The notes under the pieces are model-generated. The model saw only the letters and a list, made by a program, of their open reading frames with translations. It was not told the origin of the DNA and made no database searches. Positions 1-64,000 of a stretch of DNA of 64,000 nt are shown one piece after another. Position 1 is the stretch's first letter. Every line of letters starts with the position of its first letter. Made by a program: the position numbers and the translations under genes. The DNA comes from Bacilli bacterium (lineage in GTDB: Bacteria > Bacillota_I > Bacilli_A > RF39 > UBA660), in assembly GCA_041655535.1 (NCBI GenBank), contig JBBAFH010000003.1, positions 72,910 to 136,909 of the forward strand, given 5' to 3'.

Positions 1-1
1 A

Positions 2-460
2 CTACGTTATACTAATAGTCAAGTACCTTTTACAAGATTTACTGTTGCTGTTAATAGAAATTTTAGTAATAACCAAGGCCAAAGAGAGGCTGATTTTATT
101 GGTGTTATTGCTTGGAGAAAACAAGCTGAAATTATTTGTAATTATTTAGATAAAGGTAGTTTAATTTCGGTTGATGGAAGAATTCAAACAGGATCTTATG
201 ATGATAAAGATGGTAATAAGAGATATACTTTTGATGTTGTTTCGGATAATGTTCAATTTTTAGAATCAAAAGCTCAAGCGCAAGCAAGAAATACAAGTGG
301 AAACTATAACAACAACAATAATAATAATTTTGGAAATAGTCCATACGATTACCAAGATAACAATAGTTATCAAGGATTTGATTTAGGTAGCGGTGATGAT
401 GCTTATAGCAATATGGGAGATATCGTTACACTAGATGATACTGATGAAGATATAGATTAA
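2..460 (+). CDS. ssb: single-stranded DNA-binding protein, 5'-truncated by the window edge (C-terminal Gly/Asn/Gln-rich tail ending in an acidic DDTDEDID motif)
   Basis: Frame-2 translation LRYTNSQVPFTRFTVAVNRNF...GRIQTGSYDDKDGNKRYTFDVV, then a low-complexity tail and an acidic C-terminus. Stop TAA at 458-460. Lies just upstream of rpsR, as in rpsF-ssb-rpsR operons. Confidence 0.75.
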   Translation, partial: LRYTNSQVPFTRFTVAVNRNFSNNQGQREADFIGVIAWRKQAEIICNYLDKGSLISVDGRIQTGSYDDKDGNKRYTFDVVSDNVQFLESKAQAQARNTSGNYNNNNNNNFGNSPYDYQDNNSYQGFDLGSGDDAYSNMGDIVTLDDTDEDID

Positions 461-474
461 TAAGGAGGAATCAA

Positions 475-693
475 ATGGCAGAATTTTTTAGAAAAAAGAA
501 AAAAATATGTCAAATGTGTACAGGTAAAACTGTAGATTATAAAGACGTTGAAATTGTTAAAAAATATATAAGTGCTGATAAAGGTAAAATTTTACCAAGA
601 AGAATTACTGGCGCATGTGCAAAACATCAAAGACACATTGCTGGTGAAGTTAAAAAAGCTCGTTTAATGGCTTTAGTACCATTTGTTAAATAA
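475..693 (+). CDS. rpsR: 30S ribosomal protein S18
   Basis: 72 aa, MAEFFRKKKKICQMC...ITGACAKHQRHIAGEVKKARLMALVPF. RBS AAGGAGG 8 nt upstream. Confidence 0.9.
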   Translation: MAEFFRKKKKICQMCTGKTVDYKDVEIVKKYISADKGKILPRRITGACAKHQRHIAGEVKKARLMALVPFVK

Positions 694-705
694 TATATAT
701 TTATA

Positions 706-734
706 AGATCAAATTTTTATTTGATCTTTTTTTA
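706..734 (+). terminator. Rho-independent terminator after rpsR
   Basis: Hairpin AGATCAAAtttttaTTTGATCT followed by a T7 run. Confidence 0.6.
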
Positions 735-774
735 AAAAAATCTTTAGATATTATATAATTAGAATGGTGAAAAT

Positions 775-1437
775 ATGAATTTGAAAAAATTAAATAAAGA
801 GTATGATAAGTTACAATCAAAATATGGTTCTAAAGAACTTCGTTCTATATATAATGGTGGATGTTCAAAACAACCACTAATTCTTTTTGTGTTTATGAAT
901 CCAACTGCGAGAAACGTTGCTTCTTTTAAAGAATGGAAAGGAATAAGAGCTCCTTGGATTGGTTCTAAAAACATTTGGAAATTATTTTATGAACTAAAAT
1001 TATTAGATGTGAATGTTTATAACGAGATCATGTTAAGAAAAGGAAAAGAATGGGATGAGCAATTTGCAGATTTAGTTTATAATAATGTTGAAAAACATAA
1101 ATATTTTATTACCAATTTAGGTAAATGTACTCAAATAGATGCTAGACCATTACCTAACCAAGTTTTTAAAAAATATTTAGATTTGTTATATAAGGAAATA
1201 AATTTAGTAAAACCCAAAATAATTGTAACGTTTGGTAATCAAGTAAGTAGTATCGTTTTAAATGAAAATATTCAAGTTTCAAAATGTCGCCAAATCGCTT
1301 TTAAAAAGAAAATCAATGATGTTGAGTATAATATTTACCCAACATATTATCCAGTTGGTAATGGAATGAGAAATATTGATAAAACCATTATTGACTTATC
1401 TATAATTATCAAAAATATCAAGCGAGAAAAAAAATAA
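775..1437 (+). CDS. hypothetical protein, possibly uracil-DNA glycosylase superfamily (MUG/SMUG-like motif FMNPTA)
   Basis: 220 aa. An x-M-N-P motif (LILFVFMNPTARN) resembles the GxNPG motif-1 of MUG/SMUG-type UDGs, and a YPTYYPVGNG region lies near the C-terminus. Weak, motif-only evidence. Confidence 0.35.
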   Translation: MNLKKLNKEYDKLQSKYGSKELRSIYNGGCSKQPLILFVFMNPTARNVASFKEWKGIRAPWIGSKNIWKLFYELKLLDVNVYNEIMLRKGKEWDEQFADLVYNNVEKHKYFITNLGKCTQIDARPLPNQVFKKYLDLLYKEINLVKPKIIVTFGNQVSSIVLNENIQVSKCRQIAFKKKINDVEYNIYPTYYPVGNGMRNIDKTIIDLSIIIKNIKREKK

Positions 1438-1456
1438 AAAAAGTAATCAAAAACAC

Positions 1457-1485
1457 TTGCATTACATAAAATATGTGTGTATAAT
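1457..1485 (+). promoter_or_regulatory. sigma-A type promoter of the S10 operon
   Basis: TTGCAT (1457-1462), 17-bp spacer, TGTGTATAAT extended -10 (TATAAT at 1480-1485). Confidence 0.6.
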
Positions 1486-1617
1486 CTTTAGTGTGTGTGA
1501 AGCGTTGATGTGCGAGGTTGTCGACACACCAGGTTGAGTTGTTAAATATTCTATGGTGCATTGAGTTATTCGTACGGAGCTAGTCTACACTCGAGGTAGA
1601 CGAAGGGAGGAAGAAAG
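1486..1617 (+). promoter_or_regulatory. structured 5' leader of the S10 operon (candidate ribosomal-protein autoregulatory leader)
   Basis: About 130 nt and GC-richer than its surroundings. Contains GTGTGTG...CACACAC pairing and a perfect hairpin GTCTAC-actcgag-GTAGAC immediately 5' of the RBS GAAGGGAGG. Confidence 0.3.
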
Positions 1618-1926
1618 ATGTCGAAAACAAAAGTTCGTATCAAATTGAAGGCATTTGAACACAAAAGTTTAGATACTGCGTGTGCAAAAATCATTCAAAC
1701 AGTGAAGAGAACAGGCGGAGAAATAAGTGGCCCAGTTCCATTGCCAACGGAAATTGAAAAAATCACTATTTTAAGAGCTGTTCATAAATACAAGGATTCA
1801 CAAGAACAATTTGAAAAAAGAACACACAAAAGACTTATTGATATTAATAACCCAAGCAAGGAAACAATTGAGGCTTTAACTCATTTAGATATTCCAAGTG
1901 GCGTTGATATTAAAATCAAATTATAA
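1618..1926 (+). CDS. rpsJ: 30S ribosomal protein S10
   Basis: 102 aa, conserved S10 sequence, strong RBS. Confidence 0.95.
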
Positions 1927-1951
1927 AATACAAATGTAGGAGGAAGAAAAT

Positions 1952-2728
1952 ATGAAAGGAATCTTAGGTCGTAAAATTGGAATGACTCAAGTATTTACTA
2001 AGTCAGGTAAATTAATTCCAGTAACTGTTGTTGAAGTTGAACCAAATGTGGTAACACAAATCAAAACTACTGAAAACGATGGATACAGTGCAATTCAATT
2101 AGGATTTAGTACAAAAAGAGAAAAACTAGCGACAAAGGCTTCAATTGGGCATACCAATAAAGCAAACACAACACCTAAGCGCTTCTTTAGAGAAATTAGG
2201 GGTGTTGACACTAACGGTTATACATTAGGTCAAGAAATCAAAGCTGATATCTTTACTGAAGGTGAAGTTGTTGACGTAACCGGAACCTCAAAAGGAAAAG
2301 GGTTCCAAGGTGTTATTAAACGCCATAATCAAGCTCGTGGTCCTATGGGCCATGGTTCTCACTATCATAGAAGACCAGGATCAATGGGTTCTATGAGACC
2401 AATGCGTGTTTTTAAAGGTAAAAATTTACCAGGTCATATGGGAGTAGAAACTGTAACAATCCAAAATCTTGAAATTGTTATGGTTGATCTAGAAAATAAT
2501 GTATTATTAGTAAAAGGTAATATACCTGGACCTAAAAAATCATTAGTTATTATTAAATCTGCAATCAAAAATGTTGGAAAAATTAACGAAGTAGAAGAAT
2601 TAAATTTTTGTAACGTTGTTGATTCCGAAGTAATAAATGAAACTGTAACACAAGAAACACCAGTGATAGAAGAACCAACTCTTGAAGAAGCTTTAGCGGA
2701 AGAAACTGCTGAAGTGACAGAAAATTAA
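1952..2728 (+). CDS. rplC: 50S ribosomal protein L3 with an acidic C-terminal extension of about 50 aa
   Basis: 258 aa. Core [15 protein letters not shown]...[12 protein letters not shown]. The tail ...[44 protein letters not shown] runs beyond the usual ~210 aa. Confidence 0.9.
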
Positions 2729-2743
2729 TAGGAGGTAATATAT

Positions 2744-3370
2744 ATGGGTAAAACATCTGTATTAAATATTAGTGGTGAAAAAGTAAAAGATATTACTTTA
2801 AATGAACAAATTTGGTCAATCGAACCAAATGATGCAGTTTTATATGATGCAATTACATTAACTAGAAACTCACAAAGACAAGGTACACATTCAACAAAAA
2901 CACGTGGAGAAGTACGTGGTGGAGGACGCAAACCATGGCGTCAAAAAGGTACTGGCCGTGCTCGTCAAGGTAGTACAAGATCGCCACAATGGGTTGGTGG
3001 AGGAGTAGTATTCGGACCATCGCCAAAAAACTATGGTAAAAAAATGAATCGTAAAGAAAGACGTTTAGCACTTAAATCAGCGCTTGCGTATAAAGCGATT
3101 AATAGTGAATTAATTATTGTTGAAAGTTTTAATGTTGAAAGTTTAAAAACAAAAGAAATGATTAAAACATTAGAAAAATTAGGAATAGCAAATTCAAAAA
3201 CATTAATTGTTGTTGAAGAATTAAGTGATAATTTAATTCTTGCTACAAGAAATTTAACAAATATTATGTTATTACAAGCTGATGAAATAAACACACTTGA
3301 TATCATCAGTGCTGATAAAATGGTGATTACTGTAGAAGCAGTAAAAGCTATAGAGGAGGTGCTTGTCTAA
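2744..3370 (+). CDS. rplD: 50S ribosomal protein L4
   Basis: 208 aa, L4 family. Confidence 0.9.
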
Positions 3371-3654
3371 TGATGAGTAATTATAGAGATATTATTAAAG
3401 CACCGATTATTACTGAAAAAAGTAGTACTTTAGCTACAGACAATAACACTTACACATTTAGTGTTGATGTTAAAGCAAATAAAGTGCAAATAAAACAAGC
3501 TGTTGAAAAGATTTTTAATGTTAAAGTTGATAGTGTAAATATTATCAATGTAAAACCAAAGAAAAAAAGAGTTGGTCGTTACTACGGTAAGACTAATAAA
3601 GTCAAAAAAGCAATGGTTAAATTAAGTGAAGGAAGTTCAATTGAACTTCAATAA
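3370..3654 (+). CDS. rplW: 50S ribosomal protein L23
   Basis: 94 aa. TAATG overlap with the rplD stop. Confidence 0.9.
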
Positions 3655-3671
3655 TTTGAAGGAGGATTAAT

Positions 3672-4502
3672 ATGGCGATTAAAACATATAAACCTATAAC
3701 TAATGGTACTCGTGGAATGACAGCTGTACAAAATACAAAAATTACAAAAACAACTCCTGAAAAATCATTGGTTGTAACATTAAAAAAATCAGGTGGTCGT
3801 AATAATCAAGGTAGAATCACAGTTAGACATCGCGGTGGCGGTGCCAAAAGGAAATATCGTATTATTGATTTTAGAAGAGATAAAGACGGTGTTGAAGGAA
3901 CTGTTGCTTCGATTGAGTATGATCCAAACAGAACAGCAAACATAGCTTTAATAAATTACAAAGATGGTGAAAAAAGATACATCATCGCTCCTAACAATTT
4001 AAATGTTGGAGATAAAATAGAAAGTGGAGTAAACGTTGATATTAAAATCGGAAATAGTTTACCACTTGAAAATATTCCAGAAGGAACAATGGTTCATAAT
4101 GTTGAATTAAAACCAGGAAAAGGAGCACAAATGGCTCGTTCAGCTGGTTCATCAGTTCAAATATTAGGACATGAAGGAAAATACACTTTACTTCGTTTAA
4201 GAAGCGGGGAAGTTCGTAAAGTATTAGGAACTTGTCGTGCAACAATAGGCGAAGTTGGAAACAAAGATCACGAATTAGTTAACCTAGGTAAGGCTGGTCG
4301 TAAAAGACATTTAGGTATTAGACCAACAGTTCGTGGTTCTGCAATGAACCCTAATGATCACCCTCACGGTGGTGGAGAAGGTAGAGCACCTATTGGTCGT
4401 AAAGGACCGGTTACTCCATGGGGTAAACCAGCTCTTGGTTTAAAAACTCGCGACACGAAAAAATCTTCAAACAAATTAATTGTTCGTCGTCGTAAAAAAT
4501 AA
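3672..4502 (+). CDS. rplB: 50S ribosomal protein L2
   Basis: 276 aa, ...[16 protein letters not shown]... Confidence 0.95.
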
Positions 4503-4519
4503 TTGAAAGGATGGTTTAA

Positions 4520-4792
4520 ATGGCAAGAAGTTTAAAAAAAGGACCTTTTATTGATAGTCATTTAATGGATAAAGTAAAAAGAATCAGTGGTTCTGGGAAA
4601 AAAGAAGTCATTAAAACATGGTCTCGCCGTTCAACGATTTATCCTGAATTTATCGGACACACATTTGCTGTTCATAATGGTAAAGAATTTATTCCTGTTT
4701 ATGTAACGGAAGATATGGTTGGACACAAATTAGGTGAATTCGCACCAACTCGTAAATTTGGTGGACATGGCGATGACAAAAAGAAAAAATAA
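4520..4792 (+). CDS. rpsS: 30S ribosomal protein S19
   Basis: 90 aa, [15 protein letters not shown]... Confidence 0.95.
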
Positions 4793-4814
4793 TTAGCCAG
4801 GGAGGAGGACTAAA

Positions 4815-5150
4815 ATGGAAGCGAAAGCGATTGCAAAAAGTATTAGAATAGCACCTCGTAAAGCTCGTTTAGTTATAGATTTAGTACGTGGTAAGAGCGT
4901 ATCTGATGCAGATATTATTTTAAAAAATTTAAATAAAGAAGCTGCACGATTAATTCGTAAAGTATTAATTTCAGCTGTAGCAAATGCTGAAAACAATCTA
5001 GAATTAAAAAAAGAAAACTTATATGTGAAAACAGCATTAATTGATGAAGGTCAAACAATGAAAAGAATGAGATTTGGTTCTCGTGGACATGTGGATCCAA
5101 TTAAGAAAAGAACAAGTCATATTACAATAATCGTAAGTGATGAAAAATAG
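4815..5150 (+). CDS. rplV: 50S ribosomal protein L22
   Basis: 111 aa, MEAKAIAKSIRIAPRKARLV... Confidence 0.95.
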   Translation: MEAKAIAKSIRIAPRKARLVIDLVRGKSVSDADIILKNLNKEAARLIRKVLISAVANAENNLELKKENLYVKTALIDEGQTMKRMRFGSRGHVDPIKKRTSHITIIVSDEK

Positions 5151-5166
5151 GCAAAGGAGGTAACTG

Positions 5167-5856
5167 ATGGGTCAGAAAGTTAGTCCAATTGGACTTAGAA
5201 TAGGTATTAATAAAACATGGCAATCTAAATGGTATGCTGGAAATAAAGATTTTTCTAAATTTCTAGTTAACGACATTAAAATCCGTGAATTTTTAGAAAA
5301 GAAGTTCAAAGACGCAGCAGTTTCAAGTGTTCTGATTGAAAGAACACCTAACAAAACCGAAGTAATTATTAACACTGCTAAACCTGGTGTTGTAATTGGT
5401 CACGGTGGAGAAGAAATTGAAAAAACAAGAAATAAATTAGCAAAATTAGTAGATGAAAATGTTCAAATTTCAATTATGGAAATTAAAAATCCAAATATTG
5501 ATGCTGCTTTAGTAGCAGAGGACATTGCAAAACAAATTGAAAATCGTGTTTCATTTAGAGTTGCCCAAAAAAGAGCAATCAGAAACACAATGAAAGCAGG
5601 AGCAAAAGGAATTAAAACTTCAGTAGCGGGCCGTTTAGGTGGTGCTGATATGGCAAGAACGGAAGGCTATACAGAAGGAATGATTCCACTTCATACTTTA
5701 AGAGCAGATGTAGATTATGCTCACAAAGAAGCTGATACAACTTTTGGTAAAATCGGTGTAAAAGTATGGATATATAAAGGAGAAATCCTTCCTGAAAAGA
5801 AAAATAAGGGAGGTAATACAGATGGCAGTAATACCAAAAAAGACAAAGTATCGTAA
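5167..5856 (+). CDS. rpsC: 30S ribosomal protein S3
   Basis: 229 aa, KH domain plus a Lys-rich C-terminal tail. The 3' end overlaps rplP by 35 nt. Confidence 0.9.
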
Positions 5857-6253
5857 GCCACACCGTATTAGTTATGAAGGCGAATCAAAAGGTAATACAG
5901 AATTGCATTTTGGTTCATACGGATTAAAAGCAATGGAAGGTGCTTGGATTACTCAACAACAAATCGAAGCTGCTCGTGTTGCGATGACTCGTTATATGAA
6001 AAGAGGAGGAAAAGTATGGATTAATATTTTCCCACACTTATCATTAACTAGTATTCCTTTAGAAACTCGTATGGGTAAAGGAAAGGGTCAACCTGATAAA
6101 TGGGTAGCAGTTGTTAAAAGAGGAAAAATTATGTTTGAAATTGACGGAGTAAGTGAAGAAGTTGCACGTGAAGCATTACGTTTAGCAATGCACAAGCTAC
6201 CAATCAAATGTAAATTTGTAAAAAAAGAAAGTGGTGAAGCTAATGAAAATTGA
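5822..6253 (+). CDS. rplP: 50S ribosomal protein L16
   Basis: 143 aa, ...[11 protein letters not shown]... RBS GGGAGG 9 nt upstream of ATG 5822. Confidence 0.9.
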
Positions 6254-6437
6254 TGAAATAAGAAATCTTTCAAGCGAAGAAATCACAAAAAAAATAGAAG
6301 AATACAAAGAAGAATTATTTAATTTACGTTTCAGCCAAGCTACTGGAAATCTTGAAAAGCCTTCTAGAATAAGAGAATTAAGAAAATTAGTAGCACGTAT
6401 GAAAACCATACTACGCGAACGTGAACTAGGAAATTAA
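6243..6437 (+). CDS. rpmC: 50S ribosomal protein L29
   Basis: [30 protein letters not shown]... The ATG at 6243 matches L29 N-termini. The ORF track's GTG start at 6231 is less likely. Confidence 0.85.
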
Positions 6438-6447
6438 GGAGGGCATT

Positions 6448-6708
6448 ATGAAAGATAAAAGAACTCATGAATTAATAGGAAAAGTTGTAAGCGATAAAAG
6501 TGATAAATCGATAACAGTGTTGGTAGAAACTTACAAAAATGCTAAAATATACGGTAAACGTGTTAAAAACTCTAAAAAATATGCTGTACATGATGAAAAG
6601 AATGAAGCAAAAATAGGAGATAAAGTTCGTATAGTTGAAACAAGACCAATATCAAAATCAAAACATTATCGTTTAGCAGAAATTTTAGAAAAAGCAATTA
6701 TTATATAA
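6448..6708 (+). CDS. rpsQ: 30S ribosomal protein S17
   Basis: 86 aa. Confidence 0.9.
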
Positions 6709-6736
6709 TTGGAAACTGATAAAGGAGGATTAATAT

Positions 6737-7105
6737 ATGATTCAACAAGAAAGTCGTTTAAAAGTAGCTGACAATTCTGGTGCACGTGAACTTGGAGTTA
6801 TTCGTGTATTAGGTGGAAGTCACGTTAGAACGGGAAATATTGGTGATATAGTTGTTGGAACTGTAAAAAAAGCAACTCCTAATGGTACAGTAAAAAAAGG
6901 AAAAGTTGTAAAGGCTGTAATTGTTAGAAGCAAATTTGGTCTAAGGAGAGAAGATGGATCTTATATTAAGTTTGATGATAATGCTTGCGTTATTATTAAA
7001 GATGATAAAAGCCCTGTTGGAACTCGTATTTTCGGACCAGTTGCACGTGAACTGCGTGAAAAAAATTATATGAAAATTATATCACTTGCTAAAGAAGTGT
7101 TATAG
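6737..7105 (+). CDS. rplN: 50S ribosomal protein L14
   Basis: 122 aa, [18 protein letters not shown]... Confidence 0.95.
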
Positions 7106-7115
7106 GAGGTAGAAC

Positions 7116-7424
7116 ATGAACTTTAAAACAGGAGATAAAGTTGTTGTTATTGCTGGTAAAGATAGAGGAAAAGAAGGAAAAATAACTAAAATATTACGTG
7201 ATGAGAATAAAGTAGTGGTTGAAAATGTTAATATAATTAAAAAACATAAAAAATCAGACGGACAAACACCAGGTAGTATTATTGAAATGGAAGCTCCAAT
7301 TCATGCTTCTAATGTTATGATTTTGGATCCTAAAACTAAAAAAAGAACCAGAATAGGACACACAATCGATAAAAACAATAAAAAAACAAGAATAAGTAAA
7401 AAATCAAACGAGAGTATTGATTAA
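7116..7424 (+). CDS. rplX: 50S ribosomal protein L24
   Basis: 102 aa, KOW motif GDKVVVIAGKDRGKEG. Confidence 0.9.
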   Translation: MNFKTGDKVVVIAGKDRGKEGKITKILRDENKVVVENVNIIKKHKKSDGQTPGSIIEMEAPIHASNVMILDPKTKKRTRIGHTIDKNNKKTRISKKSNESID

Positions 7425-7442
7425 TTGGAAGGAGGGTATATA

Positions 7443-7982
7443 GTGAACCGCCTAAAAGAAAAATATAATAAAGAAATCATACCTAGTTTAATGGAAAAAT
7501 ATAATTATAAATCTGTTATGGAAGTACCAAAAATAGACAAAATAGTTGTTAATATTGGTGTTGGTGATGCATCTCATAACTCAAAAATGCTTGAAGGAGC
7601 ATTAAGGGATCTTGAAGCAATCACAGGACAAAAACCAGTTTCAACTAAAGCAAAAAAAGCGATAGCTGGATTTAAATTAAGAGAAGGTCAAGCAATTGGT
7701 TGCAAAGTAACTTTGAGAGGAAAAAATATGTATAACTTTTTAGATAAATTAATTAGCATTACATTACCTCGTGTTAGGGACTTTCGAGGAATTTCATCAA
7801 AAGCTTTTGATGGACGTGGAAACTATACATTAGGACTAACAGAACAATTAATTTTTTCGGAAATAGAATATGATAATGTTGTTAAAGTACGTGGTATGGA
7901 TATTGTTTTTGTAACAACTGCAAAAACAAATGAAGAATCGTACGATCTCTTAAAAGGCTTTGGTATGCCGTTTAAGAAGTAA
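7443..7982 (+). CDS. rplE: 50S ribosomal protein L5
   Basis: GTG start at 7443 gives (M)[23 protein letters not shown]..., matching L5 N-termini. GGAGG lies upstream. Confidence 0.85.
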
Positions 7983-8001
7983 CTCTAAAAAGGAGGATAT
8001 T

Positions 8002-8187
8002 ATGGCTAAAAAAAGCAAAGTTATACAAGCTAGTAGAAAACCAAAATTTAAAGTACGCGAATATACACGTTGTAAAAAATGTGGAAGACCACATGCTGTT
8101 TTACAAAAATATGGAATTTGCCGTATTTGTTTTAGAGAACTAGCATATAAAGGACAAATACCAGGCGTTAAAAAATCAAGCTGGTAA
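8002..8187 (+). CDS. rpsZ: 30S ribosomal protein S14 type Z (zinc-binding)
   Basis: 61 aa, MAKKSKV...[36 protein letters not shown]. Confidence 0.9.
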
Positions 8188-8205
8188 ATTGAAGGGAGGA
8201 TATTT

Positions 8206-8604
8206 ATGGTAGTTAATGATCCAATTGCAGATATGCTTACAAGAATTCGTAATGCAAATCAAATGCGATATAAAGAAGTTGAAGTACCCGCTTCAAAAAT
8301 AAAGTTAGAAATAGCAAGAATATTAAAAGACGAAGGATTTATAAGTGATTATCAAATCAAAGAAAATAGTATTCAAAATATAATTGTCCTAAATTTAAAA
8401 TATGGACAAAACAAAGAACGTGTAATTACTGGTTTAAAGAGAATATCAAAACCAGGATTAAGAGTTTATGCTAAATCAACAGACTTGCCAAAAGTTTTAA
8501 GTGGTCTAGGAATTGCAATCATCTCAACATCAAGTGGTGTTGTTACTGATAAACAAGCTAGAGAAAAATCTCTTGGTGGCGAAGTATTAGCATATATTTG
8601 GTAG
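8206..8604 (+). CDS. rpsH: 30S ribosomal protein S8
   Basis: 132 aa. Confidence 0.9.
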
Positions 8605-8619
8605 AAAGTAGGAGATTAT

Positions 8620-9153
8620 ATGAGTCGTATTGGAAATAGAATAATAACAATACCAGAAAATGTTACAGTATCAGTTAACGGTAATATTGTAAGTGTTAAA
8701 GGTCCCAAAGGTGAACTTTCTACCGAGATTAATCGCAATATTACAGTTGAAATAAACGGAACTGAGTTAAAGGTTGTTGCTCGTAATGAAAACTTTAAAA
8801 ACTTTCACGGAACAGCAAACGCTAACATTAGTAATATGATTGAAGGAGTAACTACAGGTTTTGAAAAGAAATTAGAAGCAATTGGTGTTGGATATCGTTT
8901 TACAATAAAAGGTAATACACTAGTAGTTGCTGCTGGTTTTTCACACCCAGTAGAGGTGAAAATCACTGAAGGAATTTCGGTTGAAGCACCAAGTAATACT
9001 CAATTAATTATCAAAGGTATTGATAAATGTCTTGTTGGAGAATTTGCAGCAAATATCCGCAAGATTAGAAAACCAGAACCTTACAAAGGAAAAGGAATTC
9101 GTTATAAAGACGAAGTTGTTATCCGTAAAGCTGGTAAAAAAGCTGCTAAGTAA
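8620..9153 (+). CDS. rplF: 50S ribosomal protein L6
   Basis: 177 aa. Confidence 0.9.
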   Translation: MSRIGNRIITIPENVTVSVNGNIVSVKGPKGELSTEINRNITVEINGTELKVVARNENFKNFHGTANANISNMIEGVTTGFEKKLEAIGVGYRFTIKGNTLVVAAGFSHPVEVKITEGISVEAPSNTQLIIKGIDKCLVGEFAANIRKIRKPEPYKGKGIRYKDEVVIRKAGKKAAK

Positions 9154-9177
9154 TCGAAAGTAAAGGAGAGATTTACT

Positions 9178-9540
9178 ATGATAAAAAAAGTATCTCGTAA
9201 TGAAGTACGAAAAGCTAGACATGAGAGAGTTAGAAGTAAAGTAAGTGGAACACATAGTGTGCCAAGACTTAATGTGTTTAGATCGAACAACAATATTTTT
9301 GCACAAATCATTGATGATGAAAATGCTGTAACATTAGTAAGTGCTTCTTCTATTGATAAGGAATTAAAAATTGAAAATGGTGGCAATACAGAAGCTGCTA
9401 TTAAAGTAGGAGAATTACTTGCTAAAAGAGCAAAAGAAGCAAAAATCGTTGAAGTAAAATTTGATAGAGGTGGATACCTATATCATGGACGTGTAAAAGA
9501 ATTAGCTGAAGCAGCACGTCAAAATGGATTAAAATTCTAA
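9178..9540 (+). CDS. rplR: 50S ribosomal protein L18
   Basis: 120 aa. Confidence 0.9.
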
Positions 9541-9552
9541 GGAGGTTAATGA

Positions 9553-10059
9553 ATGGAATACAAAAGAAGAGAACCACGCCCTAAGCAATACGATGAAGAA
9601 GTAATCAACATAAGTCGTGTTACTAAAGTAACAAAAGGTGGTCGTAATTTCCGTTTCTCAGCACTAGTAGTAGTTGGTGATCACAAAGGTCTAGTTGGAC
9701 TAGGCGTTGGTAAAGCTAATGAAGTACCAGATGCTATTAAGAAAGCTGTTCAAGCAGCAACTAAAAACATTATTAAAGTAGCTATTGTTGATGAAAGAAC
9801 AATCCCTCATGAAGCACTTGGAGTTCAAGGAGCTAGTAAAGTATTATTAAAGCCAGCATTAAAAGGTACTGGAGTTAAAGCAGGCGGACCTGTTCGCTCA
9901 GTATTAGAAATGGCTGGAATTAAAGATATTTTGTCTAAATCACTTGGTTCAAGCACTAAAATTAATATGGCACATGCAACCCTTAATGCCTTAAAATCAC
10001 AAAAAACTGTTGAACAAATTGCTGCCCTTCGTGGTAAGAAAGTGGAGGAGATTATATAA
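9553..10059 (+). CDS. rpsE: 30S ribosomal protein S5
   Basis: 168 aa, ...[21 protein letters not shown]... Confidence 0.9.
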
Positions 10060-10060
10060 T

Positions 10061-10504
10061 ATGAAATTACATAATTTATATCCAAATCCAGGTTCTACAA
10101 AAACTCGTAAGAGAGTTGGACGAGGACCAGGAAGCGGTTTAGGAAAAACAAGTGGAAAAGGTGAAAAGGGACAAAACGCTAGAAGTGGTGGAGGAGTTAG
10201 ACCAGGATTTGAGGGTGGTCAAACACCATTATTTAGAAGACTTCCTAAAAGAGGATTTTCTAATGCACCATTTAAAACAGTTTATGCTGTTATTAATTTA
10301 AGTGATTTAAATAATTTTGAAGATGGAGCAGTTGTAACACCAGAATTATTAAAAGAAATGGGTTTAGTTAAAAAACAATTAAATGGAATAAAAGTATTGG
10401 GAAATGGTACTTTAGAAAAAAAATTACATGTTAAAGCACATAAATTTTCTGATACAGCACTATCAAAAATAGAAAAATTAGGTGGAAAAGCAGAGGTGAT
10501 CTAA
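10061..10504 (+). CDS. rplO: 50S ribosomal protein L15
   Basis: ATG at 10061 gives [34 protein letters not shown]... It starts 1 nt after the rpsE stop, so there is no room for rpmD (L30). Confidence 0.85.
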
Positions 10505-10505
10505 A

Positions 10506-11771
10506 GTGTTTGCAAATTTTAAGCAAATATTTAATCCCAAGAATAAGGATTTACAAAAGAAATTAATTTTTACATTTTTTTCCTTATTCGTATTTAAATT
10601 AGGTACAACAATTATTGTTCCTGGTGTTGATTCAGCACAATTAGGAACAAATAGTTTAGGCTTTTTGGAATTAATTAATGTTATGGGTGGAGGGGCAATG
10701 GCTCAATTTTCAATCTTTGGACTTGGAGTTATGCCTTATATCACTGCATCAATTATCATCCAATTAGCACAAATGGATATAATCCCTTACTTAGCTGATT
10801 TAGCTAAAGAGGGACATACAGGTAGAGTTAAGATAAATAAAATTACTAGAGTTGTTGGTATTATATTAGCCTTTATTCAAGGTTATATAATGTCATTTGC
10901 TTTTATTAAGACAGGAACTGTATTAGAATACATGCAATTTGCTACTGTTCTAACAGCAGGTACCGCTTTCTTGCTTTGGATGGGTGATCAAATCACAACT
11001 AAAGGAATCGGAAACGGCATATCATTAATTATCATGACTGGTATTATAGCAAGTCTTCCTTCAATGTTTTATCAAGCATTTCAAAGTTTTACTGAAGGTG
11101 GTTCTATGTGGGGAACAGTTATGTTTATTGTCTTTATAATCATTTATTTACTTATTGTAATTGGAATAATTTTTGAGCAAACAGCAGAAAGAAGAATTCA
11201 AATTCAATATGCTAATAAATCTACAAGTACATTAGGAAAACAAAATTATATTCCATTTAAATTAAATTCTGCTGGAGTAATACCTGTTATTTTTGCGTCA
11301 TCATTGTTATCAATTCCAGCTATTTTTGCAGGACTTATTAAAAATCCTAAATATGGTGAATTTATTGAAAACTATGTAGCAATGAATAGTCCAACAGGAT
11401 TTATACTGTATATTTTATTAATTGTTGGATTCTCATATTTTTATACATTTTTACAATTAAAACCAAAAGAAATGGCTGAAAATTTACAAAAAAACGGTGG
11501 TTATATTCCTGGTGTAAGACCAGGAGAAGAAACAGTTAACTATATAAACGGGACACTTTATCGTTTAACAATCGTTGGTGCTCTAGCACTTGCAATTATT
11601 GCTGGTCTTCCAATTATATTTAGTTTAGTTTCACAACTACCTGCTTCTGTATCAATCGGTGGTACTGGGGTATTAATTGTTATTGGGGTAGCACTTGAAA
11701 CATATAAAAGTATTGATAGTCAACTAACAAGTCGTACATTTACTCGTACTCGTAAGGGTCGAAGAAAATGA
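10506..11771 (+). CDS. secY: preprotein translocase subunit SecY
   Basis: 421 aa, 10 predicted TM segments. GTG start directly after the rplO stop. Confidence 0.9.
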   Translation: MFANFKQIFNPKNKDLQKKLIFTFFSLFVFKLGTTIIVPGVDSAQLGTNSLGFLELINVMGGGAMAQFSIFGLGVMPYITASIIIQLAQMDIIPYLADLAKEGHTGRVKINKITRVVGIILAFIQGYIMSFAFIKTGTVLEYMQFATVLTAGTAFLLWMGDQITTKGIGNGISLIIMTGIIASLPSMFYQAFQSFTEGGSMWGTVMFIVFIIIYLLIVIGIIFEQTAERRIQIQYANKSTSTLGKQNYIPFKLNSAGVIPVIFASSLLSIPAIFAGLIKNPKYGEFIENYVAMNSPTGFILYILLIVGFSYFYTFLQLKPKEMAENLQKNGGYIPGVRPGEETVNYINGTLYRLTIVGALALAIIAGLPIIFSLVSQLPASVSIGGTGVLIVIGVALETYKSIDSQLTSRTFTRTRKGRRK

Positions 11772-12436
11772 AAAATATAATCTTCGTTGCCCCGCCAGCA
11801 GCTGGTAAGGGAACACAATCTCAAATGATTTCTGAAAGATATAATATTCCTCATATTTCAACTGGATCTATTTTAAGAAATGAGATAGCATCTAATAGTG
11901 AATTAGGATACAAAATTCAACAAGAAATTGAATTGGGTAATTTAGTAAATGATACACTTATTATTGAATTATTACTTAAAAGATTGCAAAACAATGATTG
12001 TATTAATGGTTATATATTGGATGGATTTCCAAGAACAATTAACCAAGCTATTCTATATGATAAAATATTAGAGGAAAGTGAAAGTCAAATTGATTATGTT
12101 TTCTATCTAAAATTACCTATGGAAGAAGCATTTAAAAGAATTGTTGGAAGATTAACTTGTAGTAGCTGTCAAGCTGTATATAATTACATGTATGATAGTA
12201 CAAAACCAAAAGTAGAGGGACATTGTGATAAATGCAATGGTTTATTAGTTAAACGGGATGATGATACTATAGAAGTTTTTGAAAAAAGATTTCAAGTATA
12301 TTCAAATGAAACTGTTCCATTAATAGATTATTATAAAAAACAAAATAAACTCTATGAAATAGATAGTTCAATAAGTAAAGAATACACATTTGAACAAATA
12401 ATTAGTATATTAGATAATGGTGATAAAAATGATTAG
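11768..12436 (+). CDS. adk: adenylate kinase with a zinc-binding lid
   Basis: 222 aa, P-loop GAPGAGKGTQ, lid CSSC...CDKC. Confidence 0.9.
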   Translation: MKNIIFVAPPAAGKGTQSQMISERYNIPHISTGSILRNEIASNSELGYKIQQEIELGNLVNDTLIIELLLKRLQNNDCINGYILDGFPRTINQAILYDKILEESESQIDYVFYLKLPMEEAFKRIVGRLTCSSCQAVYNYMYDSTKPKVEGHCDKCNGLLVKRDDDTIEVFEKRFQVYSNETVPLIDYYKKQNKLYEIDSSISKEYTFEQIISILDNGDKND

Positions 12437-13175
12437 TATTAAGACACCATATGAGATAGAATTAATGGAAATCGCAGGTAGAATTGTCGGTGAGACTCAT
12501 AGACATTTAGAAACTTATATTAAACCTGGAATTACAACTAAGAAATTAGATGAATTAGCGTATAATTTTATAATCAAATCAGGTGCAATACCATCTTTTA
12601 AAGATTATGATGGCTTTCCCGCATCAATTTGTACATCTATAAATGAAGAAGTTGTTCATGGAATTCCTAGTGACCGTAAATTAAAAAATGGTGATATAAT
12701 ATCTATTGACATTGGGGCTTGCTACAAAGGATACCATGGTGATTCCGCTTGGACTTATCCAGTAGGAGAAATAAGTTCTGAAAAAAAGATGCTTTTAGAA
12801 CATACAGAACAATCTCTTTATGAGGGATTGGCTGTAATAAAAGCGGGAGCTCGTGTCGGTGATATTGGTTATGCAATATCTAAATACATTAAAAAATTCA
12901 ATTTGGGCGTTGTTAGAGAACTGGTTGGTCATGGTGTTGGAAGTCAACTTCATGAAATGCCCGATGTACCTAATTATGGAGTACAAGGAACCGGTCCAAT
13001 CTTAAAAGAAGGCATGGTAATCGCTGTTGAACCTATGATTAATTTAGGAACACGTGAAGTATTTATTGGAGATGACGAATGGACAGTTGTTACTGGAGAT
13101 GATTCTCCGTCAGCGCATTTTGAACATACAGTCTTAGTAACAAAAGAAGGATTTAAAATTTTAACGAAGAGGTGA
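12429..13175 (+). CDS. map: methionine aminopeptidase type I
   Basis: [13 protein letters not shown]... The ATG at 12429 is preferred: its N-terminus matches MetAP N-termini, and GGTGA lies 5 nt upstream. The track's start at 12417 is also possible. Confidence 0.85.
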
Positions 13176-13179
13176 TACG

Positions 13180-13398
13180 ATGGCCAAAGAAGATACAATA
13201 GAAGTCGAAGGTAAAGTTTTAGAACTTTTACCAGGGGGAGTATTTCGAGTTGAACTTGAAAACAAACATATAGTGATAGCCCACGTTTCTGGTAAAATCC
13301 GAATGAATCACATTCGCATTTCAGCAGGTGACAAGGTAACTATAGAACTCTCAACATACGATTTAACACGTGGGCGAATAACCTATAGAAAAAATTAG
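13180..13398 (+). CDS. infA: translation initiation factor IF-1
   Basis: 72 aa, [26 protein letters not shown]... Confidence 0.95.
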
Positions 13399-13409
13399 GA
13401 GGGATTTAT

Positions 13410-13523
13410 ATGAAAATAAGACCATCAGTAAAAAAAATATGTGATAAATGTAAAGTTATCAGACGTAAGGGAAGGGTACATGTAATTTGCTCTAACCCAA
13501 AACATAAGCAAAGACAAGGATAA
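13410..13523 (+). CDS. rpmJ: 50S ribosomal protein L36
   Basis: 37 aa, [46 protein letters not shown]. Absent from the ORF track because it is under 60 aa. Confidence 0.9.
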
Positions 13524-13536
13524 TAGGAGGTGTTTT

Positions 13537-13902
13537 ATGGCACGAATTAAAGGTGTAGATATACCAGATAATAAAAGAGTAGAAATATCTTTAACGTATA
13601 TTTTTGGTATAGGGAAAAATTTATCTAAAACAATTTTAAAAACAGTTAATGTTGATGGTAACAAAAAGGTAAGTGAGTTAAGTAATGATGAATTAACGCT
13701 TATCCGTGAAGAAGTCGAAAAACAAATTACTGAAGGTGATTTACGACGTGAAACAAACATGAACATTAAAACAAAAATGGAAATAAACTCTTACGAAGGG
13801 ACACGTCATCGTCGTGGATTACCAGTAAGAGGACAAAGAACAAATCGTAATGCTAGAACTCGTAAAGGAAAAGGAAAAGTAGTTGCTAATAAGAAAAAAT
13901 AA
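13537..13902 (+). CDS. rpsM: 30S ribosomal protein S13
   Basis: 121 aa. Confidence 0.95.
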
Positions 13903-13928
13903 TTTTTAATTAAAAAGGAGGGTAACTA

Positions 13929-14312
13929 ATGGCTTATAAACCAAGAAAAAGAAAAGTAAAAAAGAATGTTCCAGAAGGAAATGCTTTTATTCATTCAACG
14001 TTCAATAACACAATTGTAACAATTAGTGATAAAGAAGGAAATGCAATTAGTTGGGCGTCAGCTGGAACTTTAGGTTTTAAAGGAAGTAAAAAATCAACAC
14101 CATTTGCTGCTGGAATGTCAGCTGAAGCTGCAGGAAAAGCTGCTGCTGAAGTTGGTATGAAAAAAGTAGAAGTATTTGTAAAAGGATTAGGATCTGGTCG
14201 TGAAACGGCTATTCGTTCATTACAAACTGCTGGTTTAGAAATTACTTCTATAACAGATGTAACACCAATACCACATAACGGATGCCGTCCACCAAAACGT
14301 CCACGTGGTTAA
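13929..14312 (+). CDS. rpsK: 30S ribosomal protein S11
   Basis: 127 aa. Confidence 0.95.
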
Positions 14313-14336
14313 TATAAAGAAAAGGAGTGTGTTAGA

Positions 14337-15290
14337 GTGTTAAACTTTGAAAAACCAACATATAAAATAACTGAGTATATGGAAAATAATAATTATGGAA
14401 AATTCGAATTAGAACCTTTGGAGAGAGGATTTGGTACAACAATAGGAAATGCATTAAGAAGAGTAATGCTATCTAGTTTGCCAGGGAGTGCAATTGCAGC
14501 TGTTAGAATTGATGGGGTAATGCATGAATTCCAAACAATCGAAGGTGTAGTCGAAGATGTTACAACAATTATTTTAAATTTAAAAAGTATTGTTGTTAAA
14601 AACCACTCAAAAGAAGTAAAAGTAATTAGGTTGTCAGTATCAAAAGAACAAGTTGTAACGGCGGCTGATATTGAATTAGATGCTGATATTGAAATTATTA
14701 ACAAAGATCAAGTTATTGCTACCGTATCAAAAGGCGGGAAATTAGATATGGAAATGATTGTAGCTAATGGCCGCGGATATGTTCCATCAAATGAAAACAA
14801 GATTAATGTTGAAGATAGCAAAATCGGATATATTCCAATCGATGCTTTATATTCACCAATCGATCGTGTTAATTACGAAGTTGAAAGTGCTCGTGTGGGA
14901 CAAGATGATAGTTATGACAAATTAACTCTTAATGTGCATACTAATGGCGGAATGAGACCAGAAGATGCACTTGCATTATCTTCAAAAATTTTAATTGAAC
15001 ACTTAAACGTTTTAACAGAATTAAGTGAAATTACAGATATGACAGGTGTCATGACTGCTAAGAAAGAAGATAGTAAACTTAAGAAATTGGAAACATCAAT
15101 TGATGATTTAGATTTTTCAGTTCGTGCTTACAATTGCTTAAAAAGAGCTAATATTAATACACTAGGAGACTTAACAGAAAAATCAGAATTAGAAATGATG
15201 AAAATACGTAATTTAGGTAAAAAATCATTAAAAGAAGTAACTGAAAAAATCAGAGAAATGGGCCTTAAATTCCGTGATGAAGATCAATAG
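14337..15290 (+). CDS. rpoA: DNA-directed RNA polymerase subunit alpha
   Basis: 317 aa, GTG start, ...FELEPLERGFGTTIGNALRRVMLSSLPG... Confidence 0.95.
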   Translation: MLNFEKPTYKITEYMENNNYGKFELEPLERGFGTTIGNALRRVMLSSLPGSAIAAVRIDGVMHEFQTIEGVVEDVTTIILNLKSIVVKNHSKEVKVIRLSVSKEQVVTAADIELDADIEIINKDQVIATVSKGGKLDMEMIVANGRGYVPSNENKINVEDSKIGYIPIDALYSPIDRVNYEVESARVGQDDSYDKLTLNVHTNGGMRPEDALALSSKILIEHLNVLTELSEITDMTGVMTAKKEDSKLKKLETSIDDLDFSVRAYNCLKRANINTLGDLTEKSELEMMKIRNLGKKSLKEVTEKIREMGLKFRDEDQ

Positions 15291-15303
15291 GTAGGAGGAT
15301 ATC

Positions 15304-15651
15304 ATGTATAGAAAATTAGGAAGAGATAATAAACATAGAAGAAGTATGTTAGCAAATTTAACTAAAGACTTAATTATGAATGAACAAATTACAACTACTG
15401 AAACAAGAGCTAAAGAAGTTCGTAAGTTTTTAGATAAAATGGTTACATATGGAAAAAATGGAACATTAGTATCTAGAAGAAAAGCATTAGCTTTCCTACA
15501 AAATGATAATGTTGCAACAAAAAAAGTATTTGACGTTTTAGCACCTAAATATGCTAATCGTAATGGTGGATACACAAGAATTTTAAAATTAAGTGAACGT
15601 CGTGGAGATGACGCTTTAATGGTAATTTTAAAATTAGTAGAAGAAGAATAA
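15304..15651 (+). CDS. rplQ: 50S ribosomal protein L17
   Basis: 115 aa. Confidence 0.95.
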
Positions 15652-15668
15652 TTTTCTTCTTTTTTTTA
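15639..15668 (+). terminator. Rho-independent terminator of the ribosomal superoperon
   Basis: AGAAGAA-taatt-TTCTTCT followed by a T8 run. The rplQ stop codon lies in the loop. Confidence 0.6.
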
Positions 15669-15948
15669 TTAATTTTAAAAATTCTACTATATGATTGAGT
15701 TAAATAGTAAATTGCGAAAAAAGGAAAGCGTAAAAGACTAATAATCACAGCTCTTATAAATTGCTTAATAGATAGTAAAGTTATATAAAAATCATGGTAA
15801 TTTGTAAGTGAGATATAATCAAAAAATAATAGGAATACCCCAAAATGTATTTTTATCTTTAAAAATGAATAAATTATGTAATTTTAATATAAAGTTGTTT
15901 TATGAATCGATATGCTATATAATTATAGTAGTGGAAGGTGTTGATAGT

Positions 15949-16701
15949 ATGAAGGCTTTAATTACGGGGGCTAGTTCAGGTATCGGTGCTGATATGGCAC
16001 GAGTTTTATATGATAAAGGTTATGAGTTAATACTTGTTGCTCGTGATAAAAAAAATCTAGAAGCGATAAAAAAAGAATTAGGAGATAACGTAAAAATAAT
16101 TTCAATGGATATATCAAGTACTTTTAATTGTATGAAATTATATAATAGAGTTAAGAAAGAAAAAATTGATATTCTTATAAATAATGCTGGTTTTGGTGTT
16201 TTTGGCGACTTTAGTGAGACAAATTTAGACCGCGAGCTTGATATGATTGATTTAAATATCAAAGCCGTTCATACACTTACAAAAATGTTTTTGCAAGATT
16301 TTAAAGAACGTGATAGCGGTTATATATTAAATGTAGCATCAACAGCAGCTTTCTTATCAGGACCGCTTATGGCTACTTACTATGCAACTAAAGGGTACGT
16401 ATTAAAACTTACAGAAGCTATTTATGAAGAACTTCGTCGCGAAGGTAGTAATGTATATATTGGCGCTTTATGTCCTGGACCAGTTAATACTAATTTTAAT
16501 AATGTGGCAGGAGTGCAATTTTCAGTTAAAGCTATGGAAAGTAAAGTTGTTGCAGAATATGCAATTAATAAAATGATGAAAAGAAAATTAATTATAATTC
16601 CAGGTTTTTTAATTAAATTAAGCGTTTTTATGACAAGAATATTACCAAGAAAATTACTGCTAAAAATAAATTATAAAATTCAAAAAGAAAAAGAAAATTA
16701 A
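15949..16701 (+). CDS. short-chain dehydrogenase/reductase (SDR) family oxidoreductase
   Basis: ATG at 15949 gives MKALITGASSGIGADMAR... (TGxxxGxG), NNAG, and a YxxxK catalytic motif (YYATK). RBS GGAAGGTG. Confidence 0.8.
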   Translation: MKALITGASSGIGADMARVLYDKGYELILVARDKKNLEAIKKELGDNVKIISMDISSTFNCMKLYNRVKKEKIDILINNAGFGVFGDFSETNLDRELDMIDLNIKAVHTLTKMFLQDFKERDSGYILNVASTAAFLSGPLMATYYATKGYVLKLTEAIYEELRREGSNVYIGALCPGPVNTNFNNVAGVQFSVKAMESKVVAEYAINKMMKRKLIIIPGFLIKLSVFMTRILPRKLLLKINYKIQKEKEN

Positions 16702-17032
16702 AACAAAACAGCGATTTACTTAAAATATCAAGCTATATATTACTTATAACTATCATGATGGATAACTTATTGTTTAATTGTGTATAATCTAATTGATGAT
16801 AAAAGAAGATTTAAATTTTAGTATTCGTTTTTAAAAAAAATGTGATATAATATGATTACAATATATAGAAGTATAACACCTACGACAATATAAAACATTT
16901 ATATTGTTTTTAATAGTTTTTCCAACATAAAAGTGAAGAATGGAGGTTAAAATAAAAAAAAGCTATAAATAAACTTGTCGATCAAAATTCAAAAATATTC
17001 ATTCAATAAACTTAAATAAAGAAAGGAAAATT

Positions 17033-17966
17033 ATGAAGAAAATATTGTTAATATTGATGATTATTTTTAATGGTAGTAATGTTTAAGCTTTAGATTCAAC
17101 TAATGCATCTGATAAATATAAATTCAATCAAGCTGGCGGAGAGGAATCATATTTTCAAAACAAGAAAATATCCGAAAAAAGATTATCGGAACTCGAACAT
17201 AATAATAAATATAGGATATATAATAGTAACCGATAATGGAAAAGAATTGTTTAATTGGGATTTTATCGAATATGATCCACTCACAAAAGATTTAAAAGTA
17301 TTGAAAAGCGGAACAATTACAGATATAATTAACACTCCAAAAATCCTAGGTAAGTACAATGAAAAAACAATAATATTTTTCACAGAAAACAATGGGGAAG
17401 TTATAAATTATGAATTTGCCGAATATTTTGAGAAAAGTCTAGTTACTTTAATGAAGAGTAGTGGCAGTATAAAACCTCAAAAGGATTATTTGCCATATAA
17501 TGTATATAATTATTACATTTATGACAATTATATTTATTATTCACTTCTAGATAAATCAGGTAATCAAAGAATTTATAGTTATAATTTGCTTAATAAGGAT
17601 ATTAAAATATTGTTTGAAAATAATAGTAATGAAGGCTTTATTAATAATTATAAATTAAACAAAGAAAATCAATATTTTCAAATTATTTATTCATATAATT
17701 CTAATAGTAAAATTATCATAAAAAAAGGAGATGAAATAACTAAAGAAATTAGCACTAAAATAAATACATTTGATACATTTATAGATGAAAATAGAATCTT
17801 ATTTCATAATCAAGGATTTGAATGGAAAATTTTTGATTTTGAAAAATTAGAATTTAAGTTTTTAAATTTTAATATAAAATCTAATCCAAAATATCATTTT
17901 GTATCTAAAAATAAAATACTAATTTCATCGAAGGATAGTAGATATTTTATTATTGAAATATCTTAA
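17033..17966 (+). pseudogene. disrupted secreted repeat protein (Tyr/Asn-rich beta-propeller-like repeats): in-frame stop after the signal peptide plus a +1 frameshift in an A6 tract
   Basis: Frame 2 reads MKKILLILMIIFNGSNV*ALDSTNASDKYKFNQ... and stops again at 17230. The long ORF (17103..17966) is in another frame. Deleting one A from A6 at 17174-17179 joins the two frames (...SEKDYRNSNIIINIGYIIVTDNG...). Confidence 0.45.
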
Positions 17967-18007
17967 TAAAGGCACATAGCTAATTTTAATGTAAAGGAGT
18001 TGAAAAC

Positions 18008-18796
18008 ATGAGAAAATTATTTTTTTTCCCAATAATGTCGATTTTACTTTTGACGATTGTCCTCGTAATGTTATTATTGAAAATAGGCTTTTACAAGAGT
18101 TCATATAATGTGGTTATTAATAACAGAACAATTGAATTGGAAATACCTAAATATTCTTATTCAAAGATACAAGGGGATGGTTATTTTCAATTCAAAACTT
18201 TAAATAGTACTAAAACCATTAAAAAAAATAGAGAAACTTATTTGAACAATTTATTTGAACAAAATTGTGGTACCAACGAAAATAATTATTATTATGACAA
18301 AAAAAATAATATTACTATTTATGATTATATGATTAATAATAATTTAATATCTAAAACCATTATTTTTAAATATTATATAGGTAATTATTGTAATGACAAA
18401 GAAATGGAAAAGATTGAGCAAGAATTGATTGATTTAAATTTTAGCCTTCAATTTACACCCAATGACAAATGTAGTTTCGAAAAAATGAATGAGGATAACA
18501 TCTATATATATTGTTCTGATAAAACAAAAATTTTATTTCAAAACGAAACAATGCTTTTAAAGGAAGCTTTGTTAGAAAAAAGAGTTAGTATCGAAAAATT
18601 AATAAGAAAATTAGAAATAAGTAGTAGATACGCAGAAGGCATTGAAAAAAAATATAACAATGATATTTTTTATTCGGACTATAATTATAGAATGATAGTT
18701 TGTAATTTAAATAATGAGCAGGAAAAATATATTGTTGGGGATTTAAATTTAAAATATTCTGAATCTATCTGTGAAAACATTGACAACACTAATTAA
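18008..18796 (+). CDS. hypothetical membrane-anchored protein
   Basis: 262 aa, N-terminal TM helix (FFFPIMSILLLTIVLVMLLL). Asn/Tyr-rich with several Cys. Confidence 0.5.
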   Translation: MRKLFFFPIMSILLLTIVLVMLLLKIGFYKSSYNVVINNRTIELEIPKYSYSKIQGDGYFQFKTLNSTKTIKKNRETYLNNLFEQNCGTNENNYYYDKKNNITIYDYMINNNLISKTIIFKYYIGNYCNDKEMEKIEQELIDLNFSLQFTPNDKCSFEKMNEDNIYIYCSDKTKILFQNETMLLKEALLEKRVSIEKLIRKLEISSRYAEGIEKKYNNDIFYSDYNYRMIVCNLNNEQEKYIVGDLNLKYSESICENIDNTN

Positions 18797-18949
18797 AAAT
18801 AAATTGTAAATTCAAAAAGAGAATTAAAACAGTATAATTTTAAAATGTCCAACTTTTGGGGTGCATATCAATTTGATACTGTTTTTTTTGTCGATTTATT
18901 AATGTGGTAGATAAAGTTATTACCTAATAGTATTTTATAGGTGATAATA

Positions 18950-21559
<2,610 letters not shown>

Positions 21560-21610
21560 TTATTTACAATTTAAATGATTATGATATAATGTAATCATAA
21601 GGAGGTCCAA

Positions 21611-21985
21611 ATGAGATTATTTAGATGTGAGATTTGTGGAAATATTGTTGAATTAATCAACGATGGTGGTGGGACATTAGTCTGCTGCGGAGAAGAAATG
21701 GGAGAAATTGCAATAAGTACTGAAGAAAACACTTATGAAAAGCATATCCCATTTGTTGAAAAGGAAGGTAATGAAGTAACTGTTCAAATTGGTAAAACGA
21801 TTCATCCAATGATTGATGCCCACTTTATTGAGTGGATTGCAGTTGTCGAAGAAGATCGTGTTCAAAAAGTGATGCTAAAACAAAATGATGAACCCGTTGC
21901 TAAGATTAATGTGAAAAGTGATAATTTCATCGTATATACTTACTGTAATATTCATGGATTTTATCAAATAAAAAATACTAATTAA
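21611..21985 (+). CDS. dfx: desulfoferrodoxin / superoxide reductase
   Basis: 124 aa. N-terminal desulforedoxin CxxC...CC (CEICGN...VCCGEEM), and a C-terminal neelaredoxin-like region with His ligands and C..H. RBS AAGGAGG. Confidence 0.85.
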   Translation: MRLFRCEICGNIVELINDGGGTLVCCGEEMGEIAISTEENTYEKHIPFVEKEGNEVTVQIGKTIHPMIDAHFIEWIAVVEEDRVQKVMLKQNDEPVAKINVKSDNFIVYTYCNIHGFYQIKNTN

Positions 21986-21995
21986 TTTTAGTATT
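21965..21995. terminator. bidirectional hairpin between dfx (+) and the phosphoesterase gene (-)
   Basis: AAAATACTAA-ttaatt-TTAGTATTTT flanked by A/T runs. Confidence 0.4.
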
Positions 21996-21997
21996 TT

Positions 21998-22876
21998 TTA
22001 TTTAGTTGTTAAACGGTAAAAGTTTATGGACGGCTTATTAAATAAACGGACATCAAGTGTAGAAGTTCCTAAACCACTTGAAATATACATGTTTGTATTA
22101 CCTAAATTATATTGTTCACTATGATATTTCTTCGCCCCAAGGGGGGTAACTAATTTATCAACAAAAGGTAGTCTAACTTGACCATTATGAGAGTGCCCTG
22201 CTAATATCAAGTTGAAATTATCATGTTTAAATTCATCAATAAAATCTGGTTCATGTATAATCATTATATTGTAAGCAGGTTTTATAGTTTTATTATCAGG
22301 ATTATCAAATTCTTTTAAAAACTTAAAATGATTTTCTAATTTTTGTTCAATTGTCATATGCTTGTGCAAATTTGAACTCATTCCGTTAATTAGTATTGGA
22401 GTGGTTCCTTTATTATAAATTAATTGATAGTTATCATTTAAATTGATAAAATCACTATCCTGAACTATTATTTGCCATTTATCAATGCCATTATCATAAT
22501 CATGATTTCCGGCAATAATATATTTACCAATTGTAACATCTATTTTTTTTAGTTGTTCTGTTAGTAATTTCTGTTGTTCGTTGGTTAATTCTATATCTCT
22601 ATCTAGTAAATCGCCACTTATAACAATGATATCTGGTTTTAAAATATTAATTTTTTCAACAATTTTTTTAATTTCTTTTTCTTTAACACTTCGCCCATAG
22701 TGAATATCACTTAAATGAACAATCTTAAAACCATGAAAATTATTTGGAATTGTATTATCAGTTATTTTTATTTCTTTAACCACTAATCCTTTTGTTCCAA
22801 TAAAATAAGCGTAGGCGAAAACTGTTAGAAAAACCAAAATAATAATTCCCATTACAATTAATAATTTTTTTTTCAT
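21998..22876 (-). CDS. membrane-anchored calcineurin-like metallophosphoesterase (YkuE-like)
   Basis: 292 aa. N-terminal TM, then HLSDIHYG, GDLLDR, GNHDYD and LAGHSHNGQ motifs. Confidence 0.8.
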   Translation of the reverse strand: MKKKLLIVMGIIILVFLTVFAYAYFIGTKGLVVKEIKITDNTIPNNFHGFKIVHLSDIHYGRSVKEKEIKKIVEKINILKPDIIVISGDLLDRDIELTNEQQKLLTEQLKKIDVTIGKYIIAGNHDYDNGIDKWQIIVQDSDFINLNDNYQLIYNKGTTPILINGMSSNLHKHMTIEQKLENHFKFLKEFDNPDNKTIKPAYNIMIIHEPDFIDEFKHDNFNLILAGHSHNGQVRLPFVDKLVTPLGAKKYHSEQYNLGNTNMYISSGLGTSTLDVRLFNKPSINFYRLTTK

Positions 22877-22886
22877 CCCTTCACTC

Positions 22887-23588
22887 CTATCCTAGTATAA
22901 GCAATAAAAATTGTAGGGCAATTAAAACCCCGTTATGTAAAAAGTGGAATCCCATAGGAACTAGGATATTATCTGTTTCCTTGAGCATAAGTGCAAAAGC
23001 AATCGCTGGAATACTATAAGGAATAATATAAATAAAATCAATAAGTTCGGTAAATGAACCAACTACATGAAAAGATCCGAAAATAAATGAAGACATAACT
23101 ATAAATAACATATCATCTTTAAATATGTTTCTAAAACTTTGACGGAAGACCAATTCTTCTAAGACTGGTGCAATTAAAACAGCTGAGATAAATACTATGA
23201 TTGGACTAACACTGAAAAGGTTTCTTATGGCTTCTTCATTTGTCGGAAGATCATTAGGTGAGAAGTTTATTATAATCAAGTTTGTTAATGACATAAGGAA
23301 AAGTGCAAAAAGCCAATATTTTAAATATTTTGCAAAATATGTTTTATGGTTCAGTTTCAGATCCCTAATACTTAGCTTAAGTTTATCTCTATAAATAAAG
23401 ATAATTATAGCTACTAATAACAAAGAAACAAATAGTGAATATAGCAAAGCCACATTCTCACTTAAATTCTCTATTCCAAGTAAATGTAGAGGGTAACCTT
23501 TAAATAGAGTTACTATCAAATATAATAAAAAAACACCTGTTCCAATTAATATATTTTTATTCTTATTGTTATAAAAAGAGTCTAACAT
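22887..23588 (-). CDS. CPBP family intramembrane glutamic endopeptidase (CAAX protease / Abi-like)
   Basis: 233 aa, polytopic. Motifs APVLEELVFRQ and FGSFHV / HFLHN. Confidence 0.75.
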   Translation of the reverse strand: MLDSFYNNKNKNILIGTGVFLLYLIVTLFKGYPLHLLGIENLSENVALLYSLFVSLLLVAIIIFIYRDKLKLSIRDLKLNHKTYFAKYLKYWLFALFLMSLTNLIIINFSPNDLPTNEEAIRNLFSVSPIIVFISAVLIAPVLEELVFRQSFRNIFKDDMLFIVMSSFIFGSFHVVGSFTELIDFIYIIPYSIPAIAFALMLKETDNILVPMGFHFLHNGVLIALQFLLLILG

Positions 23589-23735
23589 TTTATCATCTCC
23601 AATATAATTATATCAAAAATAATAAAATTAATATATATATTCATCTTAAAGTTTCCAAAAAGCAAGAATTATGCTATAATGTTTCTAGAAAGGAAGAGTG
23701 GGGTGACCCACTCTTTCATACAGATGGAGGAATTT

Positions 23736-23990
23736 ATGAAAATAGAAGATAAGGTAAGAAAATTAATTGAAGATGTTATGAGTGAAAACAATTATCAGTT
23801 AGATGAAGTAAAATATGAAAAAGAAGATAATCATCAATTTTTAAGAATCATTATTGATAAAGATGGAATTATTGATATTGATGATTGCGTTTTTGTTAAT
23901 AATCTTATTAGTCCACTTTTGGATGAAAACGATTTTATTAAAGAAAGTTATATTTTAGACGTATGTTCTAAAGAGAGAGGAAGGGAATAA
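23736..23990 (+). CDS. rimP: ribosome maturation factor RimP, short form (N-terminal domain only, 84 aa)
   Basis: MKIEDKVRKLIEDVMSENNYQLDEVKYEKEDNHQFLRIIIDKDGIIDIDDCVFVNNLISPLLDE... matches the RimP N-domain and sits immediately upstream of nusA. GGAGG 5 nt upstream of ATG 23736. Stops 1 nt before nusA, so there is no C-terminal domain. Confidence 0.65.
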   Translation: MKIEDKVRKLIEDVMSENNYQLDEVKYEKEDNHQFLRIIIDKDGIIDIDDCVFVNNLISPLLDENDFIKESYILDVCSKERGRE

Positions 23991-23991
23991 A

Positions 23992-25125
23992 ATGGATATA
24001 AAAGCATTTAATGGTGCACTTGAGTTATTGATGAAAGAAAAAGGCGTTAACGAAGATATTGTTTTTGATGCACTTGAACTGGCGCTTACTTCTGCATACA
24101 AAAAAAATTATAAATCACTATCTAACGTTAGGGTAGATATTAATCGTGATACAGGTGATATCAAGGTATATTCATTTAAAACAGTAGTTGATCCAGAAAG
24201 TGAAGTAGAGATTGTTGTTGATGAGACCTTTGATGGAGAAGACATAATAGAAAAAGTAAAATTGCCATTTGATGAAAGAATACATTTAACACTTGAACAA
24301 GCAAGAGCTATCGTACCAAATATTGAACTAGGGGAAACAATTGAAGAAGAAGTAACACCAAAGGATTTTGGTCGTGTTGCGGCTGCCACAGCTAAACAAG
24401 TTGTTATACAAAAAATCCGTGAAGCTGAAAGAAATATAATAAATGAAGAATATGGCGACAAACAAGATGAAATGATCAGCGGAATTGTCGCTATGGAAGA
24501 CGTTCGTAATTATTATATTGATTTTGGAAAAATTCAAGGAATCTTACCTAAAACCGAAATAATACCGAGCGAGGAAATAAAAATGGGTTCAAATATTAAG
24601 GTTTATGTAACTAAAGTTGAAAGTAATTCAAAAGGAACTGTAATCTTATTATCACGTAATCATTATGGATTTGTAAAACGCTTATTTGAATTGGAAATAC
24701 CTGAAATTGAAGAAGGAATTATCCTTGTTTATAGTGTTGCGCGTGAAGCGGGTAACCGTACTAAAATAGCTGTATATTCTGAAAATTCAAGTGTTGATGC
24801 AGTTGGAGCTTGTATTGGTGAAGGTGGAAGTCGAATTAATCGTATTATTAGTGAATTAAATGGTGAAAAAATCGATGTTATTTTATATGAAAAGGACCCA
24901 TCTAAATTTATTGCTAATGCTTTAAGTCCGGCCAAAGATGTTCGAGTTTTTATAACTGATGAAGCAAATAAAGGAGCTATGGTTGTTGTTAATAACGAAA
25001 ACCTTCCACTTGCTATTGGTAAAAAAGGATCAAACGTGCGTTTAGCAGCCCGTCTAACCCATTACCGACTTGATATAAAAACTTATGAACAAGCAAAAGA
25101 AGAAGGAATAAATATTATAGAATAA
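23992..25125 (+). CDS. nusA: transcription termination/antitermination factor NusA
   Basis: 377 aa, S1 + KH domains. Confidence 0.9.
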   Translation: MDIKAFNGALELLMKEKGVNEDIVFDALELALTSAYKKNYKSLSNVRVDINRDTGDIKVYSFKTVVDPESEVEIVVDETFDGEDIIEKVKLPFDERIHLTLEQARAIVPNIELGETIEEEVTPKDFGRVAAATAKQVVIQKIREAERNIINEEYGDKQDEMISGIVAMEDVRNYYIDFGKIQGILPKTEIIPSEEIKMGSNIKVYVTKVESNSKGTVILLSRNHYGFVKRLFELEIPEIEEGIILVYSVAREAGNRTKIAVYSENSSVDAVGACIGEGGSRINRIISELNGEKIDVILYEKDPSKFIANALSPAKDVRVFITDEANKGAMVVVNNENLPLAIGKKGSNVRLAARLTHYRLDIKTYEQAKEEGINIIE

Positions 25126-25137
25126 AGGAGGATTTTT

Positions 25138-25398
25138 ATGAAATTAAAAAAAATCCCTATGCGTAGATGTATAGTTACTAAAGAACAATTACCTAAGTCT
25201 GAACTTATCAGAGTTGTTAGAACTCCTGAAAATGAAGTAGTAATTGATATAACTGGTAAACAAAACGGACGCGGAGCATATCTTAAAAGAGATAATAATG
25301 TTATAGAAAAAGCATGTAAAACCAAAATTTTAAGTAGACATTTAGAAATAGAAGTGCCGAATGTGCTTTTTGAGGAGCTACGAGAAATGATTAAATAA
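25138..25398 (+). CDS. ylxR: YlxR/RnpM family (DUF448) RNA-binding protein
   Basis: 86 aa, ...PMRRCIVTKEQLPKSELIRVV...GRGAYL... In the canonical nusA-ylxR-infB position. Confidence 0.8.
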   Translation: MKLKKIPMRRCIVTKEQLPKSELIRVVRTPENEVVIDITGKQNGRGAYLKRDNNVIEKACKTKILSRHLEIEVPNVLFEELREMIK

Positions 25399-25414
25399 GA
25401 AAGAGGTGACCGAT

Positions 25415-27499
25415 ATGATGAGTGTGCAAGAATACGCTAAAGAAATGAATAAAACGGAAGAGGAAATACTTAATTATTGCCTTGGTCTAGGGATAGAGGT
25501 GACTAATAAAGACGACATGTTATCTGAAGATGCCATTATTGAGTTGGATAACATTATTGAATTAGATGTTGATGACGAAGAAACTTTAGAGCTTGTTGAT
25601 ACTACAAAAATCAAAGTTGAGGAAACTAGTAAAAACCGTAAGGTAATAAAGAAAAAGCCAACAACTGTTAATTCGAAAGAGGAATTAGCTAATCAAAAAA
25701 AGAAAATGTATAAAAACAAGGAAAAATTAACTTCTAATGTTTCTGTTACAAACGATAATGTTGTTCTTTATAAAGAAAACATGTCTATTAAGGAATTTGC
25801 GGAAGCATTAGGTGTTAATTCAGCCGAAATTATAAAAAAGCTATTTACTTTAGGAATTATGGCTAATGTTAATAATAGTATTAATTTTGATAGTGCCGAG
25901 ATTTTGACCATTGACTATAATAAAGAATTAAAACGTGAAGAAACAGCTGACATTTGTAATTTTGAAGAATTTGAAATTATCGATGATCCAAAAAATCTTG
26001 TTCCAAGACCAGCAATCGTTACAATCATGGGACATGTTGATCACGGAAAAACAACGCTACTTGATACAATTAGAAAAGCTAATATAGCATCTGGTGAAGC
26101 AGGAGGTATTACTCAAACGATTGGAGCATACCAAACAAAATGTAATGATCGTTTAATTACCTTTATCGACACTCCAGGACATGAAGCATTTACTGAAATG
26201 CGTGCTCGTGGCGCGAGTGTAACCGACATTGTTATAATTATTGTCGCAGCTGATGATGGAATTATGCCACAAACAAAAGAAGCTATCGATCATGCGAAAG
26301 CATCAGATGTACCGATTATTGTTGCAATTAATAAAATTGATAAACAAGGTGCGAATTCAGAAAGAATAATGACTGAATTATCAGAGTATGGATTAATGCC
26401 TGATACTTGGGGTGGAGAAACATTATATAATCAAATATCCGCTCTTAACGGTGATGGAATAAGTGAATTGTTAGAAAGTATTTTATTGATTTCTGAGATG
26501 CAAGATTATCGTGCAAATCCAAATCGCTATGCAAGTGGAACCGTTATTGAATCTCGTCTAGACAAGCATACTGGATCAGTAGTAACTCTTATTGTTCAAA
26601 ACGGAACTTTAAGAATAGGCGATCCGATTGTTGTTGGAACTTGTTTTGGTAAAGTAAGAACTATGAAAAATGAAAATGGTCAAGAAATAACAGAAGCTTC
26701 TCCATCTCAACCAGTATTCATTACTGGTTTATCAGAAATTCCTGTTGCTGGTGACAAATTTATGGCTTTTGAGACAGAGAAAGAAGCTAGATGCATTGCT
26801 GAGGAACGAAAAAGAAAACAACAAGATAATAATAGTAATATAAAAGAAGCAGTCACTCTTGATGATATTTTTTCAAAAATACAAGATGGTGTAAAAACAG
26901 TTAATGTAATTGTTAAAGCAGACTTAAATGGAAGTGCAGAAGCAGTTAAATTTACTCTTGAAAGAATAGAAGTTGAAGGAGTTCGTGTTAAAGTAACAAG
27001 AAGTAGTGTTGGAGCTATTACAGAAAGCGATATTTTACTTGCAAAGGCTGCTGATGCTATAATTATTGGATTTAACGTTAGACCAAGTAATGAAATTAGA
27101 AATTATGCAAAAGATAATAATGTGGAAATAAGACTATATGATATTATTTATAAAGCTGTTGAAGAAATGGAAGCCGCAATGAAAGGTATGCTTGAACCAA
27201 CATATGAAGAAAAAGTAATTGGTAGTTCTGAAGTACGTCAATTATTTAAGTTTTCAAAAGTTGGTACCATTGCTGGTTCGTATGTTATAGATGGTATTGT
27301 AAAATCAAATTCACAAGTTAGAATTATTCGTGATGGAATTGTTATTTACACAGGTCAAATTCAAAGTATTCAACGTGAAAAGGATTCTGTTAAAGAAGTA
27401 AAAAAAGGATATGAATGTGGAATAACAATTGAAGATTACAACGATTTAAAAGTTGGAGATATTATTGAAGCTTTCGAAATGGTCGAAACAAAGAAATAG
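25415..27499 (+). CDS. infB: translation initiation factor IF-2
   Basis: G domain [24 protein letters not shown]. The ATG at 25415 is preferred (AGAGG 8 nt upstream); a GTG at 25406 is also in frame. Confidence 0.9.
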
Positions 27500-27506
27500 G
27501 TGAAAT

Positions 27507-27842
27507 ATGAGTATTAAAATAAATAGGTTAGCAAACATTCTTGTTCAAGAGATTAGTTATATTTTATCAACAGAAGTGAAAGATAAAAACATAAAATTTG
27601 TAACCGTAACAGATGTTAAATTAACTAATGATTTAAGTTTTGCTAAGGTTTATGTTACAGTTTTAGATGATGATAAAAGAGAAGAGATAATGACGTCTTT
27701 AAATAAAGCAAAAGGTTTTATTAGAAGTCAATTACACGACCGTGTTGACATGAGATATATACCTGAAATTAATTTTATTTATGATGAATCAATTGAATAT
27801 GGAACTAAAATCGAAAATATTATTAATAAACTTAATAACTAA
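27507..27842 (+). CDS. rbfA: ribosome-binding factor A
   Basis: 111 aa, MSIKINRLANILVQEISYIL... Confidence 0.9.
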   Translation: MSIKINRLANILVQEISYILSTEVKDKNIKFVTVTDVKLTNDLSFAKVYVTVLDDDKREEIMTSLNKAKGFIRSQLHDRVDMRYIPEINFIYDESIEYGTKIENIINKLNN

Positions 27843-27871
27843 AAAAACCTGCTCAGCAGGTTTTCTTTTTA
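27841..27871. terminator. bidirectional Rho-independent terminator (rbfA on +, membrane protein gene on -)
   Basis: A7-AACCTGC-tca-GCAGGTT-T-rich. Confidence 0.7.
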
Positions 27872-28540
27872 TTATTTTCGATGCTTGTTACCAATTCGAA
27901 CATTGATCGATTTAATATTTGGGAAAGCTTTGATTAAACGTTTTGTTAATAAAGATTTTGATAATAAAATTTCTTTAACTTTTTCGGTAATCTCTTCTGT
28001 ATAATCCTTTTTTAATACTTCAGCAGTTGTTCTTATTTTCCTAATTACTTTAAATGATATAATAATATCCACAATAAATATAATTCCAATAATGATAGTT
28101 AATATCGTTAATGTATTAACATTTAAGTTGTTAATAAAATTATTAAGTGGCGGATTCAATATATAAATCATAAAAGATCCAAGTAATCCAAAAAATATTA
28201 GGTTTTGCAAACAAATTCTTCCATTAAGATTAAATTTAAGATTCGAATAGTCCCACCATCTAGCGCGGAAAGCCTTTTCCATAATGTAGCTTGTGAAGTA
28301 TTCCACAATAGCAGCAATTAACATAATGATTATAAATAACAAAAAGAAATCTTCTTTATATTCGCTAGCTAATAAAATTATAAAAATAGCCGACAGACCG
28401 TATATTGGACAATATGGTCCAATTAAGAATCCTCGATTGGCAAATTTCTTTTTATCAATACTAACGAAAATTGTTTCTGACACCCATCCTAAAAATGAAT
28501 ATATCATAAATAAAGAATAATAAAATAAAAACCAATTCAT
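27872..28540 (-). CDS. polytopic membrane protein (putative ABC-transporter type IV / DUF1113-like)
   Basis: 222 aa, 6 predicted TM segments. YSFLGWVSETIF motif near the N-terminus. Confidence 0.5.
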   Translation of the reverse strand: MNWFLFYYSLFMIYSFLGWVSETIFVSIDKKKFANRGFLIGPYCPIYGLSAIFIILLASEYKEDFFLLFIIIMLIAAIVEYFTSYIMEKAFRARWWDYSNLKFNLNGRICLQNLIFFGLLGSFMIYILNPPLNNFINNLNVNTLTILTIIIGIIFIVDIIISFKVIRKIRTTAEVLKKDYTEEITEKVKEILLSKSLLTKRLIKAFPNIKSINVRIGNKHRK

Positions 28541-28625
28541 GAAATTCCTCCTGCCATTTATTTTGTCTATATATATTTTACACTTTTTTTAATGACTTGT
28601 CTATTCAAATATATGTGTTATTAAG

Positions 28626-28652
28626 ACAAAAAAGAGAACCGACGGTTCTCTA
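28626..28652 (-). terminator. Rho-independent terminator downstream of the small Cys-rich ORF (minus strand)
   Basis: Palindrome AGAGAACCGaCGGTTCTCT followed, on the minus strand, by a T6 run. Confidence 0.55.
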
Positions 28653-28664
28653 TCATAGGCTCAG

Positions 28665-28832
28665 TTATTTGTCACATTCAGCATATACGTTTATATCAAC
28701 GCAAGTATTGTTATCTTTATCATAGCAATGAGGATGTTCTTTTTCACATTTTACATAAATATTTATAGTTACACAATTATCTTTTTTTTCGGGTCGTTTT
28801 TTAATATCCTTGTCAATTTCTTTTTCTTTCAT
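28665..28832 (-). CDS. small cysteine-rich protein (55 aa), not in the ORF track
   Basis: MKEKEIDKDIKKRPEKKDNCVTINIYVKCEKEHPHCYDKDNNTCVDINVYAECDK. Strong RBS AGGAGGTG 8 nt upstream, and a terminator downstream. Five Cys at a regular 6-8 residue spacing. Confidence 0.5.
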   Translation of the reverse strand: MKEKEIDKDIKKRPEKKDNCVTINIYVKCEKEHPHCYDKDNNTCVDINVYAECDK

Positions 28833-28917
28833 ACATTCTTCACCTCCTAAGATATAATATGCACAACTTTTTTTTCATAAATTGTAAATGTCTTAGGAGA
28901 AAATAAAAATTAAAAGA

Positions 28918-29709
28918 CTAATCATTTTTGACTAGTCTTTTCTCAATATAGTAGACAATATAGTACATAATGGCTGAAACAAGCGAAAGGATAATTACAC
29001 CAGTTATTACTAAGTCTAAATTAAATACTTGAGAACCATACATTATTAAATACCCAATTCCTTTTTTCGATACTAAAAATTCTCCCATTATAATTCCGAT
29101 CAAAGACATACTAACATTTATTTTCAAAGCGCTGATAATGTTATTAAAACTACTTGGTAGAACAAGTTTGAAAAACGTTTGCCCTTTATTCGCACCAAGA
29201 GACTTCATTAATTTTACTTTTACTGGATCGGTTTCATTGAAACCTTGCAACACATTAATAATTGTAACAATTACTGATATAAGTAAAGCCATTACAATAA
29301 TTGAACCTGTTTTGGCCCCAATCCATATAATGATAATTGGTCCGAGTGCTACTTTTGGTAAACTATTTAATATTATAAGATAAGGTTCTAAAATTTTAGA
29401 AATAAATTTATTCCACCATAATGCTGCCGCAATAATTATTCCAATAAGGGTTCCAAGAGTAAAACTAACCACTGTTTCATAAACTGTTGTAAAAATATGT
29501 TGATATAAATCATTTGTTTGATGTAGTGTTATAAGCGTTTCAATAACTTTAGAAGGACTTGAAGAAACAAAAGTGTTAATGATTTTAAAATCAGCAAGTA
29601 ATTGCCAAATTCCAAAAAAAAGTATGGATAAAAGTATTTGAATAAACAGAATAATAATTTTTTCTTGTTTGATTTTTTTTAAGTATTTAATATGCTCTTT
29701 ACTATACAT
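28918..29709 (-). CDS. ABC transporter permease, NitT/TauT (SsuC/TauC-like) family
   Basis: 6 TM segments and a binding-protein-dependent transport EAA-like region. The ATG at 29709 overlaps the stop of the upstream ATPase C-fragment in the form ATGTATAG. Confidence 0.8.
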   Translation of the reverse strand: MYSKEHIKYLKKIKQEKIIILFIQILLSILFFGIWQLLADFKIINTFVSSSPSKVIETLITLHQTNDLYQHIFTTVYETVVSFTLGTLIGIIIAAALWWNKFISKILEPYLIILNSLPKVALGPIIIIWIGAKTGSIIVMALLISVIVTIINVLQGFNETDPVKVKLMKSLGANKGQTFFKLVLPSSFNNIISALKINVSMSLIGIIMGEFLVSKKGIGYLIMYGSQVFNLDLVITGVIILSLVSAIMYYIVYYIEKRLVKND

Positions 29710-29881
29710 GAAAATCAATTTCTTTCCATATTAAATCGTAGTAATACGCAAATTCTTTGGCTTTTCTGTTCTCGATAGGTGATGATTTATCTGTTAATTC
29801 TATATTATAAATACTTTTAATTGTTCCAGGCCTCTTTGTTAAAACAATAATTCGGTCTGCCATGCTTATGGCTTCACTCAT
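29702..29881 (-). pseudogene. C-terminal fragment of the NitT/TauT ABC ATPase gene split by the insertion
   Basis: MSEAISMADRIIVLTKRPGTIKSIYNIELTD...EIDFHV continues the H-loop region (VTHDIS|EAI...) of the ATPase whose N-terminal part is at 41858..42445. The ATG is created at the junction. Confidence 0.7.
29867..29881. repeat. left junction repeat (attL-like) TATGGCTTCACTCAT
   Basis: 13/15 identical to the right-end repeat. Contains the shared core CTTCACT (AGTGAAG on the gene strand). Confidence 0.55.
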
Positions 29882-30027
29882 AGGTACAATTAGTATGATA
29901 ATAAATTAACTTGACACATAAGCTTAATTAGGTGATGTTATGATAAAGTTAACAAAAGAACAACAGGTTAAAATTATTGCTTTTCTATTAAGGACTTCAA
30001 TTTCTAGGATGATTCAAAAGGATAATT

Positions 30028-31503
30028 GTGATAAAGTTGATTAATAATTTCAAAGTGGGTATTTATGTTAGAGTATCGACTGAAGATCAAAAAGAATTTG
30101 GTTATTCTATTCCACAACAAATAGACCTATTATCAAAACTAGCTAACAAAAACAATTGGTATATATATAAAATATATAATGATGCTGGGATAAGTGGAAA
30201 AAATACAGACCGTCCAAAGCTTAAAGAACTATTAGATGATATTAAAAATCAAAAAATAAATAAGGTTTTAATTACTAAGCTTGACAGATTATCAAGAAAT
30301 GTTGTTGATACGGCTACATTGTTAAATGTTTTTAATAGTTTTAATTGTGAGTTAATAGATAGTACAGGAAGAAAAATAGAATCAGATAATCCTAGTGATT
30401 GGTTATTTACTATCATTCAAAGTGCTTTTGGACAATACGAAAGAAAGGCAATTATCAATCGTATTAAAGATGGTTTTGCGGGCAAAGCGAAGATGGGGAA
30501 AACACTATGTAGTTCAACGCCACCATATGGATATAATCGTGAAAAAGGGAGTAATGAATTAATTGAAGACGAAGAGGAATCAACAATTGTAAAACGAATT
30601 TATAATATGTACCTTGATGGAAATACATTTGCAGATATTGCAAAAATACTTAATGCTTCAAAAATATTAACTAAAAAATCAAAAACTGGGAATAAAGTTA
30701 TTAAGTGGACTTCAAAAACAGTAAAGCTTATCTTGTCTAACTCAACTTATATAGGTAAAATTAGATATCATTTAAACAGGGATGATTACCAAGAATATAA
30801 TGGAACTCATATTCCTTTAATTGATATTGCAACATATAAAAAAGTTCAAGAAAAACATAAAAAAACAAGTTTAATATTTCGGACTAATAAACCCAAAGAG
30901 GATGTTTATTTTTGTGGAACCGTTGTGTGTGGGTGTTGCAATACGCTTTTAACAACACAAAGAACTAAAAGAAACAACAAAACATATTATGGCTATAGAT
31001 GTCGTAAACGTGAGTTAGGAACATGTAAAGGAACAAGTATAAGTCATAAAAAAGTTGAAAAGGCCTTTTTTAAATATTTAGAATCTATAAAACAATTTGA
31101 TATGATTGATAGTTTTGATGTTTCTTTTAATAATAATGATAATTTAGAAATTAGTGATTTAACAAAAAATATTAGCAAGTGTAAATCCAAAAAAAAAGAA
31201 ATAATGCAACTATTTATGAACGATAGTATTTCTAATGAGCAAATGAAGTTTATGATAAAAGAAATTACATCAAAAGATAAAATAATGAGTGAAAGGTTAA
31301 AAAAAATAAAAAATATACAAAAAACAAACCAAAACAATTTTGGAGGTATTTCTATTAATATAAGGAAACATTTTGAATTGTTAACTAATTTTGAACGACA
31401 TGAATTTTTAACACAGTTTATTGAATATATTGTCATAAAAAATGATGAAAAGAATAAAATAAATGGTTGCCCAGTGACGTTGAAAATAAAGTTTTATGAT
31501 TGA
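30028..31503 (+). CDS. large serine recombinase (resolvase/invertase catalytic domain + recombinase domain + zinc ribbon + coiled coil)
   Basis: N-terminal VGIYVRVSTEDQ (Ser nucleophile), KLDRLSRN. C-terminal Cys cluster CGTVVCGCCNTLLTTQRTKRNNKTYYGYRCRKRELGTCKG. Lys/Glu-rich coiled-coil tail. The exact start is ambiguous (GTG 30028, TTG 30037 or GTG 30055). Confidence 0.8.
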   Translation: MIKLINNFKVGIYVRVSTEDQKEFGYSIPQQIDLLSKLANKNNWYIYKIYNDAGISGKNTDRPKLKELLDDIKNQKINKVLITKLDRLSRNVVDTATLLNVFNSFNCELIDSTGRKIESDNPSDWLFTIIQSAFGQYERKAIINRIKDGFAGKAKMGKTLCSSTPPYGYNREKGSNELIEDEEESTIVKRIYNMYLDGNTFADIAKILNASKILTKKSKTGNKVIKWTSKTVKLILSNSTYIGKIRYHLNRDDYQEYNGTHIPLIDIATYKKVQEKHKKTSLIFRTNKPKEDVYFCGTVVCGCCNTLLTTQRTKRNNKTYYGYRCRKRELGTCKGTSISHKKVEKAFFKYLESIKQFDMIDSFDVSFNNNDNLEISDLTKNISKCKSKKKEIMQLFMNDSISNEQMKFMIKEITSKDKIMSERLKKIKNIQKTNQNNFGGISINIRKHFELLTNFERHEFLTQFIEYIVIKNDEKNKINGCPVTLKIKFYD

Positions 31504-31610
31504 TAAAAGCCTTTATGAGTCAATGTTATTAAGTTTTAATTTGATGGATTATGTGATATACTATATAAGTAGTAAGATAAATAAACAAACATAGGTGGTG
31601 GTGATTAAAG

Positions 31611-34600
31611 ATGATAAGCGGTAATGAATTTAATAGGATAAGAAAACATTATAATAAATTAATTAAAATGATTAATAATCATTTTTTTGTAGGTATTGTT
31701 AATGAGTGGATAATTGATAATTATTATTTATTAGTTGAACAAAAAGATTCTATCAAAAAGTTTACTAAAGATAAAAAAGCATATAGTTATACTAGTAAAT
31801 ATTTAAATATGTATGATGTTTTTAAAACTATTTTGGAAAAGTATAATTATAAAATAGATGAAAACATTATTATAAAAGAAGTGATTGATTATCAGAAAAC
31901 GACTGGTTATAATTTAAAATATAAAGAACTATCTATTATACCTTTAGTTATCAAAGTTTTGTTGTTAAGAGAAGTATCGATAATTTGTGAAGAAGAATCA
32001 TCAAAATTAAATGATAAAAAAGAAGTAAAAAATATTATTAACAAATTAAAGAAAATGGTTTTAAATAACGAGGAAATAGATTTAGCAAAGTATATAAATT
32101 TAAATAAAATGTCTAGTTATGGTGTTGTTTACTTTAATGAGCAATTTAAAGAGTTGGGAGAATATTCTAATGTAGTTTTCAAACAATTTAATAGTTTGTT
32201 AGAAAACAACAATAAAGTAATGATTGATATTATAAACAAGGAACATTTAAAGAGTACCGAGTCTAACATAATTATTAATAATATATTTTTAAGTTTTAAA
32301 GAAACTAACATTTTTGTTATGGAAAATATTTACGAAAAAGTTAATGATGTCGAGAAGTTACTTCAAGAAGATAAATTATATTCTAAAATGACTCTTGAAA
32401 CAAAAACTTTAATTCGTCAACATTTACTTAAACGCGCAAGACAAGACAAAGTTACTGCCGATACTTTAGTAAAAGATATTTTAGATGATTATAATAATAT
32501 TAGTGATGGACTTTTAAAAAAGAAGGATTATGGTTTTCTGAAGGTTATATTTTATCTAGTAATTGTATTTGCAATAACCGCTATTTTAAGCTATTATTTA
32601 TCAGTTTTTTTAACCAGTTATAGGTTATTAGGTTTTTTAGCACTTCTGATTCCAATTAGCGAAATAGTAAATATTGTTGTTCAAAATATGTTTTTAAGAC
32701 TATTTAGAACAAAACCATTGGCAAAACTAGATTTTTCAAAAGGAATACCATCTAATCATAAAACGATGGTTGTTATTCCAACTATTGTTAAAACTGAAGA
32801 AAAAATTAAACAAGTTTTTACTAGCTTAGAAAAGTATTATTTAATCAATAAAACAAGTAATTTATATTTCACTTTATTAAGTGATGCTTTTGAAAATAAT
32901 GAAGAAAATCACCAAAATGATTCTACTATTATTTCTTCTGGTGTGGCTGAAGCCGAAAGATTAAACAAAATATATGGTAAAAATATTTTTCATTTTGTCT
33001 ATCGCCGTCGTATATATAATAAAGGTGAAGGGACATGGCTAGGTTTTGAACGGAAAAGAGGGGCATTGCTTCATTTTAATGACTTGCTATTAGGTAATAT
33101 GAATGAAGAAGAACAAAAAAAATATTTTAAAGTTCATACTTTCCATAATTTTCATCATAAGATTAAATATGTAATTACTTTAGACGTAGATACTGAATTG
33201 GTTTTAAATAGTGCTTTAAAACTAGCTGGAACCATGGCACATCCTTTAAATAGACCCATTTTAAACGAATCAAAGACCAAGGTTATTGCTGGATACGGTA
33301 TATTACAACCTAGAATTAGTTTAGAAGTTGAAGCTAGCAATAAATCATTGTTTTCACAAATATATGCAGGAATTGGGGGCTTTGATCCATACAGTAATCT
33401 TTACCCTAACTTTTATCAAGATGTTTTTAAAGAAGGAACTTTTTATGGAAAAGGAATATATGACTTAAAGGTTTATCAACAAGTCTTAAAAAAACGTTTC
33501 CCAAACAATTTGATATTAAGTCATGATTTAGTTGAAGGAAATTATCTTCGTGCCGGGAATGTTACTGATATTGATTTAATTGATGGTTTTCCATCTAAAT
33601 TTTTAGTAGATGCTTCTAGACGCTCAAGATGGGCGAGAGGAGATATGCAAGTAATTAGTTGGATTGGAAATAAAGTTAGAAATGAATCTGGAATCAAAGA
33701 AAAAAATCCAATTAGTTTATTAGGTAAGTGGAAAATCATTGATAACATCAGACGCGGATTGATTAATGTATTTTTATTAATAATCCTTTTTCTAGCACTT
33801 AATAGTAATATTGTGAATCCCAACTGGTGGTTATTGTTTGTTATTTTAATATATATTTTACCAATCATTATTCAAGTTATCGAAAATTTTGTGATTAGTC
33901 GTTCTAGTTTTAGTTCCTTGAAATATTATCGCATATTAGTATTTGGTTATAGAGCACTTATTCTAAGAGCGATAACTGAACTATCAATAATTCCTTACAA
34001 TGCTTACTTATATTTAAACTCTTTTGTTCGTTCAATATATCGAATGACTATTAGTAAGAAGCATTTACTTAATTGGGTTACAGCTGATGACGCTGCTAAA
34101 TTAGTTAAAACTAATTTAGGTAATACAATTAAACAATTTTGGATCAACACTTTTTTAGCAATCATTTTAATTGTTTGGGCTTTATATTCTAAAGAACATC
34201 AATTATTAAAACTTGTTCTATCATTTATTTTTATGCTAGGTCCTGTTATTACCTATTTAATTAGTAAAGATTTAGCACACGATAAAAATAAAATTGAAAA
34301 AGATGGTATTGAAACATTAAATAATTTAGCTAAGAGTACTTGGAGTTACTTTAGTGACAATTTAACTGAAGAAAACAATTATTTAATTCCTGATAATTAT
34401 CAAGAAAATAGAGATATAAAACCAGATATTAAAACGTCACCAACTAACATTGGACTTTCGTTAGTATCGGTTATTTCAGCATGCGAATTAAAATTAATAA
34501 ATACTGATGAAGCACTTCATTTGCTCGAAAAAATAATTACATCTATTAAAAAATTAGATAAGTGGCATGGTCATCTATATAATTGGTATGATATTAAAAC

Positions 34601-37600
34601 TTTAAAAGTTATGTATCCTCATTTTATTTCGAGTGTTGATAGCGGCAACTTTGTTGCTTCTTTAATGGTGGCCAAAGGATTTGTTGAAAAATATAATCGA
34701 CTAGAATTACTGAAAATGATTGAAAGATTAATAAATAAAACAGAATTTCAGTATTTATATACAGACACTGATGTATTTAGTGTTGGATATCATGTTGACC
34801 AAGGTCGATTAGAACCATTTAATTATAATAAATTTATGAGCGAAAGCCGCATTTTAAGTTATTTAGCAATCGCTAAAGGTGACGTTCCTAGTAAGCATTG
34901 GTTTGGTCTTGATAAAACGTTAATAGCTTATAAAAATAAAAAAGGTTTATCATCATGGTCTGGTACTTTCTTTGAATATTATATGCCACTTCTATTTATG
35001 CCAAGTTATGCTAATACGATAATTGATGAGGCTTATCATTTTGCATACTATGTTCAAAGTGATTATATGAAAAAGTATAACAAAAATTATCCGTGGGGAA
35101 TTTCAGAATCCGCTTATAATGATCTAGATGATGCTCAAAACTATAAATATAAAGCATTTGGTATTCCACAGTTAAGGCTTCGGGAGGAAGCAAGTGAAAG
35201 AGTTGTTATATCTCCATATAGTTCCCTTCTAGCCTTACCTCTATTTCCAAAAGAAGTTATTAAAAATATTGAAAAATTTAAACCACTTAATATGTTTGGT
35301 AAATATGGATTATATGAATCATATGATTGTTTAGATGAATCACCAGTTGTATCATATTACGCCCATCATCAAGCAATGATTTTAGGAAGTCTTACAAACT
35401 TTTTAACAGATGGTGTTATTCAATCATATTTTTACAAAGATATTCGTAATCAAGCTGTTGATATGTTAATAAAAGAAAAGGTTCAATTAAGACCACACAT
35501 TAATTATGAGACAATGAGGTATAAGAAATATACATATGAGAAAGAATCTTTTGTTAATGATATTAGAGTTTATAATCAAATATCAAAACTACCTGAGTTG
35601 TCGGTTTTATCAAATTCAAAGTATAGTGTTATTATTAATGATCGAGGGAATGGATATAGTAAATATTATCAAATTAGATTAAATAGATATCGTAAGGTTA
35701 CTGAAAGGGATTATGGACAATTTTTATATATTAAAGATTTACAAACTAAAAAGGTTTGGTCAAACACATATGCCCCAATTAATGTAAAACCGAAAAAATA
35801 TGAAATAGTATATGCTTTAGATAATATAAAATTTGTTAGAGCAGATAAAGATGTTATTACTACTACTGAAATAGTGGTGACAAAATCACACAATGCTGAA
35901 ATAAGAAGAATCACTTTTAAAAATAATGGAAACAAAGATAAAGAGTTGGAATTAACAACTTATACAGAACCTATTTTAGGTCTTAATTCTGATGATATTG
36001 GTCATCCAGTATTTAACAATATGTTTGTCTATAGTGAATACGACAAAAAAACCAATTCTATTATTATGAAAAGGAAATTAAGAAATTCTGATACAAATTA
36101 TTACATGATAAGCCGATTATTTATAGAAGATCCAATTGGTTCCTTTGAGTATGAAACAAATCGTGATAATTTTATCGGTAGAGGTCGTAATACTAATAAT
36201 CCAAAATCAATTCATGAAAAACTTCGTAACTATGTTGGAACTACACTTGATCCAATCATTAGTTTAAGAAATAAAATTTTAGTACCTAAAAATAGTGAAA
36301 AAACAGTTTATTTAATCACTGGTTTTGGAAGATCACGAGAACATGTTTTAAACATTGTTAGAACCTATTGTAATAAACAAGTTATCAATGAAAAAGGGTT
36401 TGAAACGGCTATTATTATGAGTAATGCAAGCAATAAAATGGTTAATATGAGTAGCGATGACCGTCGTTTATATAATACAATGCTTAATTATCTATTACAG
36501 ACAAATTATATTGTTGTAAGCGACGAAATATTTGATAATTTAACTAAAAACACGTTAAATCAAACAAATTTATGGGGCTTTGGAATTTCTGGTGACAGAC
36601 CAATAATATTATTAGACTTAAAAGATTTAAGTGATTTGAGTTTGGTTAAAGAATTATTGCATGCTTTTGAATATTACAAAAGCAAAGCAATTTTCATTGA
36701 TTTGGTTATAATTAATAGTGAAAACGAACAATACGCTAAAGTTATAGCAAAAGAAATAGAAAACGAAAAATATCATATGTATGCTATTAATAACTTCTTC
36801 AATACGCCTGGTTCAATTTTTGTTTTAGATAGAAACAAAATTAGTGAAGAGGATTATATTTTATTAAAAACGGTTGCTAGACTAAAAATTGATAGTAATC
36901 TTCATAATTCACTGCAATACTATATTAATGAACTTCAAAAATTAAACACAGTGAAAACTAAGCATAATGAAAATGAAGTTCCAAGTTTACCGATTAAGTA
37001 TGACAAAAACAAAATAAAATTCTTTAATGAATTTGGTGGTTTTATTAATAATGGTAAAGAATATTTAATAGTTGACCCAAATACTCCTTCAGCTTGGAGT
37101 AATGTCATTTCTAATAAAAACTTTGGAACAGTTATTACTAATAATAACTGTGGGTTCACTTATGCCGTAAACAGTAGAGAGTACAAATTAACGTCTTGGA
37201 CTAATGATGCTTTAGTTAATGATTATTCAGAAGGGTTTAAAATTAATGATATGAAAATCAATTTCAGTCATGTTAAATTTGGATTCGGTTATAGTGAGTA
37301 TATAGGAAACTTTAAACGAGTCGATCTTAATTTAATTCAATTTGTAGCAAAGGAAGATAACGTTAAATTTTATAAGATGAAACTAAAAAACAATTCTGCT
37401 CGTAAACAAAGAATTATTTTGAAGTTTTGGATAAACCCTAATCTTGGGTTTACTGAAGAAAAAACAGGACGTTATTTACTAAGTGAATTTAATGAAAAGA
37501 ATAATTATTTAAGTATCAGAAATGTTTATAGTCAAAAGTTTAATCATTTATATGCATATATGTCTAGTACTGAAAAAATAAACAACGCTATACTCAATAA

Positions 37601-39275
37601 TTTGTTAGTTAAAGAAATTGAAGTTGATTTCTATCTAGATGAAAAGGAAGAAAAAGAATTGGTCTTTACTTTAGGTAGTTCCACTAAAGATAATTTAGAT
37701 ACACTTGTCACGAAATATAATGATATTGCAAAAGTTAATGAAGAATTATCTAATATCAAAAATCATTGGGACGATATATTAACTACTGTTCAAATAAAAA
37801 CACCTGATGAAAGTTTTGATTATATATTAAATGGTTGGGCTTTATATCAAAGTATTGCTTCTAGATTACAAGCACGTGCAGGATTTTATCAAGTTGGTGG
37901 TGCATATGGATTTCGTGATCAATTACAAGATTCAATGAATGTATGCAGTATTGATCCTAGTATTACAAGGAATCAAATATTATTTAATGCTGCTCACCAA
38001 TTTAAAGAAGGAGATGTTCTTCATTGGTGGCACCCTAAATTAGATATTGGCTTGCGTTCATTATATAAGGATGATTATTTGTGGTTAATCTACGCAATTA
38101 GTGAGTATCTAAAAATTACTGAAGATTTTAGTATTTTAGATGAACAAGTACCATTTATTACAGGATTCGCACTTGAACCACACGAACATGAAAAGCTAAT
38201 TAATTACAAAGTTGGCGAAGAAACGTCTAGTATTTATGATCGTTGTATATTAATAATAAATAAAGCAATGAATGAACTAGGTCAAAATGGTTTACCCCTT
38301 ATGGGTGGTGGTGACTGGAACGATGGGATGAATAAGATAGGTATTGAAGGAAAAGGAACCAGTGTTTGGCTAGGATTTTTCTTGTACCAATTAATTAATG
38401 AATTCATGGCATTTGTTGATAAATATGATGCTAATATTGATTTAAGCATTTATAATGATTTTAACAAAGAACTAAAAGAATCTTTAAGAAATGTTGCGTG
38501 GGATGGTAAGTATTATTTAAGAGCTTTCTTTGATAATGGTCAACCAGTAGGATCAAATACTAATGAAGAATGCACAATAGATTTATTATCACAAAGTTTC
38601 GCCATATTATCTGGTGTAGCCGATTCTAAACAAATTGATACAATGATTGAGTCAGTAGAAACTAAGTTAGTTGATAATGATTTAAAAATTATTAAACTTT
38701 TGACACCAGCATTCTCTAAAAACAAAAATAATCCAGGATATATTATGGATTATCCTAAAGGAATTAGAGAAAATGGTGGTCAATATACTCATGCTGTCGC
38801 TTGGTACATTCAAGCCCTACTAAAAATAGGAAAGAATGATTTAGCATTCGATCACTATCAAATGATGAATCCAATTAATCGCACTAAAACTAAGGAAGAT
38901 GCATTGAAATATAAAGTTGAACCATATGTTTTTGTAGCGGATATCTATAGTAACGAAAATTTTGCTGGTCAAGGTGGATGGAGTTGGTATACCGGAACTA
39001 GTGGTTGGTTTTACAATGTCGCCCTTACAGATATTATTGGATTTAATTTAAGAGGTGACAAATTATATGTCACTCCTAATGTTCCGATTAAATGGAATGA
39101 CTTTGAAATAACTTATCGTTATCAAGACACGGTTTATAAAATAAAAGTTATGCTAAAAGAACCTAAAGACGAGATTATAATTGATAATAAAGTTACCTAT
39201 TATAATTATATAGAGTTAATAAATGATAAGAAAATACACACAGTTTTAGTAAAGAAAGGAGAGCAAAATGATTAA
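31611..39275 (+). CDS. giant multidomain glucan synthase, cyclic beta-1,2-glucan synthase (Cgs/NdvB/ChvB)-like: N-terminal region + GT-A glycosyltransferase + TM segments + C-terminal GH94-type phosphorylase domain
   Basis: 2554 aa. GT-A signatures ITLDVDTE (DxD) and RRSRWARGD (QxxRW-like), with multiple TM helices on either side. C-terminal region carries GGAYGFRDQLQDSMN, GGGDWNDGMN and WSWYTGTSGW, typical of GH94 (cellobiose/chitobiose phosphorylase-like) catalytic domains. RBS GGTGGTGGTGA. Confidence 0.7.
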   Translation: MISGNEFNRIRKHYNKLIKMINNHFFVGIVNEWIIDNYYLLVEQKDSIKKFTKDKKAYSYTSKYLNMYDVFKTILEKYNYKIDENIIIKEVIDYQKTTGYNLKYKELSIIPLVIKVLLLREVSIICEEESSKLNDKKEVKNIINKLKKMVLNNEEIDLAKYINLNKMSSYGVVYFNEQFKELGEYSNVVFKQFNSLLENNNKVMIDIINKEHLKSTESNIIINNIFLSFKETNIFVMENIYEKVNDVEKLLQEDKLYSKMTLETKTLIRQHLLKRARQDKVTADTLVKDILDDYNNISDGLLKKKDYGFLKVIFYLVIVFAITAILSYYLSVFLTSYRLLGFLALLIPISEIVNIVVQNMFLRLFRTKPLAKLDFSKGIPSNHKTMVVIPTIVKTEEKIKQVFTSLEKYYLINKTSNLYFTLLSDAFENNEENHQNDSTIISSGVAEAERLNKIYGKNIFHFVYRRRIYNKGEGTWLGFERKRGALLHFNDLLLGNMNEEEQKKYFKVHTFHNFHHKIKYVITLDVDTELVLNSALKLAGTMAHPLNRPILNESKTKVIAGYGILQPRISLEVEASNKSLFSQIYAGIGGFDPYSNLYPNFYQDVFKEGTFYGKGIYDLKVYQQVLKKRFPNNLILSHDLVEGNYLRAGNVTDIDLIDGFPSKFLVDASRRSRWARGDMQVISWIGNKVRNESGIKEKNPISLLGKWKIIDNIRRGLINVFLLIILFLALNSNIVNPNWWLLFVILIYILPIIIQVIENFVISRSSFSSLKYYRILVFGYRALILRAITELSIIPYNAYLYLNSFVRSIYRMTISKKHLLNWVTADDAAKLVKTNLGNTIKQFWINTFLAIILIVWALYSKEHQLLKLVLSFIFMLGPVITYLISKDLAHDKNKIEKDGIETLNNLAKSTWSYFSDNLTEENNYLIPDNYQENRDIKPDIKTSPTNIGLSLVSVISACELKLINTDEALHLLEKIITSIKKLDKWHGHLYNWYDIKTLKVMYPHFISSVDSGNFVASLMVAKGFVEKYNRLELLKMIERLINKTEFQYLYTDTDVFSVGYHVDQGRLEPFNYNKFMSESRILSYLAIAKGDVPSKHWFGLDKTLIAYKNKKGLSSWSGTFFEYYMPLLFMPSYANTIIDEAYHFAYYVQSDYMKKYNKNYPWGISESAYNDLDDAQNYKYKAFGIPQLRLREEASERVVISPYSSLLALPLFPKEVIKNIEKFKPLNMFGKYGLYESYDCLDESPVVSYYAHHQAMILGSLTNFLTDGVIQSYFYKDIRNQAVDMLIKEKVQLRPHINYETMRYKKYTYEKESFVNDIRVYNQISKLPELSVLSNSKYSVIINDRGNGYSKYYQIRLNRYRKVTERDYGQFLYIKDLQTKKVWSNTYAPINVKPKKYEIVYALDNIKFVRADKDVITTTEIVVTKSHNAEIRRITFKNNGNKDKELELTTYTEPILGLNSDDIGHPVFNNMFVYSEYDKKTNSIIMKRKLRNSDTNYYMISRLFIEDPIGSFEYETNRDNFIGRGRNTNNPKSIHEKLRNYVGTTLDPIISLRNKILVPKNSEKTVYLITGFGRSREHVLNIVRTYCNKQVINEKGFETAIIMSNASNKMVNMSSDDRRLYNTMLNYLLQTNYIVVSDEIFDNLTKNTLNQTNLWGFGISGDRPIILLDLKDLSDLSLVKELLHAFEYYKSKAIFIDLVIINSENEQYAKVIAKEIENEKYHMYAINNFFNTPGSIFVLDRNKISEEDYILLKTVARLKIDSNLHNSLQYYINELQKLNTVKTKHNENEVPSLPIKYDKNKIKFFNEFGGFINNGKEYLIVDPNTPSAWSNVISNKNFGTVITNNNCGFTYAVNSREYKLTSWTNDALVNDYSEGFKINDMKINFSHVKFGFGYSEYIGNFKRVDLNLIQFVAKEDNVKFYKMKLKNNSARKQRIILKFWINPNLGFTEEKTGRYLLSEFNEKNNYLSIRNVYSQKFNHLYAYMSSTEKINNAILNNLLVKEIEVDFYLDEKEEKELVFTLGSSTKDNLDTLVTKYNDIAKVNEELSNIKNHWDDILTTVQIKTPDESFDYILNGWALYQSIASRLQARAGFYQVGGAYGFRDQLQDSMNVCSIDPSITRNQILFNAAHQFKEGDVLHWWHPKLDIGLRSLYKDDYLWLIYAISEYLKITEDFSILDEQVPFITGFALEPHEHEKLINYKVGEETSSIYDRCILIINKAMNELGQNGLPLMGGGDWNDGMNKIGIEGKGTSVWLGFFLYQLINEFMAFVDKYDANIDLSIYNDFNKELKESLRNVAWDGKYYLRAFFDNGQPVGSNTNEECTIDLLSQSFAILSGVADSKQIDTMIESVETKLVDNDLKIIKLLTPAFSKNKNNPGYIMDYPKGIRENGGQYTHAVAWYIQALLKIGKNDLAFDHYQMMNPINRTKTKEDALKYKVEPYVFVADIYSNENFAGQGGWSWYTGTSGWFYNVALTDIIGFNLRGDKLYVTPNVPIKWNDFEITYRYQDTVYKIKVMLKEPKDEIIIDNKVTYYNYIELINDKKIHTVLVKKGEQND

Positions 39276-40470
39276 ATTTGATTTTAACACTTATATGAAA
39301 TCATTTGATAGAGTTGGAAATTATCAGTCTAAAATAAATAAAATAATTAATTTATTAGAAACAGGAACATCGATGAATGATTGGTATGATATAGACAAAT
39401 GTATTACGCCAGGAGTTTTAGAAGATATTTTAGAAACAAGTAAATATATTCGTAATAATTGTGATGTTTTTATTGTTATTGGAGTGGGTGGATCATCATT
39501 AGGTGCAAAAGCTGTTGTTGATGCATTCAAACCTTATTTCAAAAAAAGCAATCCCGAAATAATCTTTTTGGGATCATCACTATCATCAGTTTATTTAAAA
39601 GAATTGTTAAAATATATTGAAGGTAAAGAGGTAATTATTAATGTGATTTCTAAATCCGGGACGACTTTTGAAACAAATCTATATTTTGAATATATCTACA
39701 AGGAACTTAATAAAAGATATGTTGAAGACGAGCTTAATAAAAGAATAATTATAACAACTGATGCAAAAGAAGGAAGTCTTAGACAATTAGTTAATCAAAA
39801 AAATTACAAATCTTTTGTTTTACCAAGTAATATTGGTGGGAGATATTCAGTTATGACAGTTGTTGGTCTTTTACCAATAGCGGTTTCAGGTATAGATATA
39901 AATGAAATGATTCTTGGTGCCAAAGCATTAGATAAACAGAAATCTTTTGATTATGCTGTCAGCAGGGATCTTTTATACAAATACGGAAAAAAAGTGGAAT
40001 CACTTACTATTTATGAACCAAAACTATTATCATTAGTTGAAAGTATCAAACAAGTACTTGCTGAAACCCAAGGAAAAGAAGGTAAAGCTATTTTGCCAAT
40101 TGCTTCGATTAATACTGGAGATCTGCACTCTTTGGGGCAGTTTTATCAAGAAGGCAGTCAAATATTATTTGAAACAGTTATTAACGTTGAATATAATAAC
40201 GATATCGTTATATCTAAATATAATAAAAAATTAGATGATATAAACAAAATAGTTGCTAGTCAAGTAGCGACTTCTCATATGAAAAATGATGTTTATAGTA
40301 ATTTTATATCACTTGATGCATTAACTCCTTTTAATATAGGTCAACTAATTTATTTCTTTGAAATAGCCGCAGCAGCAGGTGCATACCTACTTGAAGTGGA
40401 ACCATTTGGTCAACCTGGTGTAAGTGAATATAAAAAATTAGTTGCAAGGGAACTTGATAATAATGAGTAA
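39268..40470 (+). CDS. pgi: glucose-6-phosphate isomerase (short, Bacillus/archaeal-type PGI)
   Basis: 400 aa, ...VIGVGGSSLGAKAV..., ...ISKSGTTFET..., GGRYSVMTVVGLLP. Start overlaps the giant gene's stop by 8 nt. Confidence 0.8.
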   Translation: MIKFDFNTYMKSFDRVGNYQSKINKIINLLETGTSMNDWYDIDKCITPGVLEDILETSKYIRNNCDVFIVIGVGGSSLGAKAVVDAFKPYFKKSNPEIIFLGSSLSSVYLKELLKYIEGKEVIINVISKSGTTFETNLYFEYIYKELNKRYVEDELNKRIIITTDAKEGSLRQLVNQKNYKSFVLPSNIGGRYSVMTVVGLLPIAVSGIDINEMILGAKALDKQKSFDYAVSRDLLYKYGKKVESLTIYEPKLLSLVESIKQVLAETQGKEGKAILPIASINTGDLHSLGQFYQEGSQILFETVINVEYNNDIVISKYNKKLDDINKIVASQVATSHMKNDVYSNFISLDALTPFNIGQLIYFFEIAAAAGAYLLEVEPFGQPGVSEYKKLVARELDNNE

Positions 40471-41830
40471 AATAAATCCATTAATTTTTAGAGCTTATGA
40501 TATTAGAGGTATCTATCCGATTGATATTAACGAAGAAATGGCTTTTATAATAGGTTGCAGTTTTGGAACTTATATTACTAGTATTGGTAAAACAGAAGCT
40601 TTAGTTGGATACGATAACCGTTTATCTTCTCCTTCTTTAAGGGATTCGTTAATTAAAGGAATTACTAGTACCGGAATCAACGTTATCGATCTAGGGCTTA
40701 TTACAACACCGATGTTTTATTATGCTAGAACATATTTAAATGTTTGGTCTGGAATAATGATTACAGCAAGCCATAATCCAAGTGATCATAATGGATTTAA
40801 ATTATCTTTTACCGAAATTGGAAATGCTCTTGGAGAAGAAATTACCGATTTTTATAATTTTACGATCAAGGGAGAATTTATAGATGGAAATGGTACTATA
40901 AATCATTACAATATTAAAAACGACTATATAGAACTTATTAAAAATTCCCTTGATTTGGGAGGTAAAAAAATCAAAGTGGTTGTTGATTGTGGGAACGGAA
41001 CTACATCAGTTGTCATAAAAGATATTCTTGATTCATTACCAATTGTTTATGAGTTGATGTATGCAGAAAGCGATCCAACTTTTCCAAATCATCATCCTGA
41101 TCCATCAGTGCCAGAAAACTTAATTGATCTTCAAAAACGAGTAGTTGAGTTAAATTGCGATTTAGGACTTGCTCTAGATGCTGATGGAGACCGTATTGGA
41201 CTTGTCGATAATTTAGGCAATGTTATTGATAGTGATTTATATATGATTATAATGTATCGTTATTTAAGTAAAAATATGAAAAATAAGACGGCGCTTTATG
41301 ACGTAAAATGTTCAAAATCATTGATTAATGAAATAGATAAACTTGGTTTAAAACATATTATGAATCGTACTGGTAATTCATATGTATACAGAAGACTTCA
41401 TCAAGAAAATATTGAATTTGGTGGAGAATATTCTGGACATATCTTCTTTAAAGATAAATTTCCAGGATTTGATGATGGTATTTATGCTGGTCTTAGAATG
41501 GTTGAAGTATTGTCAACAACTGGTAAAATGATAAGTGAATTATCAGAAGGGATTAATAAATATTATTCGACTGATGAAATAAAAGTAACAGTTGCTGATG
41601 AAAAAAAATTCAAGGTAATAGAAAAGATAAAAGAAATATTGAAAAATAAAAAAATACCATTTAAAGATATTGATGGTGTAAGAGTTGAAACGAATGACTT
41701 TTGGGTGTTAGTAAGAGCTTCAAATACAACGCCTAACTTAACAGTTAGATTTGAGGCTAATAGTGAAAAGTTACTTGAAAAAATAAAAGATGAATATTTT
41801 GAACTAATTAATAAAGTAATAAAAGGATAA
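40463..41830 (+). CDS. phosphoglucomutase/phosphomannomutase (alpha-D-phosphohexomutase family)
   Basis: MSKINPLIFRAYDIRG..., active-site TASHNP, metal loop DADGDR, GEYSGH. The ATG at 40463 overlaps the pgi stop in the form ATGAGTAA. Confidence 0.8.
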   Translation: MSKINPLIFRAYDIRGIYPIDINEEMAFIIGCSFGTYITSIGKTEALVGYDNRLSSPSLRDSLIKGITSTGINVIDLGLITTPMFYYARTYLNVWSGIMITASHNPSDHNGFKLSFTEIGNALGEEITDFYNFTIKGEFIDGNGTINHYNIKNDYIELIKNSLDLGGKKIKVVVDCGNGTTSVVIKDILDSLPIVYELMYAESDPTFPNHHPDPSVPENLIDLQKRVVELNCDLGLALDADGDRIGLVDNLGNVIDSDLYMIIMYRYLSKNMKNKTALYDVKCSKSLINEIDKLGLKHIMNRTGNSYVYRRLHQENIEFGGEYSGHIFFKDKFPGFDDGIYAGLRMVEVLSTTGKMISELSEGINKYYSTDEIKVTVADEKKFKVIEKIKEILKNKKIPFKDIDGVRVETNDFWVLVRASNTTPNLTVRFEANSEKLLEKIKDEYFELINKVIKG

Positions 41831-41857
41831 TATAATTATCTTTTTTTTTATACTTAT

Positions 41858-42445
41858 TTAGTATATGCCTTCACTTATATCATGGGTGACCATTATGACA
41901 CTTTTTTTTTCTTTTTTGATAATTTTATAAACATCATCTGATACTGCTAACCTCGTTTGATAATCAAGTGCTGAAAAAGGTTCATCTAACAAAAGAATAT
42001 CTGGTTTCGTGGCCAGCGTTCTAATTAGAGCCGCTCTTTGTCGCATCCCCCCGGATAAACTACTAGGATAATTATCCACAAAATCACCGAGGCCATAAGT
42101 ATTTAGTAACTTTATTACGTAATCAGTATTTTCTTTTGTTAATTCATTTTTGATTTCTAAACCAATTAAACAGTTATTTAAAATTGTTCGCCAATTAAAC
42201 AAATTATCTTGTTGTAGCATGTACCCAATTGTAGAATTTTCATTAAAATTAACTGTTCCTTCTGATATTTTTTCTAAACCACATAAAATTGATAGAATAG
42301 TCGACTTTCCGCATCCACTTGGGCCAACAATGGCCACAAACTCCCCTTCATACAAATTAAAAGAAAAGTTATCAACAGCTAATATTTCACCTTGTTTAGT
42401 ATGATAAATTTTCTTTAAGTTTTCAATATTTAATATTTTATTCAT
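41858..42445 (-). pseudogene. N-terminal fragment (195 aa) of the NitT/TauT-type ABC transporter ATP-binding protein, truncated by the insertion
   Basis: Walker A GPSGCGKST, signature LSGGMRQR, Walker B LLLDEPFSALD, H-loop VTHDIS, then an abrupt ...EGIY stop at the element boundary. The remainder is found at 29702..29881. Confidence 0.75.
41864..41878. repeat. right junction repeat (attR-like) TATGCCTTCACTTAT
   Basis: Direct repeat of the 29867-29881 sequence. Lies immediately adjacent to the truncated ATPase N-fragment stop. Confidence 0.55.
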
Positions 42446-43436
42446 TATTATTTTCTACGGAAAAACTTACATCAACTAATTTGTTATATGGAGCTTTTTT
42501 ATTTAATTCTCCTGCAGATTCCATTATTGTTTGAACATGTTCAAAATCTTTTTTTTCAATTTTTGTGGTTTTATACCATGAATCAATACTCTTATATCTG
42601 TCTACCACTTTAGTAACATCATTAATTGATGTGTCTGGAAAATAATCAATTATGTTTTTAGCAATATCTTCTGATTTATTGTTATGAACATAATTTAACC
42701 CTTTTTGAATTGCTCTTGTAAAGCCTTCAATTAATTCTTTGTTGTCATCTATATAACTTTTTTTCGCACTATATGTTGTATACGGAACAACACCACCGAG
42801 TTCACCAACCGATGCAACAACATGACCATATCCTTGTTTTTCTATTTGAAGTGCTAAAGGTTCAAATAGAGTAACATAATCCCCATTACCACCAATAAAT
42901 GATCCTGCCATAGCAGCAAAAGCAATACTTGTATCGATGTTAACATCTTTTTTAGGATTAATGCCATTAGTCTTAAGTGCCCATTCGAATGTCATTTCTG
43001 GCATTCCACCTTTTCGACCACCTATAACATTCATTCCTCTCATGTCACTAAGTTTAAAATTATCAATTTTTTTTCTAGAAACTATGAAACTACCATCTCT
43101 TTTAGTTAAACCCGAAAAATTAATTAGATAATCTTCTTCACCTTCATTATAAATATAAATTGATGCTTCACTTCCACAAAACCCAATATTAACATCTCCA
43201 GATAAAACAGCAGCAGCTACTTTATCGGCACCAGGTACTAACATTAATTCGACATCTAATCCCTCATCTTCAAAATAACCTAAAGAATGTGCAATATATT
43301 GTGGGGCGTAAAAAATACTGTGAGTAACTTCTGCAACTTTTACTTTCGTTAAATCTTTATTTTTGTCTTTGAAAGCAAATAAGGTCCCTAATGCTATTAG
43401 TAAAACAATAAAAATCGATATAATAATTTTTTTCAA
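42438..43436 (-). CDS. ABC transporter substrate-binding protein, NMT1/THI5-like (NitT/TauT family)
   Basis: 332 aa, N-terminal signal/anchor. 8-nt overlap with the ATPase start, so it is the first gene of the SBP-ATPase-permease operon. Confidence 0.7.
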   Translation of the reverse strand: MKKIIISIFIVLLIALGTLFAFKDKNKDLTKVKVAEVTHSIFYAPQYIAHSLGYFEDEGLDVELMLVPGADKVAAAVLSGDVNIGFCGSEASIYIYNEGEEDYLINFSGLTKRDGSFIVSRKKIDNFKLSDMRGMNVIGGRKGGMPEMTFEWALKTNGINPKKDVNIDTSIAFAAMAGSFIGGNGDYVTLFEPLALQIEKQGYGHVVASVGELGGVVPYTTYSAKKSYIDDNKELIEGFTRAIQKGLNYVHNNKSEDIAKNIIDYFPDTSINDVTKVVDRYKSIDSWYKTTKIEKKDFEHVQTIMESAGELNKKAPYNKLVDVSFSVENNNE

Positions 43437-43589
43437 AACAAATTCCTCCTTTTATTTCATTGTTATTATATTCATTATGTTTTTAGGAGTGACATTATAA
43501 AGCGGATATAAAATATGATTATAATGATTACTTTACTTTTTTTGAATTAAATGTTATTATAACGTCATAAATAATTGGGGGGTGTGCCT

Positions 43590-44264
43590 ATGGCTGACTA
43601 TCAATTTGGGAAACAACTAAATATTCTTGAAGTAATGAAAAACAAGTCATATTATGCAAAAGTTTTTTCAGAAGGAAGCGCAGAGTTAGAAAAACTATTG
43701 TTAAATTTATGGAAAAAAAACATAGAGACTTTTATGTGTTGTACTGGTCACGAAATAGATGACGCTGCTTATATTATGATGTACTTACCAACTACCAATA
43801 AAGAAATGATGTATACTATTATTGATGCCGTTTATAATGAAGATCAAACATATATAATTGTTGGAAAAGAACATGATAGAGAAGATATCTTGATTGATAT
43901 TAAGTCTTATTGTGGTAGTAAATTTTTTGAAAATATTAATAGAAGTTTAGAACAGTCAGTAGTTCTTAATAAAATTGATAGTAACATTTCTAATATGATT
44001 GAAATTTTAAGTGAATTTAATTATAAAACATTTGATTTATATTATGAAATTTTTAATATTAGAAATCAAAAAAGATTAGATATATATGCTAATTATTGTA
44101 AAGATAATGGTGATGGATTAACACGTCATCTTCACGTATTAAGAAAAACATCAATTTTGAACGATAAAATTTTTGAAACAAATGCTTTTTCCAAAGATGA
44201 ATTTGAAAGTAAAATAAATGATATAAATAATCGAGGTCATCAAAAAACACATTTTAAAAGATAG
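43590..44264 (+). CDS. hypothetical protein (first gene of the Fic cassette)
   Basis: 224 aa from ATG 43590, with GGGGGTG 5 nt upstream. No recognisable motifs. Confidence 0.5.
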   Translation: MADYQFGKQLNILEVMKNKSYYAKVFSEGSAELEKLLLNLWKKNIETFMCCTGHEIDDAAYIMMYLPTTNKEMMYTIIDAVYNEDQTYIIVGKEHDREDILIDIKSYCGSKFFENINRSLEQSVVLNKIDSNISNMIEILSEFNYKTFDLYYEIFNIRNQKRLDIYANYCKDNGDGLTRHLHVLRKTSILNDKIFETNAFSKDEFESKINDINNRGHQKTHFKR

Positions 44265-44296
44265 TGGTCATGTTATAATAATGTAGAGGTGATTAT

Positions 44297-44500
44297 ATGT
44301 CAGAAAAAGATATTGACAAAGCTATTAATGAATCAGTTGCAAATGTCGAAACAGAAGATACTTATCATAATGAAGAAGAAATAAAAGAGATAAAAGAATC
44401 AATAATGAGAAACAAAACATCTTATAGCTTTCTAAAAAGATTGGTTGACCTTCATAGAGCGAAACATAAGGAAGATTATAATGATAAACGATCACGATAA
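44297..44500 (+). CDS. small acidic/basic protein overlapping the Fic gene start (candidate Fic partner/antitoxin)
   Basis: 67 aa. RBS AGAGGTG. The 3' end overlaps the Fic start by 20 nt, a typical toxin-antitoxin arrangement. Confidence 0.45.
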   Translation: MSEKDIDKAINESVANVETEDTYHNEEEIKEIKESIMRNKTSYSFLKRLVDLHRAKHKEDYNDKRSR

Positions 44501-45152
44501 GTGGGATAAAGTTATTAACTTTGAATCTCTGTATTGCTATCCTGGAACTGATATATTAATTAATAAGCTGGGTATAAAAGATAAACAACTATTAGAAAAT
44601 GTTGATCGGGGATTTTCTACTTTTAAATTGTCTAAAGTATATTTAAGAAAATTTACTGGTAATTTCGATTTAGAGCATTATTTAAGTATTCATAGATATG
44701 TATTTGAAGATTTATACTATTTTGCTGGTGAAATAAGAAACGAGAATATTCAAAAAAGTGGAATTCCTTTTTGTCGCCCAGAGTTTGTTGGGCAATATTT
44801 AGAATATACCCTTTTACAAATGAAAAAGGATTTGAGAAAAGTAGTTGATGAAAATTCGTTACTTGATTATCTTGCTTACTATTATGGCGAAATAGACATT
44901 ATTCACCCTTTTAGAGAGGGAAATGGACGTGTTCAAAGGGAGTTCTTTAGACAATATATGGAATATGTTAATTCTAAATTAAATATACCAAACTATACTT
45001 TTGAGTATAGCAAGTGGACCAAAGAAGATAAAAAACATCTTATTGAAGGATGTGTGGCAAGCGCGAAAACTGGTGATAAAAGTATATTAAAGCAAGTTTT
45101 AGCAAAATCTCTTGTACAGGTCGATGAAAAAGAACATAGAAAAACAAGATAA
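44481..45152 (+). CDS. Fic family protein (putative AMP/NMP-transferase)
   Basis: Canonical Fic motif HPFREGNGRVQREF. ATG 44481 with AAGGAAG 6 nt upstream. C-terminal KHLIEG resembles a degenerate inhibitory-helix motif. Confidence 0.75.
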   Translation: MINDHDKWDKVINFESLYCYPGTDILINKLGIKDKQLLENVDRGFSTFKLSKVYLRKFTGNFDLEHYLSIHRYVFEDLYYFAGEIRNENIQKSGIPFCRPEFVGQYLEYTLLQMKKDLRKVVDENSLLDYLAYYYGEIDIIHPFREGNGRVQREFFRQYMEYVNSKLNIPNYTFEYSKWTKEDKKHLIEGCVASAKTGDKSILKQVLAKSLVQVDEKEHRKTR

Positions 45153-45165
45153 TGGTGGTGGTTTA

Positions 45166-45864
45166 ATGGTTGATAATATCGAAATTTATAAAGCAATACT
45201 TGAGTATGAAAAAGAATTTTTGGATAACGGATATAATGGTGATTTAACTAAAACAACCTCCTTTACTTATATAAAAGGAACAATTCCCATCCTTTTGTCG
45301 GCACCCCATTCTGTTCAAAATTTTCGGAATGGCAAATATAAAAGTGCCGAATTGTTAACTGGTGGTTTAGTTAAAATCCTTCACCAATTAACTGGATGTC
45401 ACATTATATATAAGAACAAAAATGATGGATATGATTTTAATTATGATAAAAAAGGAACTGCAAATGATTATAAAAACAAAATTATTAACATTATTGATAA
45501 GGAACAAATAAAATTATTTTTTGATATTCATGGCATGAGTGAAGATAAATTTTTAGATATTGATTTAGGAACTGATTTTGACAATAATCTAAATAATTAT
45601 AATTCTATGCCTATGATTATAAAAACAATTTTTGAAAAGCAAGAAATAAGAAATATTGGGTTTGATCAAATTTTCACTGCAAAAGGAACTAGAACAATTA
45701 CAAAAAACACATCATTAAAAACAAAAATTCCATCTGTTCAAATGGAAATTAATAAATTATATAGGGATGTTGAAAACCCTGAGAATATTATTAAATTAAT
45801 AAATGCCTTGGAGAATATTGTGACCCATTTTAAAGACAAAAATATGTCGCAAAAGGACTTATAA
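45166..45864 (+). CDS. hypothetical protein, possible zinc amidohydrolase-like fold (LLSAPHS...E / DIHGMS)
   Basis: 232 aa from ATG 45166 with GGTGGTGG upstream. The motifs are only suggestive. Confidence 0.4.
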   Translation: MVDNIEIYKAILEYEKEFLDNGYNGDLTKTTSFTYIKGTIPILLSAPHSVQNFRNGKYKSAELLTGGLVKILHQLTGCHIIYKNKNDGYDFNYDKKGTANDYKNKIINIIDKEQIKLFFDIHGMSEDKFLDIDLGTDFDNNLNNYNSMPMIIKTIFEKQEIRNIGFDQIFTAKGTRTITKNTSLKTKIPSVQMEINKLYRDVENPENIIKLINALENIVTHFKDKNMSQKDL

Positions 45865-45902
45865 TGTAAGTCTTTTTATGTTATGATTAAATAGGTGGTA
45901 AA

Positions 45903-47987
45903 ATGAAGCTAGATAATTTAAATCCTCAACAACTTGAAGCAGTAATGACCACAGAAGGACCATTATTGGTACTAGCTGGTGCAGGTAGTGGTAAAACAAA
46001 AGTTTTAACAACACGTATTGCGTATTTAATAACCGTGAAGAATGTTCATCCTGGATCTATTTTAGCTATTACGTTTACAAATAAAGCGGCTAAAGAAATG
46101 AAGAATCGTGTTATAAATATTTTAGGACCTATGGCTCTTGACATTCAAATATCAACTTTTCACTCTTTTGGATTATTAATTGTAAAAGAACATTGTGAAA
46201 AATTGAACTATAAAAGAAACTTTACTATTTTAGATAGTTCCGATTCATTAACGATGATTAAAAAGGTGATGAAAGAATTAAATCTAGACCCTAAAGTTTA
46301 TAATCCTAAAGCAATTAAAAATATTATTAGTAGCAATAAAAACGAGCTAATTGATGCCGAGGGGTACAGTAAATTTGTTCATACCGACTTTGATGAAAAA
46401 GTTTTAGAAATATTTAGAAGATACGAAAGAAGATTATTTGAAGGTAATTCATTAGACTTTGATGATTTATTAATGTTGCCTTTAATATTATTTAGAAAAT
46501 ATCCTGATATTTTAAAAGAATATCAAGAAAGATATAAATATATTCTTATTGATGAATATCAAGACACTAACGAAGCACAGTATTTATTGACTAAATTAAT
46601 AAGTGCAAAATATCAAAACATTTGTGTTGTTGGTGATGAATCACAATCTATCTATTCTTTCAGAGGGGCAAACTTTAGAAATATTTTGAATTTTGAAAAA
46701 GATTATAAAGAACCTAAAGTAATATTACTAGAAAGGAATTATCGCTCAACTAAATATATTTTGAATGTAGCTAATGACATTATTAAAAATAATAGTCAGA
46801 GGAAAGATAAAAATTTATGGACTGATAATAATGCCGGATCAAAAGTTGTATATCATCAATCATTCAGTGAAAAAGACGAAGCATCATTTGTTGTTGAACA
46901 AGCTACCGAATTAATCAATGAAGGAATTAGCGGAGGAGATATTGCAGTTTTATATAGAACTAACGCCCAGTCAAGAAATTTGGAAGAAGCTTTCTTAAAA
47001 GTTCGCATTCCTTATAAAGTAGTTGGAAGTGTTTATTTTTATAATCGTAAAGAAATTAAAGATTTAATTGCCTATTTAAAAGTTATATATAATGAATCTG
47101 ATAACATTAATTTTTTAAGAGTTATTAATGTTCCAAAAAGAGGAATTGGAGATAAGACTATCGAGAGATTATCTAATAAAGCAATTGATGAAGAAACTTC
47201 TTTATATGGTGCAATTGACAGTGGTAAAGAATTAGAATTCAAAAAAATTATTGAGGATATAAAACTTAAAACTGAGAGTATGACTCTAACTGAATTAGTT
47301 GATTATGTTTTAGATAGAAGTGGGATGAGGCAGGAACTAATCAATGAAAAAACTATAGAATCAGAGATTAGATTAGAGAATCTTGAGGAATTCAAAACAA
47401 TTACTAAAGAATTTGAAGAAAGAAATGGTATAATATCATTAGAAGAATTTTTATATGAGATAAGTTTAGTAGCAGATGTTGAAGAATATAAGAATAATAA
47501 AGATGCAGTAACTTTAATGACTATTCATTCAGCCAAAGGATTAGAATTTGATTATGTCTTTATTGTTGGGCTTGAAGAAAGTATTTTCCCACATAGTAAT
47601 TCAAGTGATAGTTTAGATGAGATCGAAGAAGAACGTCGCTTATGTTATGTTGCTATTACTCGTGCGAAAGAAAAATTATGGCTAATAAATTCAAAGAGAA
47701 GAACAATCTATGGATTAACTAATCAAAATTTACCTAGTCGCTTTATTAGTGAAATAGATGAAGAAAATTTAGAGGTTGATGATTATAACCAACATTTTTC
47801 AACTAATGATTTTAGTAATTATATTGATAAGACTGCAGAATATAAAATAGGCGATAGTGTCATGCACGATGTTTTTGGTAAAGGACTTATTGTTGGTATT
47901 GATAGAGAAATATTAACGATTGCTTTTTCAAGACAATACGGTCTTAAAAAATTAATGAAAGGTCATAAAAGTATAAAGAAAGGATGA
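45903..47987 (+). CDS. pcrA: ATP-dependent DNA helicase PcrA/UvrD family
   Basis: Walker A AGAGSGKT, UvrD-helicase motifs, 694 aa. Confidence 0.85.
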   Translation: MKLDNLNPQQLEAVMTTEGPLLVLAGAGSGKTKVLTTRIAYLITVKNVHPGSILAITFTNKAAKEMKNRVINILGPMALDIQISTFHSFGLLIVKEHCEKLNYKRNFTILDSSDSLTMIKKVMKELNLDPKVYNPKAIKNIISSNKNELIDAEGYSKFVHTDFDEKVLEIFRRYERRLFEGNSLDFDDLLMLPLILFRKYPDILKEYQERYKYILIDEYQDTNEAQYLLTKLISAKYQNICVVGDESQSIYSFRGANFRNILNFEKDYKEPKVILLERNYRSTKYILNVANDIIKNNSQRKDKNLWTDNNAGSKVVYHQSFSEKDEASFVVEQATELINEGISGGDIAVLYRTNAQSRNLEEAFLKVRIPYKVVGSVYFYNRKEIKDLIAYLKVIYNESDNINFLRVINVPKRGIGDKTIERLSNKAIDEETSLYGAIDSGKELEFKKIIEDIKLKTESMTLTELVDYVLDRSGMRQELINEKTIESEIRLENLEEFKTITKEFEERNGIISLEEFLYEISLVADVEEYKNNKDAVTLMTIHSAKGLEFDYVFIVGLEESIFPHSNSSDSLDEIEEERRLCYVAITRAKEKLWLINSKRRTIYGLTNQNLPSRFISEIDEENLEVDDYNQHFSTNDFSNYIDKTAEYKIGDSVMHDVFGKGLIVGIDREILTIAFSRQYGLKKLMKGHKSIKKG

Positions 47988-47993
47988 TAAACG

Positions 47994-48158
47994 ATGAACA
48001 TTTTCGAAAAATTATATAAGTGGTTAGAAAAAGTTGTGGAACCACTTCGTGAGTTTATTTTCGAACATCATAATAATCCGGTATTCTGGCTTGCTATAAT
48101 TGTTGTAGTTATATTAGTGTTTTGGTTTACTTATGATGCATTAAGAAAGGAGAAATAA
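47994..48158 (+). CDS. small hydrophobic protein (54 aa) between pcrA and galU
   Basis: MNIFEKLYKWLEKVVEPLREFIFEHHNNPVFWLAIIVVVILVFWFTYDALRKEK, with one TM helix. It occupies the whole pcrA-galU gap. Below the ORF-track size cutoff. Confidence 0.35.
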   Translation: MNIFEKLYKWLEKVVEPLREFIFEHHNNPVFWLAIIVVVILVFWFTYDALRKEK

Positions 48159-48159
48159 A

Positions 48160-49017
48160 ATGTTAAAGATTAGAAAGGCTATTATTCCAATTGCAGGGAT
48201 GGGGACAAGATTTTTACCAATAACTAAGTCAAATGCTAAGGAAATGCTTCCGATAATCGATAAACCAATTATCCATCTTATTGTTGAGGATGCAATTAAA
48301 AGTGGAATTGAGGAAATTTTATTTATTACTAGTTCAACTAAAAAAACGGTTGAAGATTATTTTGATTTTAATTATGAGTTAGAGGCAAGGCTTGAAAAAA
48401 GTGGTAAAATGGAACAATTATCAATGGTTAAAGAAATAACTAACATGGGAAACTTTCATTTTATTAGACAAGGAGAACCACTAGGTACCGCGCATGCGAT
48501 ATCACTTGCTAAAACCTTTGTTGGTAATGAACCATTTGCTGTTCTTTATGGTGATAACCTAATCAAATCAATGACACCAGCGTTAAAACAATTGATTGAT
48601 ACATATGAAAAATATGATTGTAATGTGGTTGGGGTTCAAGAAGTACCAAAAGAAGAAATTTATAAATATGGAATTATGGATTATTATAATAGTGACAGTT
48701 TAAAAATTAAAGAGATGGTTGAAAAACCAGCGATTGGAACAGTTGAAAGTACAAGCGCTAGTCTTGGAATGTATATTTTAAAACCAGAAATATTTGAAGA
48801 GATTGAAAAGGTGGAAGCTAAAAATGGTGAATATTGTTTAACTGATGCAATGGAAACCTTAATAAATAAACAAGATTTTTATGCTTGTATTCTTGATGGA
48901 ACTTGGTACGATACTGGAAATCAAGTGGGTTTTTTAAAAGCAAACATTGCATATGCATTTGATAATCCATTATATAAAAAAGAAATTTTAGAACTTGTAA
49001 GAGAATTAGATAAGTAG
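48160..49017 (+). CDS. galU: UTP--glucose-1-phosphate uridylyltransferase
   Basis: 285 aa, AIIPIAGMGTRFLPITKSNAKEMLPI..., GEPLGTAHA. Confidence 0.85.
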   Translation: MLKIRKAIIPIAGMGTRFLPITKSNAKEMLPIIDKPIIHLIVEDAIKSGIEEILFITSSTKKTVEDYFDFNYELEARLEKSGKMEQLSMVKEITNMGNFHFIRQGEPLGTAHAISLAKTFVGNEPFAVLYGDNLIKSMTPALKQLIDTYEKYDCNVVGVQEVPKEEIYKYGIMDYYNSDSLKIKEMVEKPAIGTVESTSASLGMYILKPEIFEEIEKVEAKNGEYCLTDAMETLINKQDFYACILDGTWYDTGNQVGFLKANIAYAFDNPLYKKEILELVRELDK

Positions 49018-49044
49018 AAATATTTATCTATTTTCTTTATATAA

Positions 49045-51066
<2,022 letters not shown>

Positions 51067-51091
51067 TAAAGTATTTTTTACTACTTTAGAA

Positions 51092-51127
51092 AGATGATAA
51101 TTAAGGTAGACTTTTATCATCTTTTAT
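51092..51127 (+). terminator. Rho-independent terminator after ligA
   Basis: AGATGATAA-(13 nt)-TTATCATCT followed by a T-run. Confidence 0.45.
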
Positions 51128-51166
51128 ATTATAATAAATACCAATTTACCGGGAGGTGTATTATAA

Positions 51167-53506
51167 GTGAAAATGAATTTACCAGTAGTACTACTTAAAG
51201 GTATTGTCTTATTACCGAATAATGAAATTCGGTTAGAATTTGATAATACGGTAAGTAAAAGTGTTATAGATGTATCAGAATTATTTCATGACAATAATGT
51301 CCTAGTTGTAAGTCAAGAAAATTTATTGGAAGAATTTCCTAAAATAAGTGATTTACCACGAATCGGAGTTATTGCTAAAATAATTCATAAAATAGAGCTA
51401 CCAAATGGCAATGTTAGAGTTGTTATAAAAGGTAGTCGCCGTGGAAAAGTTCTTGAATATTTAAATTTAGAAAAGGGTTCAGATATTTTAGAAGCCATAG
51501 TTGTGGAACTTTTAGATACTGTAATTGATAAAAGTGAAGAATCAATTTTAACTAATAAACTTTATCGTGAAGTTGAAGAATATATCAAAGGTATTCCATA
51601 TATAAGTAATAATATTTTGGGTATTATCGAAAATGTGAATAGTTTATCTGAAATGACTGATGTATTGGCATCTTTCCTACCAACAAAGTTAGACAGAATT
51701 CAACAATATTTATATAGTAACGATGTTAAAAATCGTGCAAAAATGATTTTAACGGATATTGATGATGGCAAAAAAATATATGATATTGAGAAATCAATTG
51801 ATCAAAAAGTCAAACATGAAATAGATAATAATCAAAAAGAATATTTGTTAAGAGAAAAAATTAAGGCTATTAAAGAAGAACTTGGAGATATTTCATCTAA
51901 AGATGAAGAAATAGATAAGTTAAAAGAAAAAATTGAAACTTTAATAGCTCCAATACAAATAAAAGAAAGATTATCTAGTGAGATAAAAAGATACGAAAGC
52001 CTTTCACAAACTTCACCCGAGGCGAATATTGTAAGAAATTATATCGATTGGTTACTTAGTTTACCTTGGAGTGAAACGACTAAAGATAATGAAGACTTAA
52101 AAGATGTTCGTAAAAAACTGGATGCTTCACATTATGGTTTGGATAAGGTTAAAACACGTATTATTGAATATTTGGCGATTAAGCAAATGACTAATAGTTT
52201 AAAAAGCCCAATTATTTGTTTGGTTGGACCACCAGGTGTTGGTAAAACTAGTTTAGCATTTAGTATTGCTTCAGCTATCAACCGTAATTTTGTCAAAATG
52301 TCGGTTGGTGGGGTTCATGATGAAGCTGAAATAATTGGACATCGTCGAGCTTATATAGGTTCGAGTCCTGGTAGAATTATTCAGTCTCTTAAAAAAGCTA
52401 AAAGTATTAATCCTGTTTTCTTAATTGATGAAATAGATAAAATGACTAAAGACTTTCGTGGGGATCCTGCTAGTAGTTTGTTAGAGGTTTTAGATCCGGA
52501 ACAAAATCAGTTCTTTAGCGACAATTATATTGAAGAAGAATACGATTTATCAAATGTCATGTTTATTGCAACTGCAAATTACATTGAAGATATTCCTGAG
52601 GCTTTAAAAGATCGTTTAGAAATTGTTAATTTATCAGGATATACAGAATACGAGAAGTTAGATATTGCCAAACGACATTTAATTGGTAAAATATGTAAAA
52701 ATCATGGTATTGATTCTTCTAAAATATATTTTAGTGATGAAATATTGCTATATATAATTAGAGGATATACTAGAGAAGCTGGTGTTCGTGAATTAGAGCG
52801 TCAGTTGTCAAATATTATTAGGAAAATAGTTGCTGATATTGTTATTGCTAAAGTAGATTATGAAAAACATCGCATTACCATAAAACTAGCAAATAAACTT
52901 TTAGGTAAAGTAAAATACAATTTTTCTGAAATTAACAAATTATCAAAAGTTGGTGTAGTTAACGGATTAGCATATACAAGTTTTGGTGGTGACACATTAC
53001 CAATTGAAGTTAATTACTTTAAAGGAAGTGGTAATCTATTCCTTACAGGTTCACTTGGAGAAGTTATGAAGGAAAGTGCTCACATCGCACTTAGCTATAT
53101 CAAATCAAATTATAAGCAATTTGGAATTGATTATGAAAAATTAACCAAAAATGATATTCATATTCATGTTCCAGAAGGTGCAATTCCTAAAGATGGTCCA
53201 AGTGCGGGTATAACTTTAACTACCGCTTTAATCAGTGCTTTTACTAGTAAAAAAATTCCTGCCAATCTTGCCATGACCGGCGAAATCACTTTAAGAGGTA
53301 ATGTTTTACCAATTGGTGGTTTAAAGGAAAAGAGTATTGGTGCAAGTCGCAACGGAATTAAAAGAATTATTATTCCTTATGGTAACCTAAACGACTTGGA
53401 TGAAATACCTAAAGAAATTAAAAACAATATAGATTATATAGCAGTTAAAAACTACAAAGAAGTAATGCATATTATTGATGAGGAAAAAGTATTAAGTAAA
53501 GTATAA
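51167..53506 (+). CDS. lon: ATP-dependent Lon protease
   Basis: 779 aa. LON N-domain, Walker A GPPGVGKTS, and a proteolytic domain with a Ser-Lys dyad region PKDGPSAGIT. Confidence 0.9.
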   Translation: MKMNLPVVLLKGIVLLPNNEIRLEFDNTVSKSVIDVSELFHDNNVLVVSQENLLEEFPKISDLPRIGVIAKIIHKIELPNGNVRVVIKGSRRGKVLEYLNLEKGSDILEAIVVELLDTVIDKSEESILTNKLYREVEEYIKGIPYISNNILGIIENVNSLSEMTDVLASFLPTKLDRIQQYLYSNDVKNRAKMILTDIDDGKKIYDIEKSIDQKVKHEIDNNQKEYLLREKIKAIKEELGDISSKDEEIDKLKEKIETLIAPIQIKERLSSEIKRYESLSQTSPEANIVRNYIDWLLSLPWSETTKDNEDLKDVRKKLDASHYGLDKVKTRIIEYLAIKQMTNSLKSPIICLVGPPGVGKTSLAFSIASAINRNFVKMSVGGVHDEAEIIGHRRAYIGSSPGRIIQSLKKAKSINPVFLIDEIDKMTKDFRGDPASSLLEVLDPEQNQFFSDNYIEEEYDLSNVMFIATANYIEDIPEALKDRLEIVNLSGYTEYEKLDIAKRHLIGKICKNHGIDSSKIYFSDEILLYIIRGYTREAGVRELERQLSNIIRKIVADIVIAKVDYEKHRITIKLANKLLGKVKYNFSEINKLSKVGVVNGLAYTSFGGDTLPIEVNYFKGSGNLFLTGSLGEVMKESAHIALSYIKSNYKQFGIDYEKLTKNDIHIHVPEGAIPKDGPSAGITLTTALISAFTSKKIPANLAMTGEITLRGNVLPIGGLKEKSIGASRNGIKRIIIPYGNLNDLDEIPKEIKNNIDYIAVKNYKEVMHIIDEEKVLSKV

Positions 53507-53523
53507 AAACTTTACTTTTTTTC
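53495..53523 (+). terminator. terminator overlapping the lon stop
   Basis: AGTAAAGT-ataaaa-ACTTTACT followed by a T7 run. Confidence 0.5.
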
Positions 53524-53569
53524 ATATTTAAGAAATGTTTTCATATAATTAATTGAAACAGAGAGGGTG

Positions 53570-54313
53570 ATGTTTTTGAACAAAATAATTCCATTTAAAA
53601 AAGAGATTATTTTTAAAACCAATTTATCTGAAATAACAAGCATTTCACTTGAACATACATTACAAGTTGATAAAGATAATATGGTAACTGGAGAATTTAT
53701 TATTAGTGGTGATTATAAAATGGTTGATACTAGTGTAAACGTTGAGTCATTTTCTTTTAATGTACCATTTGAAGTTAGTATCGATGAGAGATATATAATT
53801 GATAATGTCGTTGTTGATATATATGATTTCTATTACGAAATAATTAATAATAATATATTATCAATTAATATTGAAGTCTTGATTGATCAATTGGAAGAAA
53901 AACCACTAATAGAAGAATCCAAAGAAGAATCTATACCAGAAGAACCCAAAATAGTGGAACCTAAAATTGAACAAATTTACGATTTAGAAGAAAAAGCTGA
54001 GGAAGTTAAAAATTCATATATTGAAGAATTAAGAGAAGCTGAAAAAGGAACAAATGATAGGGAAGAGGAAATTGAAATGGTTGGCAATAGAAATGAAGAA
54101 ATGACCAATTCATTATTTGATAATTTTGACAGTAGCAGTGAAACTTATACGACTTATAAAATTTATATTGTTAGAGAAGGGGATACTTTGGAGTTACTAA
54201 TTCAAAATTATGGTATTAGTAAGGAAGAATTAGGACTCTACAATAATATTAATGAAATAAGTGTCGGTGATAAGTTAATTATTCCATCAGTATCAAATGA
54301 AAAAAATCAATAG
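53570..54313 (+). CDS. SpoVID-like protein (N-terminal SPOCS/DUF3794-like region, acidic linker, C-terminal LysM domain)
   Basis: C-terminal YKIYIVREGDTLELLIQNYGISKEELGLYNNINEISVGDKLIIP is a LysM domain. It is followed by a YsxE/CotS-like gene, as in spoVID-ysxE. Confidence 0.5.
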   Translation: MFLNKIIPFKKEIIFKTNLSEITSISLEHTLQVDKDNMVTGEFIISGDYKMVDTSVNVESFSFNVPFEVSIDERYIIDNVVVDIYDFYYEIINNNILSINIEVLIDQLEEKPLIEESKEESIPEEPKIVEPKIEQIYDLEEKAEEVKNSYIEELREAEKGTNDREEEIEMVGNRNEEMTNSLFDNFDSSSETYTTYKIYIVREGDTLELLIQNYGISKEELGLYNNINEISVGDKLIIPSVSNEKNQ

Positions 54314-55196
54314 TGCATTAGAAAGATATAATTTAAAAGCAAATAGATACCGTTTTGTTGGCAAGGCTGTAATAGTTGAAACAGAAGAAGGTAAATATGT
54401 TTTAAAACCGAAACTTCGAGATGAAAATAGTGACATCTATCATTATTTAAATTCTAGAAGTTTTAATTATTATCCTAATATTATTAGTTCTAAAGATGAT
54501 GATTATGAAATAATGGAATATCAAGAAGAAGTCGAAATGCCACTAGATCAAAAAATGATTGATATGATAAATTTAGTAAGCCTTCTTCATAGTAAAACAA
54601 CATATTATAAGGAGGTAGACGAATCAGATTATAAAAAAATATACGAGGATGTTACCAATAATATTGAATATTTATATGGTTATTATAATGATTTAGCTAC
54701 TCATATTGAAACAAAAGTATATATGAGTCCTTCTGAATATACACTTATTAGAAATATTTCTAAAGTCTATTCAGCACTTAGTTTTTGTAAGCAGGAAATA
54801 GAAGAGTGGTATAAATTAATAAAAGAAAAACGAAAACAAAGATTTGTTATTCTCCATAATCACTTAGAAATAGAACATTTTATTAAAAATAAAAATTCGT
54901 ATTTAATTAGTTGGAATAAAGCTAAAGAAGGTATCCCCATTTTTGATATATATAAATTATATCGTAAACATAGTTTAGATTATGAGTTTTCTGAAATTCT
55001 TAAACAGTATGAAAAGGGTTATCCTTTATTGGAAGAAGAAAGAAAATTGTTGTTTATTTTAATTTCTTTGCCAGACAAAATAGAATTTGGTGGTAGCGAA
55101 TATGATATATGTAGGGAAGTTAGCAAAAAAATGGATTTCTTATATAAAACCGATTTTTTAGTTACCCCGTATTATTCTAAGAAAGTGAAAAATTAA
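54297..55196 (+). CDS. CotS/YsxE-like spore-coat-associated kinase-fold protein
   Basis: 299 aa. Position downstream of the SpoVID-like gene, with overlap. The family call is by context plus weak similarity. Confidence 0.4.
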   Translation: MKKINSALERYNLKANRYRFVGKAVIVETEEGKYVLKPKLRDENSDIYHYLNSRSFNYYPNIISSKDDDYEIMEYQEEVEMPLDQKMIDMINLVSLLHSKTTYYKEVDESDYKKIYEDVTNNIEYLYGYYNDLATHIETKVYMSPSEYTLIRNISKVYSALSFCKQEIEEWYKLIKEKRKQRFVILHNHLEIEHFIKNKNSYLISWNKAKEGIPIFDIYKLYRKHSLDYEFSEILKQYEKGYPLLEEERKLLFILISLPDKIEFGGSEYDICREVSKKMDFLYKTDFLVTPYYSKKVKN

Positions 55197-55418
55197 CAAA
55201 ATAATTGCTGCTAATATAATTAGTTTAAAAAAATTTTTAATAACGATAATGATTAATAAGTAAATAAGAATTCCCGTTATTAATTTCGTTATATTAATTG
55301 ACATATAATCACCTACTATAATTTATTCAAGAGAATAGATTATGAATAGGTAACTTGTAAACTTATATTGAAAGATATAAGTTTTTAAATACATATAAGT
55401 TGTAAAAGAGGCCGAAAA

Positions 55419-56693
55419 ATGATATTCTATTATATAGATAGTAGTGGTGATTGTGTGGAAAATAAAAAACGTAAAAAATTGATTGTAGGGTTACTAATAC
55501 TAATTATGTTTATTTTTTTAACAAGTCTTTTTTTGATTATAAATAAGGACAGTAAGATGGTAAATTTGAAAGATAAAACAATTTCAGAAATAAAAAAATA
55601 CGCTAAAGCTGAAGATTTAATACTTGAAATTAAAGAAGAATATCATAAAAAAATATTAAAAGGTAAAGTTATTAGTCAAAATGTTTTGCCTGGTACTGTT
55701 TTAGAAAAAAAGCAAAAATTAATTATTACAATTTCACTTGGAAAAATGGATAAATTATATTATGAAAAGAATAAGGTTAATGAATTAGGTAACATCCCAA
55801 TAATGATGTATCACGGAATTCAAAATTTGAAAAATGATGATACAGCTTACATTGGTGGGAACGTTGACAGAGATGGATATCAAAGGACGGTTGAGGCCTT
55901 TAAAAATGATTTAGAGTTTTACTATCAAAAAGATTATAGAATGATTAGATTAAATGATTATGTTAATGGTATAATAGATGTAGAAGTAGGTAAAAGTCCA
56001 ATTGTTTTATCTTTTGATGATGGACTCAAAAACAATATAAGGGTTACTGGATTAGACGAAAAAGAAAATATTATTATTGATCCTAATAGTGCTGTTGGAG
56101 TTTTAGAGACTTTTAAGAAAAAATATCCAGATTTTAATGTTACAGCTACATTTTTTCTAAATGGTGGATTATTTGAACAACCAGAGTATAACAAAAAAAT
56201 ACTAAATTGGTTAATTGATAATGGTTATGATATTGGAAACCATAGTTATGGACATGCTAATTTAACTAATATTGGTACTGCAGAGACCGAAAAAGAAATT
56301 GGTCGTTTATATAATTTGCTCAAAGATAAAATAAAGGATAAATACATAAAAATAGTTGCTCTTCCTTTTGGTTCACCTTACGAAACAATTCATCCGAACT
56401 TTAAGCATATATTAAGCGGAAATTATGAAGGAAAAAAATATGAAACAATTGCAACTTTAAGAGTAGGTTGGGAAAGTGAGTACTCGCCTTTTAACAAAAA
56501 TTTTGATCAAACATTTTTAAAAAGAATAAGGGCTTATGATAATTTAGGTACAGAATTTGATATTGAACATAATTTTAAAATGTTAGAAAAGACTCGTTAT
56601 ATTTCTGATGGTGACAAAGAAACGATTGTTATACCCAAAGAAAAAAAAGATAAATTACAAGAAAAGACATTTTTAGAAGTGATTACTTATTAA
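55419..56693 (+). CDS. membrane-anchored polysaccharide deacetylase (NodB homology domain)
   Basis: N-terminal TM. VLSFDDG and HSYGH motifs. 424 aa. Confidence 0.75.
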   Translation: MIFYYIDSSGDCVENKKRKKLIVGLLILIMFIFLTSLFLIINKDSKMVNLKDKTISEIKKYAKAEDLILEIKEEYHKKILKGKVISQNVLPGTVLEKKQKLIITISLGKMDKLYYEKNKVNELGNIPIMMYHGIQNLKNDDTAYIGGNVDRDGYQRTVEAFKNDLEFYYQKDYRMIRLNDYVNGIIDVEVGKSPIVLSFDDGLKNNIRVTGLDEKENIIIDPNSAVGVLETFKKKYPDFNVTATFFLNGGLFEQPEYNKKILNWLIDNGYDIGNHSYGHANLTNIGTAETEKEIGRLYNLLKDKIKDKYIKIVALPFGSPYETIHPNFKHILSGNYEGKKYETIATLRVGWESEYSPFNKNFDQTFLKRIRAYDNLGTEFDIEHNFKMLEKTRYISDGDKETIVIPKEKKDKLQEKTFLEVITY

Positions 56694-56709
56694 AATAGGA
56701 GATGATTTT

Positions 56710-57813
56710 ATGAAGTTGAATAATAAAGGATTTGCAGTAACAGGTATTCTTTATACAGCATTACTGATGTTTTTAGTCCTGCTTACAGGAATTTTAAGCA
56801 TGATGTCAACTCGTAAAGTGTTACTTGATAAAATGAAAAAAGATGTATATACCAGATTAAATAATATGGAAAATATTGTTTATATTTTTGATTATACGGG
56901 TACTCCTCAAGAATTCGTTGCTGAATATGATGGTAATTATAAAATTGAATTATGGGGTGCGAGTGGAGGAAATACTAAAGTAAATTTAGATGCAACAGGT
57001 GACGATGTTTTTGGTGGTTCTGGATCTTATAATAGTGGTGTTATTAAATTAAATAGTAATGAATCATTGTTTATTTATGTTGGCGGTAAAGGAGATAATG
57101 GGGGAGAATTAGTTGAAACCAAACCAATGGGTGGTTACAATGGTGGTGGAGATGCATTTACTGGAAGATTAACAGAACAAACAGCTGGTGCCGGTGGTGG
57201 AGCAACGGATGTTCGTTTAATTAGCGGATTATGGAATGATGAAGAGAGTCTTAATAGTCGAATTTTAGTTTCAGCTGGTGGGGGCGGTGCCTCAAATTGG
57301 AACTATGCTACAGCCGGCGGGAGTGGCGGCGGTCTTATTGGTGAAGATGGTAAATTAAATGAAAATTCTGTTGTTCATCCTTTAGCAACAGGTGGAACAA
57401 ATAATTCTGGAGGTACTGGTGGAGGTAGCGAAGGGGTTGGCGAATCAGGAATTTTTGGAAAAGGTGGCAATAGTTCTACTACCCATGGTGCCGGTGGTGG
57501 CGGTGGTTACTATGGCGGTGGTGGAAGTGGATATATATCAAGCGGAGTTTCGTCAGGAGCAGGGGGTTCATCTTTCATTTCGGGACATAATGGGTGCAAC
57601 GCTATTGATAGTTCAAGAGTTCACACTAATCAACCAAATCACTATTCTGGTAAAGTATTTAATTCACCTATAATGATTGATGGTAATGGTTATAAATGGA
57701 CTGATATTAAAGCTGAACAAATTAAAATGCCAAGTCCTGATGGAACGCTATATAACCTTGGAGTTGGCCATGTCGGTCACGGATATGCGAGAGTAACATA
57801 TTTAGGTAAATAA
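56710..57813 (+). CDS. glycine-rich domain protein with N-terminal hydrophobic anchor
   Basis: 367 aa. Long GGxGG / GSGG-type repeats (GASGGN, AGGGGASNW, GAGGGGGYYGGGGSGY). N-terminus MKLNNKGFAVTGILY is pilin-like but lacks Glu at +5. Confidence 0.6.
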   Translation: MKLNNKGFAVTGILYTALLMFLVLLTGILSMMSTRKVLLDKMKKDVYTRLNNMENIVYIFDYTGTPQEFVAEYDGNYKIELWGASGGNTKVNLDATGDDVFGGSGSYNSGVIKLNSNESLFIYVGGKGDNGGELVETKPMGGYNGGGDAFTGRLTEQTAGAGGGATDVRLISGLWNDEESLNSRILVSAGGGGASNWNYATAGGSGGGLIGEDGKLNENSVVHPLATGGTNNSGGTGGGSEGVGESGIFGKGGNSSTTHGAGGGGGYYGGGGSGYISSGVSSGAGGSSFISGHNGCNAIDSSRVHTNQPNHYSGKVFNSPIMIDGNGYKWTDIKAEQIKMPSPDGTLYNLGVGHVGHGYARVTYLGK

Positions 57814-57894
57814 TCAAAAAGCATTGATTAAATAGTTTGGTTATTATATAATAAAAAAAGAAATCAAGGAACTTGAGGAGTAAATATAATGAAT

Positions 57895-58087
57895 TTATAG
57901 AGAGTTAGTGGATGGTGGAAACTAATAATAAGTTATGTTGAAAGTCGCAAGGGAGATTAATATCCGAATAGTTAAGATATTACGTATATATGCGTTAAAT
58001 AGTTGAGATATAGTAATTTTTGATTGCTATAAATTAAGGTGGTACCACGTAATCACGTCCTTATGTTTTATAAGGACGTTTTTTTAT
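57895..58087 (+). promoter_or_regulatory. T-box riboswitch leader (Val-specific by context) with terminator
   Basis: T-box sequence AATTAAGGTGGTACCACG (58031-58048) vs consensus AATTAGGGTGGTACCGCG. AGAGAG and a GTGGATGGTGGAAAC distal region lie upstream. Terminator ACGTCCTTAtgttttaTAAGGACGT followed by a T7 run. The downstream operon ends in valS. Candidate GUU specifier at 57932-57934 or 57937-57939. Confidence 0.75.
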
Positions 58088-58097
58088 AGGAGGATTT

Positions 58098-58829
58098 ATG
58101 ATAGAAGAATTTAAAAAATATGTTAGTAATTATAATTTAGAAAACAAAAATATTAAATTGAAATATGAACATTCATTTAGAGTGATGGAACAAAGCGTTA
58201 ATATTGCTAAAAGTTTAGGACTGGATGAAACTGACAAAAAACTTGCAGAAATAATTGGATTACTTCATGATTTTGGTAGGTTCGAACAATTAAAAGTTTA
58301 CAATACTTATAATGATTCAAAATCAATTGATCACGCTAATTATTCGGTTGATGTTTTATTTAATAATGGTGAAATTAGAAAATATATTAAATCTGATTCA
58401 TACGATAATATTATCAAAGCGGCAATTAAAAATCATAATAAATTTGAAATTGAAGGGAATTTAGCCGAAAAAGAGTTACTTCATTCATGCATTGTAAGAG
58501 ATGCTGATAAAATTGATATTTTGTATCTTATTACAATTCTTAAAGAAATTGTGATTAAAGATACAAACGATCAAATAAGTAAAGAGGTAATTGAACAATT
58601 TAATAATAAAAGTACAATAAAGAATGCAACTATCAAGAATAATAATGAAAGGGTTATATCATACTTATCGTTTGTATATGATATAAATTATATATATACT
58701 ATCAAATATATATTAAATAATAAGATTATGGAAAAATATTATGGATTACTTGATAATAAGGAAATGTTTAAACCATATTTTGATGAAATAAATAAATATA
58801 TGGTAAATTTTATAAGGGAAGGTGAATGA
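58098..58829 (+). CDS. HD domain phosphohydrolase
   Basis: 243 aa, ...[12 protein letters not shown]... HD motif. The 3' end overlaps the valS start. Confidence 0.65.
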
Positions 58830-58830
58830 A

Positions 58831-61392
58831 ATGTTAAATCCTAAATATAATCATTTAGAAGTTGAAGAAGGAAAATATGAAGAATGGAATAACAAGGGTT
58901 ATTTTTGGTCAGGTGACTTGTCCAAAAAACCATTTTGTATAGTTATTCCGCCACCAAATGTAACGGGTAAACTACATCTTGGTCATGCGTGGGATACTAC
59001 GCTACAAGATATAATTATTCGTTATAAACGAATGGATGGTTTTGATGCTTTATGGTTACCAGGAATGGATCATGCAGGAATTGCTACTCAAGCAAGGGTT
59101 GATGCTAAACTACGAGAACAAGGAATAAGTCCTCGTTCTATTGATCGTGAGGAATGGTTAAAACATGCTTGGGAATGGAAGGAAGAGTATGCTAAAAACA
59201 TAAGGGATCAATGGTCAAAAATGGGATTAAGTTTAGATTATACTAAAGAAAGATTTACTTTAGATGATGGATTAAGCGATGCTGTTACCCATGTTTTTGT
59301 TGAGTTATATAATAAAGGTTTAATATATCGTGGCGAAAGAATTATTAACTGGGATCCAGTGCAAATGACTGCTTTATCAAATGAAGAAGTTATTTATAAA
59401 GAAGATAAAAGTTCTTTCTATCATTTAAAATATTATATCGAAGGAACTAATGATTATCTAGAAATTGCAACCACTAGACCAGAAACGTTATTTGGTGATA
59501 CAGCTGTTGCTGTTAATCCAAACGATGATAGATATAAAGATTTGATTGGTAAAAATGTAATTTTGCCAGTAGTTAATAAATTAATACCAATTGTTGGTGA
59601 TGAACATGCTGATCCAGAGTTTGGAACTGGTGTTGTTAAGATAACTCCAGCTCATGATCCAAATGACTTTGAAGTAGGAAATAGACATAATCTTGAACGT
59701 ATTAGAGTTATTAATCCTAATGGTACAATGAATGAAAATGCAGGTATTTATAATGGATTAGATCGTTTTGAATGTCGTGACCAAATTGTAAAGGAATTAC
59801 AAGAAAAAAATTTAATTGTTAAGATTGAACCAATCGTTCATTCGGTTGGACATTCAGAGAGAAGTGATGCGATTGTTGAACCGTATTTATCAAAACAATG
59901 GTTTGTTAAAATGCGTCCACTTGCTGATCGAGTTTTAGAAAATCAAAAAACCAAAGATACTAAAGTAAATTTTGTTCCATCACGTTTTGAAAAAATATTA
60001 ACTCATTGGATGGAAATAACTTATGACTGGTGCATCTCAAGACAATTATGGTGGGGACATCGTATTCCTGCTTGGTATAGAGATGATGAAGTATATGTTG
60101 GCTATGAAGCACCAGAAGGTGAAGGATGGATACAAGATAACGATGTTCTAGATACCTGGTTTAGTAGTGCTTTGTGGCCGTTTAGTACACTAGGATGGCC
60201 AAATGACACGAAGATGCTAGAAAGATACTATCCAAATGATGTATTGGTTACGGGTTATGATATTATTCCTTTTTGGGTATGTCGCATGGTTTTCCAAGGC
60301 TTAGAATTTCTTGATAAAAGGCCGTTTAAGGATTGTCTAATTCATGGATTAATTAGGGATAAGATTGGTCGAAAAATGAGTAAATCATTAGGTAATGGTG
60401 TTGATCCTATGGATGTTATCGATAACTACGGGACAGATGCATTGAGATTCTTCTTATCAACTTCTTCTGCTCCGGGTCAAGATTTAAGATTTGATGAAGA
60501 AAAGGTTAAATCTACTTGGAATTTTATAAATAAATTATGGAATGCTTCAAGGTTTGTTATGTTAAATTTAGAAGATTATGAAAAAACAGACATTAAAATT
60601 GAAGAATTATCAAGTAGTGATAAATGGATATTAAATAAACAAAATGATTTAATAAAAGTTATTAGAAAACATATGGAAAAATACGAATTTAATGTTGTAG
60701 GACAAGAATTATATAGTTTTATTTGGAATGACTTTTGTGATTGGTATATTGAATTGTCAAAAACCAATATGAATGTTCAAACTAAAACCGTATTGTTATT
60801 TGTTTTAAAAAATATTTTAAAAATGTTACATCCATTTATGCCCTATGTTACAGAAGAGATTTATCAAAAACTTCCTCGTGATTTTGATTCGATAATGATA
60901 AGTGATTATCCAAAATATAATAAAGAGTATGAATTTAGAGATGATGTTAATAATATAACTAAAATTATTGAGATTATTACTAAAATAAGAAATGTTAAAA
61001 ACGAAAAAAATATTGGCTCTAACTTCTATCTAATAAATAATTTAAATAATGATCATAAATTTTTATTAAATGATAACAAAGATATTTTTAATAAATTATT
61101 AAAATGTAATATTGTTAATGAATTAGAAGAAAACATGACAACAGTAACGATTCCATTTACTTACGGTGATATAACTGTTGGATATATTGGGTTAATAATT
61201 GAAGAAGATATTGAAACATTAAAGCAAGAACAACAAAAGATAATAATATCTGTTGAGCGCCGTCAAAAACTTTTATCAAATACAGGGTATGTAAATAATG
61301 CCCCCAAAAATATTGTTTTAGAAGAAAAAAGAAAACTCGAAGAAGAAATGACTTCTTTAAAATTAATAGAAGAAAAAATAAAAAACAATTAA
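58831..61392 (+). CDS. valS: valine--tRNA ligase
   Basis: HIGH motif ([15 protein letters not shown]), KMSKS ([11 protein letters not shown]), C-terminal coiled coil. ATG 58831 with GGAAGGTGA 6 nt upstream. Confidence 0.95.
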
Positions 61393-61430
61393 TTTTATAT
61401 GTGGTATAATGGTAATAATAAGGAGGGAAT

Positions 61431-61766
61431 ATGAGATTATTTGATAGTGAAAAAGATTGGATCTTAAAATTAACTAACTTAGTATTACTTGTATGGTTAA
61501 TATCTGCAATAACATTTTTTCATATCGCTGTTGTTGATATGTTAATGCCAGAACCATTAATTGAATACAAAGAGTATGAGTTAACTAATTGTGGTAAAGT
61601 CAACGAAGAAACTGATTTTGCCAAAAACTGTCTTGACCAATATGAAAATGAGAAGCTTTATAATCGTGATCTTGAAAGAAGACAACAAAAAAGTATTTTC
61701 ACATCATTTGGAAATATTGTCATTGTAACTTTAGGTATCTATTTACTAAATAAAGAAAAAAAATAG
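61431..61766 (+). CDS. small two-TM membrane protein, paralog A
   Basis: 111 aa. Hydrophobic helices at both ends, and a central Cys pair (CGK...C). RBS AAGGAGGG. Promoter TGTGGTATAAT upstream. Confidence 0.6.
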   Translation: MRLFDSEKDWILKLTNLVLLVWLISAITFFHIAVVDMLMPEPLIEYKEYELTNCGKVNEETDFAKNCLDQYENEKLYNRDLERRQQKSIFTSFGNIVIVTLGIYLLNKEKK

Positions 61767-61778
61767 GAGGTATTAAAA

Positions 61779-62120
61779 TTGTTTACTAAAAATACTGATT
61801 TAATTAAAAGAATTATGAATTTAATTTTAGTCGTATGGATTATTATTGCTGTCGTAATTTCTTACAATAGTGTTATTAATATATTCTTTGATAATTATCA
61901 ATATACTTATGAAGAATATAAAATAAAATATTGTAAGTCAACTACTGACGAAGATTGTAAAAGACAACATGAGTCTAATGACTTAAATACAGAAAGAGAA
62001 AAACGTAATCAAACAAAAGTTTTAATAAACTCAACTGGAAATATTCTTATAATAGGTGCTTTTATGTATTTTTTAAATAAAGATAATAAAGAAAAAACTA
62101 CTAAAAAGTCTACTAAATAG
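61779..62120 (+). CDS. small two-TM membrane protein, paralog B (tandem duplicate of 61431..61766)
   Basis: 113 aa. Same architecture and conserved positions: N-L-xL-VW-I, YxxYE, two Cys, GNI-I, YxLNK. Confidence 0.6.
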   Translation: MFTKNTDLIKRIMNLILVVWIIIAVVISYNSVINIFFDNYQYTYEEYKIKYCKSTTDEDCKRQHESNDLNTEREKRNQTKVLINSTGNILIIGAFMYFLNKDNKEKTTKKSTK

Positions 62121-62214
62121 GAATTTTATTCAAAATGGTATATTAGTTATGAATATTGTTAATAATATTATTGACCTATTTAATTAAAATATTGTCATAA
62201 TATGTAAATATTAG

Positions 62215-62244
62215 TTGACTATTATATTAAATGTGTGGTATATT
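62215..62244 (+). promoter_or_regulatory. sigma-A promoter of the pilin-like gene
   Basis: TTGACT, 18 nt, TGgTATATT extended -10. Confidence 0.5.
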
Positions 62245-62272
62245 AAATATGTAAAATAAAGGAGGAAATGGA

Positions 62273-62650
62273 ATGAAGTTAAACAAAAAAGGTTTTACAC
62301 TTGTCGAACTGTTAGCGGTTATCGTAATCTTAGCGATTATCATGTTAATTGCTACACCATCTATTTTAAATATTATTGGTGATGCTAGAAAAGGTGCTGC
62401 TAGAAGTAGTGCAATGGGATACATCAATGCTATTGAAAAAGAAGCTATGGCAAGAGAAGTAACTGAACATTCAGACAGACTAATGAATGCGACAATAACT
62501 GATCCAACATTAATTCCACTTCGTGGACAAGCACCAAAAAGTGTTGACATCAGTATTAGCAATGGTACAGTTGTTAGTGGTTTATTAGAATTTGGTGACT
62601 ATGTATTCGAAGTTAATAACGACGGTACAGTTTCACTAATTGAGGAATAA
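62273..62650 (+). CDS. type IV pilin / pseudopilin (ComGC-like) with prepilin peptidase motif
   Basis: MKLNKKG|FTLVELLAVIVILAIIM... has the class III signal (G-F-T-L-x-E). 125 aa. RBS AAGGAGG. Confidence 0.8.
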   Translation: MKLNKKGFTLVELLAVIVILAIIMLIATPSILNIIGDARKGAARSSAMGYINAIEKEAMAREVTEHSDRLMNATITDPTLIPLRGQAPKSVDISISNGTVVSGLLEFGDYVFEVNNDGTVSLIEE

Positions 62651-62659
62651 CAAAAATAA

Positions 62660-62689
62660 AAAGGAACAATTAACGTTGTTCTTTTTTTG
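62660..62689 (+). terminator. Rho-independent terminator after the pilin gene
   Basis: GGAACAA-ttaacg-TTGTTC followed by a T7 run. Confidence 0.65.
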
Positions 62690-62742
62690 TATATTTATTT
62701 TTATTATAAAATAAGGTATAATGAAGTGAGTGAGGTAGTAAG

Positions 62743-64000
62743 ATGAAAAAATACAAACTGCATATTATATCTTTTTTTATACCATTTTTAATATTTATTA
62801 TGGTTTGCTCAACTGCCAATATTTTTTTAGGTGGAACAAACAATTTTTTAATAAGTGATTCAAAGGCACAATATATTTCGTTGTTTTCTTATTTGAAAAA
62901 CTTACTTTCAGGTAGCGAATCCCTATTTTATTCTTTTTCTAAAGGAATGGGCGGTAATATGCTTGGAACTTTTGCCTATTATCTAGCGAGTCCTTTAAAT
63001 TTATTAATTATTCTTTTTTCAAAAGAAACATTAGTCATTGGAATGATTTTAATTATTTCGTTGAAAATAGGATTATCTGGTCTTACTATGTATATGTATT
63101 TAAAAAGCAAATATAACCACAAAAACACATTGTTTATTTTTTCAAGCTGCTATGCTTTAATGGGGTACATGGTAGTTTACTTTTTTAATTTAATGTGGCT
63201 TGATGCCTTATATTTCGCACCCTTAATATTAATGGGAATAGATAGAATTATAAAAGGTAAAAGTTCTTTTATGTATGGTTTTTTCTTATTTATGGCAATC
63301 CTTACAAATTATTATACTGGATATATGTTATGTATAATGTCTTGTTTATACTTTGTTCAACAGACATTCCTTAAATTTAACTTCAATAAGGATAAAGACA
63401 AAATACTAGCTGCCATTATGAAATTTGGAATTACATCTGTTCTTGCCGGAGTAATGACCTCAGTTCTATTGCTACCATCAGTTTATGAATTATCTGCTAA
63501 TGTCGAACGGGTTGGAAGTTATAATAATCAAAATGGAATTTTTATAAGTAATTTTTTAGAAACATTCTCTCGATTTTTTATTGGTTCTCAAAACGAAAAT
63601 AATGTTTTGAACCACACATCTGCTGCGCTTTATTCAGGATTAATCACTTTACCCTTAGTCTACTTTTATTTTGTAAATAAAAAGATAAATAAAAAAGATA
63701 AAATAGTTAACGGAATATTATTAATCTTATTATTTCTAGGCATTTTTATAAAACCAATTGATTATTTTTGGCACGGATTTAGCTATACTAATAGTTTTGA
63801 ATTTAGGTATTCATTTATCATATCGCTATTTCTAATTAATCTCGCTTGTGAATCATTTTACAAATTAAAAAATATTGATACAAAACATTATTTAATATTT
63901 TTATCAGGTTATATTATTTTATCAACCATTGCTATTATAAAAGAATATATATTTTTAAATATGTGGTTTGTATATTTGTCAGTTGGGTTAGTAATTTTAT
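62743..64000 (+). CDS. YfhO family polytopic membrane protein (putative glycosyl/lipid transferase), 3'-truncated by the window
   Basis: MKKYKLHIISFFIPFLIFIMV... has more than 10 TM segments. Motifs are typical of YfhO-like proteins. RBS GTGAGGTAG. Continues past the window end. Confidence 0.6.
   Translation, partial: MKKYKLHIISFFIPFLIFIMVCSTANIFLGGTNNFLISDSKAQYISLFSYLKNLLSGSESLFYSFSKGMGGNMLGTFAYYLASPLNLLIILFSKETLVIGMILIISLKIGLSGLTMYMYLKSKYNHKNTLFIFSSCYALMGYMVVYFFNLMWLDALYFAPLILMGIDRIIKGKSSFMYGFFLFMAILTNYYTGYMLCIMSCLYFVQQTFLKFNFNKDKDKILAAIMKFGITSVLAGVMTSVLLLPSVYELSANVERVGSYNNQNGIFISNFLETFSRFFIGSQNENNVLNHTSAALYSGLITLPLVYFYFVNKKINKKDKIVNGILLILLFLGIFIKPIDYFWHGFSYTNSFEFRYSFIISLFLINLACESFYKLKNIDTKHYLIFLSGYIILSTIAIIKEYIFLNMWFVYLSVGLVIL

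What the first reader, a model, noticed from the sequence alone, without database searches (positions are those of the whole stretch)
43575..45878. Four-gene accessory cassette built around a Fic (HPFREGNGR) protein with an overlapping small upstream ORF
The compact co-directional block 43590..44264 (224 aa, unknown), 44297..44500 (67 aa), 44481..45152 (Fic, canonical HPFREGNGRVQREF) and 45166..45864 (232 aa, LLSAPHS/DIHGMS motifs) sits between the transporter operon and pcrA. It has its own RBSs and a terminator-like hairpin at 45849-45878. The 67-aa ORF overlaps the Fic start by 20 nt, as toxin-antitoxin pairs do, but lacks the classical [ST]xxxE[GN] inhibitory motif. The Fic protein itself carries KHLIEG near its C-terminus, a possible degenerate internal inhibitory helix. 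The flanking unknown proteins suggest a larger Fic-associated module of unknown role, possibly defence or stress.
Basis: partly seen in the sequence, partly recalled or inferred. Interest (0 to 1): 0.6.

Follow-up and report, generated by a model that had tools for sequence, protein, structure and literature searches.

The report
Fic toxin–antitoxin pair plus two unrelated neighbours
The block is not a four-gene system: its core is an ordinary two-gene Fic toxin–antitoxin pair whose small antitoxin has a slightly altered inhibitory motif, and the two flanking genes come and go independently in related genomes.

Summary
All four ORFs, the 20-nt overlap, the HPFREGNGRVQR motif and the hairpin are real. 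The four genes are not a unit.

At the same site (NMT1-type ABC transporter to pcrA) in related uncultured Bacilli I found A-B-Fic-D, A-B-Fic, B-Fic-D, B-Fic, and A alone. B and Fic are never apart. D relatives also occur far from any Fic. About 70 more distant Fic loci have neither A nor D.

The 67-aa ORF B is a divergent VbhA/FicA-type antitoxin. A graded series of upstream ORFs links the canonical A[ST]xxxE[GN] to B's A-N16-V-E-T-E20-D21. Glu20 is the only invariant column. hhalign gives 78% probability (E 1.8e-5) in that register.

Fic is a class I FicT-type toxin. Its best solved relatives are Fic-1/AntF, VbhT and EcFicT.

KHLIEG is the local form of a common core helix ("EELLEAS") in Fic proteins that have separate antitoxins. 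It is not an inhibitory helix.

D is an FGase/PghP-like metallo-amidohydrolase (pLDDT 91; top hit 2odf). A belongs to an unnamed family, with at most a weak TYW3-like resemblance.

Verdict: a new, divergent member of the known FicTA kind. Interest is low.

The parts
44297..44500 (+). Gene B: 67-aa FicA/VbhA-type antitoxin (divergent)
   Evidence: It lies immediately upstream of and overlaps Fic in every related locus. hhalign against 24 canonical upstream antitoxins gives 56% probability, or 78% with intermediates added (E 1.8e-5), in the same register both times. There is no hit in Pfam, NCBIfam or PDB by plain HMM.
44342..44359 (+). Codons for N16-V-E-T-E20-D21, the variant of the [S/T]xxxE[G/N] inhibitory motif; E20 is the predicted inhibitory glutamate
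   Evidence: E20 is the only invariant column across B and canonical antitoxins. The graded series runs ATMSMEG / SSNGLEN / SNVKVEN / GNNKIEG / ATNKIED / ANVEVEG / ANVETEN / ANVETED.
44481..45152 (+). Fic: 223-aa class I FicT-type AMP-transferase toxin
   Evidence: Pfam Fic scores 5.5e-16. NCBIfam VbhT scores 1.5e-28 and E. coli Fic 2.9e-27, both below the equivalog cut-offs. The best PDB relatives are 8wt0 (Fic-1/AntF), VbhT 3shg and EcFicT 5jff. PADLOC PDC-S04 scores 1.4e-52.
44904..44939 (+). Codons for the Fic active-site motif HPFREGNGRVQR (H142...R153)
   Evidence: It matches HxFx(D/E)GNGRxxR completely. The motif residues H, F, E, G, N and R150 are invariant in 81 relatives; G149 and R153 are in 80 of 81.
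45033..45050 (+). Codons for KHLIEG (Fic 185-190): part of a core C-terminal helix, not an inhibitory helix
   Evidence: In 81 relatives, column 189 is E in 30 (otherwise K, A, P, N, R), column 190 is A in 59, and column 185 is E/D/A/Q/K. It aligns to 'ERMSEVSIAAA' of a Bep FIC domain. It is D in L002. Five xxxxE[GN] strings occur in this protein alone.
44271..44279 (+). TGTTATAAT, an extended -10-like element 17 nt upstream of the B start (inferred promoter of the B-Fic unit)
   Evidence: TGnTATAAT lies 17-24 nt upstream of the B start in 7 of 9 related loci, plus TGaTAAAAT in L024; only L006 lacks a clear one. Two of these loci have no A upstream. The window holds 17 such sites in 128 kb of both strands. 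Function is not shown.
45851..45877 (+). Hairpin plus T-run spanning the stop codon of D; likely intrinsic terminator in front of pcrA
   Evidence: One search gives -13.4 kcal/mol and z -2.6. It is conserved upstream of pcrA in L019, L002 (which has no D) and L006. L006 has a second copy between Fic and D.
43590..44264 (+). Gene A: 224-aa protein of an unnamed family; neighbour, not part of the pair
   Evidence: It is present without Fic in L004, L099 and L103, and absent from the B-Fic loci L006, L015, L022 and L023. Terminator-like hairpins separate A from B in L002 and L101. The family has 384 representatives and no Pfam match.
45166..45864 (+). Gene D: 232-aa FGase/PghP-like metallo-amidohydrolase; neighbour, probably co-transcribed here, not required by the pair
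   Evidence: The model has pLDDT 91.4. Foldseek hits are 2odf at 4e-7 and the phage PghP 3a9l at 1e-5. Nine of 16 family members hit Pfam FGase. The SAPH, DxN, DxH and QxE columns are invariant or nearly so. D is absent from L002, L022, L023, L028 and L029, and stands alone in L010-14 and L104-108.

Best explanation
The functional unit is the two-gene pair B-Fic (44297-45152). It is a chromosomal class I Fic toxin-antitoxin module of the FicTA/VbhTA type.

**How it most likely works**
- Fic is an AMP-transferase with a complete HxFxEGNGRxxR site.
- The 67-aa B protein binds Fic and inserts the end of its first helix into the ATP site.
- There Glu20 salt-bridges the last Arg of the motif (R153), and Asn16 takes the place of the usual Ser/Thr. 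ATP then cannot bind productively.
- When B is lost or titrated, Fic AMPylates a cellular target and arrests growth. By analogy with VbhT, YeFicT and Fic-1, that target is GyrB/ParE.
- The overlap of the two genes couples their translation.
- A TGnTATAAT element just upstream of B probably drives the pair.

**The neighbours**
- A (an unnamed family) and D (an FGase-like amidohydrolase) share this variable intergenic site between the NMT1-type transporter and pcrA.
- They are gained or lost independently of the pair.

**Shown versus inferred**
- Shown: family assignment, motif alignment, co-occurrence pattern.
- Inferred: binding geometry, toxicity, target, promoter.
For: - **Fic family.** Pfam Fic and NCBIfam VbhT and EcFic match. 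The top solved relatives are all class I toxins crystallised with separate antitoxins: 8wt0, 3shg, 5jff (8WT0 identity from PMC13327609).
- **Fic motif.** It is complete and conserved.
- **B as antitoxin by context.** B-like ORFs precede and overlap Fic in all relatives (4-23 nt overlap).
- **The comparison set is canonical.** Of 24 upstream ORFs of more distant Fic relatives, 12 hit Pfam VbhA and 3 hit YhfG.
- **B as antitoxin by sequence.** The B-family profile aligns to this set over 52-53 residues, with E20 on the invariant Glu. Probability is 56% (E 1.1e-4), rising to 78% (E 1.8e-5) with intermediates. E20 is the only invariant column.
- **Synteny.** Five architectures occur at one site, and B-Fic is always together.
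- **A and D elsewhere.** They are absent from about 70 distant Fic loci. D is found alone elsewhere. A is found alone next to pcrA.
- **Transcription signals.** A is separated from B by a terminator-like hairpin in L002 and L101, and a conserved -10-like element lies in front of B.
- **Mechanism from the literature.** The role of S/T and E of the motif against R2 is from PMC5033356. The gyrase/topo IV target is from PMC8401265 and PMC13327609.
Against: - B does not reach significance against Pfam VbhA/YhfG or any PDB chain by HMMER.
- The profile-profile probability is moderate (56-78%).
- B lacks the strict motif: Asn replaces Ser/Thr and Asp replaces Gly/Asn.
- No complex structure could be predicted with the tools allowed, so the Glu20-R153 contact is inferred.
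- Fic falls below the NCBIfam equivalog cut-offs, so the target cannot be transferred with confidence.
- The pair is vertically inherited at a fixed site, as EcFicTA is. For EcFicTA no toxicity or AMPylation has been shown (PMC5033356).
- D lies 12-13 nt after Fic in three of four D-bearing lineages, so a functional tie of D to the pair is not excluded.
Confidence: 0.8

Rival explanations
1. B-Fic-D is a three-gene operon. In this reading the FGase-like amidohydrolase D is a working partner of the Fic pair, for example acting on the same target or on a nucleotide or peptide product.
For: - D follows Fic by 12-13 nt in the window, L019 and L015. B-Fic-D is kept in four diverged lineages (Fic 57-89% identical).
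- D diverges in step with its neighbours, which suggests vertical co-inheritance.
- The hairpin terminator comes only after D.
Against: - D is missing from the orthologous B-Fic loci L002/L020, L022, L023, L028 and L029.
- In L006 a copy of the terminator-like hairpin separates Fic from D.
- D relatives at 30-50% identity sit next to a Mur ligase, a Tn916-type integrase, ABC-F, or M23 peptidase genes, never next to Fic.
- No D turns up near about 70 other Fic loci.
Confidence: 0.1
2. One reading: A, B, Fic and D form one four-gene accessory (defence or stress) module.
For: - The four genes are co-directional and tightly spaced (32-nt and 13-nt gaps, one 20-nt overlap), and no hairpin lies between A and B in the window.
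- The same four genes occur in a second genome, L019.
- Fic matches the PADLOC defence candidate PDC-S04.
Against: - L019 is a close relative (pcrA 95% identical), so this is not independent evidence.
- All sub-combinations occur at the same site in other relatives.
- A is separated from B by a terminator-like hairpin plus promoter-like element in L002 and L101.
- A, B and D have no hit in PADLOC.
Confidence: 0.04
3. Fic is self-inhibited by an internal degenerate helix (KHLIEG, class III-like), and B is not its inhibitor.
For: KHLIEG matches xxxxEG near the C-terminus. Gly190 is invariant and Glu189 is kept in three of four close orthologues.
Against: - The equivalent helix reads 'EELLEAS' or 'EEMLEAS' in many relatives that carry canonical separate antitoxins.
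- Glu is present in only 30 of 81 relatives, and the S/T position is E/D/A/Q/K.
- L002 has Asp at this position.
- The segment aligns to a core helix of Bep FIC domains.
- The string type is frequent by chance, with five in this protein.
- From memory, not tested: the class III helix lies about 80 residues after the catalytic His, against 47 here.
Confidence: 0.03
4. B-Fic is not a growth-arresting toxin-antitoxin system. It is instead a housekeeping regulator pair, a reversible AMPylase/deAMPylase of a DNA-metabolism protein, fixed next to pcrA-ligA.
For: - The pair sits at the same site directly upstream of pcrA across relatives, down to 38-49% Fic identity.
- This resembles the vertically inherited EcFicTA (PMC5033356).
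- The Fic-1-AntF complex acts as a deAMPylase through the antitoxin Glu (PMC13327609).
Against: - Nothing here tests activity.
- The catalytic motif is fully canonical, unlike EcFicT.
- Adjacency to pcrA is seen only in this lineage and may be simple synteny.
Confidence: 0.15

Closest known systems
VbhT/VbhA of Bartonella schoenbuchensis (class I FicTA; PDB 3SHG)
   Same: - A small upstream antitoxin gene overlaps a Fic toxin gene.
- The HxFxEGNGRxxR motif is canonical.
- The Fic profile hits VbhT at 2e-25 and NCBIfam VbhT at 1.5e-28.
- The antitoxin is a two-helix protein with the inhibitory Glu at the end of helix 1, by alignment.
   Different: - VbhT has a C-terminal BID secretion domain and is plasmid-borne; this protein is a bare 223-aa FIC domain on a chromosome.
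- B has N-x-x-x-E-D in place of S-x-x-x-E-G.
- B lacks the second conserved 'LEG(K)xS' segment seen in many VbhA-like proteins.
- B is not detected by the Pfam VbhA model.
Fic-1/AntF of Pseudomonas bijieensis 2P24 (PDB 8WT0)
   Same: - It is the best solved sequence relative of the Fic profile (1.5e-26).
- It is a stand-alone FicT of about 200 aa with a separate small antitoxin.
- Its toxin AMPylates GyrB, and the antitoxin Glu is the key residue (PMC13327609).
   Different: - The match covers only residues 15-160.
- No activity data exist for this protein.
- Whether the B-Fic complex has deAMPylase activity is unknown.
EcFicT/EcFicA (E. coli Fic/YhfG; PDB 5JFF)
   Same: - Both are chromosomal pairs inherited vertically at a fixed site (PMC5033356).
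- NCBIfam PRK10347 matches over residues 10-214, E 2.9e-27.
   Different: EcFicT has a degenerate motif (Leu for R1) and no demonstrated AMPylation. This Fic keeps R150 and the whole motif.
SoFic anti-phage defence protein
   Same: Both have a FIC domain, and SoFic is an AMPylating toxin used in abortive infection (PMC12249575).
   Different: - There is only a marginal PADLOC hit, restricted to the motif region (1.7e-4).
- SoFic is about 360 aa with extra domains.
- Its antitoxin AS1 is encoded downstream, not upstream.
N-formylglutamate amidohydrolase family (PF05013; Atu2144, PDB 2ODF) and phage poly-gamma-glutamate hydrolase PghP (3A9L), for gene D
   Same: They are the fold-level best hits. 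Nine of 16 family members hit PF05013. The His/Asp/Glu columns are conserved.
   Different: - The window protein itself scores below the Pfam cut-off (E 0.067).
- Identity to 2odf is 11-12%.
- The substrate is unknown.

Membership tests
Class I Fic toxin-antitoxin module (FicTA / VbhTA type) | Toxin has a FIC domain with the adenylylation-competent motif HxFx(D/E)GNGRxxR | tested here: met
   HPFREGNGRVQR is at residues 142-153. Pfam Fic scores 5.5e-16. The motif is conserved in relatives.
Class I Fic toxin-antitoxin module (FicTA / VbhTA type) | No intramolecular inhibitory helix with [S/T]xxxE[G/N] in the Fic protein itself (that would make it class II or III) | tested here: met
   The Fic protein has no strict motif. 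The near-matches KQLLEN and KHLIEG are not conserved as E, and they align to core helices shared with relatives that have separate antitoxins.
Class I Fic toxin-antitoxin module (FicTA / VbhTA type) | Small gene immediately upstream, co-directional, usually overlapping, encoding the inhibitor | tested here: met
   The overlap is 20 nt here and 4-23 nt in all orthologous loci. B and Fic are never found apart.
Class I Fic toxin-antitoxin module (FicTA / VbhTA type) | Antitoxin carries the [S/T]xxxE[G/N] inhibition motif with an invariant Glu | tested here: inconclusive
   The strict motif is absent. The homologous position reads N16-V-E-T-E20-D21, and the Glu is invariant. Orthologues read NxxxEN, NxxxEG and TxxxED. 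The Glu criterion is met; the flanking residues are not.
Class I Fic toxin-antitoxin module (FicTA / VbhTA type) | Antitoxin is homologous to VbhA/YhfG-type proteins | tested here: inconclusive
   hhalign gives 56% and 78% probability, E 1.1e-4 and 1.8e-5, in the same register. Pfam VbhA/YhfG and PDB give no hit by HMMER.
Class I Fic toxin-antitoxin module (FicTA / VbhTA type) | Toxin arrests growth and antitoxin neutralises it by direct binding; target GyrB/ParE AMPylation | not testable with these tools
   This needs expression and biochemical assays. Prediction of the complex structure was not possible under the tool restrictions.
   Only L019 (pcrA 95% identical) has all four genes. Other relatives have A-B-Fic, B-Fic-D, B-Fic or A alone. 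About 70 distant Fic loci lack A and D.
N-formylglutamate amidohydrolase superfamily (gene D) | FGase-type fold with conserved metal or catalytic His/Asp/Glu residues | tested here: met
   The model has pLDDT 91.4. Foldseek finds 2odf at 4e-7 and PghP at 1e-5. S45-A-P-H48, N92, D120 and H122 are invariant; D90, Q192 and E194 are nearly invariant. Nine of 16 members hit PF05013. The window protein alone is below the cut-off.
TYW3/Taw3-like fold (gene A) | Signature (S/T)xSSCxGR plus N-terminal Asp and a downstream His (PMC5311493) | tested here: not met
   [not shown]

The most novel reading that the evidence does not exclude
The pair represents a lineage-fixed FicTA variant. Its antitoxin uses an Asn-x-x-x-Glu-(Asp/Asn/Gly/Tyr) helix end instead of [S/T]xxxE[G/N]. 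It has been kept directly upstream of pcrA-ligA across an uncultured Bacilli family. In this reading it acts as a reversible AMPylation/deAMPylation switch on a DNA-topology or repair protein rather than as a selfish toxin. The FGase-like hydrolase D would be an optional third component.
Probability: 0.08. Interest if true: 0.55.

Novelty: new member of a known kind. Interest (0 to 1): 0.2.

Why it matters
- **Annotation.** The finding shows how a class I Fic antitoxin can escape both motif-based ([S/T]xxxE[G/N]) and HMM-based annotation while keeping the inhibitory glutamate. It gives a small set of intermediate sequences that bridge to the canonical family, which is useful for improving VbhA/FicA models.
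- **Method.** Tight, co-directional spacing in one genome is poor evidence for a multi-gene system. Presence/absence at the syntenic site resolved the question here.
- **Scope.** Beyond that, this is an ordinary chromosomal toxin-antitoxin pair.

Tried and rejected
- **B against libraries.** Plain HMM searches of B against Pfam, NCBIfam, PADLOC, PHROGs and PDB gave only noise. Intermediates also miss Pfam VbhA. Only profile-profile comparison and context worked.
- **SKFFEN in A.** The strict motif [ST]xxxE[GN] occurs once, in protein A (SKFFEN, residues 110-115). I rejected it as chance because it is not conserved even among 80%-identical orthologues.
- **KQLLEN in Fic.** I considered KQLLEN (Fic 35-40) as a class II-like N-terminal motif. 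I rejected it because E39 is Asn in L015 and N40 is Asp in the three other close orthologues.
- **Apparent cross-phylum transfer.** The L023 contig is labelled Ignavibacteriales. I rejected horizontal transfer of B-Fic because the contig has the same NMT1-B-Fic-pcrA-galU-ligA synteny, so it is probably mis-binned.
- **ncRNA.** Rfam at a permissive threshold found no RNA family in 43000-46200.
- **Foreign origin.** Base composition gives no sign of recent foreign origin: genes are 24-29% G+C against 28.9% for the window.
- **Fold of A.** Foldseek against PDB found nothing. The afdb50 library was unavailable. Sequence profiles of A and D against PDB found nothing.
- **Metagenome scan.** A narrower alignment returned 5 loci.
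- **Complex prediction.** This was not attempted.
- **pcrA promoter.** A TGnTATGAT string sits 15 nt before the pcrA start. I do not claim it as a promoter because it is too close to the start codon.
Full report
**Observation**

The four + strand ORFs are as described:
- A, 43590-44264, 224 aa
- B, 44297-44500, 67 aa
- Fic, 44481-45152, 223 aa
- D, 45166-45864, 232 aa

They lie between a divergent NMT1-type ABC transporter and pcrA. An independent public contig carries identical gene calls. B and Fic overlap by 20 nt. Each start has a Shine-Dalgarno-like run.

The hairpin at 45851-45877 folds at -13.4 kcal/mol, z = -2.6. A consensus scan that demands three G-C pairs finds no terminator.

The source is an uncultured low-G+C 'Bacilli bacterium' MAG. 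The cassette has the same base composition as its surroundings. No Rfam family lies in the region.

**What the proteins are**

*Fic.* It matches Pfam Fic (5.5e-16). Over nearly its whole length it matches the NCBIfam models for VbhT (1.5e-28) and E. coli Fic (2.9e-27), both far below the equivalog cut-offs. A profile of four orthologues finds as best solved relatives 8wt0, VbhT (3shg, 3zc7) and EcFicT (5jff).
- All of these are class I Fic toxins crystallised with a separate small antitoxin.
- 8WT0 is the GyrB-AMPylating Fic-1/AntF complex (PMC13327609).
- The motif HPFREGNGRVQR is complete and conserved.

*A, B and D.* None has a significant family hit, and all three have few close relatives: 5, 4 and 16 clusters.

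**Is the four-gene block a unit?**

I collected the orthologous site from relatives and scored it by tblastn. Between the transporter (or an inserted GerA operon) and pcrA the gene content is as follows.

| Loci | Gene content |
|---|---|
| window, L019 | A-B-Fic-D |
| L002/L020, L101 | A-B-Fic |
| L006-9, L015-17/L021 | B-Fic-D |
| L022, L023, L028 | B-Fic |
| L029 | Fic-pcrA with no D (contig starts inside Fic) |
| L099, L103 | A only, next to pcrA |
| L004/5 | A only, next to an IS remnant |

- B and Fic are never separated, while A and D each vary independently.
- D relatives at 30-50% identity stand beside ABC-F/NosD genes, unknown genes, a Mur ligase plus an SLH/transglutaminase protein, a Tn916-type integrase, or glycosyltransferase/YchF/M23 genes. 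They never stand beside Fic.
- None of about 70 more distant Fic loci has A or D within 5 kb.
- In L002 and L101 a terminator-like hairpin with a T-run follows A.
- A TGnTATAAT element lies 17-24 nt before the B start in 7 of 9 loci, with TGaTAAAAT in L024. The window has 17 such sites in 128 kb of both strands.

I conclude that the unit is B-Fic. A and D are neighbours at a variable site.

**Is B an antitoxin?**

The B family keeps a strongly conserved N-terminus, MSEKDIDKAINESVANVETE. It has no strict [S/T]xxxE[G/N].

I extracted the ORF immediately upstream of Fic in all 80 related loci.
- Most carry the canonical motif (ATMSMEG, ASLRLEG, ASVRMEG).
- Of 24 that I aligned, 12 hit Pfam VbhA and 3 hit YhfG.
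- As Fic identity to the window rises, the upstream ORFs form a graded series: SSNGLEN (L026), SNVKVEN (L028), GNNKIEG (L025), ATNKIED (L024), SNTDIEY and ANIDLEY (L022, L023), ANVDIEN (L015), ANVEVEG (L101), ANVETEN (L002, L006), ANVETED (window).
- In joint alignments E20 is the only invariant column apart from the start Met.
- hhalign of the B family against the canonical set aligns residues 6-58 with E20 on the invariant Glu, at 56% probability and E 1.1e-4. With the intermediates added it reaches 78% and E 1.8e-5 in the same register.

In EcFicA the motif Ser and Glu respectively hydrogen-bond and salt-bridge R2 of the Fic motif (PMC5033356). Asn16 can plausibly replace the Ser, and Asp/Asn/Gly at position 21 can end the helix; both points are inference.

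The conclusion to draw is 'variant motif', not 'no inhibitory helix'.

**KHLIEG**

- In an alignment of 81 Fic relatives, the column of E189 is Glu in 30 and K/A/P/N/R in others. G190 is Ala in 59. K185, the S/T position, is E/D/A/Q/K.
- The typical reading is 'EELLEAS', found in proteins that have canonical separate antitoxins.
- L002, a 70%-identical orthologue, has Asp.
- The segment aligns to 'ERMSEVSIAAA' in a Bep FIC domain, which is a core helix.
- Five xxxxE[GN] strings occur in this protein alone.

KHLIEG is therefore a chance resemblance.

**D**

- The AlphaFold model is confident (pLDDT 91.4, pTM 0.90).
- Its best matches are Atu2144 (2odf, an FGase-family structure; 4e-7) and the phage poly-gamma-glutamate hydrolase PghP (1e-5). 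M14-like carboxypeptidases and Amidase_3 enzymes follow.
- Nine of 16 family members hit Pfam FGase (best 1.4e-6).
- S45-A-P-H48, N92, D120 and H122 are invariant; D90, Q192 and E194 are nearly invariant.
- There is no signal peptide.
- D is most likely a cytoplasmic metal-dependent amidohydrolase acting on a formyl- or gamma-glutamyl-type amide. Its substrate is unknown.

**A**

- The model is fairly confident (pLDDT 84.6).
- A profile search finds 384 representative relatives, none with a Pfam domain.
- The conserved E28...T47xxCCxGH54 recalls the TYW3 signature D25...(S/T)xSSCxGR at the same offset (PMC5311493). The Arg and both Ser positions differ, so this is only a lead.

**The hairpin**

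- GACTTATAAT(G/T)TAAGTC followed by TTTTTATGTTAT is conserved directly upstream of pcrA in the window, L019, L006 and also L002, which lacks D.
- L006 has a second copy between Fic and D.
- The hairpin therefore belongs to the site, as the terminator of whatever precedes pcrA, rather than to the 'cassette'.
- The duplicated copies offer a simple route for loss of D by recombination (inference).

**Mechanism and comparison**

- The best-supported reading is a class I FicTA module. B blocks the ATP site of Fic through Glu20. Free Fic would AMPylate a cellular target, by analogy GyrB/ParE (PMC8401265; PMC13327609).
- Fixation of the pair at one chromosomal site across relatives down to 38-49% Fic identity resembles EcFicTA (PMC5033356). 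This leaves room for a regulatory rather than selfish role.
- A defence role is suggested only by similarity to the PADLOC candidate PDC-S04.
- Toxicity, target, binding geometry and promoter use are all inferred.

**Verdict**

This is a new, divergent member of a known kind, and interest is low.

Noticed in passing
window 28918-29902 and 41867-42445 (- strand): The ATPase gene of the NMT1-type ABC transporter is split. Residues 1-193 lie at 42445-41867. Residues 183-249 lie at 29902-29702, followed by the permease at 29709-28918. The giant GH94 gene, PGI and PGM lie in between. In L002 the operon is intact and sits next to the same genes. This is either a rearrangement or an assembly artefact. 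The truncated ATPase is also on an independent contig.
   Followed up: partly
window 31611-39275 (+): This is a 2554-aa ORF with Glycoamylase/GH94 domains (the cyclic beta-1,2-glucan synthase/phosphorylase type). It is followed by PGI and a phosphoglucomutase, and the arrangement is conserved in relatives.
   Followed up: no
[not shown]
   Followed up: partly
window 45851-45887; L002 ~7700-7735; L006 ~5950-5990 and 6715-6765: The hairpin plus the TTTTTATGTTAT(G/C)ATTA leader is conserved upstream of pcrA whether or not D is present. L006 has a duplicated copy between Fic and D, which may be the recombination substrate for loss of D.
   Followed up: partly
L020, L021, L024 (labelled Muribaculaceae); L023 (labelled Ignavibacteriales): L020, L021 and L023 share the Bacilli synteny NMT1 transporter-B-Fic-pcrA(-galU)-ligA, with 57-83% protein identity to the window. 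L024 has only the B-Fic pair. The taxonomic labels of these MAG contigs are probably wrong.
   Followed up: partly
L102 3003-6217: A truncated A-like ORF (117 aa) sits among a HicB-like gene and a RelE/Phd-like pair, in what appears to be a toxin-antitoxin-rich accessory island.
   Followed up: no
L105 175-2703; L104 316-3770: D-family genes occur at the edge of a Tn916-type integrase/excisionase element. They also occur next to a Mur-ligase-like gene and an SLH/transglutaminase protein, which hints at a peptide or cell-envelope substrate for this amidohydrolase family.
   Followed up: no
L106-L108 5001-5702: The look-up tool reports that the called gene for D homologue P0023 does not translate to the query under table 11. 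The contig may use an alternative genetic code.
   Followed up: no
L004 7051-7880: Downstream of the lone A gene lie a transposase-like remnant and a DpnII-family fragment. This suggests that the B-Fic region was replaced or destroyed by a mobile element in this genome.
   Followed up: no
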